From positions 1 to 56,979 of the forward strand of contig DAIUCF010000004.1 in assembly GCA_036846305.1 (NCBI GenBank): 56,979 nt of DNA. Reading direction: 5' to 3'. Origin of the DNA: Candidatus Poseidoniaceae archaeon (GTDB taxonomy: Archaea; Thermoplasmatota; Poseidoniia; Poseidoniales; Poseidoniaceae). This document shows, in pieces, positions 1 to 56,979 of this stretch (positions are counted from its first letter, which is position 1; each line of letters opens with the position of its first letter). Under the pieces are notes generated by a model. It was not told the DNA's origin, searched no databases, and worked only from the letters and a program-made list of their open reading frames with translations. Both the position numbers and the translations under genes were made by a program.

Positions 1-2129
1 GCTGTATTGTCACCGAAGGCGTATGGAATAAGCCCTTTCACCCAAATTTCACTTTGATTAATGCTGACGTTTAGGTCTTGAAGTCGGTTACTGAACAATA
101 CTTCTCCAACATCAAGGTTTATCGAGGAATCACCACCACCAAACGCAAGGAACAACTGCGGAAGAACACCGAAACCTCCGGCCGTAGAAACGATGGGGAT
201 CCGGAGCGAGAGAATCTCTCCGCTTTGCCCATCCCATCGTAGCAGACCTTCACTGGCCGTACACCAATGTTGCGGATTAGAAAATAAGGTGATCGAAGCA
301 GTACCATCACATGATGGATGGAGATTGATTGAGGCATTGGTCAACATTGCCTCGGGAAACGATTGAGATGAAAGAACTGGAGTGAAATTGACTTGGTCCA
401 ACGGAGAAGAAAAGCGAGTGGTCGAAAGAAGGCCTTCGACTTGTAAATACAATGAACCGTTCTCGAAGAAAAGTTCGGTAGAGAGTATCGTGGATGGGAG
501 ATTTAAATCCAAATCAAAGGTTTGCTGCTCTTCCAAATCAAGCGAAAACGAGTGAAGGGACATCGTCGATTTGTCCAATTCTAATGCATACCAGCTCTCT
601 TCGACAGCCGTCACAGAAAGAAACTCTCCCGGTGACCGGTAGGAAGCCCACTCATCATCATCCAGTTCACCTTCATAGCCTACAACTAAACCGTTATCAG
701 TAGCAATGAGGCCGTACTCTTGTGAAACATCAAGAGTGAAATCGTTGGCAATGCCGCCGTCCTCTACTCGCCAAACCCAAGCGTCTCCATCACCCTCAAT
801 TTGAAAACCCGCTCCACTCGGAGAAAAATGCCAAAGGGAACGCTTTCCCGGCCAGAGTTCTGAGATTTCAGATGATGCGAGAGTGAGTACCTGTTCACCG
901 TTATTTTGAATTTCAACCATTGGCACCTGTAGAATTTCCAACATTGTGGAATCGGGGGAGAGTGATGAAAGGTTCTCTCGTAAGCCTCGAACAAGTTCAC
1001 CATCCAAGCGACCAAGTCCTTGTGATGATGATAAGGTGAGTGAATTGGAATTTGAATCAATATCCAACTGAAGCCCTACATCCTCTGCCAGAATAAAATC
1101 GTCAAGCAACAGTTGTAAATCGTCAACAATGGGCTTGATGTGAGTTGCATCATCGTGGGCATCATCGATAGCGTAGTAGATAGTATTCACACTTCCATTC
1201 AGTTTCTGTAAGGACTGTGCGGTTATCAAATCTGTAAACAGTGCAGGTGATTGAGTTCCAGCAGAGGCTCCTTGCCCAGAATTAGAGACAACGGTGAGGA
1301 CTGTCGCCGTTGAATCAAGACGTTGCCGTTTGTTTTCTTCAGTAACGTACCATCCGAAGTCAAAAACATCCCCGGCCCCAAGATTTAATTCCTCTGCCAA
1401 TACTTGGTTAATGGCAATGTAGGTCGTGTTTGAAAACTGGTTCGCTTCACGGAGGTCCGAATAACGAATCCCGTCCGATTGTGACCCGATAACTGGCCAG
1501 TGACCTCCGTCGTCGATTGAACTGTTCATCGCCAACCAAGTCACACCGGACAGAGAATATTCGAGACTCGATACACTTGCTGAAGAAATCAATCCTTGCT
1601 GTTGGCCATCAACCACGGTCCGTAAAGATGAGTCCTTCTGAATACCCTCCCACATTTGATTTGCGATGGTTTCTGAGATTGATACTCGCTCACCTATTGC
1701 TAAATTAAAACCTGAAATGGTAAGGTCGGTTTGACCCCAGGAGCCTTCAACTTCGTATCGAACCGTTGCGTCTAGAGAATCGCCCACCACCATTGAGGAA
1801 GTGATAATTGCTGATGCAATAACCAATCCCGCCATGAGGAGAGCAGATTGACGCTTCCTTCGGACGATGTTCTGAGTTGCTAACCTCCAAACAACTAGCC
1901 GTTGAGGTACTAAGAGTGGTTGAAGAAGCACTTGACTAATTATTCCAAAAGCAAGTGCTCCCCCCCAAAGCGTAATTCCAGATACAGAAACCCAATCAAG
2001 GAGTATGTACGCCACAATCCCATCAGCAGCTGGCCCGAAAATCAGCAACAAACTCTTGAGGATACCCAACTGTTTCCAACGGCCTATTCCAATGGTTGAA
2101 ACTGCGCTAAGCAGCACCAAAACAACCAC
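1..2129 (-). CDS. ABC transporter permease, FtsX/MacB-like, N-terminal part only (C-terminus lies beyond the left window edge)
   Basis: Not in the supplied ORF track because it runs off the edge. I checked every codon of this minus-strand frame from 2180 down to 1 and found no stop. The translation contains ...RLATQNIVRRKRQSALLMAGLVIASAIITSSMVVGDSLDATV..., the basic stretch plus TM typical of FtsX-type permease N-termini. More than 550 aa of mostly non-hydrophobic sequence follows, read as a large extracytoplasmic domain. It lies 26 nt downstream of a MacB/LolD-type ATPase. There is no in-frame ATG at the 5' end. Candidate starts are GTG 2129, TTG 2120 and GTG 2117, so the start is uncertain. 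Confidence 0.65.
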   Translation of the reverse strand, partial: MVVLVLLSAVSTIGIGRWKQLGILKSLLLIFGPAADGIVAYILLDWVSVSGITLWGGALAFGIISQVLLQPLLVPQRLVVWRLATQNIVRRKRQSALLMAGLVIASAIITSSMVVGDSLDATVRYEVEGSWGQTDLTISGFNLAIGERVSISETIANQMWEGIQKDSSLRTVVDGQQQGLISSASVSSLEYSLSGVTWLAMNSSIDDGGHWPVIGSQSDGIRYSDLREANQFSNTTYIAINQVLAEELNLGAGDVFDFGWYVTEENKRQRLDSTATVLTVVSNSGQGASAGTQSPALFTDLITAQSLQKLNGSVNTIYYAIDDAHDDATHIKPIVDDLQLLLDDFILAEDVGLQLDIDSNSNSLTLSSSQGLGRLDGELVRGLRENLSSLSPDSTMLEILQVPMVEIQNNGEQVLTLASSEISELWPGKRSLWHFSPSGAGFQIEGDGDAWVWRVEDGGIANDFTLDVSQEYGLIATDNGLVVGYEGELDDDEWASYRSPGEFLSVTAVEESWYALELDKSTMSLHSFSLDLEEQQTFDLDLNLPSTILSTELFFENGSLYLQVEGLLSTTRFSSPLDQVNFTPVLSSQSFPEAMLTNASINLHPSCDGTASITLFSNPQHWCTASEGLLRWDGQSGEILSLRIPIVSTAGGFGVLPQLFLAFGGGDSSINLDVGEVLFSNRLQDLNVSINQSEIWVKGLIPYAFGDNT

Positions 2130-2155
2130 AAGTATGGCAAGTTGGAGGAACAGAA

Positions 2156-2854
2156 CTACTCCTCCTCTGAATGACGAACATCATCAATAATTGAGCCATC
2201 AGACATGTGCAATGTTCGGGAACATCGTCGTGCGATTTTTGGGTCGTGGGTCACGATAAGAAACGTAGTATCTCGCTCACGATTGAGTCGAAGAAGAAGT
2301 TCTAGAATCTCATTTGATGTGGCAGAATCGAGGTTTCCTGTTGGCTCGTCACAGAGAATAACTGCAGGGTTGTGTACCAGGGCGCGAGCGACTGCAACAC
2401 GCTGCTGCTGACCTCCGGATAACTCCGAAGGCAGATGTTCGGCTCGATCAGCAAGACCGACTGAACTCAATGCCTCTAAAGCACCAGACCTCGCTTCAGA
2501 CGCTGAACTACCAAGTAAAAGCAGCGGCAACTCCACATTCTCTACCGCTGAGAGAACCGGTAAGAGATTGAAATCTTGAAAAATGAATCCAAGGTATTCA
2601 GCCCGCATACGGGTTCGTTCGTTATCCGATATTCCAAACAATGGCTTGCCTTTCACCATAACCACTCCAGAATTAGGTTCATCGATACCGGACAGGATAT
2701 TCAACAGTGTGGTTTTACCACATCCGGACGGACCCATAATAGCGACCATTTCACCAATTTCGATTTGGACATCGACACCTCTTACTGCTTGAATTGAAGA
2801 TTCACCCGATGGGTAAATTTTCCACACAGTCGTGGCTTTCATTACCGGTCCCAT
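2156..2854 (-). CDS. ABC transporter ATP-binding protein (MacB/LolD-type)
   Basis: Walker A GPSGCGKTTLLN, ABC signature LSGGQQQRVAVARAL, Walker B ILCDEPTGNLD, H-loop VTHD. Forms an operon with the permease downstream. Confidence 0.9.
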   Translation of the reverse strand: MGPVMKATTVWKIYPSGESSIQAVRGVDVQIEIGEMVAIMGPSGCGKTTLLNILSGIDEPNSGVVMVKGKPLFGISDNERTRMRAEYLGFIFQDFNLLPVLSAVENVELPLLLLGSSASEARSGALEALSSVGLADRAEHLPSELSGGQQQRVAVARALVHNPAVILCDEPTGNLDSATSNEILELLLRLNRERDTTFLIVTHDPKIARRCSRTLHMSDGSIIDDVRHSEEE

Positions 2855-2905
2855 GCCTTGAGGACGACAGAGTGCGTTGATAAACTACCGCTTCAAAGCA
2901 TCTAC

Positions 2906-3157
2906 ATGAACGACGAAACCAAAATCACGGTTCAAGTTCTCGCCTTCGGACCGTTAGCAGAAGAGATTGGTTGGAAATCTCACAACTCCACCCTTTCTGA
3001 ACCTGCAACGGTACACAGCCTCATTCAAACACTCGCTCTAGGAAAGTGGAAAAAGAACCAACTTCTGTATGCAGTGAACGGTGTTCGATGTGAAGCGTCC
3101 ATGGAGTTAAGAGAAGGCGATGAAGTGGCTCTTTTGCCCCCTGTATCTGGCGGTTAA
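2906..3157 (+). CDS. MoaD/ThiS-family ubiquitin-fold protein (possible SAMP)
   Basis: About 83 aa from ATG 2906 (the track ORF starts at an upstream TTG, 2858). Small beta-grasp-like sequence ending ...EGDEVALLPPVSGG* with the diagnostic C-terminal Gly-Gly. Confidence 0.7.
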   Translation: MNDETKITVQVLAFGPLAEEIGWKSHNSTLSEPATVHSLIQTLALGKWKKNQLLYAVNGVRCEASMELREGDEVALLPPVSGG

Positions 3158-3225
3158 GTAAAAATAAGTAATTTCAGCCGAAGACTTCAACACTACCGAC
3201 CGATTCGACAGATTGAGGATGAAGC

Positions 3226-3528
3226 ATGATTGGCGGACTGGGACCACTTGAATTGACGATACTTGTCGGCCTGTTTTTCATCCTGTTCGGAGCAGAAAGG
3301 CTTCCAAAAATGGCCAATGCCCTCGGCAGGTCAAAAGGCGAATTTCAAAAGGGTTTGGAAGATACATCTCGTACCATTACCGACCTTGAAGCAGGTGGAC
3401 GAACTCCTGCTCAACAACTCAATGAGCGTGCGCGTGCAGTCGGAATAGACCCTACGGGAATGGAAATCGATGAACTCGAAAGAAAAACTGCCGCACTTGA
3501 GTCAATGGACAACTCCAATGAAGAATAA
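3226..3528 (+). CDS. tatA: Sec-independent (Tat) translocase protein TatA/E
   Basis: MIGGLGPLELTILVGLFFILFGAERLPKMANALGRSKGEFQKG: N-terminal TM helix, FG..RLP hinge and amphipathic helix, then an acidic tail. Confidence 0.85.
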   Translation: MIGGLGPLELTILVGLFFILFGAERLPKMANALGRSKGEFQKGLEDTSRTITDLEAGGRTPAQQLNERARAVGIDPTGMEIDELERKTAALESMDNSNEE

Positions 3529-4023
3529 TCATCGCTTTCTCTTGAGTTGAAGTGGAGAGCCGCACCGGTCACAATCACCGACATCCCCTTTCTTTGAACG
3601 TGCTACATTTTCTGGGACCTCTGTAGTATGCCTGCATCCTGTACAACGACGGACCCAAGTCCAGACTTCTTTAGCGCCCGAAGTATCTACTGATGACGAG
3701 GAATGACCCGAAAATTTCATTGCATTCTGCAAACGATAATCGTCAGTCACCAATGGAATTTGAAGACCAATTGCCAACCCGAGAACCTCTAAATCCACGT
3801 CAGAAAGTCTTGGGAGATCACCGCTTTTTGCAGCACACTCTCTTGCCAGATCCAGCCAGCCTGGTGATACATCCCTCCAATCAATATCGAGTGCCTGAAC
3901 CAACATCCACCGTTGCGGGCTAACTCGCTCAAGTTCCAATTGCTGGCCGACAGAACATATGTTCCCATTCAACTCAGTAACCGGCCAATGCAGTAAAGCA
4001 GCAGTATCGAGTACTCGCATCAA
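3529..4023 (-). CDS. PIN-domain endonuclease with C-terminal zinc ribbon (archaeal Nob1-like)
   Basis: N-terminal PIN-like acidic positions (VLDTAAL..., ...PLVTDDYRLQN) followed by CTGCRH...(x20)...CDRCGS, a four-Cys ribbon. This is the architecture of archaeal Nob1. Its stop abuts the tatA stop (convergent). Confidence 0.6.
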   Translation of the reverse strand: MMRVLDTAALLHWPVTELNGNICSVGQQLELERVSPQRWMLVQALDIDWRDVSPGWLDLARECAAKSGDLPRLSDVDLEVLGLAIGLQIPLVTDDYRLQNAMKFSGHSSSSVDTSGAKEVWTWVRRCTGCRHTTEVPENVARSKKGDVGDCDRCGSPLQLKRKR

Positions 4024-4100
4024 ACGGATGACTAATGAATGCCCTCCTTGAAGTCACCGGACACCCACACCTTAATTGCTAGGAGAATGAAGCCATTGAC

Positions 4101-4703
4101 ATGTCGTGGAAGGAGTCAATTATCGACTTCTTCGACCTTTTTGGTCCTGCAAGCCTAGCCGTATTATCGTTTACCGAATCAATCGTACAACCGATACCAC
4201 CTGACCTGTTGTACATACCTATGCTCGCAGATTCTATTGGAGATGTACCTCTCGTCATTTGGTTATGGTTAACGGTAACCCTATCCTCGGTTGCTGGTTC
4301 AATGTTTGGTTATTGGATCGGTAAGCGTTGGGGGAGGGGATTTATTGGTAAATTCTCAAAAAAATCTCACTTGGATAAAATCGAAGCTCTTACAGAGAAG
4401 TATGGCACGTTTGGAATATTCATTGCCGCATTTTCGCCGATTCCCTACAAAGTGTTTGGATGGTTTGCAGGGATGGGTGAGATGGACAAAAAACCGTTCT
4501 TACTCGCTGGACTGTTTGGTCGCGGACTGCGATTTGGATTAGAGGCCGTACTGATTGGAATTTATGGGAATGCTGCTATTGACGCTCTTAATTGGTTCCT
4601 CGATAATGAAATACTACTCGCGGTGGTGATGATAGCATCAGCAATCCCTGCATGGTACATTTGGCGCTGGTGGTCGAATATCGAAATCACAAGTTCTGAA
4701 TGA
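4101..4703 (+). CDS. DedA/YqaA-family (SNARE-associated/VTT domain) membrane protein
   Basis: Multi-TM, 200 aa, with the YqaA-like pattern ...SFTESIVQPIPPDLL...GSMFGYWIGKRWGRGF...YGTFGIFIAAFSPIPYKVF... Confidence 0.6.
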   Translation: MSWKESIIDFFDLFGPASLAVLSFTESIVQPIPPDLLYIPMLADSIGDVPLVIWLWLTVTLSSVAGSMFGYWIGKRWGRGFIGKFSKKSHLDKIEALTEKYGTFGIFIAAFSPIPYKVFGWFAGMGEMDKKPFLLAGLFGRGLRFGLEAVLIGIYGNAAIDALNWFLDNEILLAVVMIASAIPAWYIWRWWSNIEITSSE

Positions 4704-4787
4704 CACGACTGAAACATAGAATGAACACGGCACCCGTGTAAGCAAGAGCGAATCATTATCAAGGGGTGGTCGGTGGAGCGACTGTCG

Positions 4788-4862
4788 CTCGTGTGGTGTA
4801 GCCAGGTCCATCATAGTGGGTTTTCATCCCGCCGACCCGGGTTCGAATCCCGGCACGAGCAC
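4788..4862 (+). tRNA. tRNA-Glu (anticodon UUC)
   Basis: Hand-folded cloverleaf. Acceptor GCTCGTG/CACGAGC; D-arm GTGT-AGCCAGGTCCA-TCAT (same arrangement as known archaeal tRNA-Glu); anticodon stem GTGGG/CCCGC with loop TT-TTC-AT; variable loop CGAC; T-arm CCGGG-TTCGAAT-CCCGG; discriminator A. CCA is not encoded (followed by CTT). No intron. Confidence 0.9.
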
Positions 4863-4933
4863 TTTACTCAAATGTCATGCAGTATTGCGTTTGTTTTACT
4901 CAAAAAACGGGTAGGATTTGACCCAACCCCCCT

Positions 4934-4947
4934 CGGCACGAGCACCA
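4934..4947 (+). repeat. Orphan copy of the tRNA-Glu 3' end (CGGCACGAGCAC + CA)
   Basis: The 12-nt stretch at 4934-4945 is identical to tRNA positions 4852-4863. It continues as ...GAGC-A-CCA. Confidence 0.6.
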
Positions 4948-5020
4948 TGTCGTTTTTTTCAGTTCTAAGAGGTCACTGCGTTTTTAAAATTGGATGATTA
5001 GCAGAAGTGCTCGAGACCCT

Positions 5021-5031
5021 CACGAGCACCA
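5021..5031 (+). repeat. Second orphan copy of the tRNA-Glu 3' end (CACGAGCACCA)
   Basis: This 11-nt stretch is identical to 4937-4947. It is also the 3' arm of a 7-bp hairpin, GTGCTCG(5007-5013)/CGAGCAC(5023-5029). Confidence 0.5.
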
Positions 5032-5185
5032 ATCGTGCGTACATATTGAAGCGAAAAGGGCGTGTAATTCTGTGGTCCAAATTGATTTTTGTCAGAGTTC
5101 ATCAGCAAAAATCAGACAACAGAATTGAACCTCTATGAGTCAGATGCCGACTCAAGATGAGAATCATGTTGGAGACATTCTGAAA

Positions 5186-6493
5186 TCAATCATCATCAGT
5201 GTCAAACATCGTAAGCGTCTTCGATGCTTCAATTGCACGATTATCGAGTTCAGCACGCTCATCCTTTGACAAGGTTGTATCGCGTAGCTGTTCTTGAATA
5301 GATTCAAGCTCTTCTCGAGCATCATCACGCTGTTGACGAAGCATGCGATCTTCACGTGACATCTGTCGCTTGGCGGCACGCTGTTTGGTTTCCTTTGACT
5401 GGATTTGCTGTGTGAGCATTTCGTCTTCATCTCCAGCAAGTTCGACGCTAGTTGGGAATGGAATTCGGATGTGTTCCTTCTCAAATCTCTCATCGAGTGA
5501 CTTCAACAACCAGTCTCTTGTGACCCATTCATCGCTGTAATCTGCGACCCATGTGTACAATCTTAGAACTTTAGCAAAGTCACCTAATTCAACCAGCAAG
5601 ACTCGAGGTTCAGGCGAATCTATCGTGTAAGGACAATCCCGAGCAAGTTCAAGCATGATGACTTTAACGTGGTCGATACTTTCTCGATAGTCAACCCCAA
5701 CATCGATCACAACTGAGATTCTGCGAGCGATTCCATCACCGCCACCACGTGCATGGTTCACTAAAGTAGACGAGATGAGTGTATTGTTTGGAATAACAAC
5801 CAATTTTTCATCTCGGTCGAGAACCTTGGTTGAAAGAATGCCCATAGAGATTACAGTTCCAATCATACCTTCCACCTCGATTCGGTCACCAACTTCAAAC
5901 GGTCGATCTACTGCGAGCATGAATGAATTGACTATGTTTCCAAGAGTTTGTTGTACAGCCAAACCAATAATCAAAGAGAATACCGCTAAAGACGCAAACA
6001 ATCCTAAGAGTTCAATGTCCAATTCGCTGAGGGCTAAATTTAACCCGACAAAATAAGTCACACCTCGAAGAAAGAAAACAATTAGAGGGTTTCCGCCAGA
6101 GACTGTAACGCTTGATTTGGCTGAAAAACGACCAAGAATGACTGGCAATAAATGTTTGATACCAGTACTTAGAATCGAAGTAGTGGTTAGAATGTAGATT
6201 ACGCTGAAGAGAGGGTATAGGGATTCTAGGAATTCCTGCTCTGATTCGATAACCCAGTATAGTGACAGTTGAGTACCAGCTGCTATTACAAAAAAGTAAA
6301 GTCTGTTTGAAAGCGGTTGAAGGAGTGCATCATCCCATTTAGCCTTCGAGCGCGTCACCAAGTTTTTGAACGGACGAAGGATAAAATATTTGCATACGAG
6401 CAAGGCAAAAACGAGTGCTCCTAAGCAAACTCCGACTTTAGGGAGGGTCCCCAAACTATCTATTTGGTCCCAATACTCCTCGACGGTACTCAT
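5186..6493 (-). CDS. Small-conductance mechanosensitive channel (MscS family)
   Basis: Core ...LAVQQTLGNIVNSFMLAVDRPFEVGDRIEVEGMIGTVISMGILSTKVLDRDEKLVVIPNNTLISSTLVNH... is the classic MscS TM3/beta-domain signature, with several N-terminal TM helices. Start moved to ATG 6493 (MSTVEEYWDQ...), which leaves a 104-nt divergent intergenic region. The track start at 6571 would leave only 26 nt. Confidence 0.85.
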   Translation of the reverse strand: MSTVEEYWDQIDSLGTLPKVGVCLGALVFALLVCKYFILRPFKNLVTRSKAKWDDALLQPLSNRLYFFVIAAGTQLSLYWVIESEQEFLESLYPLFSVIYILTTTSILSTGIKHLLPVILGRFSAKSSVTVSGGNPLIVFFLRGVTYFVGLNLALSELDIELLGLFASLAVFSLIIGLAVQQTLGNIVNSFMLAVDRPFEVGDRIEVEGMIGTVISMGILSTKVLDRDEKLVVIPNNTLISSTLVNHARGGGDGIARRISVVIDVGVDYRESIDHVKVIMLELARDCPYTIDSPEPRVLLVELGDFAKVLRLYTWVADYSDEWVTRDWLLKSLDERFEKEHIRIPFPTSVELAGDEDEMLTQQIQSKETKQRAAKRQMSREDRMLRQQRDDAREELESIQEQLRDTTLSKDERAELDNRAIEASKTLTMFDTDDD

Positions 6494-6597
6494 TGGCCTC
6501 AAATCTCCGCAGGAACACGAGTTTAGAAACTTAGCGGTGTAAAATTCCAACCGATAAATAATGGTGAACATTGAAATACCGCACCCCTTAGCCTTTC

Positions 6598-7287
6598 ATG
6601 ATTGGAATGGTCTCGAACGAAGGGCTACGCTATTTCCAAGTTCAAATTACAACTGAACAGGGCTCAAAAATGCCCGGCATCTCTATTCTTGACCACTTTA
6701 GTAAGGTTGAAATCATCACATCGGTCGATACATCGAAATGGCCAGCCACATATCTTTGCTTAATCACCTACGAAGACGAGAATATATTCGAAGGGGGATT
6801 AAATCTCGATCTAAGTTTTCAAATCGAAAAAATTGTACTTCAATTCCAGTACCATGCATACATCGTTGCTCGAGTAACTGGCCCGATAATGACCATGGTA
6901 CAGGCGGTGGAAAACTGTTGGTTAACCACGCCAACAAGCCTTACTCGTGACCAAGGCTTATTCATGACCGTTCAAGGCACCCCAAAGGCACTCAAAGAGG
7001 CTCGGGACGAACTGCAACGCATTATTCCAGAAGTACTCAAAATGCGCATTAGTAAGACCATTGCTGCAGATTGGATTAGTGCACCTAAACTCCCAAAGCG
7101 AAGACATGAAGTCATGCGCACTGCTGTTGAATTAGGCTACTACTCAACACCTAGAAAATGTACTCAGCGTGACATTGCTGATCATCTCGGGATTCGTCAA
7201 GGAACCGTAGCAGAACACCTTCAATCTGCCGAAGGAATCATCATACAATCATGGTTCCAACAAACATCGGATTCAACCTTGGAATGA
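6598..7287 (+). CDS. HTH_10 (bacterio-opsin-activator-type) DNA-binding protein
   Basis: C-terminal ...RRHEVMRTAVELGYYSTPRKCTQRDIADHLGIRQGTVAEHLQSAEGIIIQSW matches the Bat-type HTH (GYY..PR..T..(D/E)(L/I)A..LGI...T..EHLR.AE). I do not recognise the N-terminal domain. Confidence 0.6.
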   Translation: MIGMVSNEGLRYFQVQITTEQGSKMPGISILDHFSKVEIITSVDTSKWPATYLCLITYEDENIFEGGLNLDLSFQIEKIVLQFQYHAYIVARVTGPIMTMVQAVENCWLTTPTSLTRDQGLFMTVQGTPKALKEARDELQRIIPEVLKMRISKTIAADWISAPKLPKRRHEVMRTAVELGYYSTPRKCTQRDIADHLGIRQGTVAEHLQSAEGIIIQSWFQQTSDSTLE

Positions 7288-7881
7288 GAGTATTAAACCA
7301 ATTAGAATCACCAAAAATCCAAGCATTGTGAAGGTGATTCGAACAAAAGATTTTTGTCTAAGTTTTAATTGAATTCGGGCTCCAAAAAAAGTCCAACACA
7401 TCATTCCAATGATTCCACCGGGAATCGTAAATGCTGTGACTAAAAGAATCCCAGACAATCCACCACCAAAATCTTGCAAAACCGTAGACATTACTGTGAA
7501 AACCATAAACCATTCTTTCCCGTTAATAAACTGCATCACTACACCTGTTTTTGGACCTAAACGTGGTATTGATTCTGGTAATTCATGCACTCTATTTGAC
7601 CATCCCAAAGCGATAATGCCTAATCCGAGCAATGTCATAAAAACAAGACCTACCACATTGAGTATGTCTGCGAATTGCCCATTACTTGAAAAGTAATCAA
7701 CGGTCATTCCACTAACCAATTGAACAATAAAAAAACCTACAGCCATGCCACTAATCAATGGAATATTCGACCTCCAGCCATGGATTGCAGAGTGTACTGT
7801 ACAGGTAATATTGTTTGGACCTGGACTTATGAGTCCAACAAGTAGTAACAGCAGTAGCCAGCCCAAGGCTTCCAAAAACAT
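7273..7881 (-). CDS. LysE/RhtB-family amino-acid exporter-like membrane protein
   Basis: 202 aa, about 6 TM helices, N-terminal ...LLVGLISPGPNNITC... (the PGP motif of the LysE superfamily). Confidence 0.55.
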   Translation of the reverse strand: MFLEALGWLLLLLLVGLISPGPNNITCTVHSAIHGWRSNIPLISGMAVGFFIVQLVSGMTVDYFSSNGQFADILNVVGLVFMTLLGLGIIALGWSNRVHELPESIPRLGPKTGVVMQFINGKEWFMVFTVMSTVLQDFGGGLSGILLVTAFTIPGGIIGMMCWTFFGARIQLKLRQKSFVRITFTMLGFLVILIGLILSFQG

Positions 7882-7924
7882 GAACTTTCTAAAACTCTCG
7901 AGTATCTAATCATTGGCATGTAAT

Positions 7925-8770
7925 TCAAGCGAGTGTACCGTTTTTATAATCAAGTAACGCCTGTTGAATCTCCTGCCGAGTATTCATTACAAAGGGGCCA
8001 TAACGGGCAATTGGCTCGTTTATCTCAGGCCCGCCAAGAATCAAGAATTCCGCATCAGAGTCAATTGCTGTCATGACGATTTCATCACCATCTGTTAACA
8101 CTCCGAGTTGGCCGTCATGAACCGGTTTATCGTTCACATGAACTGTGCCCCCGAACACATAGAGCATAGCATTGAGTCCTTTTTCAACCGGTTGAACATG
8201 CGTACCACCCTGTTGAATTTTCATGTGGATGTATGTAATAGGAATCACCGTATCAATTACTGCCTCTACTCCCAGCGCAGAACCGGCAATAACATTAGCC
8301 CAAACTTTGCCGTCAGCGGAAGTTGCCTTAGGTATCTGCGATGAATTGATATCTTGATATCTTGGTTCCATCATTTTATTCTCTGCTGGTAGATTTACCC
8401 AGATTTGGAAACCATGCGAAACACCTCCGGATTTGAGAAAATCCTCCTGCGGAAGTTCCGAATGGATAATGCCTTTTCCAGCAGTCATCCACTGGACATC
8501 TCCTGGATTCAAATCACCTTTATTTCCAGCACTATCTTCGTGCTGCATCGCTCCTTGAATCATGTAGGTCACTGTTTCAAAACCACGGTGCGGATGAGCT
8601 GGTGCACCTATCGCTTCCCCAGGACCCCAATGAACCGGACCCATTTCATCAAGCAACAAAAATGGGCTCATTAACGATCCCATTGCAGTGGGACGGCGTA
8701 CAGGAAATCCTCCACCTTCGAGTACGGTATGCGTTGGCGCAGTCATTCTCAAGTACCTTTGCTCCATCAT
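7925..8770 (-). CDS. Pirin-family bicupin protein
   Basis: ...GFPVRRP...FLLLDEMGP...APAHPHRGFETVTYMIQGAMQHEDSAGNKGDLNPGDVQWMTAGKGIIHSE... contains the pirin metal-binding HxH...E motif. Its start overlaps the upstream gene stop (ATGA at 8767-8770). Confidence 0.9.
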   Translation of the reverse strand: MMEQRYLRMTAPTHTVLEGGGFPVRRPTAMGSLMSPFLLLDEMGPVHWGPGEAIGAPAHPHRGFETVTYMIQGAMQHEDSAGNKGDLNPGDVQWMTAGKGIIHSELPQEDFLKSGGVSHGFQIWVNLPAENKMMEPRYQDINSSQIPKATSADGKVWANVIAGSALGVEAVIDTVIPITYIHMKIQQGGTHVQPVEKGLNAMLYVFGGTVHVNDKPVHDGQLGVLTDGDEIVMTAIDSDAEFLILGGPEINEPIARYGPFVMNTRQEIQQALLDYKNGTLA

Positions 8771-9270
8771 TGAACCACCTGTTCTATCATCGCATCTATT
8801 GCGCTTTGGTTGAAAAGTTTTGTTTTGTTGATAATGATTGAACGCCCCAAAACATTGGAGCCGAGATAGGAGAATTGCATTCGCATACCCAGAATGGCTT
8901 GCTGCCCACCACCGCCACTCACTGTAGCAAGACCAACGGTCTTTCTGTTGAACAACAATCGGAAATCTTCTGTTTGAACCGACAACCAGTTGACTAAATT
9001 AATCAATGAAGCCGGTATAAGGCCGTTATATTCCGGTGCACAAACAATCAGGGCATCCGAACCAAGTATTTCGTTCATGGCTTTCACCACAGCAGGAATT
9101 TTCCCAAGTGTTTTTTCTTTTTCAGGGGTGTAAAGAGGAATTTCTAAAGAACAGATATCAAGAACAATGCCTTGGTGGCCAAGCGCCTCTAAAGATGAAT
9201 GGAAGGTTTGTGCTAACTCGAGATTCTTACCCGTTGAAGCAGCCAGGATTGTGACCTTAGACATGGCCAT
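8767..9270 (-). CDS. NAD(P)H-dependent FMN reductase-like flavoprotein
   Basis: Flavodoxin-like fold: KVTILAASTGKNLELA...DALIVCAPEYNGLIPASLINLVNWLS... Has a 4-nt overlap with the pirin gene. Confidence 0.7.
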   Translation of the reverse strand: MAMSKVTILAASTGKNLELAQTFHSSLEALGHQGIVLDICSLEIPLYTPEKEKTLGKIPAVVKAMNEILGSDALIVCAPEYNGLIPASLINLVNWLSVQTEDFRLLFNRKTVGLATVSGGGGQQAILGMRMQFSYLGSNVLGRSIIINKTKLFNQSAIDAMIEQVVQ

Positions 9271-9315
9271 TCCAATATGTCATTACCTTTCAACTTGTGA
9301 GTATCGCCATGGAGA

Positions 9316-12300
9316 TTACCATTTCATGCGATATGCAAGGATAAGTACACCAATCACTGTAGGGATGATGGCAAGCGCAAGAATAGTCATCAACAACTGG
9401 CGAACTTGAGTTTCAGATTGCTCATCTGATGTCGAAATTGAGTCTTCGCCTTCATCCTCTTCACATATTTCCAAGAACGGATTACAAGTAGGGTCGATAG
9501 CGTTATCCTCACTTTCTTCAGGGACATAGGGTTCGTATTCGGCGTCTTCAATTTGGTCATGACATCCGTCAGCATCAGTGTCGAGTAGAGGAACTGAAAT
9601 CCAATCTTTCTTTCCTGAAGGACACGAATCAAACTCATCTTTGATAGAGTCTCCATCATCATCATCATCTTCAGTGGCATCTTGGCAACCATCCTGGTCG
9701 TAATCATTGACAGAATCTGAAATCCATGAAAGAATGCCACGTGAACAATCATCCATTGCATCTTCAACGCCGTCATTGTCATCATCGTTATCTTCAATTG
9801 AAGCGTCTCTGCATCCATCGCCTTCATAATCGGTTGCAGGTGTCGAAACCCAGTTCACATCGCCCAACTTACACAAATCGGTGGTGTCCAGAACGCCATC
9901 GTTATCGTCGTCTTCATCTTCTGTAAAGTCTGCACAACCATCAGAATCATAGTCAGTATCGCTAGAACTTACCCAGAAGGTTTCCCCAGTAGCACACTTA
10001 TCTGAACTGTCAAGAATGTAGTCATTATCATCGTCTTGGTCTTCACCACTGTCTTGACATCCATCATTATCATGGTCGGTTGAGGCTGAAGAAGTCCATT
10101 TCAAATCTCCTTTTGGACAGGAGTCAAATACATCCTCAAGCCCATCTCCGTCTGAATCCAAATCCTCTTTGTTATCGTGGCAACCATCAGCATCATGATC
10201 TTGGCCTGAAGAAAGAGAATCCCAATCGGTTTCGCCAAGTGGGCATTCGTCTTCGGTATCTTCGCGCTTGTCATTGTCATCATCAAGGTCTTCGGTCGAA
10301 TCACGGCATCCGTCGCCATCATGGTCTGTGCCAGGAGAGGAAATCCAACTTAGCTCTCCTTTTGGACAAATATCTTTCCAATCGTCTGCACCATCATTGT
10401 CATCATCCGAATCTTCGGTTGCGTCTTGGCATCCATCGGAATCGTAATCGTTTTCTTCAGTAGAGTTCCAATCGAGATTACCTCTCACGCAGACGTCATC
10501 AATATCAAGAACGCCATCATTGTCATCGTCTGGGTCTTCAACATCTGGGTCATAACAACCATCGTTATCATAATCTACATTCGGGGAAGGACCTGACCAA
10601 CCCATAGCACCTTTGGAACAATTATCGACGAGGTCTGCTACGTTGTCATTATCGTCGTCAGTATCCTCTGTCGAATCACGACATCCATCTGAATCATAAT
10701 CTTCTGAACCTGTTGAAGTCCAATCAAGCTCACCCAAAGGACACTGGTCATTAGTGTCGGAAATTCCATCGTTGTCATCATCATCGTCCTCAATAGCATC
10801 GAGGCAACCATCGCTGTCATAATCTGTCAGATTGGATTGGTCCCAGCCGGTCTCACCACTCGGGCATCCATCATCGATGTCGATGATGTTGTCGTTATCA
10901 TCATCATCATCTTCAATCGAGTCCTTGCAGCCATCTCCATCGTTATCATTAGTCTTATCAGAAATCCAACCCAACTCTCCCATAGGACAGGAGTCATCAA
11001 GGTCCAGAACTTCGTCGTTATCGTCATCCAAGTCCTCTTCTAAACCTTCATATATTTGGTCTAGACATCCATCAGAGTCATAATCGGTAAATGGTGCTGG
11101 GAGAATTGGGGGCCAGCTCCAATGTCCTCTGGGACAAAGGTCCACATCGTCAGGTACCCAATCGTTGTCATCATCGATATCTTCGTTTGCATCGCGGCAA
11201 CCGTCTAAGTCGTAGTCGTCAGGACGGGCCCCCGCATTCCAGCCTATTTCACCGCGAGGGCAACTGTCCTCGTTGTCGGACACTCCATCGTTATCATCAT
11301 CGTTGTCTTCAGTGAGGTCGTTACAACCATCGGAATCCCAATCATTTGTTGTATTGGAGACCCAGTCAAGGTCTGCCGGCCAGCAACTGTCAAAATCATC
11401 GAGGATTGAGTCATTATCATCATCGACGTCTTCAGTTGCGTCTCTACAGCCGTCGTCATCGTAATCTGTCGTTGCGTTCGAAATCCAACCAAGTTCGCCA
11501 AGTCTACAGAGATCGCCGGAATCAGCCTTGGTATCGTTATCATCGTCCAGGTCTTCACCAGCATCGCGGCAACCATCAGAATCGTGGTCCGTCGTTGCAC
11601 TTGAAACCCAGCCCAAGTCTCCTTTCTGACACACAACGTCAATCGTATCGATAATACCATCATTATCATCGTCAGGATCTTCGGTCAGGTCTCTGCAACC
11701 GTCGTTGTCGTAATCTGTTCCAACAGTTGGAGTCCAACCCATTTCGCCTTTAGAACACAAATCGATGACATCTGGAACTCCATCATTATCATCGTCAAGG
11801 TCTTCAACTGCATCTTCACATCCGTCTGAATCATAATCGGTTAGGCCATCGGAAATCCACCCAACAGTGCCGCGTTGGCAGTCGTCGTCCAAATCGGGTA
11901 CAGAGTCATTATCGTCATCTAAATCTTCAGATGTCGCATCGATACATCCGTCACCGTCGTGATCGGTAAATGTCGTTGAAGTCCAACCCATCGTACCCTG
12001 AGGGCAAGTATCATTCAGGTCAATCACACCATCATTGTCATCGTCATCGTCACACGCATCGCCCTCTAAGTCTCCATCATAGTTCTCTTGACCGGGGTTA
12101 GGAACGAATTGGCAATTGTCAGGAGCATTGTCGGGGATTCCATCGTTGTCATCGTCTGGATCATTCAATCCGTCTTCACACCCGTCTCCGTCATTATCTG
12201 TAGTGGAGTTCGAAATCCACCCTACTGTGCTTGTAAGGCAACTGTCTGAATGATCGGGTACAGTATCACCGTCATCATCACCATCTTCACCCCCGTCTCG

Positions 12301-15300
12301 ACAACCGTCACCATCATAGTCTGTAGCCGGAGATGAAGTCCATCCTAAATCGCCTCGTTCACATTGATCTTGTGCGTCGATTTTTCCATCGTTATCGTCA
12401 TCAGTATCTTCCTCAGACAAACCGCCTGTTGCTGAATCAAGACATCCGTCAGAGTCCCAGTCGGTAGCTGGAGATGAATCCCAGCCAGTTTGTCCGGGAG
12501 TACAATCGTCTGATGTGTCTGAAATTCCATCTCCATCGTCATCGAGGTCTTCATCCGAATCACGACAACCATCGCCGTCATGGTCATTCAGCAGGGTAGA
12601 CGTCCATCCTAAAGCACCAAGTTGGCAGTTATCGGGAACATCATCATTCACACCATCGTTATCGTCATCATCGTCACAGACATCTCCTTCGGAGTCAAAA
12701 TCATGGTTTTCTTGGCCCGGATTTGGAGTTAAAGGACAATTATCACTCGCATCGGTATCTCCGTCATTGTCATCATCGATGTCTTCGGTAGAATCACGGC
12801 ATCCATCGCCATCAAAATCACTACTACTGTTAGAAATCCAGCCGAGGTCACCCCTATCGCAAAGGTCGGATAAATCTACAACACCATCGTTATCGTCATC
12901 AAGATCTTCATCAGCATCTCGACAACCATCTGAGTCATAATCATTGATTGATGTTGGAGTCCAGCCTATGACTCCAGTATCACACTCGTCGTCAACGTCA
13001 GGAATTGTATCATTGTCATCATCGAGGTCCTCGGCTGAATCGTCTTTACAGCCATCCGAATCATGGTCTGTTGCCGGTGAGGAAATCCATCCAAGTTCAT
13101 TGAAATTGCAATCGTCTGCAACATCATTAATTCCGTCGTTATCTGTGTCAGAATCTTCATCTGAATCTCGGCAGCCATCACCATCAAAATCATTGGCAGG
13201 CGTCGAAGTCCATCCAAGTGAACCGGTTTGGCATACGTCTGGATGAAGGTCAAGAACGCCGTCATTATCATCATCGACATCTTCTGTTGCATCCTTACAA
13301 CCGTCGGAGTCATAATCAGTTAGAGCAGATGGAGTCCAACCAACATCACCATCACTACAATCGTCCAGCGCATCTGAAATTCCATCGTTATCATCATCAT
13401 CATCTTCGATACTGTTGTCTTGACAGCCATCACCGTCATTATCAGTCGTTGAGCTAGATATCCAGCCTAGATCTCCAGTCTGACACTGATCTGGATGGAG
13501 GTCGAGAACGCCGTCATTATCATCATCTAGGTCTTCAGTATCATCTCGACAACCGTCAGAATCATAATCTGTTGAAGGTGATGGATTCCAGCCACCTTCA
13601 CCGAGACACTGGTCAAGATTGTCTGCAATGCCATCATTGTCATCATCGGTATCTTCTAGAGAATCTTGGCAACCATCACCATCATGGTCTGTTGCCGGTG
13701 AGGAAATCCAACCGAGATCACCCTTGGCACATGCATCTGGATTTAAATCGTCAACACCATCGTTGTCATCATCTAAGTCCTCGAGTGAATCTTGACATCC
13801 ATCTGAATCGTAATCCGTTGACGAACTGGAGATCCATCCCAAGTTTCCTTTATCGCAGTCGTCAAAAATGTCAACGCGCAAGTCGTTATCATCGTCGAGA
13901 TCCTCGCCTGAGTCTTGACACCCGTCAGAATCATAGTCGGTTAACGGGGTAGGACTCCAACCGATGGTACCGGTTGCACAGTCGTCGTTTAGATCGGTAA
14001 TGCCATCGTTATCATCATCCAAGTCTTCGCCAGAGGTATCTTTGCAACCATCCCCATCGTAGTCAGTTGACGACGAGGAAATCCATCCAGTAAGACCGGT
14101 TGCGCATGAGTCATGCGCGTCAAGAACTCCGTCGTTATCAGAATCAAAGTCTTCAGTTGCGTCTCTGCATCCGTCTTGATCGTTGTCGTTAACGACTGTT
14201 GAGGTCCAACCTGTATCCCCTCTTTTGCATGCATCAGTCGTGTCACTGATTCCATCGTTATCATCATCGGTGTCCTCAATGTCGTTGTGACAACCATCAG
14301 AATCATGGTCAGTAAGAGAAGTTGAGGTCCAGCCAACATGCCCAAGATTGCAGACATCCACACCGTCAAGTATTCCGTCATTATCATCGTCACCATCTTC
14401 CGTCGAGGCATCTCGACAGCCATCGGAATCATGGTCTGTAGTCGAAGAAGAAATCCATCCCATGTCACCTTGGTCGCAATCATCAACACCGTCTTGTACG
14501 CCATCGTTATCGTCGTCAGTATCCTCATCAGAATCCCTGCAACCATCAGAATCTCGATCATTGGCAGAAGAGGATGTCCAGCCTAATACGCCTGTATCAC
14601 AGGTATCTGAGACATCAGAAACACCGTCATTATCGTCATCTGTATCTTCTACAGAGTCCTGGCATCCATCGGTGTCATGGTCGGTCATTGGATTCGAGTT
14701 CCAACCCAAATCGCCTTGAAGACAAACATCACTTGTATCAAGAACACCGTCGTTGTCATCATCATTATCTTCTGATGAATCGCGACAACCGTCAGAATCG
14801 TAATCGTTTGAAGCAGAGGAAATCCATCCAAGTTCACCCTTCTCGCAATTTTCTGAACTATCAAGAACACCGTCATTATCATCATCAAGGTCTTCATCAG
14901 AATCTCTGCAGCCATCAGAATCATAATCGTTCAGTGCGGATGGAGTCCATCCAACAACACCAAACTGGCAAGTATCTGAAGAATCGGCAACTCCATCGTT
15001 ATCATCATCTAAATCTTCGGTTGAAGAATCTTGACAACCGTCAGAATCGTGGTCTGTGGTTGCATCGGAAAGCCAACCCATGTCGCCGGTTGGACAATCA
15101 TCATCAACATCATCAATGCCATCATTATCTTTGTCAACATCCTCGGTAGAGTCGCGACATCCGTCGCCGTCAGAATCAGTTAGTGAGGTGGAAGTCCAAC
15201 CCATGTCGCCCTTCGGGCAGAGGTCGGGTGTAGAATCTGCGACACCGTCATTATCATCATCGGTGTCTTCGTTCGAATCTTGACAACCATCGGAATCGTA

Positions 15301-16470
15301 ATCTGTTGCTGGGGTCGAAGAAACCCAACCAAGATCGCCAATTGGACAATCATCATCCACATCCTCAACGTCATCATTGTCGTCATCATCATCTTCGGCA
15401 CTCGAGTCTTGGCAACCATCGCCGTCGTGGTCAGTAGTTGAAGACGAGGTCCAACCAAGGTCACCGGTCAAACAAGCATCTGGGGCTAGGTCAAGAACTC
15501 CGTCATTGTCATCATCAAGGTCTTCATCAGAATCTCTGCAGCCATCAGAATCATAATCGTTCAGTGCGGATGGAGTCCATCCAACAACACCAATCAGGCA
15601 AGTATCTGAAGTATCGGCAACTCCATCGTTATCATCATCTAAATCTTCAGTTGAAGAATCTTGACAACCATCAGAATCATGATCCGTAGCAGGGGATGAA
15701 ACCCACCCAAGGTCACCGGTCAAACAGGCATCTGGGGCCAGGTCAAGGACTCCGTCATCGTCATCATCTAAATCCTCACTTGAATCTTGGCAACCATCTG
15801 AATCGTGATCAGTGGATAGAGTAGAGGTCCATCCAAGTTCACCAAATTTGCATGTATCAGACGCGTCAGTAACAGAATCATTGTCGTCATCAGTGTCTTC
15901 GGAAATATCTTGGCATCCATCAGAATCATGGTCTGACAAAGCGGTTGAAGTCCATCCTCTATCGCCAATAGCACAACCATCCGATGTGTCAACAACACCG
16001 TCGTTGTCATCATCAGTATCCTCAAGGGTATCGTGACATCCATCACCATCGTAATCCGTAGTCGGCGAAGGTGTCCATCCAATACTGCCGTTACTACAAT
16101 CATCAAAATTGTCGGTCACTGAATCATTGTCATCGTCTGAATCTTCGGATGAATCTTTACAACCGTCTGAGTCGTGGTCGGTAGTTGAATTCGATGTCCA
16201 ACCAGTGTCACCTGTCGGACAACCATCGTCAACATCCAGAATTCCATCGGAATCTGAATCAGTGGTACGGGAAGAGCCGTACATCGAGGTATACTCTAGA
16301 GAGTTTTCTAAGTCCAAAAACATCAATTGAGATGTAGAAACTGATGCAAAGAAGAACATCGCTAGCGCCGCAAACGAGCCAAGTCTGCTCATACGCTCCG
16401 CTAGCATGGATTTAGGTACTCGCCCAGCCTTTTTATCCTTCCGTTGGATTAAAAGGGCATTACCTTTCAT
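9316..16470 (-). CDS. Giant acidic Ca-binding surface protein: about 50 thrombospondin-type-3-like repeats, N-terminal signal/anchor, C-terminal TM anchor
   Basis: One uninterrupted ORF (track 9316..16512, TTG start; first ATG at 16470; later Met codons give a more typical signal peptide MSRLGSFAALAMFFFASVSTS). About 42-aa units G(D/E)LGW(T/I)SSxxTD(H/Y)DSDGC(Q/R)DSxED(L/T)DDDNDGVxDxxDxC. Two canonical TSP3 stretches (DNCPLTPNPGQENHDFDSEGDVCDDDDDNDGV and DNCQFVPNPGQENYDGDLEGDACDDDDDNDGV). C-terminus ...LLMTILALAIIPTVIGVLILAYRMKW*. Confidence 0.85.
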   Translation of the reverse strand: MKGNALLIQRKDKKAGRVPKSMLAERMSRLGSFAALAMFFFASVSTSQLMFLDLENSLEYTSMYGSSRTTDSDSDGILDVDDGCPTGDTGWTSNSTTDHDSDGCKDSSEDSDDDNDSVTDNFDDCSNGSIGWTPSPTTDYDGDGCHDTLEDTDDDNDGVVDTSDGCAIGDRGWTSTALSDHDSDGCQDISEDTDDDNDSVTDASDTCKFGELGWTSTLSTDHDSDGCQDSSEDLDDDDDGVLDLAPDACLTGDLGWVSSPATDHDSDGCQDSSTEDLDDDNDGVADTSDTCLIGVVGWTPSALNDYDSDGCRDSDEDLDDDNDGVLDLAPDACLTGDLGWTSSSTTDHDGDGCQDSSAEDDDDDNDDVEDVDDDCPIGDLGWVSSTPATDYDSDGCQDSNEDTDDDNDGVADSTPDLCPKGDMGWTSTSLTDSDGDGCRDSTEDVDKDNDGIDDVDDDCPTGDMGWLSDATTDHDSDGCQDSSTEDLDDDNDGVADSSDTCQFGVVGWTPSALNDYDSDGCRDSDEDLDDDNDGVLDSSENCEKGELGWISSASNDYDSDGCRDSSEDNDDDNDGVLDTSDVCLQGDLGWNSNPMTDHDTDGCQDSVEDTDDDNDGVSDVSDTCDTGVLGWTSSSANDRDSDGCRDSDEDTDDDNDGVQDGVDDCDQGDMGWISSSTTDHDSDGCRDASTEDGDDDNDGILDGVDVCNLGHVGWTSTSLTDHDSDGCHNDIEDTDDDNDGISDTTDACKRGDTGWTSTVVNDNDQDGCRDATEDFDSDNDGVLDAHDSCATGLTGWISSSSTDYDGDGCKDTSGEDLDDDNDGITDLNDDCATGTIGWSPTPLTDYDSDGCQDSGEDLDDDNDLRVDIFDDCDKGNLGWISSSSTDYDSDGCQDSLEDLDDDNDGVDDLNPDACAKGDLGWISSPATDHDGDGCQDSLEDTDDDNDGIADNLDQCLGEGGWNPSPSTDYDSDGCRDDTEDLDDDNDGVLDLHPDQCQTGDLGWISSSTTDNDGDGCQDNSIEDDDDDNDGISDALDDCSDGDVGWTPSALTDYDSDGCKDATEDVDDDNDGVLDLHPDVCQTGSLGWTSTPANDFDGDGCRDSDEDSDTDNDGINDVADDCNFNELGWISSPATDHDSDGCKDDSAEDLDDDNDTIPDVDDECDTGVIGWTPTSINDYDSDGCRDADEDLDDDNDGVVDLSDLCDRGDLGWISNSSSDFDGDGCRDSTEDIDDDNDGDTDASDNCPLTPNPGQENHDFDSEGDVCDDDDDNDGVNDDVPDNCQLGALGWTSTLLNDHDGDGCRDSDEDLDDDGDGISDTSDDCTPGQTGWDSSPATDWDSDGCLDSATGGLSEEDTDDDNDGKIDAQDQCERGDLGWTSSPATDYDGDGCRDGGEDGDDDGDTVPDHSDSCLTSTVGWISNSTTDNDGDGCEDGLNDPDDDNDGIPDNAPDNCQFVPNPGQENYDGDLEGDACDDDDDNDGVIDLNDTCPQGTMGWTSTTFTDHDGDGCIDATSEDLDDDNDSVPDLDDDCQRGTVGWISDGLTDYDSDGCEDAVEDLDDDNDGVPDVIDLCSKGEMGWTPTVGTDYDNDGCRDLTEDPDDDNDGIIDTIDVVCQKGDLGWVSSATTDHDSDGCRDAGEDLDDDNDTKADSGDLCRLGELGWISNATTDYDDDGCRDATEDVDDDNDSILDDFDSCWPADLDWVSNTTNDWDSDGCNDLTEDNDDDNDGVSDNEDSCPRGEIGWNAGARPDDYDLDGCRDANEDIDDDNDWVPDDVDLCPRGHWSWPPILPAPFTDYDSDGCLDQIYEGLEEDLDDDNDEVLDLDDSCPMGELGWISDKTNDNDGDGCKDSIEDDDDDNDNIIDIDDGCPSGETGWDQSNLTDYDSDGCLDAIEDDDDDNDGISDTNDQCPLGELDWTSTGSEDYDSDGCRDSTEDTDDDNDNVADLVDNCSKGAMGWSGPSPNVDYDNDGCYDPDVEDPDDDNDGVLDIDDVCVRGNLDWNSTEENDYDSDGCQDATEDSDDDNDGADDWKDICPKGELSWISSPGTDHDGDGCRDSTEDLDDDNDKREDTEDECPLGETDWDSLSSGQDHDADGCHDNKEDLDSDGDGLEDVFDSCPKGDLKWTSSASTDHDNDGCQDSGEDQDDDNDYILDSSDKCATGETFWVSSSDTDYDSDGCADFTEDEDDDNDGVLDTTDLCKLGDVNWVSTPATDYEGDGCRDASIEDNDDDNDGVEDAMDDCSRGILSWISDSVNDYDQDGCQDATEDDDDDGDSIKDEFDSCPSGKKDWISVPLLDTDADGCHDQIEDAEYEPYVPEESEDNAIDPTCNPFLEICEEDEGEDSISTSDEQSETQVRQLLMTILALAIIPTVIGVLILAYRMKW
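14861..15050 (-). repeat. Near-identical internal duplication, copy A (inside the TSP3 giant gene)
   Basis: About 190 nt matches 15491-15680 with roughly 8 mismatches by eye, including a perfect run of about 85 nt (14879-14963 = 15509-15593). The offset is exactly 630 nt, which is 5 repeat units of 126 nt. Confidence 0.85.
15491..15680 (-). repeat. Near-identical internal duplication, copy B (inside the TSP3 giant gene)
   Basis: See copy A. The encoded peptides are ...DLDDDNDGVAD(T/S)SDTC(LI/QF)GVVGWTPSALNDYDSDGCRDSDEDLDDDNDGVLD... Confidence 0.85.
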
Positions 16471-16566
16471 GAACTGTTCTTTGTATCTGCTCTCAGATAA
16501 GAGTATTGACAATGAGTCAACGGTTGGAAGCGGAAAGAAGATGATTCACTTCTGCCTGGGCTGGCT

Positions 16567-17049
16567 ATGCCCAAACTACGCTACTTCGGACCTGGGGGCC
16601 TAGTTTTGGAGCATTTTACAAACCGTGGATGGGATGTAGTCGGTGGAAACCAAACTGCAGAAATGATGATTGTTGAAACATACGAGAACAACAAAGACGG
16701 ATTTCTTGAACGATTAGAGAGCACCATCCAAATCGTCAAAGACGCCTTAGATGAAATCGAGCATCATCAACTGAAGTTATTCCTCGTCATTACCGACCAA
16801 TCCTCGGTTCGTGGCACTCCTAGGCGTGGGATGGAATCACATGATGGTGCGTGTCTAGACGGAATTCATGGCTTTGGGTCACTTACTGCAGAGACACTAG
16901 CTAGAAAAGCGGCACAACTTGGAGTATCCACTCGAGTCCTACGCACAGGAAATCAACATGAGAAAATTGTCAACCTGGAAGAAATACTCGAATCTCTCGA
17001 CCCAACGGTCAACTACCGATTGATTTCACGCCAGTATAGTTTCAAGTAG
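16567..17049 (+). CDS. Hypothetical protein (160 aa, soluble)
   Basis: Clean ORF in a gene-sized gap, divergent from the giant gene. I recognise no motif. Confidence 0.4.
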   Translation: MPKLRYFGPGGLVLEHFTNRGWDVVGGNQTAEMMIVETYENNKDGFLERLESTIQIVKDALDEIEHHQLKLFLVITDQSSVRGTPRRGMESHDGACLDGIHGFGSLTAETLARKAAQLGVSTRVLRTGNQHEKIVNLEEILESLDPTVNYRLISRQYSFK

Positions 17050-17069
17050 GGCAGCAGAGTAAGAGTATT

Positions 17070-17354
17070 GTGTCCGGAGAAACCGTCTTACAACACGCCC
17101 GTGAAAGCAAAACTGAATTCCTCATATATACCGGTGATTTTTGCGGTTACTGCACTGCAGCAAAGCGTTTGCTTGATAGTTCCAGTCTCACATACACTGA
17201 GTATAACTTCGATGAACATTCAGGCCTTCGGAAATCTGTGGTCGATGAAACTGGGCACAGAACTGTCCCAGTGATTCTCGACATTAGTAACGAACAACCG
17301 ATTTTTATTGGTGGATTCGATCAGTTACAACCCTATCTTCGAAAGCGCAGTTAA
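17070..17354 (+). CDS. Glutaredoxin
   Basis: ...FLIYTGDFCGYCTAAKRLLD...GHRTVPVILD...IFIGGFDQLQ: a CxxC active site plus the TVP and GG(F/C)D motifs of the glutaredoxin fold. Confidence 0.8.
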   Translation: MSGETVLQHARESKTEFLIYTGDFCGYCTAAKRLLDSSSLTYTEYNFDEHSGLRKSVVDETGHRTVPVILDISNEQPIFIGGFDQLQPYLRKRS

Positions 17355-17924
17355 CCATTCTTTCAGAGAATCATGGTGCTCCATCGGAATCATATGCCCT
17401 TTAGGATGCTCGATTAATTCCAACGCCCAGCCTGCAGACTCAAACACATGTGCCACAGCCCATCCGTCTTGAATTGATACACGTAGGTCTTTCTCACCGT
17501 GCATCCAAAACAAATGCTTAGGCTCTAACTCTGCTAGTCGTATTCTCAACTCCATCTCACGCACAAGGCGTGTCCCCATGGCCACAACCCCAACGATCCT
17601 ATCGGCTAGAGGGAGTTGCAGCATTTCCTGAGCCATGGCACCACCTTGAGAGAAACCTCCAACCACTAATGGGCCCATAGGAGCTTGTTCAGCGATAAGT
17701 TGTTCCAACTGAGAAAGCGAAGAATCAACATCAATCAGTTCTCTTCGAGAAAGTGTCATGCGGCGTGTTGCATCTGCATTTTCATCTTCATATCGCCACC
17801 ACGTTTTCCCACGGCGGGGATGGACATAACGTGCTTCAGGGACGATTAGGGTCCACCCCTCTGGAAGTATTTTTTCAGCGAATGGGCGCATCATACTGGC
17901 ATCACCAGTCATTCCATGCATCAT
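17325..17924 (-). CDS. Alpha/beta hydrolase, phospholipase/carboxylesterase family (apparently N-terminally truncated as annotated)
   Basis: HG oxyanion motif at the very N-terminus (MMHGMTGD), nucleophile elbow GFSQGGAMA, later ...WMHGEKDLRV... and ...KGHMIP. It is in the same frame as the upstream lipoprotein ORF and separated from it by a single TGA (see findings). Confidence 0.65.
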   Translation of the reverse strand: MMHGMTGDASMMRPFAEKILPEGWTLIVPEARYVHPRRGKTWWRYEDENADATRRMTLSRRELIDVDSSLSQLEQLIAEQAPMGPLVVGGFSQGGAMAQEMLQLPLADRIVGVVAMGTRLVREMELRIRLAELEPKHLFWMHGEKDLRVSIQDGWAVAHVFESAGWALELIEHPKGHMIPMEHHDSLKEWLTALSKIGL

Positions 17925-17948
17925 GATAAGCGTGGGCAGAAGAACACC

Positions 17949-18914
17949 TCAAAGAGTCCACTGGAAGACCAGTGCACCTGCAACACGCAGATGAACAAAT
18001 GAACCTGGACCTCGTACAGTGACCGTAAGTGAATACTCGCCCGTGTTTGAAGGAATGGTCCCAATGGCGCCCTTCTCAGTAGCACCGGAGCCCCAAGCCC
18101 TTGTGAGCGGAGATGCTCCGGCATGGTCTTTCATTGAGAGGGAACCTGAACCGCCTTGACTTATTTCCACATCAAGATACCATACCAACGTGTTCCAATC
18201 GCCTTCGCTTGAATGACCTTCATCCAGAAACGTATCGTAGACTTCTTGGTCGTTTTCTTCATACAGACGGTCAATCAGGTCACCCGCTCGATAAAAAAAT
18301 ACGTCTCCCGAGTACCCGGTCCTTGCGGCGTTTAAGTCCATTCGTAATTGACGAACTCCATCCCCATCCCGCCAAACAAAGGATTCCATAAACTCCTTGC
18401 TACCACTGAACGTGTAGGAAAGTTCGTGACCTTCTGCAGAAGTCGCTGTAACGCGCACATTTCCGTTGGTAATGGAATCAGTAGAGGCAGTCCAATCTTG
18501 TCCAAGCAAAGTGAATGACCATGTATCTCCAACCGTCCAAGGAAATGAAAACACCTGTTGAGGTTCTCCATTCTCGTACACCGACAAACCATCAAGAGTA
18601 ACTCGGCCAAGGAACGGATTGTGATTAATTACTGCATGACGTTGCGCTTCCCGTTCAGATGAAATCCCCAGGCGATAGACTCCGGACTCATTATCGATTT
18701 CGGCAACGACGAGTCGTGCGCTGTCTTCCCCGAATTGAGGAGTGATGAAGGTGTAGAGCCACTGGTCACCCACTTCCCATTGAGGAAGCAGTTTCTGTTC
18801 TTCTGTAGTTGTATCCTCGGATGAAGACATCGTTGAGTCGGAGGTGCATCCAGCTAATATGCTGGTACACAGCAAAAGCATCAGCATGACGCTTGCTTCA
18901 AGTATTCGACCCAT
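17949..18914 (-). CDS. Putative lipoprotein, function unknown
   Basis: N-terminus MGRILEASVMLMLLLCTSILAGCTSD is a signal peptide plus lipobox (LAGC). The remainder looks beta-rich and I do not recognise it. Confidence 0.55.
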   Translation of the reverse strand: MGRILEASVMLMLLLCTSILAGCTSDSTMSSSEDTTTEEQKLLPQWEVGDQWLYTFITPQFGEDSARLVVAEIDNESGVYRLGISSEREAQRHAVINHNPFLGRVTLDGLSVYENGEPQQVFSFPWTVGDTWSFTLLGQDWTASTDSITNGNVRVTATSAEGHELSYTFSGSKEFMESFVWRDGDGVRQLRMDLNAARTGYSGDVFFYRAGDLIDRLYEENDQEVYDTFLDEGHSSEGDWNTLVWYLDVEISQGGSGSLSMKDHAGASPLTRAWGSGATEKGAIGTIPSNTGEYSLTVTVRGPGSFVHLRVAGALVFQWTL

Positions 18915-18961
18915 GATTGGCCGAGACGGACTTTCTTCAAGAGTCTAACGCTTGAACAAGA

Positions 18962-21076
18962 TTACACAAGTTGGCCAGTTCCAGCCAAAACAACTGCAAC
19001 AATAGACATCAGTTTGATGAGGATGTTAAGTGATGGACCAGAGGTATCCTTGAACGGATCTCCAATTGTATCGCCAATAACTGCTGCTTCGTGAGCATCA
19101 TCGCCCTTCTTAGCACCATCGATATGACCTTGCTCGATTGCTTTCTTGGCGTTATCCCAAGCACCTCCGGCGTTTGCCATGAACAGGGCCATGAGAACAC
19201 CGGTGACAAGAGAACCTGCAAGAAGGCCGCCGAGTGCATCAGCACCAAGCGCCAATCCAACGATGACTGGCGCCAAGACTGCAACGACACCCGGGCCTAT
19301 CATTTCTCGTAGGGCTGCTTTGGTTGAAATATCAACGCACGTTTGTGAATCTGGATATGTCATGTCGCCAGCAACGACTTTCTCAGGCCATGAAGTTGCG
19401 TCTTCCAGGTCGCCTTCAAATGAAGTGTCCTTGGACAAACTCTCTCTCATGATGGCAAATTGACGTCGAATTTCAACAACCATGTCGCCCGCAGCCTTTC
19501 CAACTGAAGTCATAGTCATGGCAGCAACTACGAACGGTAATCCTCCACCGATGAGAAGGCCGATAACGACCATTGGGTTTGTCAAGGTCAAGTCAAGATT
19601 GTCTGGGCCAACTGCAGCGGTGAAAGCTGCGAAGAGTGCAAGGGCAGTCAATGCTGCTGAACCAATTGCGAACCCCTTTCCGACTGCTGCAGTCGTGTTA
19701 CCAATTGAATCGAGTTCATCGGTAATTGCACGTACATCGGACCCAAGTCCGCTCATCTCTGCAATTCCTCCTGCATTGTCGGCAACCGGGCCGTAAGCAT
19801 CGACAGTCATGGTAACACCGACAGTAGCAAGCATTCCCATTGCAGCCATTGCGATACAATAGAGGCCGTAGTCATCGCCGCCAAAGTGATTTGCTCCAAA
19901 GATTCCAGCAGCAATCAAAATGATTGGAATAAAGGTTGACATCATACCAACCGAAAGGCCGGCAATAGCGTTGGTTGCTGGCCCAGTTTTGGACATTTCA
20001 CCAATATGAGGAATGGCTTTGGTTTTGATTCCAAACACCGGTTCGATTCCAGTGTAGTATTCAGTAACAAGCCCGATTGCAATTCCAACTACGCTACCCA
20101 ATACAACTGAATGCATAACTCCGAGTTCAACTTCAATGAAATCTCCTTGAATTGCAAAATAGCCACCAGCCCAAAACAGAATTGCTGCGATGAACGTCGT
20201 GTTGCGAAGTGCTGCTGCTGCATCTTTGCCGTTCTTAAGAACGAACATTGAGAATACGCCAATAATTGATGCGACGTATCCAATGAGACCGAGCAGAATT
20301 GGCATCATGATGTAGTCAGAAGTACCTGCAAAGTCGTCTGAACTTGCAATAATCATCGCTGCGATGATTGAACCAACAAATGATTCGAAAATATCTGCAC
20401 CCATTCCAGCAACATCTCCAACGTTGTCACCAACGTTGTCTGCAATAACACCAGGGTTACGCGGATCATCTTCAGGAATTCCGGCTTCGACTTTACCGAC
20501 CAGGTCAGCACCAACGTCGGCAGCCTTGGTGTATATTCCACCACCAACTCGAGCGAAAAGAGCGATGGATGAAGCTCCCATGCCGAATCCTGCAGCAGCA
20601 GAAAGGTCCGGATCTGCATCGCCTGCTCCTAGCCAGTATGCCACAAGAGAGATACCGAGAAGACCAAGTCCACCAACGGAAAGGCCCATGACTGCTCCAC
20701 CGTTGTACGAAACGGCCAAAGCGCCTGCTTTGCCATCGTTTTTGGCAGCCATTGTGGTTCGACCGTTTGCTGAAGTAGCCGCACGCATGCCCGAGAATCC
20801 TGCAGCAACTGATGCAATTGCACCTGCAAAGAAGGCAAGAGCAGTATTCATGTCATTGAGTTGAGTAAGTGCAACTCCGACAACCGCTACGAAGATAGCG
20901 AGAACTCGATATTCTGCAAAGAGGAACGCCATAGCACCTTTTTGAATTTCTTCGGTGATATTGGAGACCTTATCGTTGTCAATTTTTACTTTGTTAACTT
21001 GTTGATACAGCATAAACGCAACTACAAGTCCGAAAAGACCTGCTCCTGCGGCAATCATTGGTATATTATCCATCAT
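18962..21076 (-). CDS. hppA: Membrane-bound ion-translocating inorganic pyrophosphatase
   Basis: Hallmarks are ...[20 protein letters not shown]..., ...[21 protein letters not shown]..., ...GGAWDNAKK..., ...[23 protein letters not shown]... Start moved to the ATG-ATG at 21071-21076 ([13 protein letters not shown]...); the upstream 33 codons of the track ORF look non-native. Confidence 0.95.
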
Positions 21077-21241
21077 TATAGAACACCTGTTGATTTGGCG
21101 ACCTGTGAACCCTTCATAAGTGGTTCCCTCTAAGAAACACACACCTATGGGCTTTTCAGGCAGATTTTGTCTCACCGAAAGTTATGAAATTTTGGAACCA
21201 ACCAAGCAATTCTTCAAAGAGTATGGAGGAGTGGCGGTGAC

Positions 21242-21577
21242 ATGGCAATAACTGCTGAGGAGATCTTGGCTGAAATTGGCCCTGTCCAAGAAATTCTTGA
21301 CGAGCACGATGGAGTTGTTACCGTCCTTGACACCGCTGATGGCAACATTATGCTGTCTCTGGATGGGGGCTGTAATGGCTGTTCATCCACGCCAATGACT
21401 GCCATGCAAATCTACTATTCGCTCAAAAAACTCGACAAAATCAACGATGTTATCTTTGTTAACGGCGAACTTCCAGAATACATGAGAACTTTCATCGACC
21501 AAAAAATGGCCAAAGAAGCCACGGAGTCCACGAATGAACTCGATGGAAGCAACCAACCTCGCGGCGAAATTGTCTGA
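21242..21577 (+). CDS. NifU C-terminal-domain-like (Nfu-type) Fe-S scaffold protein
   Basis: ...VQEILDEHDGVVTVLDTADGNIMLSLDGGCNGCSSTPMT... has the CxxC motif in the Nfu context (G-x-C-x-G-C). Confidence 0.6.
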   Translation: MAITAEEILAEIGPVQEILDEHDGVVTVLDTADGNIMLSLDGGCNGCSSTPMTAMQIYYSLKKLDKINDVIFVNGELPEYMRTFIDQKMAKEATESTNELDGSNQPRGEIV

Positions 21578-22042
21578 TTAATCATCTTTAGAACTGTTTG
21601 AAAAGGTTGTTTCAGTGACAACTGAGTCATTAATTGAAATTTCTTGAATATTGATAACTGTTTTAGTTTCTGTATTCTCGGTTGAGGAACTTTGTTCAAT
21701 TGAGTTGATATTTTCTAATTCGTGGTTTTCCTTTCCAATGGTATGAGGATTGGCTCCGAACGATATGTTTTCCCCTTTGATGTTCATTCGTGCTGAAATC
21801 GCAATCACAATACATACCAAGGATAACGGTTTTGGGAGATAATTTGAACCCCACAATTCTCCCCCTGAGAGGGATAACCACCATAGAACTCCCGCTGCGG
21901 TAATCAAAATAATTGCGATGAGGTTTTGAACGATGTTTTCGGCACGTGGTGAGCGTGAAAAGGTGGCAATGAAAGTGAACAACACTGCAGAAATACCACA
22001 GAGAGCCTCTGCCAAATGTTCGATGAACACGACACTGACCAT
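21578..22042 (-). CDS. Hypothetical membrane protein
   Basis: Three to four predicted TM helices followed by a polar Ser/Thr/Asn/Glu tail. Start placed at Met34 (MVSVVFIEH...) to avoid overlapping the divergent polX start. Start uncertain. Confidence 0.4.
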   Translation of the reverse strand: MVSVVFIEHLAEALCGISAVLFTFIATFSRSPRAENIVQNLIAIILITAAGVLWWLSLSGGELWGSNYLPKPLSLVCIVIAISARMNIKGENISFGANPHTIGKENHELENINSIEQSSSTENTETKTVINIQEISINDSVVTETTFSNSSKDD

Positions 22043-22132
22043 GGTCGACCCTACAGGTTGTGGTTCTTCAACATGAAGTTTAGCGAATTGCGTAAGAGCA
22101 ACGTTTGAGAAGGGTCGAATGTAACACCCTTT

Positions 22133-24070
22133 ATGGCGCAAGGAGGATTCACGCTACCGAAGGCTCGGCCCAATGGCCCGCCGTACTTCTCACGTAATCA
22201 GATATCGACCGTTATGCACCAAGTTGCAATTCTGCTTGAACTCAATGGAGCCAATGTTTTTCGCGTGCGCTCTTATCAAAACGCCAGCAGAATGCTTGGT
22301 GGTCTCACAGAAGATCTAGGGGAATTGGTGACAACTGGCCGACTGTTCGAGTTGAAAGGAATCGGTAAAGGATTAGGTTCAGCACTAACACAAGCCATTA
22401 TGGAGGGTCATTGGCCGAAAGACTGGGTAGACTTGCATACCAATACTCCACAAGGTCTCATCGAAATGTTGGGAATACCTGGACTAGGGCCGAAGAGAAT
22501 CAAGTTGATGAACGAAGAATTGGGGGTTGATTCTGTTGCGGCGTTAAAAGAAGCGGCTCTCGATGACTTGATTGCTCCAATGAAAGGGTTTGGAAAAAAA
22601 TCACAGCAACGGATGTTAGATGGAATCGAACTTCTCGCCCGGTTTAGAGCACGAAGAAGACTCGATATCGGGTTGATGTACGGTGAGGCTTTTCAAAACA
22701 AAATCTCTCAAATTAGTGGTGTTTTGAAAGCTCAACTCGCTGGCAGTGCTCGTAGAAGAAAGGAAACTATTGGTGACCTGGACCTCGTTGTGGCAGTTGA
22801 ACAAGAACATCACGAAGAAGTAGCTGAATCCATTCTATCTCTACCCGGAATCGCAGACGTCAAAGGCGCCGGGGATTCAAAAATCAGCCTCATTCTCGAC
22901 ACTACAATTTTCGAAGGAGGCTTCACAGTTGGCCATATTGATCCGAATGTTTTGGACGCAATTGGTGGTGATGATTACGAACAACTTGAGAGCAGTGGGA
23001 CTATTGATGCTCAGGTTCGTCTAGTACCACCGGAAGTCTTTGCTTTTACTCTAGCGTATTTCACAGGTAGTAAAGAACACAACATTGCAATGCGTCAACG
23101 CGCTATCGACAGAGGACTAAAACTGAATGAGTTTGGTTTAATCCCAGATGCTGATGCTGGGGGGCTCAAAGGAATGGCTGCTGCAAAATTCTCACTTCCT
23201 GCATTGAGTGAACAAGAAATATACCAGCATTTGGAACTGGAATGGGTTACACCTGAATTGCGTGAAGACACTGGAGAAATCCTTGCTGCAGAATCCTCAA
23301 GCCTCCCACAACTCATCACTGGCAACGATATCCGCGGTGCACTGCACAATCACACAACCCTCTCCGATGGTGAGGCAACGCTCGAAGAAATGGCCGATAC
23401 AGCACGCAAAATGGGATGGAACTGGCTGGGGGTTGCCGACCATTCACCGACACTCAAAATTGCAAATGGAGCCAGTGCTGAAGATTTACTCCAACAGGGC
23501 GAGACAATTCGAAAGTACAACACATCGTGGGCAAATGAAGGCGTTGACTTCCAACTCTTTCATGGAGTTGAGTCTGACATTCTTGAAGGCGGCAAACTTG
23601 ACCATCCCGATGATGTTCTGTCCCAACTGGACTATACTGTTGCTTCAGTTCACGCTCTATCAAAATGGAAAGCACGCGATGAAATACAAAATACTGAAGA
23701 ATTAATTCGTTGTATTGACCATCCGGCAACAACCATACTCGGCCACCCTACAGGTCGAATTTTGCAAGGCAGAGACGGATATGAAGTGGATTTGTTTGCG
23801 GTTTTGGAACATATGGCAGAACACAATGATGAGGGGCGGTTGAAGGCCGTCGAACTGAATGCAAGCCCGTACCGATTGGACCTTGACTGGCGCTTGTGTA
23901 AACATGCAAAAGGTCTCGGAGTCCCTGTCATCATAAACCCTGATGCACATTCAATTCGTGGCCTTGCAGACATTAGTTACGGCGTGATGGCCGCTCGAAA
24001 GGGATGGATTGAAGCGAATGATGTGCTCAATTCCTTAACGAGCACAGACCTGCGGCAAAAATTAACTTGA
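22133..24070 (+). CDS. polX: Family X DNA polymerase with C-terminal PHP (histidinol-phosphatase-like) domain
   Basis: N-terminal HhH region (...VAILLELNGANVFRVRSYQNASRML..., ...GIPGLGPKRIKLM...), Pol-beta nucleotidyltransferase motif GSARRRKETIGDLDLVV, and a PHP domain starting ...GALHNHTTLSDGEATLEEM... with ...VADHSP..., ...GVESDI..., ...ASVH..., ...GHPTGR..., ...INPDAHS. Confidence 0.9.
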   Translation: MAQGGFTLPKARPNGPPYFSRNQISTVMHQVAILLELNGANVFRVRSYQNASRMLGGLTEDLGELVTTGRLFELKGIGKGLGSALTQAIMEGHWPKDWVDLHTNTPQGLIEMLGIPGLGPKRIKLMNEELGVDSVAALKEAALDDLIAPMKGFGKKSQQRMLDGIELLARFRARRRLDIGLMYGEAFQNKISQISGVLKAQLAGSARRRKETIGDLDLVVAVEQEHHEEVAESILSLPGIADVKGAGDSKISLILDTTIFEGGFTVGHIDPNVLDAIGGDDYEQLESSGTIDAQVRLVPPEVFAFTLAYFTGSKEHNIAMRQRAIDRGLKLNEFGLIPDADAGGLKGMAAAKFSLPALSEQEIYQHLELEWVTPELREDTGEILAAESSSLPQLITGNDIRGALHNHTTLSDGEATLEEMADTARKMGWNWLGVADHSPTLKIANGASAEDLLQQGETIRKYNTSWANEGVDFQLFHGVESDILEGGKLDHPDDVLSQLDYTVASVHALSKWKARDEIQNTEELIRCIDHPATTILGHPTGRILQGRDGYEVDLFAVLEHMAEHNDEGRLKAVELNASPYRLDLDWRLCKHAKGLGVPVIINPDAHSIRGLADISYGVMAARKGWIEANDVLNSLTSTDLRQKLT

Positions 24071-24117
24071 AACGATTCAAACCACACCTTCTTGACATTC
24101 GCCCCTTTGGATGAATC

Positions 24118-24327
24118 ATGCGTCTCCTACGTACACTCATTATGGGCAGTGTTATGCTCATTCCTGGTCTCCTTCTCTCGATGCTGTTGTGGTATATTCT
24201 GGGACAACCCAATACGGAGCCAATGGAATCACTCATTTGTAACGGAATACCGCTATTATCAATTTCATTAGGTTTGTTCTTTGGATGGAAAACTGGTGAG
24301 GCATACTCCGTCAAAATGGAGTCATAA
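24118..24327 (+). CDS. Small hypothetical membrane protein (69 aa, 2 TM)
   Basis: Two clear hydrophobic helices. Lies 47 nt after polX on the same strand. No motif recognised. Confidence 0.35.
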   Translation: MRLLRTLIMGSVMLIPGLLLSMLLWYILGQPNTEPMESLICNGIPLLSISLGLFFGWKTGEAYSVKMES

Positions 24328-24339
24328 GGTCGGGATTAA

Positions 24340-24642
24340 ATGCAAGTGGCTATCGACGACTGGCATAAGTTCTGTAAGAGTTTTGAATCTTTTTTCCAAG
24401 ACATTGATGGTGTTGTCGAAACAATGGAAAAAAACATCACTTTTCGCTCTCCAAACAATCGGGTATCAACCCATTTGAGCGTTTTCAATAACGGTGAATT
24501 TTCTGCCGGCATGCCCCTTCATGGCGTTGATTCAAAAATCCAACAAGTGGTTTTTACTGGTAGTGAAAAGAAGATTCAACTCCTTGGAGAAAACATTGAC
24601 TACACCTACCGGGTACCCTTGGAATTACAAACAAGTGATTGA
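24340..24642 (+). CDS. Hypothetical protein (100 aa, soluble)
   Basis: ATG lies 12 nt after the previous stop, and its TGA (24640-24642) is followed one nucleotide later by the nth ATG at 24644. No motif recognised. Confidence 0.4.
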   Translation: MQVAIDDWHKFCKSFESFFQDIDGVVETMEKNITFRSPNNRVSTHLSVFNNGEFSAGMPLHGVDSKIQQVVFTGSEKKIQLLGENIDYTYRVPLELQTSD

Positions 24643-24643
24643 T

Positions 24644-25309
24644 ATGCGGCGAAAAGAGAAAGCTGAAAGAATCGCTTCAATGCTAGAAGAATTCTACCCC
24701 CAAACACCGGTTCCACTCGACCATGAGAATGATTATCAACTTCTCATTGCAGTTTTAATGAGTGCACAAACTACAGATCTCAAAGTAAATCAGGTCACTC
24801 CAGCACTCTTTTCAAAGGCACCAACAGCAAAAAAAATGACCCAACTCAGCGTACAAGAAATTCTCAACGACATTCGACAAGTAGGCCTTGCCCCAACCAA
24901 AGCCAAAAACATCCATCGATTATCTGAACTTTTGATTGAGCGCCATGACGGAGAGATTCCTCAAACTTTTGAAGAACTTGAAAACCTGCCCGGAGTTGGC
25001 CATAAAACGGCTGGAGTCGTAATGGCACAAGCCTTTGGCGTACCTGCCTTTCCGATTGATACCCATATCCACCGCCTTGCGGCTCGATGGGGGTTATCAA
25101 ACGATACAACAGTAGTACGAACTGAAAAAGATTTGAAAGCGGTGTTCCCTCGGAAGTTATGGAATAAACTTCACCTTCAAATTATATTCTTTGGACGTGA
25201 ATATTGCCCAGCAAGAAACCATGACTTGGAATCATGTCCCATTTGTTCTTGGGCTGCAAGCAAAAAGCGAATTCATCAAGAAAAGAATCGTTCCTCTAAA
25301 AAATCGTGA
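24644..25309 (+). CDS. nth: Endonuclease III (HhH-GPD DNA glycosylase/AP lyase)
   Basis: From ATG 24644: ...DYQLLIAVLMSAQTTDLKVN..., HhH-GPD LPGVGHKTAGVVM, catalytic context ...FPIDTHIHRLAARWGL... The track start at 24494 adds 50 non-homologous codons that overlap the previous ORF. Confidence 0.9.
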   Translation: MRRKEKAERIASMLEEFYPQTPVPLDHENDYQLLIAVLMSAQTTDLKVNQVTPALFSKAPTAKKMTQLSVQEILNDIRQVGLAPTKAKNIHRLSELLIERHDGEIPQTFEELENLPGVGHKTAGVVMAQAFGVPAFPIDTHIHRLAARWGLSNDTTVVRTEKDLKAVFPRKLWNKLHLQIIFFGREYCPARNHDLESCPICSWAASKKRIHQEKNRSSKKS

Positions 25310-25751
25310 TGCTGCGAGACGCTATGTTCATGAGTACAAGTACCCCTACAATGACTGCAGTTACCCGCATAGCGGTATGGTCGTCCGTCCCATCGTGTGA
25401 TTCTCTCAAGAGCGCATAACAAATTAATCCTAGGCCCAGAGCCTGAAGAATACCGCCTACTGAACCAATCACCCTCTGTAAATCAGAATGTGTTTCGAGG
25501 TCCTTAGCCATGTCTTCCAAAGCACCCTCAGCCTCCATATCATAATCTACGGCTGCTGGAGCACCATCCATTGCTACAACTTCAACGAAAATAACCGAAG
25601 CGAGAACCAGAATAATTCCAAGCATCAGCCATCTATGGAACGAATAACTCAACGCCGATTGCTGAAACCCTGCCGCAGGCTGATAGGGAGATACTGGCGT
25701 GGGCAAAGGTTGCTGTGCTTGAGGGCCCGGAGGTGGAGGAGGTACTTGCAT
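25296..25751 (-). CDS. Hypothetical membrane protein with Pro/Gln-rich N-terminus
   Basis: MQVPPPPPGPQAQQPLPTPVSPYQPAAGF... followed by 2-3 TM helices. It is the last ORF on the archaellum-operon strand. With the start at ATG 25751 it lies 34 nt after the arlJ stop; the track start at 25823 overlaps arlJ by 38 nt. Confidence 0.4.
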   Translation of the reverse strand: MQVPPPPPGPQAQQPLPTPVSPYQPAAGFQQSALSYSFHRWLMLGIILVLASVIFVEVVAMDGAPAAVDYDMEAEGALEDMAKDLETHSDLQRVIGSVGGILQALGLGLICYALLRESHDGTDDHTAMRVTAVIVGVLVLMNIASRSITIF

Positions 25752-25785
25752 AGAAGACAATACACAAGTAGGGTTATGATATTTA

Positions 25786-27588
25786 CTAGACACCGAAAAT
25801 CGAAGATGCTGCTTCAAGGACAAGTGAGGTGATGTACGAGGTAATGCCCGCTACCCACAGTAATTGAATCCCTTGCCCCATTGCAGTCGTACGAATTCCA
25901 CCGCGTAAACGGTTCGAAATTATTGAAACCGCCATAACTTGAAACAGAATCAGGATTGAAACAATTATTTTGAACATACGGATATTTTCAGGAACACCAG
26001 AGGCATCCTCCATAACTGGAAGGGCTAAACCTGCCCCAAATTCAGTGAGTACAGAAACATCGGTATCAGTGAAATTGGACGCAACACCTGCAATGGAGTC
26101 ACCAAGTTTCAGGACAATGGCGATGGTGACGTTAAGACTTGTTACCGAGGCGATTAACAGACCAAGTGCGACACCTCGCATAGTGTTGGCAGAAAGCGCT
26201 CTTCTTCTGCGAAGAGAAAGTAGATTTCCTACTGAACGAGATACCATTTCTGCCGTATCGGCAGGCCTTCCAGACGACTGTGAGCCCTCAATATAAATTC
26301 GGGTGTAGCGGGAAATAACTGCAGAATTCGTATCAGCATTGAAATAATCCCATGCCCGATCGGAGTCAATTCGCGTAGAAAGACGCCTCTCAAGTCGATC
26401 GATTGAGCGATCAAGCATTCCGAAATCAATTCCTCTCAATGCCTTGATTGTCGCTGATGGTTCAGCAGAACGAGCTTGCGCAGTACCACCTAGAGCACGA
26501 ATGAAATCTGGATATGTTTCGTCACGTCGAAGAACTTGGCGCTCTTCTCTTGCAATCATGATTGATGGAATAAGTAGTGGTGAGAGAGGAGCGGCAATGA
26601 AAATCAATCCGTATCGGTCCCATTGGTTCGTTACGGCATCCCATGCTGATGCCAGGAGAAGGAACATGATGACCACCAAAAAACCAGTCAAAAGGGTCGA
26701 TGCAACGAGAGCCCGTAAGAAATTTATTCGGAAGGGTGTATCCATCTCATCTCGAGCGAAAGTCGGGTCCTCAGGTATCGTGGCTCTAAAGGCGAATACT
26801 GCTCCTACTTGGATAATAGTGAACATTAACGATGCCAGAAGAATGAACCGTAATCGACTTGCAACCATGATTGGTGTATCTGATGCAGAGCCGACCTCAA
26901 ACAAAACCAAATGAATTCCTGCAATGACGAGTCCGAACAATCCGGCAGACACCAGAGAAACATAAATTTCCTTCATCGTATCTACCGATTCAAGCCGAGT
27001 GTCGTACAAAGTTGAATACTGCTCAGCGACGGTTTCTTGCTCCGAGCGCATAAATTCATCAATAGGTTGACCAGCTTCAATTGAGAAAGCCATTCTGTCA
27101 AGGAAATCAGCCCATAAGGGGCTCGGACTTTGTTGTGCAACAATTCGTGATGCTTCGGGCAGCGAAGTATGCCATTTGTCCACTAGCGTTTCAATACGCT
27201 TAACTTCGTTGGCCAACTCACCATAATCACTCATTTGCTTAAGAATATCGAAAATTGATTGCGCACCAACTTCACCTAGAGATAAAATACCCATTCTCGT
27301 GATGAACATGTGCATTTCTTTTTCGATCATTGTAGCGGAACGTTGAACATCCAGCAATGGGAAGCCAGCTGCTGCTGCACCTGAAAGGACGGGCAAAAGA
27401 ATAATCAAAAGTATTCCAGCCGCACCTGAAAAGAGTGCCCCATCTGCTAAACCTCCAGTAAAAAATATGAGTATAATGGCGAGAAGTAGACCTGCAATTG
27501 CCGAACCACCAACATAGAACAACAGAAATTGTCCAACCGGAATCTCTACCCTTCGCAATGCGATTTGCCAGAAAGACATTCGCTGCAT
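25786..27588 (-). CDS. arlJ: Archaellum membrane platform protein ArlJ (FlaJ)
   Basis: 600-aa polytopic membrane protein with two cytoplasmic T2SS-F-like domains, lying immediately downstream of arlI, which is the canonical position. Confidence 0.85.
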   Translation of the reverse strand: MQRMSFWQIALRRVEIPVGQFLLFYVGGSAIAGLLLAIILIFFTGGLADGALFSGAAGILLIILLPVLSGAAAAGFPLLDVQRSATMIEKEMHMFITRMGILSLGEVGAQSIFDILKQMSDYGELANEVKRIETLVDKWHTSLPEASRIVAQQSPSPLWADFLDRMAFSIEAGQPIDEFMRSEQETVAEQYSTLYDTRLESVDTMKEIYVSLVSAGLFGLVIAGIHLVLFEVGSASDTPIMVASRLRFILLASLMFTIIQVGAVFAFRATIPEDPTFARDEMDTPFRINFLRALVASTLLTGFLVVIMFLLLASAWDAVTNQWDRYGLIFIAAPLSPLLIPSIMIAREERQVLRRDETYPDFIRALGGTAQARSAEPSATIKALRGIDFGMLDRSIDRLERRLSTRIDSDRAWDYFNADTNSAVISRYTRIYIEGSQSSGRPADTAEMVSRSVGNLLSLRRRRALSANTMRGVALGLLIASVTSLNVTIAIVLKLGDSIAGVASNFTDTDVSVLTEFGAGLALPVMEDASGVPENIRMFKIIVSILILFQVMAVSIISNRLRGGIRTTAMGQGIQLLWVAGITSYITSLVLEAASSIFGV

Positions 27589-27599
27589 TGGGAATCACC

Positions 27600-29318
27600 T
27601 TATTCGTGGTTTACTCCAGTCCATGTATCAACCGCTTTGTCAAAGTGATCCCAACCGTTGTTGTAGTAAAGTCCCAACAAGTCAAACACGTCGTCATAAT
27701 GAGTCAAATCGCGCTCAACCATTCGGTCAAGGGCTTCCGACCTTCTCATCATTTCGTCATAAATATCACGCTTATTTGAAAATCCAGCCATTGCTGCTAT
27801 CTTATTTTCAAGCAAGTGACTTTGGAACATTCCACGGAAGTAGTGCTTGTCTTTTACCGGATCCCACTCAAACATACCACGGGTAAGAACACCGTCACTG
27901 TGTTTATTGTATCCGATGACTTCGTCAATTCCCGTGACCCTACGAGCAATACCGCCTCCAGGTGCCTCAACCACTTCTTGGAAGATGGCAAAGTTCAAGT
28001 TGTCGAAAAATCGAATCGGGACATTGATTGGGTCGCCAGTAAATCTTTGAATCATTTTCACAATAGATGATGCGTGGAAGGTAGCAATTACTGGGTGACC
28101 AGTCTGCATTGCTTGGAATGCTGTTGCCCCTTCAACACCACGAATCTCACCGATAATGATGTATCGTGGACGGCTACGTAACGCTGCTTTCAATAAGTCG
28201 AACATTTCAACACGAGATTCTTCATTTTTCGAAGAACGAGTAACAAGTCGTTGCCATATTTTGTGTCGGACTTTGACCTCAGGCGTATCTTCAGCCGAGT
28301 AAATTTTGACGTTGTGATCGATGAAAGGTAAAATCGCATTGAGTGTCGTGGTTTTACCAGATGCTGTTTCCCCTGACACCAGAACGGACATTCCGTATTC
28401 AAGACAAATCCAAATGTAGGCTGCAACTTGTGATGAAATTGTGCCCCAAGCGATTAATTGCGTAATAGAAATGGTCTCTTCCGCAAACTTACGAATGGTG
28501 AATGACGGTCCAAGCATTGAGACATCGTCTGAGAATATGATATTGATACGAGATCCGTCAAGCAGTGCACCATCAATAATTGGTTTGTTATCAGAAACCG
28601 GACGACCGATTCTTTCTGACATCGCTCTTAAGAAACGAGAGAGCATTTCTCTCTCTCTAAATCGAATGTTCGAAGTAACCATCCCGAATACTTTGTGATC
28701 CATGTGGACATGCTTCAATCCAATCGAGTGAATATCTTCCAGCATCTCATCAGAAAGCAGCGGTTCAAGAGGGCCGTTTCGGATAAGGTCGCGTACCACA
28801 ATATAGCGAAGGCGTTCCCGTTGAGGGGCGGTAACAATCAACCGCTTGTCGTCCATGCCCATCATTTCCCAAAGACGACCCTGCCGGCGAACTGAAGTCA
28901 CTGCCTCAGTATCCAAGAGAGTGTAACGTTCAATCATCTGGGCAAGAATATTTTCGAATTCATCATCGGTAGTGAACGAAGGAGCTGTTGGTGCTTCTTG
29001 TAGCAGAGTTTCAATCAAACTTCGACGAATGTTTTCCTCTTCTTCGGACAGTTGGGGTTCCAAACCAAACCAAAGGACTTGGCCTCCACCCTCCTCATCC
29101 GCAGGTGGTTCGTAAATATGAACGAAAATCGGTTCTTTAGTAATGTAAATCAGATTAAGTGGTCGTTCTTTTTTGGCTCCACGGTCCAACTCACCATAGT
29201 AAATCGGACGAGAGCCATGGCTAGCCTCGAAATCTCGAACCCATTCGGCAACATGCGGGTGGGCATTCATGACCGAGTTAAGGTCACCTTTTGCGAATCG
29301 GGGCTCATCATTTACCAT
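27600..29318 (-). CDS. arlI: Archaellum motor ATPase ArlI (FlaI)
   Basis: Type II/IV secretion ATPase core: Walker A VSGETASGKTTTLNA, ...IYSAEDTPE..., Walker B/Asp-box ...RPRYIIIGEIRGVEGATAFQAMQTGH... Start placed at ATG 29318 (MVNDEPRF...); the track start at 29357 would overlap arlH by 26 nt. Confidence 0.95.
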   Translation of the reverse strand: MVNDEPRFAKGDLNSVMNAHPHVAEWVRDFEASHGSRPIYYGELDRGAKKERPLNLIYITKEPIFVHIYEPPADEEGGGQVLWFGLEPQLSEEEENIRRSLIETLLQEAPTAPSFTTDDEFENILAQMIERYTLLDTEAVTSVRRQGRLWEMMGMDDKRLIVTAPQRERLRYIVVRDLIRNGPLEPLLSDEMLEDIHSIGLKHVHMDHKVFGMVTSNIRFREREMLSRFLRAMSERIGRPVSDNKPIIDGALLDGSRINIIFSDDVSMLGPSFTIRKFAEETISITQLIAWGTISSQVAAYIWICLEYGMSVLVSGETASGKTTTLNAILPFIDHNVKIYSAEDTPEVKVRHKIWQRLVTRSSKNEESRVEMFDLLKAALRSRPRYIIIGEIRGVEGATAFQAMQTGHPVIATFHASSIVKMIQRFTGDPINVPIRFFDNLNFAIFQEVVEAPGGGIARRVTGIDEVIGYNKHSDGVLTRGMFEWDPVKDKHYFRGMFQSHLLENKIAAMAGFSNKRDIYDEMMRRSEALDRMVERDLTHYDDVFDLLGLYYNNGWDHFDKAVDTWTGVNHE

Positions 29319-29331
29319 ACATTCAACTCCA

Positions 29332-30072
29332 TCAGCTAACCGCCGTAATATCCACAATGAAGCCCATACCGGGCTCTACACGCCATCCAATAGATGTTTG
29401 AATTGGGCCTGCTGCTCGTAGGAATCGAGTGATAACAATATTTCGTTTTATCTCGCCACCGATCATTGCAGTCTGTAAATCCAAAACGACTTCCGCAGAT
29501 GATCGCATCGTGTGCATCAATTTGTGATCCATCTCTTCGGGGTCCACACACAACATGAGTGAACGACCTGAGGAACAAATCTGGCGTAACTGTTGCATTA
29601 ACAGGAAGCGATTTTTGTCATCAAGGTCGTAAGGCATTATTGAACTTGCAGAATCGATAATAACGACATCTGCAAGTTCGATAGCCTCTGACTGAAGCAA
29701 TTCTTGCAGACCTACATCGGGAATAGATTCAGCGATGGTACCAAAGCGACTGAACACCAAGAGGCGTCCATCACGAATAGCTTCGGTCACACCGTATCCA
29801 ATCGATTCCATCTGTTCAACCCAGCCTCGAGTGGTGAGTTCAGTCGTAATGACCAACACTTTGACTCCGTTTTCACTTAGACCATATGCTAGTCTTTGAG
29901 AAATTAATGACTTTCCGCCTCCAACCGCACCCTGCAATACATACAGCGAACGATTCGGTAATCGAAGACCCATTGAATCTGCAAGAGAATCTGTCTCCAA
30001 CTCATACGGGAATCCGTCTTCCTTTGGCTTGTGTGCCGTTAGGAAAGGATCTTCTTTGACAAAATCATCCAT
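29332..30072 (-). CDS. arlH: Archaellum RecA/KaiC-like ATP-binding protein ArlH (FlaH)
   Basis: Walker A LQGAVGGGKSLISQRL, a KaiC/RecA-like fold pattern (...VLVITTELT..., ...VVIIDSASS...), and the position between the F/G-like genes and arlI. Confidence 0.85.
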   Translation of the reverse strand: MDDFVKEDPFLTAHKPKEDGFPYELETDSLADSMGLRLPNRSLYVLQGAVGGGKSLISQRLAYGLSENGVKVLVITTELTTRGWVEQMESIGYGVTEAIRDGRLLVFSRFGTIAESIPDVGLQELLQSEAIELADVVIIDSASSIMPYDLDDKNRFLLMQQLRQICSSGRSLMLCVDPEEMDHKLMHTMRSSAEVVLDLQTAMIGGEIKRNIVITRFLRAAGPIQTSIGWRVEPGMGFIVDITAVS

Positions 30073-30565
30073 TCAAACGCACCTCCAAACCGAAACTTGC
30101 GCCACCGGTCATGCCCGAAACAGATTCTGACATTGCAGTCAAAAATATGCTAATATCATCATTATCAGAATACGTATTGAAAGCGGTATCTGAGAGAACA
30201 ATACTGAGTAAGCCATCAGGATTCCAATCGGTACCTCCTCCTACGACTGTTGTCGTAACTCCTGAGGAGGGGATTATTGCACCGTCAATCAAAATCTCAA
30301 TTTGAGTTCTATCCATCGGATGTTCGCCAGTGTTAAGAGCATAAAGCGTAATCTCATCTGGTGTAGGTACACGGTCAATATTCACATTCATCGGATCACC
30401 AGCAAAGTCTATGGAAAGTTCCTCAGAAAGTTGTAAGCCTCGTTGTTGTTGTTGTACAACGCGTGAGGCTGACGACCACTCCTGAATCAGTACTGCACTG
30501 GCTGAACTAGAGATGAGCAATGCGCTAATGAGCATAATGTACGTCGAAACTCCACCGTCAGCCAT
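30065..30565 (-). CDS. ArlF/ArlG-family archaellum stator-like protein (ArlG by position)
   Basis: 166 aa. Archaellin-like hydrophobic N-terminus (VSTYIMLISALLISSSASAVL) followed by a beta-rich domain. It has an 8-nt overlap with arlH. The assignment rests on operon position only. Confidence 0.6.
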   Translation of the reverse strand: MADGGVSTYIMLISALLISSSASAVLIQEWSSASRVVQQQQRGLQLSEELSIDFAGDPMNVNIDRVPTPDEITLYALNTGEHPMDRTQIEILIDGAIIPSSGVTTTVVGGGTDWNPDGLLSIVLSDTAFNTYSDNDDISIFLTAMSESVSGMTGGASFGLEVRLNG

Positions 30566-30574
30566 ACAAAAACC

Positions 30575-31276
30575 TCACAAAGCAGTCCTAACTAATGTCG
30601 TTGGCCCAACGGTAAATGCTAGCCTTTCGTATTCTGTATTACTGGTGGGGTTGTCATTCCAAAGCAATTCTAGAGTCTCGCCAGAGTACCAGTTACTGCT
30701 TGAACTTACAACTGCTGATGATGCCGAAAGAGTTTCAGGATCATCTCCGTCATAGAACACCCAAATTTCATCTGTGGATATTGTATCCGAACCAGAATTG
30801 GTTAGATTTGAGTAGATGTACTGACGGAAAACAGGTGCATCAAAGGTTGCGGTCGATGTTGGTGTTTGAACAGAGCCAGCCAAGTTAAGTATGGTCCATG
30901 TCGGGGTATTTGAATTCGGACAGTCGCCGTGGTTGGTGATAACCACGTTTCCGATATCAATTTCCCCTCCAGTAGTAGTGAACTGGGCTAAGAACCCTCC
31001 ACACTCATCGGAGCCAACATTTGCTCGAACAAATCCATCAACATAACCTGTGCCTCCATTTCCAGCGGAAATACTGAGTTCATGTATTGCAAACTGAGAG
31101 ATTTTTACATCGTCGATAGTAAAACTTGGGTCGGGGACAGAAGCACTCTCTATTGCATCCAAACCGGTTGCAACTTGAGCATCAAATGCTGTGATGGCCA
31201 TTGAGAACACCACCAACATCGAAATCCCAATAATGAGACCTCCTATTCCGACCGAAGCGCCCATTTCAGAGTTCAC
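30575..31276 (-). CDS. ArlF/ArlG-family archaellum stator-like protein (ArlF by position)
   Basis: 233 aa. N-terminus GASVGIGGLIIGISMLVVFSMAITAF resembles the archaellin hydrophobic segment, followed by a beta-rich domain. The assignment rests on operon position only. Confidence 0.55.
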   Translation of the reverse strand: MNSEMGASVGIGGLIIGISMLVVFSMAITAFDAQVATGLDAIESASVPDPSFTIDDVKISQFAIHELSISAGNGGTGYVDGFVRANVGSDECGGFLAQFTTTGGEIDIGNVVITNHGDCPNSNTPTWTILNLAGSVQTPTSTATFDAPVFRQYIYSNLTNSGSDTISTDEIWVFYDGDDPETLSASSAVVSSSSNWYSGETLELLWNDNPTSNTEYERLAFTVGPTTLVRTAL

Positions 31277-32111
31277 CTCGAAGTGACTTTACGCTTCGCC
31301 AAGAACTTATCAGAGAGGAAAACACGAGAAGTTCCTTGTGTGAAAGGTGGTCCTCGAGAGCTGCCTCTGATTCGCCAGGAGCTGCAAGTTGAACAATGGC
31401 CAAAACCTCTCGACCTTCTTGTTCGTTCAACATCCCTGAAGCCATCGCCTTCTGAGTGAAACTGACAGCTGCCATACCCGACATACTGTCGAGTAAGAGG
31501 GCAGAAACTGTCGGCGCACCTACTTGATTCGCATTTGTTGTCGCACCTGAAGAAGGTGCATGCAAAAATGGATTCGCAGCAAGTGCTTGAGCTTCATACA
31601 GTTCAACCAATGGGGCTTCATCTACAGCTTTCAAACGTTCCGAGCCAGAAGCAGGGATAACTTCGCCACTTGCCGTGACAATCATATCTCCACTCTGAGT
31701 CGAATCATTGCCCAACAATTCAGAATCTACTGGGTTGCCTTCTGCGTCCGTCGATTGGTTCACTGCTGGTGAATCGAGTCGAACTTCGACCATCCGCAGT
31801 ACGTCCTCGACCATGTCGAGGCGACTGCTGATCAAACGCTCAAGCCCTGATGTGTCAACCGTAGTGTTCTGTGGAACAGCTGCGGCTGGAGCAAGAGTTG
31901 CTGCAACCGTTGGAACACTTCCAACACTGTTCATTCGAGCTCTGGTCGGACTTGGACTTATCGTCCAAGCATCATCTTCACTCAACTCGCCTTCCTCTGG
32001 TAGCGGAACTTGTTCAATGGCGATATTCGCCATAATTTTCAGTCGTTCCTCTGTAAGGTCTGCATCTGCGTCACGATTTTTATCTGCGTTACCGCTAAAT
32101 GGCCATGCCAT
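31266..32111 (-). CDS. Hypothetical acidic, Ala/Ser-rich soluble protein occupying the ArlC/D/E slot of the archaellum operon
   Basis: 281 aa with no TM. GGAGG lies 7 nt upstream of the ATG, and the ORF overlaps the next gene by 11 nt. I recognise no ArlC/D/E or ArlX signature. Confidence 0.5.
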   Translation of the reverse strand: MAWPFSGNADKNRDADADLTEERLKIMANIAIEQVPLPEEGELSEDDAWTISPSPTRARMNSVGSVPTVAATLAPAAAVPQNTTVDTSGLERLISSRLDMVEDVLRMVEVRLDSPAVNQSTDAEGNPVDSELLGNDSTQSGDMIVTASGEVIPASGSERLKAVDEAPLVELYEAQALAANPFLHAPSSGATTNANQVGAPTVSALLLDSMSGMAAVSFTQKAMASGMLNEQEGREVLAIVQLAAPGESEAALEDHLSHKELLVFSSLISSWRSVKSLRGEL

Positions 32112-32122
32112 GATAATACCTC

Positions 32123-32160
32123 CTAAGGGCAGTGCTGTCTTCCGACAACTGCGCCCTTAG
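32123..32160 (-). promoter_or_regulatory. Intercistronic stem-loop between archaellin genes and accessory genes (possible attenuator/terminator or mRNA-stability element)
   Basis: The minus-strand RNA is CUAAGGGC-GCA-GUUGUC-GGAA-GACAGC-ACU-GCCCUUAG. That gives an 8-bp outer stem, a 3x3 internal loop, a 6-bp inner stem and a GGAA tetraloop. It starts 6 nt after the arlB2 stop, and its 3' arm runs into the AGGAGG ribosome-binding site of the next gene. Confidence 0.4.
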
Positions 32161-32166
32161 ATGTAA

Positions 32167-32826
32167 TCAGATAACGGCAGAACCTGCAGTTGTAGAATCA
32201 ATCGATAGAGTCTCGTAAGTTGTACCGCCGTTTCCAACGTGAAGGTACAACTCAACTGTTGAGTCTCCACTGTCTGGACTGCAATCTTGAGTTCCAGTAA
32301 CAGCTCCTCCACCGTCAGCATCAATCCACAGAACGTATCCAGTGGAAGGTTGCATGATTCCGGTGTTTTCATCCAAAAGAGTTGGAGGTTCAGTGTTGGT
32401 ATCCATCAATGAAACCTCTCCGTCGTTGGTTAGAGCGCCACCTGCATCAGGGTCGCCAACGGTTCCTTCACGGACACCGTTGTCACAGAACAACTGGAAT
32501 GTGATCTGGTTCAATGGCGCAGGATCGCTACCAGGTGCCAGACGCACGAAGAATTGGTACGCTTCAGTTGCAGTAAATGCAGCTGGAGCACCGCCGTTAC
32601 CGCCTCCGGCAACGAATCCTTGCTGAATGAGAATCTTACCTGCCATGTTATCGGCGGTATCATCACCAGTCGTTTGGGCGTTCTGTTGCAATTTTTCAGC
32701 AGTCTGAATAATCACAGCAGCAGCAACCGCAGCAACCAAAATCAGTGCGATGAATACAATCATTGCACCAATACCAATTGCAGCGACTTTGTCGTGTTGA
32801 ATTTCGTTACGAGTGTTTGGCTTCAT
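32167..32826 (-). CDS. arlB: Archaellin (ArlB/FlaB), paralog 2
   Basis: Class III signal peptide and conserved hydrophobic N-terminus: MKPNTRNEIQHDKVAA/IGIGAMIVFIALILVAAVAAAVIIQTAEKLQQNAQTTG. It has a 4-nt ATGA overlap with paralog 1. Confidence 0.9.
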   Translation of the reverse strand: MKPNTRNEIQHDKVAAIGIGAMIVFIALILVAAVAAAVIIQTAEKLQQNAQTTGDDTADNMAGKILIQQGFVAGGGNGGAPAAFTATEAYQFFVRLAPGSDPAPLNQITFQLFCDNGVREGTVGDPDAGGALTNDGEVSLMDTNTEPPTLLDENTGIMQPSTGYVLWIDADGGGAVTGTQDCSPDSGDSTVELYLHVGNGGTTYETLSIDSTTAGSAVI

Positions 32827-33383
32827 ATGACTTTCGCCCCCGCTGAAACATCCGCACCGTAGTTCAAAACTTCGTAAGTGAAGCCACCTGCACCGGATTG
32901 AATTGCAAGTGTGTGGTCTTGGTTAGCAGTTGGAGCACATTGAGTCAAATCGCCAGCAGGAGCAGCGGTTAGAACGACATCGTATGTAGATCCAGGGCTA
33001 AGTGGGTTGACTGCTGCTTGAGCGCCAACGACTGTTGCTGTTGCAAAGTTGCCGTAATCAGCACCGCCAGCGCACACAATAGCCCAGTCGACATTCGCTG
33101 GGTTAATTGGGTCCGAACCTGGGGCCAATTCAAAGGTCAAGTACAATGCACCTGCAGATGGAATAATGACGTTCTTAATTACCACCTTAGATGATAACAA
33201 AGAGGTCGTTTCCTCACCCGTTGTCTGTGCATTCTGTTGCAACTTTTCTGCGGTTTGAATAATAACCGCTGCCGCAACCGCTGCAACAAGGATAAGGGCA
33301 ATGAAAACAATCATTGCACCTATACCAATTGCAGCGATATTATCGCTATTTTCTTTCTTATTTTCTTTCATTTTTTTCACCAT
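32823..33383 (-). CDS. arlB: Archaellin (ArlB/FlaB), paralog 1
   Basis: MVKKMKENKKENSDNIAA/IGIGAMIVFIALILVAAVAAAVIIQTAEKLQQNAQTTG. The 40-aa N-terminal core is identical to paralog 2, while the C-terminal globular part differs. Confidence 0.9.
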   Translation of the reverse strand: MVKKMKENKKENSDNIAAIGIGAMIVFIALILVAAVAAAVIIQTAEKLQQNAQTTGEETTSLLSSKVVIKNVIIPSAGALYLTFELAPGSDPINPANVDWAIVCAGGADYGNFATATVVGAQAAVNPLSPGSTYDVVLTAAPAGDLTQCAPTANQDHTLAIQSGAGGFTYEVLNYGADVSAGAKVI

Positions 33384-33427
33384 TTTTTCTTAGTAATCCC
33401 CCACTATGTGGGTGGAACGTGATTGAG

Positions 33428-34534
33428 TCAGGAAGCGCCTCCTGAACTCATAGTAATGCGAAGTGGCATTCGAATTATCGCCACTTCGTCTGGAGCAAGG
33501 CGTTCCACAAAGGGAACTGAGTCGGAGGTATATCCCGGAGGAAACCAAGGTGAGAGTAGGATATCAGAAAGTGGCTCCATTGAGCGGTTTTGTGCACGGA
33601 TAGTAACAAACACTTCGCCAGTACGGATTTCATAGCCAGTAGTAACTGCCAACTTTCGGGACAGTGGGATTTCGTCAGCCCCATATCGTCGATTCGCAGA
33701 GACATTAAAACGAACGGGGAGGTTCCCACCTGGAGCGATAGTAGGGAGGTCAACACATGATGGTGTCGATTCCCAACCTTCAGGTACTGGAGGAGAAAGG
33801 CGCATTGGTGGCATTGCTACAGGCCCATCATTGATGATACGTATGACAAGTACGCCCACGTCACCGCCTGCTGGCCATCGTGTTTCGAGCCCCATCCAAA
33901 AATGGCGGAACAAGAATGGGTTGAGGGTTGAAGTATTGCCTCCAATAAGGTCGTCAACTAAGAATTCTACTTCACCAGCAGCACCGCCAACATCACCAAT
34001 TTCAGCGGCGCCAGTCGCACTGCGTAATCGCAAGAGAATGGTTTCAATATCGCGTTCGCTAATTTTCTTTTGACTGAGAAGTCTATGTAGCATTGCAATG
34101 TTTCTCCTCAAATATAGAACATCTTCTTCTAAATCAAGGAGGGATGTTTCTGCTTTGGAAACACTTGAAAGGGCCTTACCAAGCTTGTGACTCTGAAGGT
34201 AATCTTTGGCAACTCCGATTTCAAGTTCAGTTCCTGCTAATGAATTGGTATCGTCCAGAGAAATTCCAAGAACCATCGACTCCAGTTCTCTTGGCAAAGC
34301 TGCAGATGCAGCCTCTTCCTGTACCTGGCCAAGCGATTCCGAGGCATCTGGAGCAGCCTCGTCGATGTCCGAAGATGCATTCTCTGATTCCTGAGCCGGT
34401 GAACCTGAACCATTGCCGTCCGACTCAACACTCGAAACCGAAGGGGCTTCAACAGGGCTTTCATCCTCAAACTGAGGCATTTCATCAAGTGTCTTTACTT
34501 CGGAGGCAGGATCAATGAACTCGTCATCAGACAT
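33428..34534 (-). CDS. Hypothetical protein: acidic disordered N-terminus, helical middle, C-terminal beta-sandwich-like domain
   Basis: Start placed at ATG 34534 (MSDDEFIDP...). It overlaps the stop of the upstream giant gene as ATGTCTGA and has GGAGGTG 7 nt upstream. C-terminal signature ...VLVIRIINDGPVAMPPMRLSPPVPEGWES...APGGNLPVRFNV... There is no signal peptide or TM. Confidence 0.55.
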   Translation of the reverse strand: MSDDEFIDPASEVKTLDEMPQFEDESPVEAPSVSSVESDGNGSGSPAQESENASSDIDEAAPDASESLGQVQEEAASAALPRELESMVLGISLDDTNSLAGTELEIGVAKDYLQSHKLGKALSSVSKAETSLLDLEEDVLYLRRNIAMLHRLLSQKKISERDIETILLRLRSATGAAEIGDVGGAAGEVEFLVDDLIGGNTSTLNPFLFRHFWMGLETRWPAGGDVGVLVIRIINDGPVAMPPMRLSPPVPEGWESTPSCVDLPTIAPGGNLPVRFNVSANRRYGADEIPLSRKLAVTTGYEIRTGEVFVTIRAQNRSMEPLSDILLSPWFPPGYTSDSVPFVERLAPDEVAIIRMPLRITMSSGGAS

Positions 34535-37500
34535 CTTCGGCCACCTCCTCTTGAGTAATTCCGTTTTCAGGAAGGGTCGACTGTGAAGGGTCGACGACGC
34601 CAAAGATATCGTCTAGGTTCAGTTTCTCGTTCGCCAATTCGTTGAACAAACGGGCTGGGTCGCTTAAATCTCTCTCGATTCGAATAGCCTTAACTTCAAT
34701 GTCCGTGAGGCGGCCATAGAGCGTACCGTACATCGAGTTAGCACGTCCGATGAGATACCATACACCCAACATGACTACTGCGATGTAAACAACTAGGCTC
34801 ACGATGTTGGCCCTGTTCTCAGTGAGCATCGGCGGTAACCCAAGTACCACTGAAAGCATACCAAGAACTGGAACCGCCAATATGATTGTGAGTTGCTTTC
34901 GAGCCTTGCCAAGTTCTTCAAAGTGGTCGGCATACAGCGTAGAAATACCTCGGCGAGCACGTTGATAATCTTCGTGCAGTAATCGGAACTCTTCTGTACT
35001 CTTCCAACTCATCCTCCAAATCCAAAGCGCTGCTAAAGCAAGCACTACAAAGCCCCACCAGATGAATTGGAACAAATGGAAGGCAAATCCAAATCCAAGA
35101 ACCCCTGAATAAATCCCAAGCAATCGGAAATTATCGTTCTGTGCTGTAAGCCTAAACAGGATGATTGAAACCAATAGACAGGTCACCGAAGCAACGAAAC
35201 TGTTGGAGACACCTGGCGACCAAGAAATTACATCTTCCTTAAGCGTCATTTGGTCATTCTTCTCAACGTTATCTTTCATGAAACTCGCGTTCACGGTTGC
35301 AACACAACTCACTTCTGAACGTTGATTCCACCAGTCGATTGAATCAGCAGTAACTGTCCAGGTAAACGACCTTTCTTCGGTAGCGAAGAAGAACGGTATC
35401 ATGGAGTAGTTTAGTCCTGTTGAAACTGAACGGTTGAGGAGCGCAGGTCGCTCACTCGGCAAATCTGAAACGGTCAATCCATCACATTCCAAATCAACGA
35501 CCACGTCTAATGCAGTAGCAGAGCCTACATTTTGGACAACAACGGTAATGGTGCTCTTGGTGCCTTCCTTGAAACCATCCTCGCCAGAGGATATGCTTTT
35601 GATCATCGGGTCAGCAAACACGGCTAGTTCCAGTGTAAATGTCTCCTCATCATAATTAGTAAACAGGTTGTTTTCAGTCGGATGGTAGAGTCTAAAGGTC
35701 AAGTCCCAGCCGTCTCCGGGTAGAATCTTTCCTTTCGTTGGCGTTTCTGCTTGAATCCTAATTGTCGAAGGGTTCCATGCATCCAGCTCAAGAAGAGTGA
35801 ATCGTGATGTTGGACCCAGCGAAGAAGTGCCGCATTCTTGTTCCAAATCGAGTTTGTGAGTGTCGCTGGTGCCATCTGCATTATCGACAACGAGTGTGAA
35901 ATTCCATGAATATTCGAATTCAGACAATCCCATTGCTGGTAAATTGAGAAGACGTTCTGAATCACATAATTCAACCATGTAGGCGGCTTTGGAACCGTTC
36001 CCTGTTGGGATGTTGGTGTATGGGAGGAGAACATCAACAACATCACCGTCGATGTCAGGCTCAATTCCGATATCTCCAGTCGAGAAGAATCTTGACATAA
36101 CGAGTTGTGTCTTGAATTCACCTTCACCCTCAACAGCTGTGTCTGTTGGGTCAAGGAACAACGTCAAATCTGCAGTGAGTGAAAGAAGTGGGAAGTCAAC
36201 TGTACCTTGGACTGTGAATGTGTGAACGACTGGGGTATTACGTGGCAATGAAATAACGGTTGGTTGAGTAATCATCGTCCAATCCGTCGATAGATTCGTA
36301 AGACCGGGCCTTGTAATGGCATATACAGCGTTGACCGATACATCTTTGTTACCGGTGTTGGTCAAAGTAACCTCCCACGTACGGGTTGATGTTGGTTGGA
36401 ATTCCATTACGTCAGGCCAATCGCTCGATTCGACGATGAATAAGGGTTGAACTTGAAGTTGCACATTGCGAGAGAGGTATTCTTTGCCACTGGTTGCGTT
36501 CATTGCAGTTATAGTGAGGTTGTAAACTGAGCCTTCAACAAGCGAATCGGTGCCGCCCAAACTAGGTATGCTGACAATAACCGAATCAGCATATTTCCCA
36601 TCGATTGGAATCGTCTTGGTCAGTTGATACTGAGAAAGAGTCAAGTTTCCTTCAACACTCAAATTAATGGAAACTGTTTCTTGCAAGTTACCTAAATTTT
36701 CAATTTCGAAGTCTACACTTTCCTGCAACCCCGGGGTCACGGCAATAAGTTCTGGAGCCGTTATACCAATAGAGTGGTTTTCAGAGATATTTGCAACGAT
36801 GTTTGAAGAGAGAAGAATTTGCCCGTTATTAGTTGAAACCCAAACTGTACACATGTAAAATCCATCAGAGTTCGCATTCGAATTCGCAATCATCTCGATT
36901 TGTATGGTTTCTTGGTAGCCAGCAGCAATGAATAAACTTCCACTGCTCGGAGATTCGAGTTTGAAATCTACATCCCCAGCTTGTGAATTATCGAGCCAAA
37001 TTGTGTAATCAGTTGGTGCATTTCCAGTATTGACGACCTTTATGGTAGTGAAAGTGGATTCGGAAATATCAAGATCCAGCGATTGGTTGGTTGGGGTTAG
37101 ACTGCCGTTGAAAATCTGCCCAACAACAACGTAAAACACATGCACATCGCCAATTAACTGTCCAGAGAAGGGATCTTCAATTCGCACGGAAATTGGCTGA
37201 TTGAGACCAGCAGGAGCCAATGGGTCAGTCTTGATATTGAACGAGATGAATTCGATGTGTTCGTTGTTCGAACCAAATTCACCATCGAGTTCTCCATCGG
37301 ATATGTCAGATGTGAGATTGGTGATGTTGGTATCGGCCTCACTGAAATTTGCAGTCCAGTTTTCAGGAAGGTCATTCACCACACGTAAGCGATAAGAACC
37401 AACATCGTTGCCCGTGTTGGCAAAACGCATCGGTACCGTGGTGTCAACACCTACAGGAATGTCGTAAGGGCCTGAGTCAAGGAATTCGCCATCGATGAGA

Positions 37501-39617
37501 GGCGGGATAATTAGAGTGTAATTTCGAGTTAATGTTTCGGCCGCCACACCGCTACCTTGTAGCGCCGGGCTAAGGGTAGGAGTGATGGTGATTGAAGCAG
37601 AGAAGGTTCCGGCAACCGGATACTGATTGGCTTGAGGCCCGATGATGTCAAGTGTAGTCGTAGCGCTGTCACCGGGTGTTAAACCGGTGTAAAGCGGGTT
37701 AGAAACACTCACAGACCAACGGTCCGCTTCACTGAAACCGCCTTCATTGAGGGCAGTGAAACTCTTACCAGTGGTAATTGTTGCATCGAGGGTCTCGCTC
37801 AGCATAGTGGGTAGATTGTGAATTACTCGGAGGTTGAGGTCGATGTTTCGAACAAGTTGTGTACCGGTGAGGGTTTGTTGGATTTCCTCATTCGGAATTA
37901 CTTCTGGAACAGGGTTAAGTCCGGGGTCGACAACAATTACGGGAGATACTTCGATGGGTGCTGTGTCTTGTGATGGGACACCACCACCGAGCGGTTGGCA
38001 TTGAATCCAAACATCAAGCGCGTCACCCGCCATGTTGTATTCGCTGGTTACGATTGGATTCTGAATCGCTGGAGCTGTGAGGGTCACGGTAACTTGAGTC
38101 GTTTGCCCCGAGGATACTGGAGGGGTAATCGATGGTGCGACCTCCCAGGTCCAATTCAAGGTCGAAACAGAAAGGCCAGTGTCCAAGGAGTATGTCGTGG
38201 TCACGCTACCGGTATTTTCGACCACAGCGATGAATTGAGCAGTCCCACCAGGGGAGATTTTCTTCGTGGTCGCAGGTTCGACAAGATCAACAGTGCCTTG
38301 GAAGAAATCACCTACCATGACTCTGCCAACTCCACTGATTTCGTATTTATCTGGAGAATCCACTGATGTGAACGTTATGACGATTTTATCGGTTTCCGAA
38401 CGTACTGCAGTTGTTGGCACATCCACATCGAGTGTAACCAAACGTACCGAACCTGCCGGTAGCGTAGCTCCGAAGGATGCAGAGGTTTCATCAGCCCATG
38501 GTTTGTTTTGAGTAACTGAAATCGTGAACAGGTCTGATTTAATACCGGTATTCTTGACAACAAATGTAATTGCCGTGGAATCACCAGGTTCGACAACTAG
38601 AGTAGCAGGTTCAATGACAATCGCATTGTAGTCTGAAAATTTAATCCACGATTCTTTGACAACGACCGTTTCATCCCATGCGGTTCCGTCAAACTTGACT
38701 GATGCAGAAATATTCCACACCCCCGTCAATGTCGTAGAGTCAACGTTTGCGCTTAGAACGCCTGACTCTTGAATTGTTCCTGCTGAAGGTGGATATGAGC
38801 CAGGTTGTAGAAGCACAGTATTGGAGACAAAATTGAGAACGGTTGCGGGTGTCGAGTTGTCCCTCAGTGTAATGGTCATCGTAGCAGATAGAGGCTTTAC
38901 TCCAGAATTCGTAACCGTTGTGTTGAGGGCAGTGACCGCATTAGGCAATGCCATTCTGTTGGTTGACGGGGTTACATCAGGGAAGGTGTTGGTCATCAGT
39001 TCCCCAAAGTGCTTATTTTCTACAGAAAAAGACAGCCCGAGGTCCTGATAATTGTTCAAGAGAGCATTGCCAGCCTCTTTGGATGAGACGATTTTGACCC
39101 TTAATTCTTGACCTGCTCCGTTAGTAGCATTCCACGAGAAAGAAATGGGGGCAATGTCAACTTGAGCAGAGGCGCTACTTACCGTACCCATGGAGATGGT
39201 CGTCACGTCATTGAATGTCAGTGAAGGGGATCCTTTGTGTTGGAGAACCAACCACAATTCATCACTACCGGAGCCGGTTGCAGATACGTTGACCGTGACG
39301 ATGTGTTCCCCTGGCTCGAGGTACATCGAAGCCCCGATGACTGCTGAACCGGAATTGCTGAGTTGAAGTGGGTCTCTAAAGTAAAAATCAAGTACAGAGC
39401 GGCCTGAAGTAGTTGTTTCATTTTCAGAATCACCAGCGCCTACAAGCGGCAAGTACATTGGGACGACGAAAAGCAATACAAGCAGGCTTGCTAGTGCCGA
39501 TTTACGAGATACAGCATTAAGCAGAAGAGCCACCTCCTGGAGAGTCAAATCGAGCGATAGTGACTTTCTTACCTTGACGGCGCCATTGAAGGAGGAGTTG
39601 CTCAAGGAGTCGCTCAT
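34527..39617 (-). CDS. Giant (1,696 aa) envelope protein: N-terminal signal-anchor, multiple CARDB/NEW3-like beta-sandwich repeats, C-terminal 5-TM block plus cytoplasmic tail
   Basis: Repeated signatures: VKNTGIKSDLFTISV, VENTGSVTTTYSL, FANTGNDVGSYRLRV, VVNTGNAPTDYTIWL, IENLGNLQETVSINL, LTNTGNKDVSVNAVY, VQNVGSATALDVVVDL. Many N-x-S/T sequons. C-terminal helices FVASVTCLLVSIILFRL, LLGIYSGVLGFGFAFHLF, IWWGFVVLALAALWIW, LTIILAVPVLGMLSVVLGL, IVSLVVYIAVVMLGVWYLIG. The start is ambiguous (see findings). Confidence 0.8.
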   Translation of the reverse strand: MSDSLSNSSFNGAVKVRKSLSLDLTLQEVALLLNAVSRKSALASLLVLLFVVPMYLPLVGAGDSENETTTSGRSVLDFYFRDPLQLSNSGSAVIGASMYLEPGEHIVTVNVSATGSGSDELWLVLQHKGSPSLTFNDVTTISMGTVSSASAQVDIAPISFSWNATNGAGQELRVKIVSSKEAGNALLNNYQDLGLSFSVENKHFGELMTNTFPDVTPSTNRMALPNAVTALNTTVTNSGVKPLSATMTITLRDNSTPATVLNFVSNTVLLQPGSYPPSAGTIQESGVLSANVDSTTLTGVWNISASVKFDGTAWDETVVVKESWIKFSDYNAIVIEPATLVVEPGDSTAITFVVKNTGIKSDLFTISVTQNKPWADETSASFGATLPAGSVRLVTLDVDVPTTAVRSETDKIVITFTSVDSPDKYEISGVGRVMVGDFFQGTVDLVEPATTKKISPGGTAQFIAVVENTGSVTTTYSLDTGLSVSTLNWTWEVAPSITPPVSSGQTTQVTVTLTAPAIQNPIVTSEYNMAGDALDVWIQCQPLGGGVPSQDTAPIEVSPVIVVDPGLNPVPEVIPNEEIQQTLTGTQLVRNIDLNLRVIHNLPTMLSETLDATITTGKSFTALNEGGFSEADRWSVSVSNPLYTGLTPGDSATTTLDIIGPQANQYPVAGTFSASITITPTLSPALQGSGVAAETLTRNYTLIIPPLIDGEFLDSGPYDIPVGVDTTVPMRFANTGNDVGSYRLRVVNDLPENWTANFSEADTNITNLTSDISDGELDGEFGSNNEHIEFISFNIKTDPLAPAGLNQPISVRIEDPFSGQLIGDVHVFYVVVGQIFNGSLTPTNQSLDLDISESTFTTIKVVNTGNAPTDYTIWLDNSQAGDVDFKLESPSSGSLFIAAGYQETIQIEMIANSNANSDGFYMCTVWVSTNNGQILLSSNIVANISENHSIGITAPELIAVTPGLQESVDFEIENLGNLQETVSINLSVEGNLTLSQYQLTKTIPIDGKYADSVIVSIPSLGGTDSLVEGSVYNLTITAMNATSGKEYLSRNVQLQVQPLFIVESSDWPDVMEFQPTSTRTWEVTLTNTGNKDVSVNAVYAITRPGLTNLSTDWTMITQPTVISLPRNTPVVHTFTVQGTVDFPLLSLTADLTLFLDPTDTAVEGEGEFKTQLVMSRFFSTGDIGIEPDIDGDVVDVLLPYTNIPTGNGSKAAYMVELCDSERLLNLPAMGLSEFEYSWNFTLVVDNADGTSDTHKLDLEQECGTSSLGPTSRFTLLELDAWNPSTIRIQAETPTKGKILPGDGWDLTFRLYHPTENNLFTNYDEETFTLELAVFADPMIKSISSGEDGFKEGTKSTITVVVQNVGSATALDVVVDLECDGLTVSDLPSERPALLNRSVSTGLNYSMIPFFFATEERSFTWTVTADSIDWWNQRSEVSCVATVNASFMKDNVEKNDQMTLKEDVISWSPGVSNSFVASVTCLLVSIILFRLTAQNDNFRLLGIYSGVLGFGFAFHLFQFIWWGFVVLALAALWIWRMSWKSTEEFRLLHEDYQRARRGISTLYADHFEELGKARKQLTIILAVPVLGMLSVVLGLPPMLTENRANIVSLVVYIAVVMLGVWYLIGRANSMYGTLYGRLTDIEVKAIRIERDLSDPARLFNELANEKLNLDDIFGVVDPSQSTLPENGITQEEVAEDV

Positions 39618-40026
39618 GGACGAGATCCGATATGCCGAGGCGACGGCGTTCCTCCCAAAGCAACATTTGTTCTGTCTTGGTTAACAACGCATCTCGTAAA
39701 TAGAGTTCAAGAGTGCGTCGGTAAGCGTCTCGGTCGGAGACTGCATAGACAATGGTGTCTCCAGGCAACTGGTCCGCACGGTTTTGTATAAGGTTGCCAA
39801 GCGTAAGTGCTTCGTCGTAAGTCAAGTTTCGTTTGTCAAGGTCAGTCTGTACTGAACTGGCGATTGTCTGAAGGTCAAATCGAGTGTTTGAGCGCTGAAT
39901 CTGCTTTGAGTAGCGCCGACATCTACGAGACATGCGAGCCGCCACCATACTTGCTGATGAAACCCGCCGGTTATTGAAAGAATCGGTCAATATGGGCGGT
40001 TTAACCCACATCGATATCAAAACCAC
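39517..40026 (-). CDS. Hypothetical basic/helical cytoplasmic protein (up to 169 aa)
   Basis: GTG start in the track; ATG alternatives exist at 40011 and further downstream. Its 3' end overlaps the first 101 nt of the giant ORF in another frame. No motif recognised. Confidence 0.4.
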   Translation of the reverse strand: MVLISMWVKPPILTDSFNNRRVSSASMVAARMSRRCRRYSKQIQRSNTRFDLQTIASSVQTDLDKRNLTYDEALTLGNLIQNRADQLPGDTIVYAVSDRDAYRRTLELYLRDALLTKTEQMLLWEERRRLGISDLVHERLLEQLLLQWRRQGKKVTIARFDSPGGGSSA

Positions 40027-40148
40027 CCATAATGCATAAAAGGCTCGCTAAATGGCATATCCCATTGATAAAGTGTTAATTTTTTAACTTTAGAAGCCAA
40101 ATATGGGTAAAAGCAATCCTTCATGTCCTTGAAGTGTTTGGAAAGTTC

Positions 40149-40634
40149 ATGAGCGAGACAATTACCCATGAAGTCGGACAACAAGCCCCATCATTTGCAT
40201 GCATAGATTCCGCAGGACAAATGCATGACTCAAGTGCATACCAAGCAGATGGTAAAACCGTTATCGTTTACTTCTATCCACGTGACTCAACCCCCGGGTG
40301 TACAAAGCAAGCATGCGATTTTAGAGACAACATGGCACGCCTTGCCAGCGAAAATTACGTCGTACTCGGCGTTTCCAAAGATTCTGAAGGGTCACACCAG
40401 AAGTTTATCTCCAAACAAGACCTCAACTTTCCGCTGCTTATGGACAGAGACGGTGAACTGCACGATTCGTTCGGAACATGGCGCCTCAAAAAGAACTACG
40501 GAAGAGAATACATGGGCTGTGCACGCTCTACATTCGTTATCGGCCCTGATGGTACTTTTTCGTGGCTACGTTACAACGTAAAAGCCAAAGGCCATGTGCA
40601 GATGCTCATGAGAGAACTCGGCCATGGTGAGTGA
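40149..40634 (+). CDS. bcp: Thiol peroxidase, Bcp/PrxQ-type peroxiredoxin
   Basis: ...VGQQAPSF...GKTVIVYFYPRDSTPGCTKQACDFRD... carries the peroxidatic Cys in the PxxxTxxC context, with the resolving Cys 5 residues later. Start taken as ATG 40149. Confidence 0.9.
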   Translation: MSETITHEVGQQAPSFACIDSAGQMHDSSAYQADGKTVIVYFYPRDSTPGCTKQACDFRDNMARLASENYVVLGVSKDSEGSHQKFISKQDLNFPLLMDRDGELHDSFGTWRLKKNYGREYMGCARSTFVIGPDGTFSWLRYNVKAKGHVQMLMRELGHGE

Positions 40635-40642
40635 GGGATTGG

Positions 40643-41146
40643 ATGATTGACAGGCTGTCCTTGAGCGGTCAACGCATTGACATTGGCAACGGCTCTGTTG
40701 CTTGGGCGCCTTGCCATATTGGCACCTCAACTGAAATTGGTTCTTCCAGCTCCATTGGGTCACTCGCACACGTTGGACGTGAAGTACAGATTGGTAACAA
40801 CTGTAGAATTCAGGGTGGAGCATACATTGCTGATGGATGTGTCCTCTCCGATGATGTATTCATCGGCCCGAACGTAACGCTGCTCAACGATAAGTACCCT
40901 CCATCCAACAATCCACAGCAATGGCAACCCATCCAAATTGGTAAAAACGCAGTTATTGGCGGAGGTGCTACGATTGTTGCTGGTTGTTCCGTCGGCCATT
41001 CAAGCGTTCTTGGTGCCGGCTCAACACTGACTAAATCGATTCCGTCTGGTGAAGTGTGGGCGGGGAATCCCGCCCAATTCCTCATGTCGAGAGAAGAATA
41101 CAACTCTAAACAGAGCCAACTCAAACTGGAGCTGGGGGATGAATGA
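40643..41146 (+). CDS. Left-handed beta-helix (hexapeptide-repeat) acyl/acetyltransferase
   Basis: Imperfect hexapeptide periodicity (...IGNGSVAWAPCHIGTSTEIGSSSSIGSLAHVGREVQIGNNCRIQGGAYIADGCVLSDDVFIGPNV... and ...IGKNAVIGGGATIVAGCSVGHSSVLGAGS...). It resembles sugar N-acetyltransferases. Confidence 0.7.
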   Translation: MIDRLSLSGQRIDIGNGSVAWAPCHIGTSTEIGSSSSIGSLAHVGREVQIGNNCRIQGGAYIADGCVLSDDVFIGPNVTLLNDKYPPSNNPQQWQPIQIGKNAVIGGGATIVAGCSVGHSSVLGAGSTLTKSIPSGEVWAGNPAQFLMSREEYNSKQSQLKLELGDE

Positions 41147-41955
41147 TGGATAGAAAAGCAGTCGTCTTAGATTATTTGGAAAAATGCAACACCTATGCAC
41201 AAGCTTCCATCAAACGAAAATTGGAACGTGGAGAGGCAGATGAAACAAAGTCTTGGGAGTCATATATGCAATTTAACGACCATGCAATCGAAGAAATCAG
41301 CAACGGCACGCTTGACCACTGGTTCTCACCGCCACCGAGTGAAAACATGAGTAATGCACATCGAATCGATGTAGACAACATCGAACATGCACAACGTGCT
41401 GGTTGGCTCTCAGGCTTACTTTCACCCCGGCCACTAATTGTTGCATCTACGCAAGATGAAAACGGCAACAAAAACCTCGCACCGTACACTTCGGTCATGG
41501 CTGTTTCAACCGGACCTCCCCTGCTGATTGCTTCATTCAGTTGCAATCGTGAAGGTAGGTACAGAGACACCCTACACAATTTGAGAACGACAAAAAGAGC
41601 GATTCTGCATCTTATGCCGAGTACATTGTCATCGATTCAAGGCATCGATGAAACCGCTGCACCCTTACCACAGAACGAAAGTGAGTGGAATCTATCCGGA
41701 TTCACCCCTAGTCCGCTTGACCCCTTGCTGATGAACGAAGCTGTGGCTGCACTCGAAGTTGAATTTCTTGAAGATAGGCCGTTACCAGATGCTGTTGCTC
41801 GCTTAGCAGTACTACGCGTTACAGGCCTGTGGACCTCAGAACAATCGATTCCACCTGAAGGGTTAGACATACTTTGTCAACACGGGCATGACAGACTTAC
41901 TCCTGCTCCAAACACATGGGGTAAAAAAGTGCTCAAACACTATGGCAAAAAGTGA
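41143..41955 (+). CDS. Flavin-reductase-like (FMN-binding split-barrel) domain protein
   Basis: ...LLSPRPLIVASTQDENGNKNLAPYTSVMAVSTGPPLLIASF... matches the flavin reductase-like domain pattern. It has an extra N-terminal segment of about 90 aa and an ATGA overlap with the upstream gene. Confidence 0.55.
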   Translation: MMDRKAVVLDYLEKCNTYAQASIKRKLERGEADETKSWESYMQFNDHAIEEISNGTLDHWFSPPPSENMSNAHRIDVDNIEHAQRAGWLSGLLSPRPLIVASTQDENGNKNLAPYTSVMAVSTGPPLLIASFSCNREGRYRDTLHNLRTTKRAILHLMPSTLSSIQGIDETAAPLPQNESEWNLSGFTPSPLDPLLMNEAVAALEVEFLEDRPLPDAVARLAVLRVTGLWTSEQSIPPEGLDILCQHGHDRLTPAPNTWGKKVLKHYGKK

Positions 41956-42960
41956 TCAGCGCAATTGTCTCCACATTGATGTTAATCCTTGAACCAAATC
42001 TGTTTTTGTGGTCCAGCCCAACATCTGTTCAGTGCTTGAGCAATCTGGAAGTCTTCGCTTTGCGTCTCCATGGTACCCCTCTGCAATACGAACTTCCGGC
42101 ATTTCTTGACCCCATGTAGATGTTTGGACAACAGAATATATCTGCTGTTGTAAATCACGTATACTCACTTCTTCAGTTGAACCAATGTTCACTGCTATTC
42201 CAGAAAGAGAACCACCTTCGATAGCCGAGTCCATTATTCCAGCACGATAAAATCCGTCGACAATATCGTCAATCCAAGTGAATGAACGGGTTTGCTCCCC
42301 TCCGTTATGCAGTTCAATAGGTTGGTTCTTGAGAATAGCCTGGAAAAACATAGCGACGACTTGACCGTATTCATCACCAAGGAGGCGAGGACCGTACGCA
42401 TTGAATGGCCGTACAATTCGGACATCCAACCCTTCTCGGACTGCGTGTTGGCAAGCAACTTCATCAAGATATTTGCTTGCTCCATAGGAATGACGTTGGT
42501 GTTTTGCAGGGTCAGTAAAAGTCATATCGTTTCCATTTTGAATTGGTTGCTGTTTTGCCTCTCCAAACGCTTCTGGAGAGGATGCTAAAACATATCGTGC
42601 TTCATGAGCCATTGCAAGTTCAAGAGTTCGTAAAGTCCCGTTAATGTTGACATCAATAACCGAATGTGCCGCTTCATGGAACCATTTTGTCCCGTTTACT
42701 GCTGCAAGGTGATAGATGATATCAACGCCAACAAGTGCCTCAACAGCATCATCCAAACGATCAATATCCCGGACATCACCCTTCATAAATTGAAAATTCG
42801 GATGTTCACTAATCGATGCAAGATTACTTTCTTTCCCCCTAAACAGAGAATCAAACGCAAGAACAATGTGACCTTCGCTGAGCAATCGTTCACACAATGA
42901 CGAACCAATAAATCCTGCACCACCGGTCACTAAAATTCGCCGAACTGCCAAGATGTTCAC
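41956..42960 (-). CDS. NAD-dependent sugar-nucleotide epimerase/dehydratase (extended SDR)
   Basis: Rossmann motif ILVTGGAGFIGSSL and catalytic YGASKYLDE (YxxxK). Start uncertain: TTG 42978 in the track, GTG 42960, or TTG 42951 preceded by GAGGTGA. Confidence 0.85.
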   Translation of the reverse strand: MNILAVRRILVTGGAGFIGSSLCERLLSEGHIVLAFDSLFRGKESNLASISEHPNFQFMKGDVRDIDRLDDAVEALVGVDIIYHLAAVNGTKWFHEAAHSVIDVNINGTLRTLELAMAHEARYVLASSPEAFGEAKQQPIQNGNDMTFTDPAKHQRHSYGASKYLDEVACQHAVREGLDVRIVRPFNAYGPRLLGDEYGQVVAMFFQAILKNQPIELHNGGEQTRSFTWIDDIVDGFYRAGIMDSAIEGGSLSGIAVNIGSTEEVSIRDLQQQIYSVVQTSTWGQEMPEVRIAEGYHGDAKRRLPDCSSTEQMLGWTTKTDLVQGLTSMWRQLR

Positions 42961-42961
42961 C

Positions 42962-44734
42962 TCATTGCACTCGTTCAACGACCGTTAGTGTTACAACACC
43001 TTGTTCCGACTTGAGTTCAACGATGTCTCCATCGTTAATCGACATACATGGATCTTTGTCGAATCCATGACCGTACGGGACATCCAGCAAGGAGCAGGCG
43101 GGTAAGGTCAGAGGGCACACATCTCTGTTAACAATAGCTGTGGGCCCTTTACCGGTATACAAAAGACCCATCAAGACGTAAGGTGCAACGGTAGAGCCGG
43201 AACCTTTGGGATAGATTAGAATCGAATTCTCAATTGCCCTACCGTCAAGGGGGTGACCAGTTTCCTCAACAACTCCAGTATCGCGATGAACATACCCAAG
43301 GTAAGTAATGGGTACGTCGGTAACCATTGCTGGGCCAGTGACACAAAAATCACCTTGACTCAAAAGAGGCGCACCAGTAAGCTTCTGGTCACCAAACTGT
43401 GCCACCTTTGCACTCGCATGCTGCGGTTGAGATTTTGCGTGCAGAACCGGCCGTGGCCCCGAAGAAAGAGAGGGATTGAAGGCATGATTCACACAATCAA
43501 CTATCGACATCACGCTGGTTGGAAGGCGATTGAGGCCGCTGGTAAGGTAATGCTCTGCTTTGAGTGAGTTGGTGAGTAGATGATTGTAATGTGCTCGATT
43601 GTAAGGAGTTACTTCAGGACATGTGTCTTTCAAAATAATTGCCCCGGCTTGTTCAAGCAAAGTGATGCTTCCGTCCGCCAATGCGAGTTCATAGTTTTCT
43701 CCACTGGTGAATACCCAGAGGCGCTGGTTAGGAATTTTCGCCCCCATCTCAGAATGTGCACGGACTGCAGCGGCGGTGATTCGTACTTCCTCTAAGCTGG
43801 CTTGCGGACATCCAATGACCACCAAATCCACTTGACCTTTCGGCTCAAGAGCTTCGTATCGAGACTGCAAATCAGCCTCAGTAAAGACCAATTCACCCTG
43901 CCATCCGTCGCTGGGATGAGCCCATGTGCCATCGACTGTTTTCGACAAAGGAGGGTCTGCAGAAAGACCTTCAGCCCACAGCATTGGAGTGCCGTAATTT
44001 GCTGCTGCGGCAGTCAATGCTTTCTTTCGTGCAAAACTTGCGTTGTGTGGAAGTCCCTGAATGAAAGGCATAGGCCCCCACGGTACGTTCCAATCGGGAC
44101 GTACCTGCTTACCAATCCAATCGCCGAGAATTGACCAATCTGAGAGAGTCTCAAGTTCGCATTGAACCCTAACATGTATATTTGGCACCCGATTTTCCTC
44201 AAGATGTAGACCCCATTTTGGCGCAAAACCAGTTAGCGCAGTGGCTAAGGCCGATAAGCCAGATTCACGGTTGGTAATCAGCGATGTCCATGTGTTCGAG
44301 AAGCAAACAGCATTGGATTCTGCCCACGATGCAATACCGCTCTCATCATCAACCCCTCGATCATAAGGGGTACACGAAAGCGTTGATTGAATGCCGAGTT
44401 TAGAGTAGGCATCAACAATTTCAAATTGCTGTTCAAGAAAATCCGGCCAGTCAATGTCCATTTCTTTCATTTTCTCCTTGTCACATCCAGCAGAATTCAA
44501 AGTGGTCGGAATAGACACCTTGCCGTCACCAGAACTTGAAAGGTCTGATAAAAATCGACGTAATCCGTGCCCTCCGGTAATCACTGATACGCCAGATACA
44601 TGAGCGTGGTCGACTTCGACAAATCCTGTAGCACCCGCAGTGCCGGCTAAATCAACAACTAAACGAGCTGCTTTCTGCCGGGTTGGGCCCTCTTCACCAA
44701 CAAGTTGCGATGCAAGTCGCGGTGGAAGGTCCAT
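42962..44734 (-). CDS. Aconitase-X family protein, fused large (DUF521-like) and small (DUF126-like) modules
   Basis: The N-terminal module (...VEVDHAHVSGVS...IPTTLNSAGCD...) and the C-terminal swivel-like module (...ILIYPKGSGSTVAPYVLMGLLYTGKGPTAIVN...) sit in one 590-aa polypeptide. Confidence 0.65.
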   Translation of the reverse strand: MDLPPRLASQLVGEEGPTRQKAARLVVDLAGTAGATGFVEVDHAHVSGVSVITGGHGLRRFLSDLSSSGDGKVSIPTTLNSAGCDKEKMKEMDIDWPDFLEQQFEIVDAYSKLGIQSTLSCTPYDRGVDDESGIASWAESNAVCFSNTWTSLITNRESGLSALATALTGFAPKWGLHLEENRVPNIHVRVQCELETLSDWSILGDWIGKQVRPDWNVPWGPMPFIQGLPHNASFARKKALTAAAANYGTPMLWAEGLSADPPLSKTVDGTWAHPSDGWQGELVFTEADLQSRYEALEPKGQVDLVVIGCPQASLEEVRITAAAVRAHSEMGAKIPNQRLWVFTSGENYELALADGSITLLEQAGAIILKDTCPEVTPYNRAHYNHLLTNSLKAEHYLTSGLNRLPTSVMSIVDCVNHAFNPSLSSGPRPVLHAKSQPQHASAKVAQFGDQKLTGAPLLSQGDFCVTGPAMVTDVPITYLGYVHRDTGVVEETGHPLDGRAIENSILIYPKGSGSTVAPYVLMGLLYTGKGPTAIVNRDVCPLTLPACSLLDVPYGHGFDKDPCMSINDGDIVELKSEQGVVTLTVVERVQ

Positions 44735-44789
44735 AGTGTGCGGAATTCGACTGTACCCTTGAACTCATCCCTTCATCAAAGCGCCGGAA

Positions 44790-47105
44790 ATGGATTCGAT
44801 TTCAAAATCAGAGTTTTCACCGAAGGATTTGATACCTTTGACGAAATTAACAACAATTATGTCATCCCAACCTCAAACGGATTTCAACGGCCCTATCGCA
44901 GGTGAACCTGCAAAGAAAAAAGCACAGACAAGTCAGCCTTTTGCAACATCAAAACACAAGAAACAGACGCATGGAAAACCCACTATTTCTCGAAAAAAGA
45001 AAGCACTAACCGTTCTGCAAACTGTTCTTATCGCACTAGCACTGTGTCTTTCGACCTATTCCTATGTCACATTGGATTCGCTTTCAGAGAATGCTATCGA
45101 CGGAAAAGATGCCGATGAAATGCTGGTACGCACAGAAGGACGCGATGCAGATTCGATGTGCACCGAAGGCGGTGCTGAAATCTTGATAGGTAACGACCTC
45201 AACAATAATGCTTACTTGGACGAAGACGAAGTTACGTCATCAACAAAAGTCTGCCACGGCAAGGAAGGGCTTTCTGGCCCCCAAGGTGCTCCAGGAAATA
45301 CCGAAATTACCGCACAGAATTTGATTGACATCAAGCACCTCACCTCTGGTCAAGGCGGATGTGTAAACGGAGGCATCACCATACACAGTGGAATTGATAA
45401 CAACAGCAATGGGGATTTAGACGCTGCTGAGCGAGCAACCAGTGTTGAGGTTTGTGACGGACTTTTGGGTTCTAACGGCAACGATGGCGCTGCAGGCAAT
45501 GATGGGGCGACAGGCACGGATGGCCAGCAAGGTGCAGATGGAGAGAACGGAGCACCTGCGCTGGTGGAACAACATCAACCTCCAGCCTCGGTATGTCCTT
45601 CTGGAATTGTTTTACGATTCGGAGTCGATGATGGGATTGGCCAAGGAGAAGCCCGAGATGGAATTCTTCACGACGATGAGGTACATTCCTCACTGAACAT
45701 TTGCAGTACACCTTTGCTTTTCGGCCCGATCACTGATTTTTCGATTGGAACTGCTAACGGAGTTACAACCAACTGCGACGCCTTAGCATGGAATTCTGAA
45801 CAACAGCACATTTTGATGGCTGGTGTCAACGGTGTTGACGGCTGTGAATTGTGGATAAGTGACGGACTTGACGGTTCAGCAGTTCTACTGTCAAACATTC
45901 ATCCTTCTGGAGACTCTCTACCCGGCAAGGAATTGGGAATGCATTCGGTGATGACTGCGCACGGTGAACACATCTTCTTTGATGCAGATGATGGTGTGAA
46001 CGGACGTCAACTTTGGGTCAGCGATGGAACACTCTCTGGAACCAACCTCATCACTTCAAACGGCGCGACAATACCGGTTTCTTCAGCATCGACGATGGTG
46101 CATTGGGGCCGTGGAGTACTGCTCAACAGTGCTGCGGACGTGTTGATGTGGAGTGATGGCACATACGCCGTTCCAGCCTTTGAACATCCGGATTTTTCCA
46201 GCCAACAGAGCGGTCAGCTCTATTCACAATCGGCTGGAATGACCTCTTTAGGCGGTGAAATGTTGCATTCAAACCAAACTCATGCTTGGTTTTCAGCCAA
46301 AAGTGGAGGTGATATTGAACCTCATTTACTTACTCTTGATGGCGTTATAACCAGTTGGAACATCAACCCTTCAGGCTCCAGCCTGCCCAACGCTCCGAGT
46401 ATTATCGATGGCACTCTAATAGCGGTGGCAGAGGCGCAGAACGGTCGTCAACTGTTACGTTTGTACGAGGATGGAAATTACCAATGGTTAACCTCACTTC
46501 AACACGAAGGAACGGGAAACCCTTCGCAGCATACTGCCGAACATCTTGGGATTCACCTTGTCGAAGACAGGCTGGTGTTTGATGCTTTGACTTCGGGTGT
46601 CGACCCTCGATTATGGAGCCACAACCTTACCTCTGGAGTGACCCAGATTCTTTCTAGTAACATTGTGGCACCCGGTGATTGGGCAGGTGGAATTGTTCAC
46701 AACCAGAAAGTTTGGTTCGACTGTGTTGCACCCGGAGTGGCTCATGAGATTTGTTCCAGTGACGGTACCGAATCTGGGACCGCTGTTGTGACAGACTTAC
46801 GCCCTGGAATGGCAAGTTCGAACATTCTCGCCTTTGCAGTTTTAGAACAACACTTGTTTTTTATTGGTTCAGGAAAAATCGATGGGACAGAAACCGGTTC
46901 ATGCCTATGGCACTTCGACGATGTGGAGCTATCGCTTGTATACGACCCTTGGATTGGTTCGGGGAACAATTCAGCAACAGGCACATACGGTGGACTAACC
47001 ATAACTGAACATCATCTTTTGTTCGCTTCTCATGATGGAAGTAGAGGGCACGAAGTACATGCTTGGAGCCACGGACAAACAACCGGTGAATGGCTGATTT
47101 GGTGA
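44790..47105 (+). CDS. Membrane-anchored protein with collagen-like G-X-Y tracts and ELWxxDG-type repeats (beta-propeller-like)
   Basis: Basic N-terminus followed by the TM helix ALTVLQTVLIALALCLSTYSYV. Three Cys-framed ...GG..I..G.D.N.NG.LD..E.....VC.G modules. Eleven consecutive G-X-Y triplets (GLLGSNGNDGAAGNDGATGTDGQQGADGENGAP, 45459-45557). Repeats CELWISDGLDGSAVLL, RQLWVSDGTLSGTNLI, EICSSDGTESGTAVV and others. Confidence 0.7.
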   Translation: MDSISKSEFSPKDLIPLTKLTTIMSSQPQTDFNGPIAGEPAKKKAQTSQPFATSKHKKQTHGKPTISRKKKALTVLQTVLIALALCLSTYSYVTLDSLSENAIDGKDADEMLVRTEGRDADSMCTEGGAEILIGNDLNNNAYLDEDEVTSSTKVCHGKEGLSGPQGAPGNTEITAQNLIDIKHLTSGQGGCVNGGITIHSGIDNNSNGDLDAAERATSVEVCDGLLGSNGNDGAAGNDGATGTDGQQGADGENGAPALVEQHQPPASVCPSGIVLRFGVDDGIGQGEARDGILHDDEVHSSLNICSTPLLFGPITDFSIGTANGVTTNCDALAWNSEQQHILMAGVNGVDGCELWISDGLDGSAVLLSNIHPSGDSLPGKELGMHSVMTAHGEHIFFDADDGVNGRQLWVSDGTLSGTNLITSNGATIPVSSASTMVHWGRGVLLNSAADVLMWSDGTYAVPAFEHPDFSSQQSGQLYSQSAGMTSLGGEMLHSNQTHAWFSAKSGGDIEPHLLTLDGVITSWNINPSGSSLPNAPSIIDGTLIAVAEAQNGRQLLRLYEDGNYQWLTSLQHEGTGNPSQHTAEHLGIHLVEDRLVFDALTSGVDPRLWSHNLTSGVTQILSSNIVAPGDWAGGIVHNQKVWFDCVAPGVAHEICSSDGTESGTAVVTDLRPGMASSNILAFAVLEQHLFFIGSGKIDGTETGSCLWHFDDVELSLVYDPWIGSGNNSATGTYGGLTITEHHLLFASHDGSRGHEVHAWSHGQTTGEWLIW

Positions 47106-47106
47106 A

Positions 47107-47964
47107 TTATCTCTCATCAATACAGTGAGGACATGAAACTTCAATCACGTAATCGCTGGATTGTTGTTCCTTGGGCGTAAGTGGTTGTCGACAAGCGAAA
47201 CATTGTACGACATCGCTTTGCTTGAGATCAGAACCCAATGCGACTCTATGGTCGAAAACAAAGCAGTCTCCGTTCCAATATTTTCCACCAACCTCCTCGA
47301 AATAACCCAAAATGCCACCTTTGAGTTGTTTCACGTTCGAAAATCCTGCATCCATCATCACCACACTGGCCTTTTCGCAACGAATCCCTCCGGTACAGAA
47401 CATCACGACTGGAGTATCTTTCATTTCCTCTGGAAGCGATTGGATGGCCTCGGGGAACTTTCGAAACGATTTGATATCAAGGTCAATTGCATTCTCAAAA
47501 GTACCCAATCGAATTTCATAATCGTTACGAGTATCGAGAATCGCTACTTCCTTGCCATCATCCAACCATTGTTTGAATTCAAGCGGAGAGATTTCCTCTC
47601 CTGTACGCTGTGCAGGTTTGACATTGTCCATTCCTAACGAAATAATTTCTTTCTTGAGACGGACATTCATTCTGTTGAACGGTTGGTAATCCGTGTAGGA
47701 ATATTTCAAATCCATATTTGAAAAACGCTCATCGGATTCAAGAAAATCGACATATGTTTCAATCCCTTCTTGTGCCCCTGCTAAGAAGAAATTGATACCT
47801 TCGTGTGACAAGAGAATTGTTCCTTTTAGTCCAGCTTTTTTGCATTGAGACTGGAAGGGTTCACGCAGTTCATCTCGGTCTGGCAGTTCGACAAATCGAT
47901 ATCCGGCAATGTTCGATACCGTGGCCTGCATGGTTAGAGGAAAGGCATGGGCTTTTTGATTCAT
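47107..47964 (-). CDS. trhO: Rhodanese-domain protein of the UPF0176/YceA family (tRNA U34 hydroxylase TrhO)
   Basis: ...NIAGYRFVEL... N-terminal domain; rhodanese active-site loop MFCTGGIRCEKAS; C-terminal Cys cluster CFACRQ...CPHC. Start taken as ATG 47964, 7 nt after the nadE stop. Confidence 0.85.
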   Translation of the reverse strand: MNQKAHAFPLTMQATVSNIAGYRFVELPDRDELREPFQSQCKKAGLKGTILLSHEGINFFLAGAQEGIETYVDFLESDERFSNMDLKYSYTDYQPFNRMNVRLKKEIISLGMDNVKPAQRTGEEISPLEFKQWLDDGKEVAILDTRNDYEIRLGTFENAIDLDIKSFRKFPEAIQSLPEEMKDTPVVMFCTGGIRCEKASVVMMDAGFSNVKQLKGGILGYFEEVGGKYWNGDCFVFDHRVALGSDLKQSDVVQCFACRQPLTPKEQQSSDYVIEVSCPHCIDER

Positions 47965-47971
47965 TCTCACG

Positions 47972-49738
47972 TTAATGGCGCCAGTCATGCCGTGAAGCTA
48001 AAGGTCGACGCCATCCTTGGCCAAAAGCGCGATTTGAAACTCGGGGTGCTGGAGACATCTGCCAGCGCTTGTGTTCGCTGCGCTCGAGTCTCATTAAGAC
48101 TTCAACAACCACGTCTCGATTGAATCCCTTATCGGCAATCGCCTGTGCGTCCAATCCCTCTTCGATGTGGGCGTGAAGGATTGCATCGAGTGTAGCGTAA
48201 GGCGGTAAAGAATCTTCATCTTTCTGATCGGGAGCTAATTCTGCAGACGGAGGTTTGGTCCGTGTCGATTGGTTTACCGGGGGTGCCTTTCCTGCAACTT
48301 CTGCTCTACGATTAAACACATCAGCAAGCCCGTAAACTTGCATCTTATACAGATCGCCTAGAGGGGCATATCCTCCTGCCATGTCGCCGTACAGAGTGCA
48401 GTAACCTTGAGCCAATTCAGATTTGTTGCCCGTAGCAATCGCCATTCGACCTTGAGCATTGGCGTGTGCCATGACCAACAATCCGCGCAGTCGAGCCTGT
48501 AGATTCTCAGAGGCGACCGGATGACCTGAACTGAGCATTTCTCCAATCGAGGATTCGACCGAAGCATGGAATTCGTCGATTCCAATTAAGTCAAAAACAA
48601 GGCCAAGTGATTCGGCAGTGTAGCGTGCATCATCAATCGAGTGCTGCGATGAATGGCGACTTGGCATGGCAATACCAGTGACATTTTCTGGACCAACCGC
48701 TGCTGCTGCCACACATGCTGCAACAGCAGAATCAATCCCACCTGACAAACCCAATACGATTGATGTAATTCCTGATTTCCTGCAATAGTCCGACAGACCA
48801 GTCACTACGGCGTCTGCAAGGTCTTCAAGCAGTTCTTTATCGTATTCATGTCCCTGATCATCTGGTGAGAGTTGACGAATCACATCGTGACCAATTCGCA
48901 ATGCATCGGGTGATTTTGAATCGACCCAAGTGCAGTTTTTAGCATCTTCAATGTCAACCAAGAGTACCCCTTCTCTCCACGCAGGAGCCACAACCACTCG
49001 CCCGTCTGGCCATGCAACAAGTGAATTGCCATCGAAAAGGAGATCGTCGTTGCCGCCAACTTGATTGGCGAGTAAAAAGGGATGGCCAAGTACTCGTGCA
49101 GCCGTACGACAGACATGAATTCGAGCACTTAATTTGTCGGCGTGATAAGGCGACGCTGAAAGATTCACTGTTGCGTCCAGCAGTACCCCTTGCCGACCCC
49201 ATTCAGCAAGGTGTTCAATCGGGTCGGCAGAATACGATGAAGGCGTAAGTTCAGCCGCTTGCCACGCATCTTCACAGACAGTGACTCCAAGATTAAGTTG
49301 AGCAATTGTACGTGCGATACCTGAGCGATTATCCGGGTGGAAATATCGAGCCTCATCAAACACGTCGTAGGTTGGAAGAAGTTGTTTACGTGCAATGACA
49401 TGAGAATTATCCTCACCACTAGGATGTGCGTCCAATGAACCGGCACGGACAACACCATTGGCAGGAAGTTGGCGGTTCCCCCGAGATTCGATGGGGGTGC
49501 CTACAAGAACTGGAATAGGTACATCAAGCGCACTTGCTTTCTTTTGACAGAGTGAGATAAATTCGTCTTGTAACAATAAATCACGTGGCGGATATCCCGA
49601 AATTGCAAGTTCAGTGGTAACGCCAAGAATTGCGTCATGTTGTGCTGCCAATTCTGCCAGATGCTCAAGACGCGACGCATTTCCAGCCAAATCACCCACC
49701 GTTGGGTCAACTTGCATAAGACCAATCAAACGACCCAT
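47972..49738 (-). CDS. nadE: Glutamine-dependent NAD+ synthetase (N-terminal CN-hydrolase domain plus C-terminal NadE domain)
   Basis: Nitrilase-like N-terminal half (...VTTELAISGYPPRD..., ...GVTVCEDAW...). PP-loop LGLSGGIDSAV, then ...ATGNKSELAQGYCTLYGDMAGGYAPLGDLYK... Confidence 0.9.
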   Translation of the reverse strand: MGRLIGLMQVDPTVGDLAGNASRLEHLAELAAQHDAILGVTTELAISGYPPRDLLLQDEFISLCQKKASALDVPIPVLVGTPIESRGNRQLPANGVVRAGSLDAHPSGEDNSHVIARKQLLPTYDVFDEARYFHPDNRSGIARTIAQLNLGVTVCEDAWQAAELTPSSYSADPIEHLAEWGRQGVLLDATVNLSASPYHADKLSARIHVCRTAARVLGHPFLLANQVGGNDDLLFDGNSLVAWPDGRVVVAPAWREGVLLVDIEDAKNCTWVDSKSPDALRIGHDVIRQLSPDDQGHEYDKELLEDLADAVVTGLSDYCRKSGITSIVLGLSGGIDSAVAACVAAAAVGPENVTGIAMPSRHSSQHSIDDARYTAESLGLVFDLIGIDEFHASVESSIGEMLSSGHPVASENLQARLRGLLVMAHANAQGRMAIATGNKSELAQGYCTLYGDMAGGYAPLGDLYKMQVYGLADVFNRRAEVAGKAPPVNQSTRTKPPSAELAPDQKDEDSLPPYATLDAILHAHIEEGLDAQAIADKGFNRDVVVEVLMRLERSEHKRWQMSPAPRVSNRAFGQGWRRPLASRHDWRH

Positions 49739-49759
49739 GATACCACTTCAGAGTATAGG

Positions 49760-52700
49760 TTAGAGACGGACAATTTCTCCATCAGCATTCTTGTACCACC
49801 ATTCGTTTGTAGCCTTATCATGATACCACCAATAACCATCCGAACCCTTCACCCAATCCGTTTCTTGAGTAGTTGAAGAAGGTGTGCTTTGTGCAGAGGC
49901 AACAGCAGCGGCAGCAGCACTCGAAGTACCAACTCCCGAAACCACATTTTCGTCTTCATATTCGTCTTCGTCCTCATACTCATCATCTTCAAATTCAGAT
50001 GAATATTCATCCCAGTCGTATTCAGACTTTGCTCCTTTGTTGAGTGTCATTTTCCGCGCCCAAATTAGGCCCGTAAGAACGATCGAAAGGAACAGTAAAG
50101 CGGCAAAAGAACCAAGCAAGGGGTGGACGTCTCCAAACACTCGTTCAGTCAAAGATTCTTCTCGTTGCGGTCGAACATCAATAGATGGACCAATGGAAGT
50201 GATTCCATCAGCGATTTGAACCTCTACCCATTGTAAACCGGTTTGTGTAGGATTCCAGTCGGTCGTCACCGGAACTCCACCGCCCTGAGGAATCTGAACA
50301 GTAACTCTTCGTAGTGTGGAGCGGTTCCCATCTGCGAGAACTTCAAGGAAAATTACCTCGACTGAACCGTCGAGAGTTCCGGTGTTTTCAACGTATGCGG
50401 TGACGATAGAGGTTTGACCCACTTCAACCAAGAAGCGAGAGTAACTAACCGAACCGCTCTGCAATTCAAACTCAGGCTTGAGCCATACCATGTCCCATAC
50501 ACCAACGGGTGTGCCTGCTGGCGTGCCGCCTAGGCCCAGAACTTCGTTATCGGCTAAATCTCTGCCTGACACATAAATGTGTACTGTAAGACGATTCTCA
50601 AGCATCTCTTTCGTAATTTCACTGAGATTAAATGAACCAAAGACTTCGAGTCGCAATCCCGAAATATCTGGACCAAGAAGAGTGAGCGGTTCTATTCCGT
50701 CACGAATACGGTCACCGGTTTCTTTCTCTTCGACCCACCATACGAGTTCGAGTGATTCAACATCTAAACCGCCATCTTCAGATAAGAGAATTCGAACTTC
50801 ATGTGATTCTGCCTCCAGAACTGAACTCGGCCTCGGGTTGGAAACCTCGACAGGTTCCGGTCCGGTTCCATCGACAATAATCCAACGTACAGAATTAATT
50901 TGGTCAGTTGAGTCAACGCCTTGACCTTGAAGACAACCCACACTCCAGGTCATTGGAATCGTTGTTGTTGTCGAGGGAGCTTGCAGAGCAACAGACCAAA
51001 TGCCGTTGAGAGAAGAGGCTGAAGTAATCGTTCCGTCAAACAGAATATCGACATTGCAATCGAAATCAGGAATTTGACCGGTTTCAGAGAAGACAATCCA
51101 TCCTGAAACCTCGAATGGACTGCTTGGAGCAAGGCGGGCGCCGTCACCAAGCAATGTACCTTGCGACAAAATAAGGTTTACACTCTCTTCGGGCACCTCC
51201 ATAGCAGCAGAAAATCGCCAACGGTGCTCAGGGAAGGCTAGGAAAACTTCCTGTCCAGCGCGGTCACTGACCCGAATACCAGGCTCTCTACGAGTTTCTC
51301 CCAAGTCTGGAGTGGTCCACGCTAAACGCATCTTAACGTTCAAGGTCATATCGCTCTCATAGGGACTTGCAGGGCCGTTAGTGCCAAGCATTTCACAGTC
51401 AACAATGATGACATGTGGACTTGTTGTAGTACAATTTCCTGTGGTGAAATCCCATCGAATGGGTAGTGGGTCACTTCCTTGATTCGAGGCCAATTCAACA
51501 ATGACTGTTGACAAATCAGAGCCACCGTTCGGTTCGACAATATTGACGTTGAATTCATACGGCATATCTGGGTGCAGCCAAGGTTTCTTACCACCTACAT
51601 GAGAGAAAGCGTTTGATGCAACAGTAGGCGCACCATCGGTAGCCAATTGGTACATGAACAGGTGTTCATCACTACCGTTCCCGCCACCGAAATCAAGCGG
51701 ATGACCTGCGTTATCTGAACCGACAAGATAGGCAGCAACTTTGTGTCCCAAACTGCCACCTGTATCGTCAATCATGAACGTGTATTGGCCGATGAGAGTG
51801 GATAAATTACTTGGCAGGAACAACGACATTTCGTTATATTCATCTGCATCTGGCAACTGATTCATATTTGTATCATCAGCCCATTCCTTCCAAACCATAG
51901 CATTGATGTTTTGAGGTAAAACAGGTTGGTCGGTGATTTGAATCTGTACCGTTTGTGTTGTTGATGGAATTCTGTGGTCGAAGCGATCCATGTTAACCTC
52001 GAGGACCTGGGGGGTAATCGAATCGATATGGAATGTTCGAGTGTAAATTGCGTCTTGAGTGGTACCGGAACCGCTCAATGACTTCACTTCAAAGTGCCAG
52101 ACTGCAGTTCCAAAGGAAAAAGGAACATTATCCGTGAAATTCCACATATTGCCTTCTAAAACAGTGGTGTTTGAGACCAAAGTTTCACCTCGGAAAAACT
52201 CCACCACTGCGTCACCGTCAGCGAAAGCAGCGTGAGTGTTGATTCCTTCATATCCAATCTGCACACTGATTTGAATTGTTGAACCTGCCTTAATGTAGTA
52301 ATGTGAGGGCGATAATTCCTGATTAAACGAATCGCTAAACATCACATTCTTAATTTCCAGGTCGTTTTCATAACCCTGAATTCCAGTGACCCCCCAAGTA
52401 TGAGTGGCAGGTATTGAAAGTATGCCGTTGGCAAGAAGCAAGCGTGATGAGGCATGAAGGATTGGCGAATCATCCCATGAGGGTTCTAATCGGAACGTCA
52501 CATTGACCGTAATCTCATTGCCGTCGGTGAAACTTGTCACAGGATTCTGGGGATGAAGTTCAACAATTGATGAATCCCCGGTACCGAAAGGAGTTCCCCC
52601 GTTGAGAGGAAGGGTCCAAGATGCTGAATGGTTGCCTCCAACAATGTCGAGTCGAACAGATGTGGCACTTGAAGAGGAGACTTTGAACGTCGTCTCTAAC

Positions 52701-54901
52701 GTATTCCAAAATTGACTCGGCGTAAGGACAGGGCCGTCAGTGTGCATATTCATGTTGAGGAGTTCAACGCTTGAAGAGAAATTGAGACCTTCAATAGCAA
52801 CATGAAGTCCACCAGCGGTATCAGAGGTCAACGGTAGAGGGATGCTGTGAACTCCACCAACTGAAGAGAGTCCATTCCGGATACCGTTTAATCCCAGAAC
52901 AAATGGAGAATCCGAAGTTGCCATGAGCGTTGATTGTGCTTCATAGGGGACCCCAAGTCCCGCAAGAGTAACCAGGCCGGTTCCAAACACCTCGATTTCA
53001 ACTTCGGTAAAGTATGTGCCTAAACCACTCACGAGAGATGTGGTACTCGACACGGACGCATTCAAGTCTGCAAGCTGAGTTTGATTGAGGGTGAAATGTG
53101 ATGAACCACCTTCAACATACCAATTAGCAATAGTTTGACCGTCATGGTTCAGATTGACTGACGAAAGATTTCCACTCGAAGACAGTGCGCTAAAACCAAA
53201 GCTGGTGGGTTCAGTAGCTGGAATCCATGCCTTTGCCGATGAACTACCCGATATTCCGGGATTCGCAGAAATATACGTTAGGCCGTTCTCAAATCGGTCT
53301 TGCCATCCCCATGAACCTACTCGGGCATCGCTACCGCCCCATTCGAAAACTCCATCTTTGTAAAAATCAATTGCCGGTGCAGCCGGTAGAATGCCGCCAT
53401 ACACACCCATGGTAACATCAAACACTTCCCAAGAGTCTGAACTGTTGTTCGAAGCTGAAGTGAATCGAAGTTGGTGCGACCCAGCAGTGCCTTCGTCACC
53501 GAGCAGACTCAATGAATAAGGAAGGCTGATGTTGTTCCAAGACAGACTTTCCGAAGTTCGGATTTGAGCCTGAGCCATAACCGTAGTTGCATCAACATAC
53601 ACTTCGGCTAATGCAGCAGTGGATGAATACCATGGTGATTCTAGCGTATCATTCCAAACTCCGAGTACCGATTTGTTGAACGTAGAATGAGTTGCTCCAC
53701 CACTCATTGTCCAACCACGGTCATATGGTTCCTCCGAAAAAGACGAATAATAACTTCCGTCGCCGCTAATAGAGTACACTTGCGGCATTTCTCCATTTGC
53801 AGATGGCTCAAAATAAAGATGAAGTTTGACTGATGTGACCGATTTCCAATCCACCCCATTCAGCGGAATCAAACCCATGTCTGTACCCGTCATTCCGGGA
53901 ATCGGGTTTCCGGTTGATGTATCAATAACTGTCCAGCTGAGATTAGCCCCCTCAGGTATGCTTGCATCGAGATAGAGTGGAGCCCACGGCCCGCTCTCAA
54001 CAACTTGGAATGAACTCGAAGAAAAGCCGATTGAAGGGCTAGTCCATTCTGCAGATGGAGGGGTTGCGTAGTGCACATCATCTACAAACCAAAAGTCACA
54101 ACAGGTGCTTGAACCTGAAGTTTGATGAATTCGGATTTGAGAATTCGTGTGCAATGCAGCTGGTGGGAGCATGGTCATGTACTGGAAGTTCGTCTGTGGA
54201 GTCCCACTAAAACCTGCAGCAGTGAACGTTTTAAAGGTCGTCCAAGTATTGCTTGAGGTTCGATACTGAAATTGCAAGTTCTCTCCGCTATCAGGAGTTT
54301 CCCCGCACCCTGAGCGCCCCTCGTGCACCCAAGCGTGGAAGGGCATGGCTGAGACGCCAGAAAAGTCAGTAATCGGTGAAGTAGCATATGTGGAGCCGGC
54401 GTGGGTTCGAATCGAACCTCCTGAACTGCCATTGTATCCACAAGCAGGAGTAGTTACACGCCCCGAGTACGAATTTGAGAAGGTCCAACCTGCGGCATTC
54501 GAGTTGAAATCCCACAGGGTACCCGCTCCGTTGCCAGTAAGAACATTGTTTTCGACAAACGTTCCGTTGAGAACTGATGAACTATGACTCCAAATCGAGG
54601 CATCCGTCCATTCAAACCCGTGTTGAGTTTGGTCAACTGATGGTTTCATTGAGAGATGAATGTCGGTAACGGGTGATTCACTAGGTACATCTACAGTGAA
54701 CGCTTCATCATACACGCTATTTCCGCTCAACTGGACAACTGCATCATCTCCAGCTCCGGCATACAGGGGGGTTGTCGCTGGCTCAAGGAAGGAAGAATCC
54801 TCGTTGAAATCATTTGAAATCATGAAGGTACCCAAAGGGCCACCAACCAGCATCAGTAAGGAAAGGAACAATGCACTGCGACGCGCCGTTGAGCCTGTCA
54901 T
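49760..54901 (-). CDS. Giant (1,713 aa) surface protein: signal peptide, MAM/lectin-like N-terminal domain, long beta-rich ectodomain, single C-terminal TM, acidic cytoplasmic tail
   Basis: Signal MTGSTARRSALFLSLLMLVGGPLGTFM. The segment around aa 100-285 (...AGWTFSNSYSG...CGYNGSSGGSIRTHAGSTYATSPITDF...FHAWVHEGRSGCG...LQFQYRTSSNTWTTFKTF...QIRIHQTSGSSTCCDFWFVDDVH) resembles a MAM/concanavalin-like domain. TM helix LLGSFAALLFLSIVLTGLIWA. The tail is rich in E/D/Y and ends ...DWVKGSDGYWWYHDKATNEWWYKNADGEIVRL*. GGAGG lies 5 nt upstream of the ATG. Confidence 0.8.
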   Translation of the reverse strand: MTGSTARRSALFLSLLMLVGGPLGTFMISNDFNEDSSFLEPATTPLYAGAGDDAVVQLSGNSVYDEAFTVDVPSESPVTDIHLSMKPSVDQTQHGFEWTDASIWSHSSSVLNGTFVENNVLTGNGAGTLWDFNSNAAGWTFSNSYSGRVTTPACGYNGSSGGSIRTHAGSTYATSPITDFSGVSAMPFHAWVHEGRSGCGETPDSGENLQFQYRTSSNTWTTFKTFTAAGFSGTPQTNFQYMTMLPPAALHTNSQIRIHQTSGSSTCCDFWFVDDVHYATPPSAEWTSPSIGFSSSSFQVVESGPWAPLYLDASIPEGANLSWTVIDTSTGNPIPGMTGTDMGLIPLNGVDWKSVTSVKLHLYFEPSANGEMPQVYSISGDGSYYSSFSEEPYDRGWTMSGGATHSTFNKSVLGVWNDTLESPWYSSTAALAEVYVDATTVMAQAQIRTSESLSWNNISLPYSLSLLGDEGTAGSHQLRFTSASNNSSDSWEVFDVTMGVYGGILPAAPAIDFYKDGVFEWGGSDARVGSWGWQDRFENGLTYISANPGISGSSSAKAWIPATEPTSFGFSALSSSGNLSSVNLNHDGQTIANWYVEGGSSHFTLNQTQLADLNASVSSTTSLVSGLGTYFTEVEIEVFGTGLVTLAGLGVPYEAQSTLMATSDSPFVLGLNGIRNGLSSVGGVHSIPLPLTSDTAGGLHVAIEGLNFSSSVELLNMNMHTDGPVLTPSQFWNTLETTFKVSSSSATSVRLDIVGGNHSASWTLPLNGGTPFGTGDSSIVELHPQNPVTSFTDGNEITVNVTFRLEPSWDDSPILHASSRLLLANGILSIPATHTWGVTGIQGYENDLEIKNVMFSDSFNQELSPSHYYIKAGSTIQISVQIGYEGINTHAAFADGDAVVEFFRGETLVSNTTVLEGNMWNFTDNVPFSFGTAVWHFEVKSLSGSGTTQDAIYTRTFHIDSITPQVLEVNMDRFDHRIPSTTQTVQIQITDQPVLPQNINAMVWKEWADDTNMNQLPDADEYNEMSLFLPSNLSTLIGQYTFMIDDTGGSLGHKVAAYLVGSDNAGHPLDFGGGNGSDEHLFMYQLATDGAPTVASNAFSHVGGKKPWLHPDMPYEFNVNIVEPNGGSDLSTVIVELASNQGSDPLPIRWDFTTGNCTTTSPHVIIVDCEMLGTNGPASPYESDMTLNVKMRLAWTTPDLGETRREPGIRVSDRAGQEVFLAFPEHRWRFSAAMEVPEESVNLILSQGTLLGDGARLAPSSPFEVSGWIVFSETGQIPDFDCNVDILFDGTITSASSLNGIWSVALQAPSTTTTIPMTWSVGCLQGQGVDSTDQINSVRWIIVDGTGPEPVEVSNPRPSSVLEAESHEVRILLSEDGGLDVESLELVWWVEEKETGDRIRDGIEPLTLLGPDISGLRLEVFGSFNLSEITKEMLENRLTVHIYVSGRDLADNEVLGLGGTPAGTPVGVWDMVWLKPEFELQSGSVSYSRFLVEVGQTSIVTAYVENTGTLDGSVEVIFLEVLADGNRSTLRRVTVQIPQGGGVPVTTDWNPTQTGLQWVEVQIADGITSIGPSIDVRPQREESLTERVFGDVHPLLGSFAALLFLSIVLTGLIWARKMTLNKGAKSEYDWDEYSSEFEDDEYEDEDEYEDENVVSGVGTSSAAAAAVASAQSTPSSTTQETDWVKGSDGYWWYHDKATNEWWYKNADGEIVRL

Positions 54902-55052
54902 GTTCCTCCGTGTCGGTTAAAGGACTTCAAACATGCGTTGTCAGCCTCTGCGCCCTCGAACCAAAATCATACACAATGAACTGCAGCAAACTTCGACAAG
55001 TACGGGTTTTGCCAAGGGTGAGGTTCAAGTCAAAACCTCTTCTCGCACGGCT

Positions 55053-56979
55053 ATGGCACGACCACAATCCGCGGGCGAACTCGATGCAGTAGCACTCGAG
55101 ACCTCATTGCTGGATGCTTGGAAAAAAGAAAATGCTTTCCAAGGCTCAATTGATTCAAATCGAAACGGCGCTCCATTCATTTTCTTGGAAGGTCCACCTA
55201 CAGCAAACGGCAAACCGGGTATCCATCATGTCGTTGCACGTGCTTACAAAGATCTGGTCTGCCGATGGAAGACAATGGAGGGATTCCGAGTCGAACGGAA
55301 AGGTGGATGGGATACTCACGGCCTGCCCGTTGAAATTGAAGTTCAGAAAAGAATGGATTTGATGTCGAATGAAGCGATTGAGGCTTATGGGATGGACAAC
55401 TTCAATCAAGCTTGTCGTGACTCCGTTTGGACCTATGAATCGGCATGGAGAGAAATGACCGAGCGTATGGCTTACTGGGTCGATTTAGATAATCCCTATG
55501 TGACGCTGGACAACAATTATGTCGAATCATGCTGGTGGGCAATGAAGCAAATGTTCGACAAAGGACTCCTATATCGTGGTCATAAAGTTCTCCCGTATTG
55601 TCCTCAAACCGGAACGTCTTATTCCAGTCATGAAGTGGCCTTGGGCTACAAAGAAGTAGAGGAACCATCGGTCTATGTTAAGTTCAAACTAATTGACCAA
55701 GATGCGAGTATTCTTGCTTGGACAACGACTCCTTGGACGTTGCCAGGGAATGTTGGACTTGCGGTTGGCCCTGAAGTGGTCTATGTGCGCGTTAAAGTCA
55801 CTGAGCAGGCTGAAAACTGGATTGGAGCAGGCGGTGCGTCTGTTGGTGAAGAGGTTATTTTGGCGAAAGATTTGATGAAGGAAGTTCTTCGACACAACGT
55901 TGAAATTATCGAAGAATTCCCCGGCTCAGACCTGGTCGGTCGAGCCTATGAACCGCTATTCCCAGATGCTGTCCCACGTGAAGATTCGTCAACTGCTTGG
56001 ACCGTACTTGAAGCAGATTGGGTCACAACAACCGACGGAACCGGCGTAGTCCACACCGCGGTAATGTACGGTGAGGACGACTACAATTTGGGTATGGCGG
56101 CTGGTCTTCCGGCTTACCATACCGTTGACATGGATGGTGCTTTCATTGTGGGAACCCATGCTCAACTTGACGGCAGATACGTCAAAGAATGTGACCAAAC
56201 AATCATTGAGTTGCTTTCTGCATCAGGTGGCAGCAACGGAAAAGGTCCTGAAAGTGGTCTTCTGTATCGCGAAAAATCCTACCTCCACGATTATCCACAT
56301 TGCTGGAGAACCGACCACCCCCTTCTCTACTACGCCATGGATTCATGGTTTGTTCGGATGACTGCGGTCAAAGAACGCCTCTTAGAATTTAACGACGGAG
56401 TCGAATGGGCACCTGACTGGGTTGGTGAAGGTCGATTCGGCGAGTGGTTGCGCAATGTGAAAGACTGGGCGATTTCTCGTGAACGTTATTGGGGAACTCC
56501 TCTTCCAGTTTGGAGAGACGATGAAGGAAACATGAAATGTATCGGCTCGATTGCAGAACTTCAAAGCGAAGTCGCTCGAGCAGTTGCTGCCGGCATTGAC
56601 AATCCGGACTGTCCTGACGACGTCGACCTCCACCGACCTGTTGTTGACGGGTACACATTGGTTTCAGAAAACGGAAAACCAATGCACAGGGAGCCCTTTG
56701 TCATGGATTGCTGGTTCGATTCTGGTTGCGCACCATTCGCTCAGTGGCATCATCCGTTTGACGGAGGAGAAACCTTCGATGCTTCTTTCCCTGTTGATTA
56801 CATCTGTGAAGGCGTTGACCAAACTCGTGGATGGTTCTACACTTTACTTGCCGTTTCAACGACTGTGTTTGATAAACCGGCGTACAAGCGCTGTTTGAGT
56901 TTAGGTTTGATTTTAGATGCTGAAGGCAAGAAAATGTCGAAATCTAGAGGCAATATTGTCGACCCTTGGGACCATTTTA
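55053..56979 (+). CDS. ileS: Isoleucyl-tRNA synthetase, N-terminal about 640 aa (continues beyond the right window edge)
   Basis: Not in the ORF track (no stop in the window). My translation from ATG 55053 reads MARPQSAGELDAVALETSLLDAWKKENAFQGS...FIFLEGPPTANGKPGIHHVVARAYKDLVCRWKTMEGFRVERKGGWDTHGLPVEIEV..., which carries the HIGH-type motif. It continues ...WTTTPWTLPGNVGLAV... (editing domain), ...CWRTDHPLLYYAMDSWF..., ...KDWAISRERYWGTPLPVW..., ...EGVDQTRGWFYTL..., and ends in GKKMSKSRGN (KMSKS). An in-frame stop lies at 54918-54920; an earlier in-frame ATG at 54933 is less likely. Confidence 0.9.
   Translation, partial: MARPQSAGELDAVALETSLLDAWKKENAFQGSIDSNRNGAPFIFLEGPPTANGKPGIHHVVARAYKDLVCRWKTMEGFRVERKGGWDTHGLPVEIEVQKRMDLMSNEAIEAYGMDNFNQACRDSVWTYESAWREMTERMAYWVDLDNPYVTLDNNYVESCWWAMKQMFDKGLLYRGHKVLPYCPQTGTSYSSHEVALGYKEVEEPSVYVKFKLIDQDASILAWTTTPWTLPGNVGLAVGPEVVYVRVKVTEQAENWIGAGGASVGEEVILAKDLMKEVLRHNVEIIEEFPGSDLVGRAYEPLFPDAVPREDSSTAWTVLEADWVTTTDGTGVVHTAVMYGEDDYNLGMAAGLPAYHTVDMDGAFIVGTHAQLDGRYVKECDQTIIELLSASGGSNGKGPESGLLYREKSYLHDYPHCWRTDHPLLYYAMDSWFVRMTAVKERLLEFNDGVEWAPDWVGEGRFGEWLRNVKDWAISRERYWGTPLPVWRDDEGNMKCIGSIAELQSEVARAVAAGIDNPDCPDDVDLHRPVVDGYTLVSENGKPMHREPFVMDCWFDSGCAPFAQWHHPFDGGETFDASFPVDYICEGVDQTRGWFYTLLAVSTTVFDKPAYKRCLSLGLILDAEGKKMSKSRGNIVDPWDHF

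Follow-up and report, generated by a model that had tools for sequence, protein, structure and literature searches.

The archaellum gene cluster of Candidatus Poseidoniales (Marine Group II archaea) is best explained as beginning, at its 5′ end, with a module of three genuine, conserved genes. Two of them, encoding a giant surface protein and a 368-aa protein that its junction sequence marks as translationally coupled to the giant, probably specify an undescribed membrane-spanning accessory part of the archaellum machine, a function suggested by genomic context. A first-pass annotation of the window (the whole 56,979-nucleotide stretch analysed here) had pointed to three co-directional ORFs directly 5′ of two archaellin genes, and this arrangement stands:

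39963–39987, minus strand: conserved non-coding element ACCGATTCTTTCAATAACCGGCGGG, 15–39 nt upstream of the small-gene ATG
39517–39948, minus strand: small basic protein, 143 aa, start ATG 39948 (the ORF reaches GTG 40026)
34527–39533, minus strand: giant surface protein, ~1,668 aa, start GTG 39533 (the ORF reaches ATG 39617)
34737–35216, minus strand: C-terminal block of five transmembrane (TM) helices in the giant (hydropathy scan; residues ~1468–1627, numbered from ATG 39617)
34530–34736, minus strand: tail of the giant, ~70 aa, putatively cytoplasmic (alignment A7, distant loci L081–L089)
34527–34550, minus strand: coupling junction, with Shine-Dalgarno sequence GAGGAGGTG at 34542–34550 and stop/start overlap ATGTCTGA at 34527–34534
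33428–34534, minus strand: 368-aa protein, taken as cytoplasmic (alignments A1 and A2)
Residues ~1–75 of the 368-aa protein: variable, acidic, disordered N-terminus
33941–34300, minus strand: five-helix domain of the 368-aa protein (residues ~79–198)
Between the five-helix domain and the Ig-like sandwich: invariant linker LNPF.FR.FW
33452–33904, minus strand: Ig-like β-sandwich of the 368-aa protein (residues ~211–361)
33397–33416, minus strand: conserved stem-loop UCC-A-CCCAC/AUA/GUGGG-GGA in the spacer from the 368-aa gene to arlB1
32823–33383, minus strand: arlB1 archaellin (Pfam Arch_flagellin, E 3e-21), probable start ATG 33371
32167–32826, minus strand: arlB2 archaellin (Pfam Arch_flagellin, E 5e-21)
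31266–32111, minus strand: 281-aa protein in the ArlC/D/E position
30575–31276, minus strand: arlF (Pfam/NCBIfam)
30065–30565, minus strand: arlG (Pfam/NCBIfam)
29332–30072, minus strand: arlH (Pfam/NCBIfam)
27600–29357, minus strand: arlI (Pfam/NCBIfam)
25786–27588, minus strand: arlJ (Pfam/NCBIfam)

With ArlF, ArlG and a protein in the ArlC/D/E position, nothing is obviously missing from the cluster downstream of the module. The order small basic protein, giant, 368-aa protein, arlB1, arlB2, 281-aa protein, arlF, arlG, arlH, arlI is kept in 80/80 species-level loci of the Poseidoniaceae, as far as each contig extends. Over all of the loci examined, the giant/368-aa pair lies immediately 5′ of archaellin in ~90 out of ~90, to the same extent; where the contig shows it, this includes relatives whose 368-aa protein is only 26–30% identical, a Thalassarchaeaceae cluster among them. 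In these distant loci the large upstream gene abuts the 368-aa start or overlaps it by up to 8 nt, a complete arl set follows wherever the contig is long enough, and the outer neighbours of the module differ from those in the window. It is only the pair that is order-wide: the small protein is present in L001–L080 and L091, and is absent upstream of the giant in the Thalassarchaeaceae-type loci L086–88 and L090. The order proposed at first pass, which placed the small gene before giant, 368-aa protein and arlB, thus holds for the Poseidoniaceae loci and loses its first member in the Thalassarchaeaceae-type ones. Its lineage specificity was rightly anticipated, the module being found in Poseidoniales only, and occurrence of the module away from arl genes, named then as evidence that would count against an archaellum link, was seen in 0 cases for the 368-aa family in the loci read.

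The module is on the same strand as the archaellum genes, contiguous with them and in lineage-conserved order, and no canonical promoter or terminator intervenes, so that the whole is a candidate for co-transcription. Neither consensus was found in the 44–56 nt 5′ of arlB1, in agreement with the earlier remark that no convincing BRE/TATA precedes this gene; a terminator-like site was likewise not found there. The spacer of 44 nt given at first pass is correct to the first ATG of arlB1 and becomes 56 nt if translation begins at the second, 33371, which its sequence makes the most likely start: it is preceded by a conserved GGTGA, and GGTGA-N5-7-ATG recurs in all loci. Conserved order and the lack of a separating promoter or terminator leave the tests that the first-pass annotation had set against itself, where run, in its favour. 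Within the spacer, a hairpin stands ahead of an A-rich tract, GGTGA and, last, the start of arlB1. Folding predictions give this hairpin as the optimum for nearly all 76 distinct Poseidoniaceae spacers, the few exceptions having a related stem in the same place, and its mean z-score against shuffles is −3.1. Its inner stem covaries (AC/GU, AA/UU, GC/GC, UC/GA; also CAGCCC/GGGCAG), RNAalifold retains 4 base pairs, of which 2 show compensatory changes, and the best Rfam matches reach 9–18 bits against thresholds of 50–110, with none over 33397–33416.

At the other end of the module, the small protein has 523 homologues, mostly of 143 aa, all annotated as hypothetical and all from Poseidoniaceae/Poseidoniales; its start was corrected to ATG 39948 from an initial call of 169 aa (39517–40026). 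A coding reading of the 78 nt upstream of this ATG was rejected, as a conserved non-coding element lies there. ACCGATTCTTTCAATAACCGGCGGG is near-invariant across Poseidoniaceae loci, amid flanking bases that vary and carry indels, and its conservation explains the seemingly conserved translation TDSFNNW in longer ORF calls. At −31 to −23, TTTCAATAA occupies the TATA-box position for a leaderless transcript; the element probably serves the unit as promoter or operator, a promoter role being suggested purely by position. The protein has an Arg-rich N-terminus and a highly conserved core (SDRDAYRRTLELYLRDALLT.TEQ.LLWEERRRLGI), with 79 invariant columns in alignment A3 and 28 Lys + Arg versus 19 Asp + Glu residues. 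It is taken as cytoplasmic because no TM segment is predicted, and it gave no match to Pfam, the PDB or any known family. As the probably leaderless first gene behind the promoter-like element, it would be an extra of the Poseidoniaceae lineage, acting as a regulator or assembly factor.

The giant also begins later than initially proposed (1,696 aa from 39617). Stop codons interrupt this frame further upstream in many related loci, and usable starts cluster at the small-gene stop, which places the start near GTG 39533, abutting that stop; the apparent 101-nt overlap with the small gene is thus an artefact of ORF extension. A signal-anchor with a 35-aa cytoplasmic head, as the longer reading implied, was rejected and replaced by the classical n-h-c signal peptide that the corrected start provides (…LPLVGA↓GD), which from its sequence is probably cleavable. 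Canonical signal peptides also open the giants of L090 and L091; the Thalassarchaeaceae-type giant of L086–88 is an ORF without one.

About 12 Ig-like β-sandwich domains make up the ~1,400-aa ectodomain of the giant, an acidic protein with 27 N-x-S/T sequons and 21.5% Ser + Thr. All seven h-x-N-x-G motifs listed at first pass are present (residues 354, 466, 732, 861, 972, 1085 and 1361), and the pattern [VILFM]xN[TSLV]G matches 9 times, against 0.88 ± 0.91 (maximum 5) in 2000 shuffles. The CARDB and NEW3 profiles suggested alongside them both exceed their Pfam cut-offs, at residues 342–406 for NEW3/NPCBM_assoc (31.2 bits, cut-off 24.4) and 1342–1426 for CARDB (22.8 bits, cut-off 22.7). In having one domain of each family and nine copies of the signature, the giant resembles CARDB/NEW3 surface proteins; these are fold families, not functions, and such arrays are equally typical of adhesins. 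Residues 279–1648 align with a Thalassarchaeaceae-type protein of 1,363 aa at 25% identity (E 1e-84).

The hydropathy scan bears out the five C-terminal TM helices and ~70-aa tail described earlier, with a basic ~40-aa loop joining TM3 to TM4. This block, which has no Pfam or PDB match, is conserved order-wide (alignment A7), at 47–91% identity versus 30–87% for the ectodomain. Because the number of helices following the exported ectodomain is odd and the TM3–TM4 loop is basic, the tail, with its conserved YG.LYG.LTDIEVKA.RIERDL.DPARL and an acidic end, is predicted to be cytoplasmic. Two further giants are encoded in the window, one of 1,713 aa and one of 2,398 aa that carries a TSP_3 repeat; both have single-pass anchors and were rejected as paralogues, being unrelated. 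The only polytopic giant in the window is the one adjacent to the arl genes. Across loci, exposed parts evolve fast (the giant ectodomain, arlB, arlF/G) and the TM block, the 368-aa protein (60–85%), the small protein (60–90%), ArlH and ArlI are conserved, a gradient that fits the proposed topology.

The stop of the giant does overlap the next start, as had been noticed, through ATGTCTGA with GAGGAGGTG upstream. Of 84 loci, 61 share this 8-nt overlap and most of the others have different small overlaps or gaps; distant loci, too, can overlap by 4–8 nt, and 6 of the 8 junction classes listed show a Shine-Dalgarno motif. The 368-aa protein has more than 642 homologues, all hypothetical, and its family is tiny, forming just 61 clusters at 50% identity among 1.84 billion (1.84e9) representative proteins and, in the loci read, confined to an arl context. 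Its first description, with an acidic N-terminus, no TM segment and a C-terminal domain bearing the same signature, agrees with the hydropathy scan and Pfam: residues rich in Asp, Glu and Ser fill the variable N-terminal region (59 acidic versus 29 basic residues overall), and the protein is taken as cytoplasmic because no TM segment is predicted. The C-terminus of the window protein scores 22.0 bits against Pfam NPCBM_assoc (NEW3), cut-off 24.4, and several orthologues (P0004, P0005, P0007, P0014) carry a recorded PF10633 annotation. An AlphaFold2 model of residues 75–368 (mean pLDDT 82.3, pTM 0.71) confidently predicts a helical bundle followed by an Ig-like sandwich. Foldseek returned only generic Ig/PapD/ASH-like matches to it, with TM-scores up to 0.24, and the helical domain matches no known family. 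The sequence, just short of the NEW3 cut-off in the window protein, and the modelled sandwich recall the CARDB/NEW3 surface proteins, among which it is unusual for such an Ig-like domain to occur in a protein that has neither signal peptide nor TM segment.

None of the three proteins reaches a curated arl cut-off, in line with the original view that the module lies outside the described arl set. The small and 368-aa proteins match no Pfam/NCBIfam model for ArlC/D/E, ArlF, ArlG or ArlX at E up to 0.1, the giant gives a fragment match to ArlG of 18.6 bits (cut-off 110), and no homology or structural match to a motor component was found for any of the three.

In other archaea the task of fixing the motor is attributed, outside, to the S-layer together with ArlF/G and, inside, to ArlX or ArlCDE/polar cap. 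The role proposed here, holding the motor still, resembles that of the ArlF/ArlG stator, the ArlX ring and ArlCDE, and the module genes share a putative operon with such components; however, the Poseidoniales cluster has its own ArlF/ArlG, and the module proteins match none of ArlF, G, C, D, E or X above threshold. ArlX combines an N-terminal TM segment with a coiled coil and ArlCDE has no membrane anchor (PMC8978795), whereas here anchor and cytoplasmic part are two coupled proteins. Conserved unannotated genes of this region are already known: the 'putative MGII motility operon' of Tully 2019 (PMC6336850, Fig. 4) includes several orthologous hypothetical proteins syntenic with FlaGHIJ and flagellins, with flanks conserved in MGIIa. 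Organisms and region are the same, the identity of the three genes with those shown is not certain, and the account of that operon does not describe protein topology, coupling, phyletic limits or a possible role. Multi-Ig proteins are likewise known from other archaeal loci, as S-layer-like products of Thermococcales/Methanococcales archaellum and type IV pilus loci (arCOG05057; Makarova et al. 2016, PMC4858521; bioRxiv 10.64898/2026.04.22.720090). By published description rather than sequence comparison, they are, like the giant, large, exported, built of several Ig-like folds and encoded in archaellum/pilus clusters, and a putative action on the envelope around the filament has been proposed for them. 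The giant differs in its conserved five-helix C-terminal anchor, cytoplasmic tail and coupled partner; in their passages on these proteins, neither paper mentions an anchor of this kind or a coupled partner.

The giant might instead work as a contact sensor or adhesin whose expression is regulated together with that of the archaellum, without being a structural part of the motor; this reading is less likely on balance but a serious rival. The Ig-rich ectodomain would bind particles or algal surfaces, anchor and partner would relay contact inward or merely hold the adhesin, and archaellum and adhesin would be co-expressed since both serve attachment. The CARDB/NEW3-type domains and fast-evolving ectodomain agree with this, transmembrane signalling would be well served by a conserved multi-pass anchor that has its own cytoplasmic partner, and Rinke et al. 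make the case for adhesion as the function of MGII archaella, chemotaxis genes not having been found (PMC6461757). However, the window's other large surface proteins are single-pass and away from arl genes, so adhesins here need neither such an anchor nor synteny; adjacency to arlB spans a deep two-family split, >0.9 Ga ago (Fan et al.), which is unusually strict for co-regulation; and profile and Foldseek searches detected no signalling domain in the 368-aa partner.

We regard as very improbable a general S-layer-like envelope protein with its own cytoplasmic assembly factor, beside the arl genes for purely historical reasons. Signal peptide, many Ig-like domains, sequons and acidic Ser/Thr-rich composition would fit, as would a weak match to the NCBIfam 'putative S-layer protein' (NF033506), which at 22.4 bits lies far under its cut-off of 110. 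Against it, the partner family is tiny and turned up beside archaellins only, and the five-helix anchor is unlike the single C-terminal TM segment or lipid anchor that, to our knowledge, attaches archaeal S-layer proteins. Half of the Thalassarchaeaceae genera have no archaellum operon (Rinke, PMC6461757), yet would need the envelope protein.

It is just as doubtful that the 368-aa protein belongs to the ArlC/D/E or ArlX class (cytoplasmic ring/switch) as a displaced, strongly diverged member, with the giant a mere tether. In Thermoplasmatales, arlC and arlD lie between arlB and arlF (PMC12448462), a position where Poseidoniales have one gene; 2 of 9 members of that gene's 281-aa family show a faint FlaC_arch signal, and the 368-aa protein, taken as cytoplasmic, has long helices and an invariant NPF(L) motif in common with the 281-aa protein, but it matches no arl model even at E 0.1 and hhalign gives the two families a probability of 1.8%.

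Tentatively, at a likelihood a little short of even, we favour the giant/368-aa pair as a transmembrane scaffold, accessory to the archaellum and specific to this order. The anchoring of ArlF/G in Thermoplasmatota that have no S-layer is recognised as an unsolved problem (PMC12448462). Points against this reading are that nothing is obviously missing from the arl set, that none of the three proteins matched a motor component, that CARDB/NEW3 arrays suit adhesins equally well, that the giant of L086–88 opens without a signal peptide, and that a search on whether Poseidoniales possess an S-layer yielded nothing either way. In such a scaffold, the giant would be exported through its signal peptide and display its dozen or so fast-evolving Ig-like domains on the outside, while its conserved five-helix bundle would hold it in the membrane with loop and tail facing the cytoplasm. 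The 368-aa protein, synthesised together with the giant through translational coupling, would stay in the cytoplasm, where its helical bundle or Ig-like domain would most likely bind that loop or tail. Presumably located at the motor, this membrane-spanning accessory complex may give the archaellum a fixed point on either side of the membrane, or may organise the surrounding envelope.

The window carries, on the minus strand, a complete archaellum cluster of the euryarchaeal type, and three ORFs lie immediately upstream of arlB1 on the same strand, as the first-pass annotation had described: those of a small basic protein, a giant protein and a 368-aa protein (hereafter the partner). The features of the region, in the direction of transcription, are:

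39963-39987, minus strand: 25-nt non-coding element shortly before the small-gene ATG, almost invariant across Poseidoniaceae loci
34527-39533, minus strand: giant gene
33428-34534, minus strand: gene of the 368-aa partner
33397-33416, minus strand: stem-loop UCC-A-CCCNN / loop / N'N'GGG-(A)-GGA, found in the same place in Poseidoniaceae loci L001-L080
32823-33383, minus strand: arlB1 as annotated
32167-32826, minus strand: arlB2
31266-32111, minus strand: gene of a 281-aa protein
after the 281-aa gene, minus strand: arlF, arlG, arlH and arlI
25786-27588, minus strand: arlJ

Relatives of the partner were detected in 169 species genomes by a genome-collection scan, and 80 loci were read. The contigs with close relatives are named Candidatus Poseidoniaceae or Candidatus Poseidoniales, i.e. 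Marine Group II (MGII), and include the original MG-II genome (CM001443.1, locus L030). As far as each contig extends, the order small protein, giant, 368-aa protein, arlB, arlB, 281-aa protein, arlF, arlG, arlH, arlI is kept in 80 of 80 loci. Searched exhaustively with a profile, 1.84 billion representative proteins yielded only 61 clusters of the partner family, many of them fragments; full-length distant members are 26-45% identical. In all seven of the distant clusters looked up, a large gene abuts the start of the partner gene or overlaps it by at most 17 nt (at most 8 nt in six of them); an annotated archaellin comes next in five, the other two contigs being too short to identify the downstream gene, and the whole arl set is also present where the contig is long enough. 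By annotation, one of these clusters belongs to Candidatus Thalassarchaeaceae and another to Candidatus Poseidoniales. The outer neighbours are a peroxiredoxin, a hexapeptide transferase and a flavin reductase in the window, and a primase and an unrelated protein in the distant locus L090; the co-travelling unit is the giant/partner pair plus the arl genes. Literature on the corA inversion and on MGII transcription yielded nothing on the locus.

Identity of the products to their counterparts in the window
Giant, ectodomain: 30-87%
ArlF/G: 35-90%
Archaellins: about 40-90%
Giant, C-terminal transmembrane (TM) block: 47-91%
368-aa partner: 60-85%
Small protein: 60-90%
281-aa protein: 64-90%
ArlH/I: 70-97%

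This gradient is the pattern that would be expected if the ectodomain, the archaellins and ArlF/G were exposed and the remaining products were cytoplasmic or embedded in the membrane.

The seven hydrophobic-x-N-x-G motifs originally quoted for the giant are all present, and the protein contains nine matches to this signature, against 0.9 expected and a maximum of five in 2000 shuffled sequences. NEW3 (residues 342-406) and CARDB (residues 1342-1426) domains both exceed their Pfam cut-offs, and, from the way the motifs are spaced, some dozen Ig-like domains would be present. The C-terminal block also stood up to re-examination: three of its five hydrophobic helices precede a basic loop of ~40 aa, two follow it, and the protein ends in a tail of ~70 aa. 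The N-terminus has to be redrawn: in many related loci the frame holds stop codons upstream of the small-gene stop, and candidate starts cluster across loci within ~40 nt of that stop, corresponding in the window to GTG 39533. The giant start abuts the small-gene stop, and the 101-nt overlap reported between the two genes is, judged from these aligned frames, an artefact. Read from GTG 39533, the giant opens with a classical signal peptide (...SRKSALASLLVLLFVVPMYLPLVGA|GD) in place of the signal-anchor proposed earlier, and textbook signal peptides are also found in the giants of distant loci L090 and L091; because its N-terminus is a signal peptide, the giant is probably anchored in the membrane by the C-terminal block only.

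Two other giant ORFs are encoded in the window, at 9316-16512 (minus strand; 2,398 aa, with a thrombospondin type 3 repeat) and 49760-54901 (minus strand; 1,713 aa, without a Pfam match). Each has a hydrophobic segment at its N-terminus and only one TM helix, at the C-terminus, so that the polytopic anchor is particular to the arl-linked giant; a paralogous relationship was rejected, there being no match at E up to 0.01. In Thalassarchaeaceae-type locus L086 (1006-5097; also L087 and L088), the giant is 1,363 aa long, and its alignment to the window protein starts at residue 279 of the latter. Neither a signal peptide nor an N-terminal hydrophobic segment was found in the L086 ORF, and a divergent beta-rich gene lies 36 nt upstream of it; the locus may be rearranged, or the gene split.

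The overlap of the giant stop with the partner start (ATGTCTGA) and the upstream GAGGAGGTG are as first reported, and the partner gene overlaps the giant stop in 61 of 84 loci. The acidic N-terminus of the partner is variable and missing from the most distant members; in the core of the protein, 150 columns are invariant across 13 Poseidoniaceae sequences. A first AlphaFold2 run with 13 close homologues was poor (pLDDT 52) and was set aside; once the alignment had been deepened and diversified with distant members, the core was modelled with a mean pLDDT of 82.3 and a pTM of 0.71 as a run of five helices that precedes an Ig-like sandwich. Foldseek against the PDB retrieved only generic Ig/PapD/ASH-like sandwiches with a TM-score of at most 0.24 (transglutaminase barrels, HYDIN/CEP192-type domains and Caf1M), and no function was taken from these matches; PDB sequence profile searches with the family gave nothing significant. 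A recent origin of the sandwich by duplication of one of the giant's domains was also rejected, as the best matches, to a single sequence, had E 0.01-0.05. Source annotations call all module proteins "hypothetical protein", with the sole exception of a JGI "chaperonin cofactor prefoldin" label in one distant cluster. This branch (cluster P0260, with P0319-P0321; L082; L090:10001-11038) has an insertion of ~60 aa in the helical domain; the name was judged to reflect this coiled-coil insertion rather than function, and is probably due to the inserted helical stretch.

A second unannotated protein of the archaellum cluster is the 281-aa product encoded at the ArlC/D/E position between arlB2 and arlF. 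It is conserved across the order (L090:11818-12633, L091:11746-12528 and L083:2647-3462 among the distant loci) and matched no arl family, except for a faint FlaC_arch signal in two of nine members (E 0.05). An invariant N-P-F-(L) follows a helical segment in both of these unannotated cytoplasmic proteins, the partner (residues 204-213, ~33896-33925) and the 281-aa protein (residues 180-183, ~31563-31574), and is the only stretch aligned between the two families; because the probability of the profile comparison is 1.8%, we do not read this alignment as homology, and the residues may constitute a shared short binding motif.

Between the partner stop and arlB1, the stem-loop lies 12-20 nt after the stop; next come an A-rich tract, whose length varies, and the GGTGA-ATG of arlB1. 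The same structure is the predicted fold in nearly all 76 distinct Poseidoniaceae spacers (mean z-score -3.1), with compensatory changes in its inner stem that covary between genera, and no Rfam family matched it. GGTGA lies 5-7 nt before the ATG in all loci, matching the second ATG of the window at 33371, whereas the annotated start (ATG 33383) overlaps the conserved GGTGA (site 33369-33383); since the other loci place GGTGA-ATG there, we corrected the arlB1 start to 33371, which the alignment indicates to be the true one. Neither a promoter nor a terminator consensus was found in the spacer with sigma-70-type promoter and intrinsic terminator models, a scan that is uninformative for an archaeon. 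The A-rich tract was rejected as a TATA box of arlB1: its distance to GGTGA-ATG varies between 21 and 47 nt, and in many loci is too short. For this reason the simplest reading would be that upstream transcription continues into arlB1 and that the hairpin serves in processing or stabilisation of the RNA; the stem-loop is possibly such an RNA element or a regulator site.

The small protein had been given as 169 aa, but its homologues are mostly called at 143 aa and their alignment opens at MVA.RMSRR, corresponding to ATG 39948; what precedes this ATG is a conserved non-coding element rather than codons. It is present in Poseidoniaceae and L091, and missing upstream of the giant in L086-L088 and L090. 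A TerB-like or HTH reading of its LT.TEQ.LLWEERRRLGIS stretch was considered and dropped, as no search supported it. Within the 25-nt element, TTTCAATAA occupies positions -31 to -23 relative to the ATG, which by general archaeal promoter geometry we infer to be the TATA-box position for a leaderless mRNA; the element is thus placed like the BRE/TATA of a leaderless transcript, yet is conserved far beyond basal promoter needs. A second motif, CCTTTTATGCATTATGGG, at 40026-40043 is conserved as well; this TTTATGC motif, ~60 nt further upstream, may be part of the peroxiredoxin gene that reads divergently.

When Pfam, NCBIfam and PDB sequences were searched with single sequences and profiles of the small protein, the partner and the TM block, nothing beyond NEW3/CARDB was matched; since homology gives no function, it is argued here from context and anatomy. 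The two genes have kept their place directly ahead of the archaellin genes, and their coupling to each other, since before the split of the two MGII families, dated to more than 0.9 Ga ago (Fan et al.); it combines an exported Ig-array on a polytopic anchor with a conserved cytoplasmic partner; and the partner family has been seen nowhere else. All three point to an order-specific, membrane-spanning accessory complex of the archaellum as the most likely identity of the pair. Giant and partner would then provide the motor with a fixed scaffold or anchor, or organise the surrounding envelope. Three published points bear on this favoured role: how the stator is anchored in S-layer-less Thermoplasmatota lacks an explanation in the field (PMC12448462), no membrane anchor is present in ArlCDE and the proteins of the cytoplasmic anchor and the polar cap are not known (PMC8978795), and S-layer-like multi-Ig proteins are recorded in archaellum loci of other orders, in the excerpted text of two sources (PMC4858521; bioRxiv 10.64898/2026.04.22.720090).

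Nearly as plausible is a co-expressed adhesin or contact sensor. Rinke et al. (PMC6461757) favour an adhesive role of MGII archaella, and whether these serve for swimming or for attachment only is presented as debated in excerpts of PMC6461757 and PMC6336850. It seems to us rather unlikely that the pair defines an unrecognised structural class of archaellum component, in which an external Ig-domain scaffold, linked across the membrane to the cytoplasmic motor ring, would resist torque in an archaeon without a rigid S-layer, or in which a contact brake or clutch would stop the filament on meeting a particle, in a lineage without a chemotaxis system. A general envelope protein and a displaced ArlC/D/E-like protein are less likely readings.

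Conserved hypothetical genes in the MGII motility operon are mentioned in excerpts of Tully 2019 (PMC6336850). What is new here is the definition of the giant/partner pair, with an accessory 143-aa protein in the Poseidoniaceae lineage, its strict, order-wide arl linkage, the combination of its polytopic anchor with a cytoplasmic helical/Ig partner that is coupled to the giant, and the two conserved non-coding elements. In the uncultured Marine Group II, which Rinke et al. (PMC6461757) describe as the most abundant archaeal plankton of the surface ocean, the locus supplies two defined protein families (three in Poseidoniaceae) together with these elements, and an order-wide, strictly arl-linked, membrane-spanning gene pair that is a concrete candidate for the missing motor anchor; if the pair were only a co-expressed adhesin, it would still mark what the cells display alongside their archaella.
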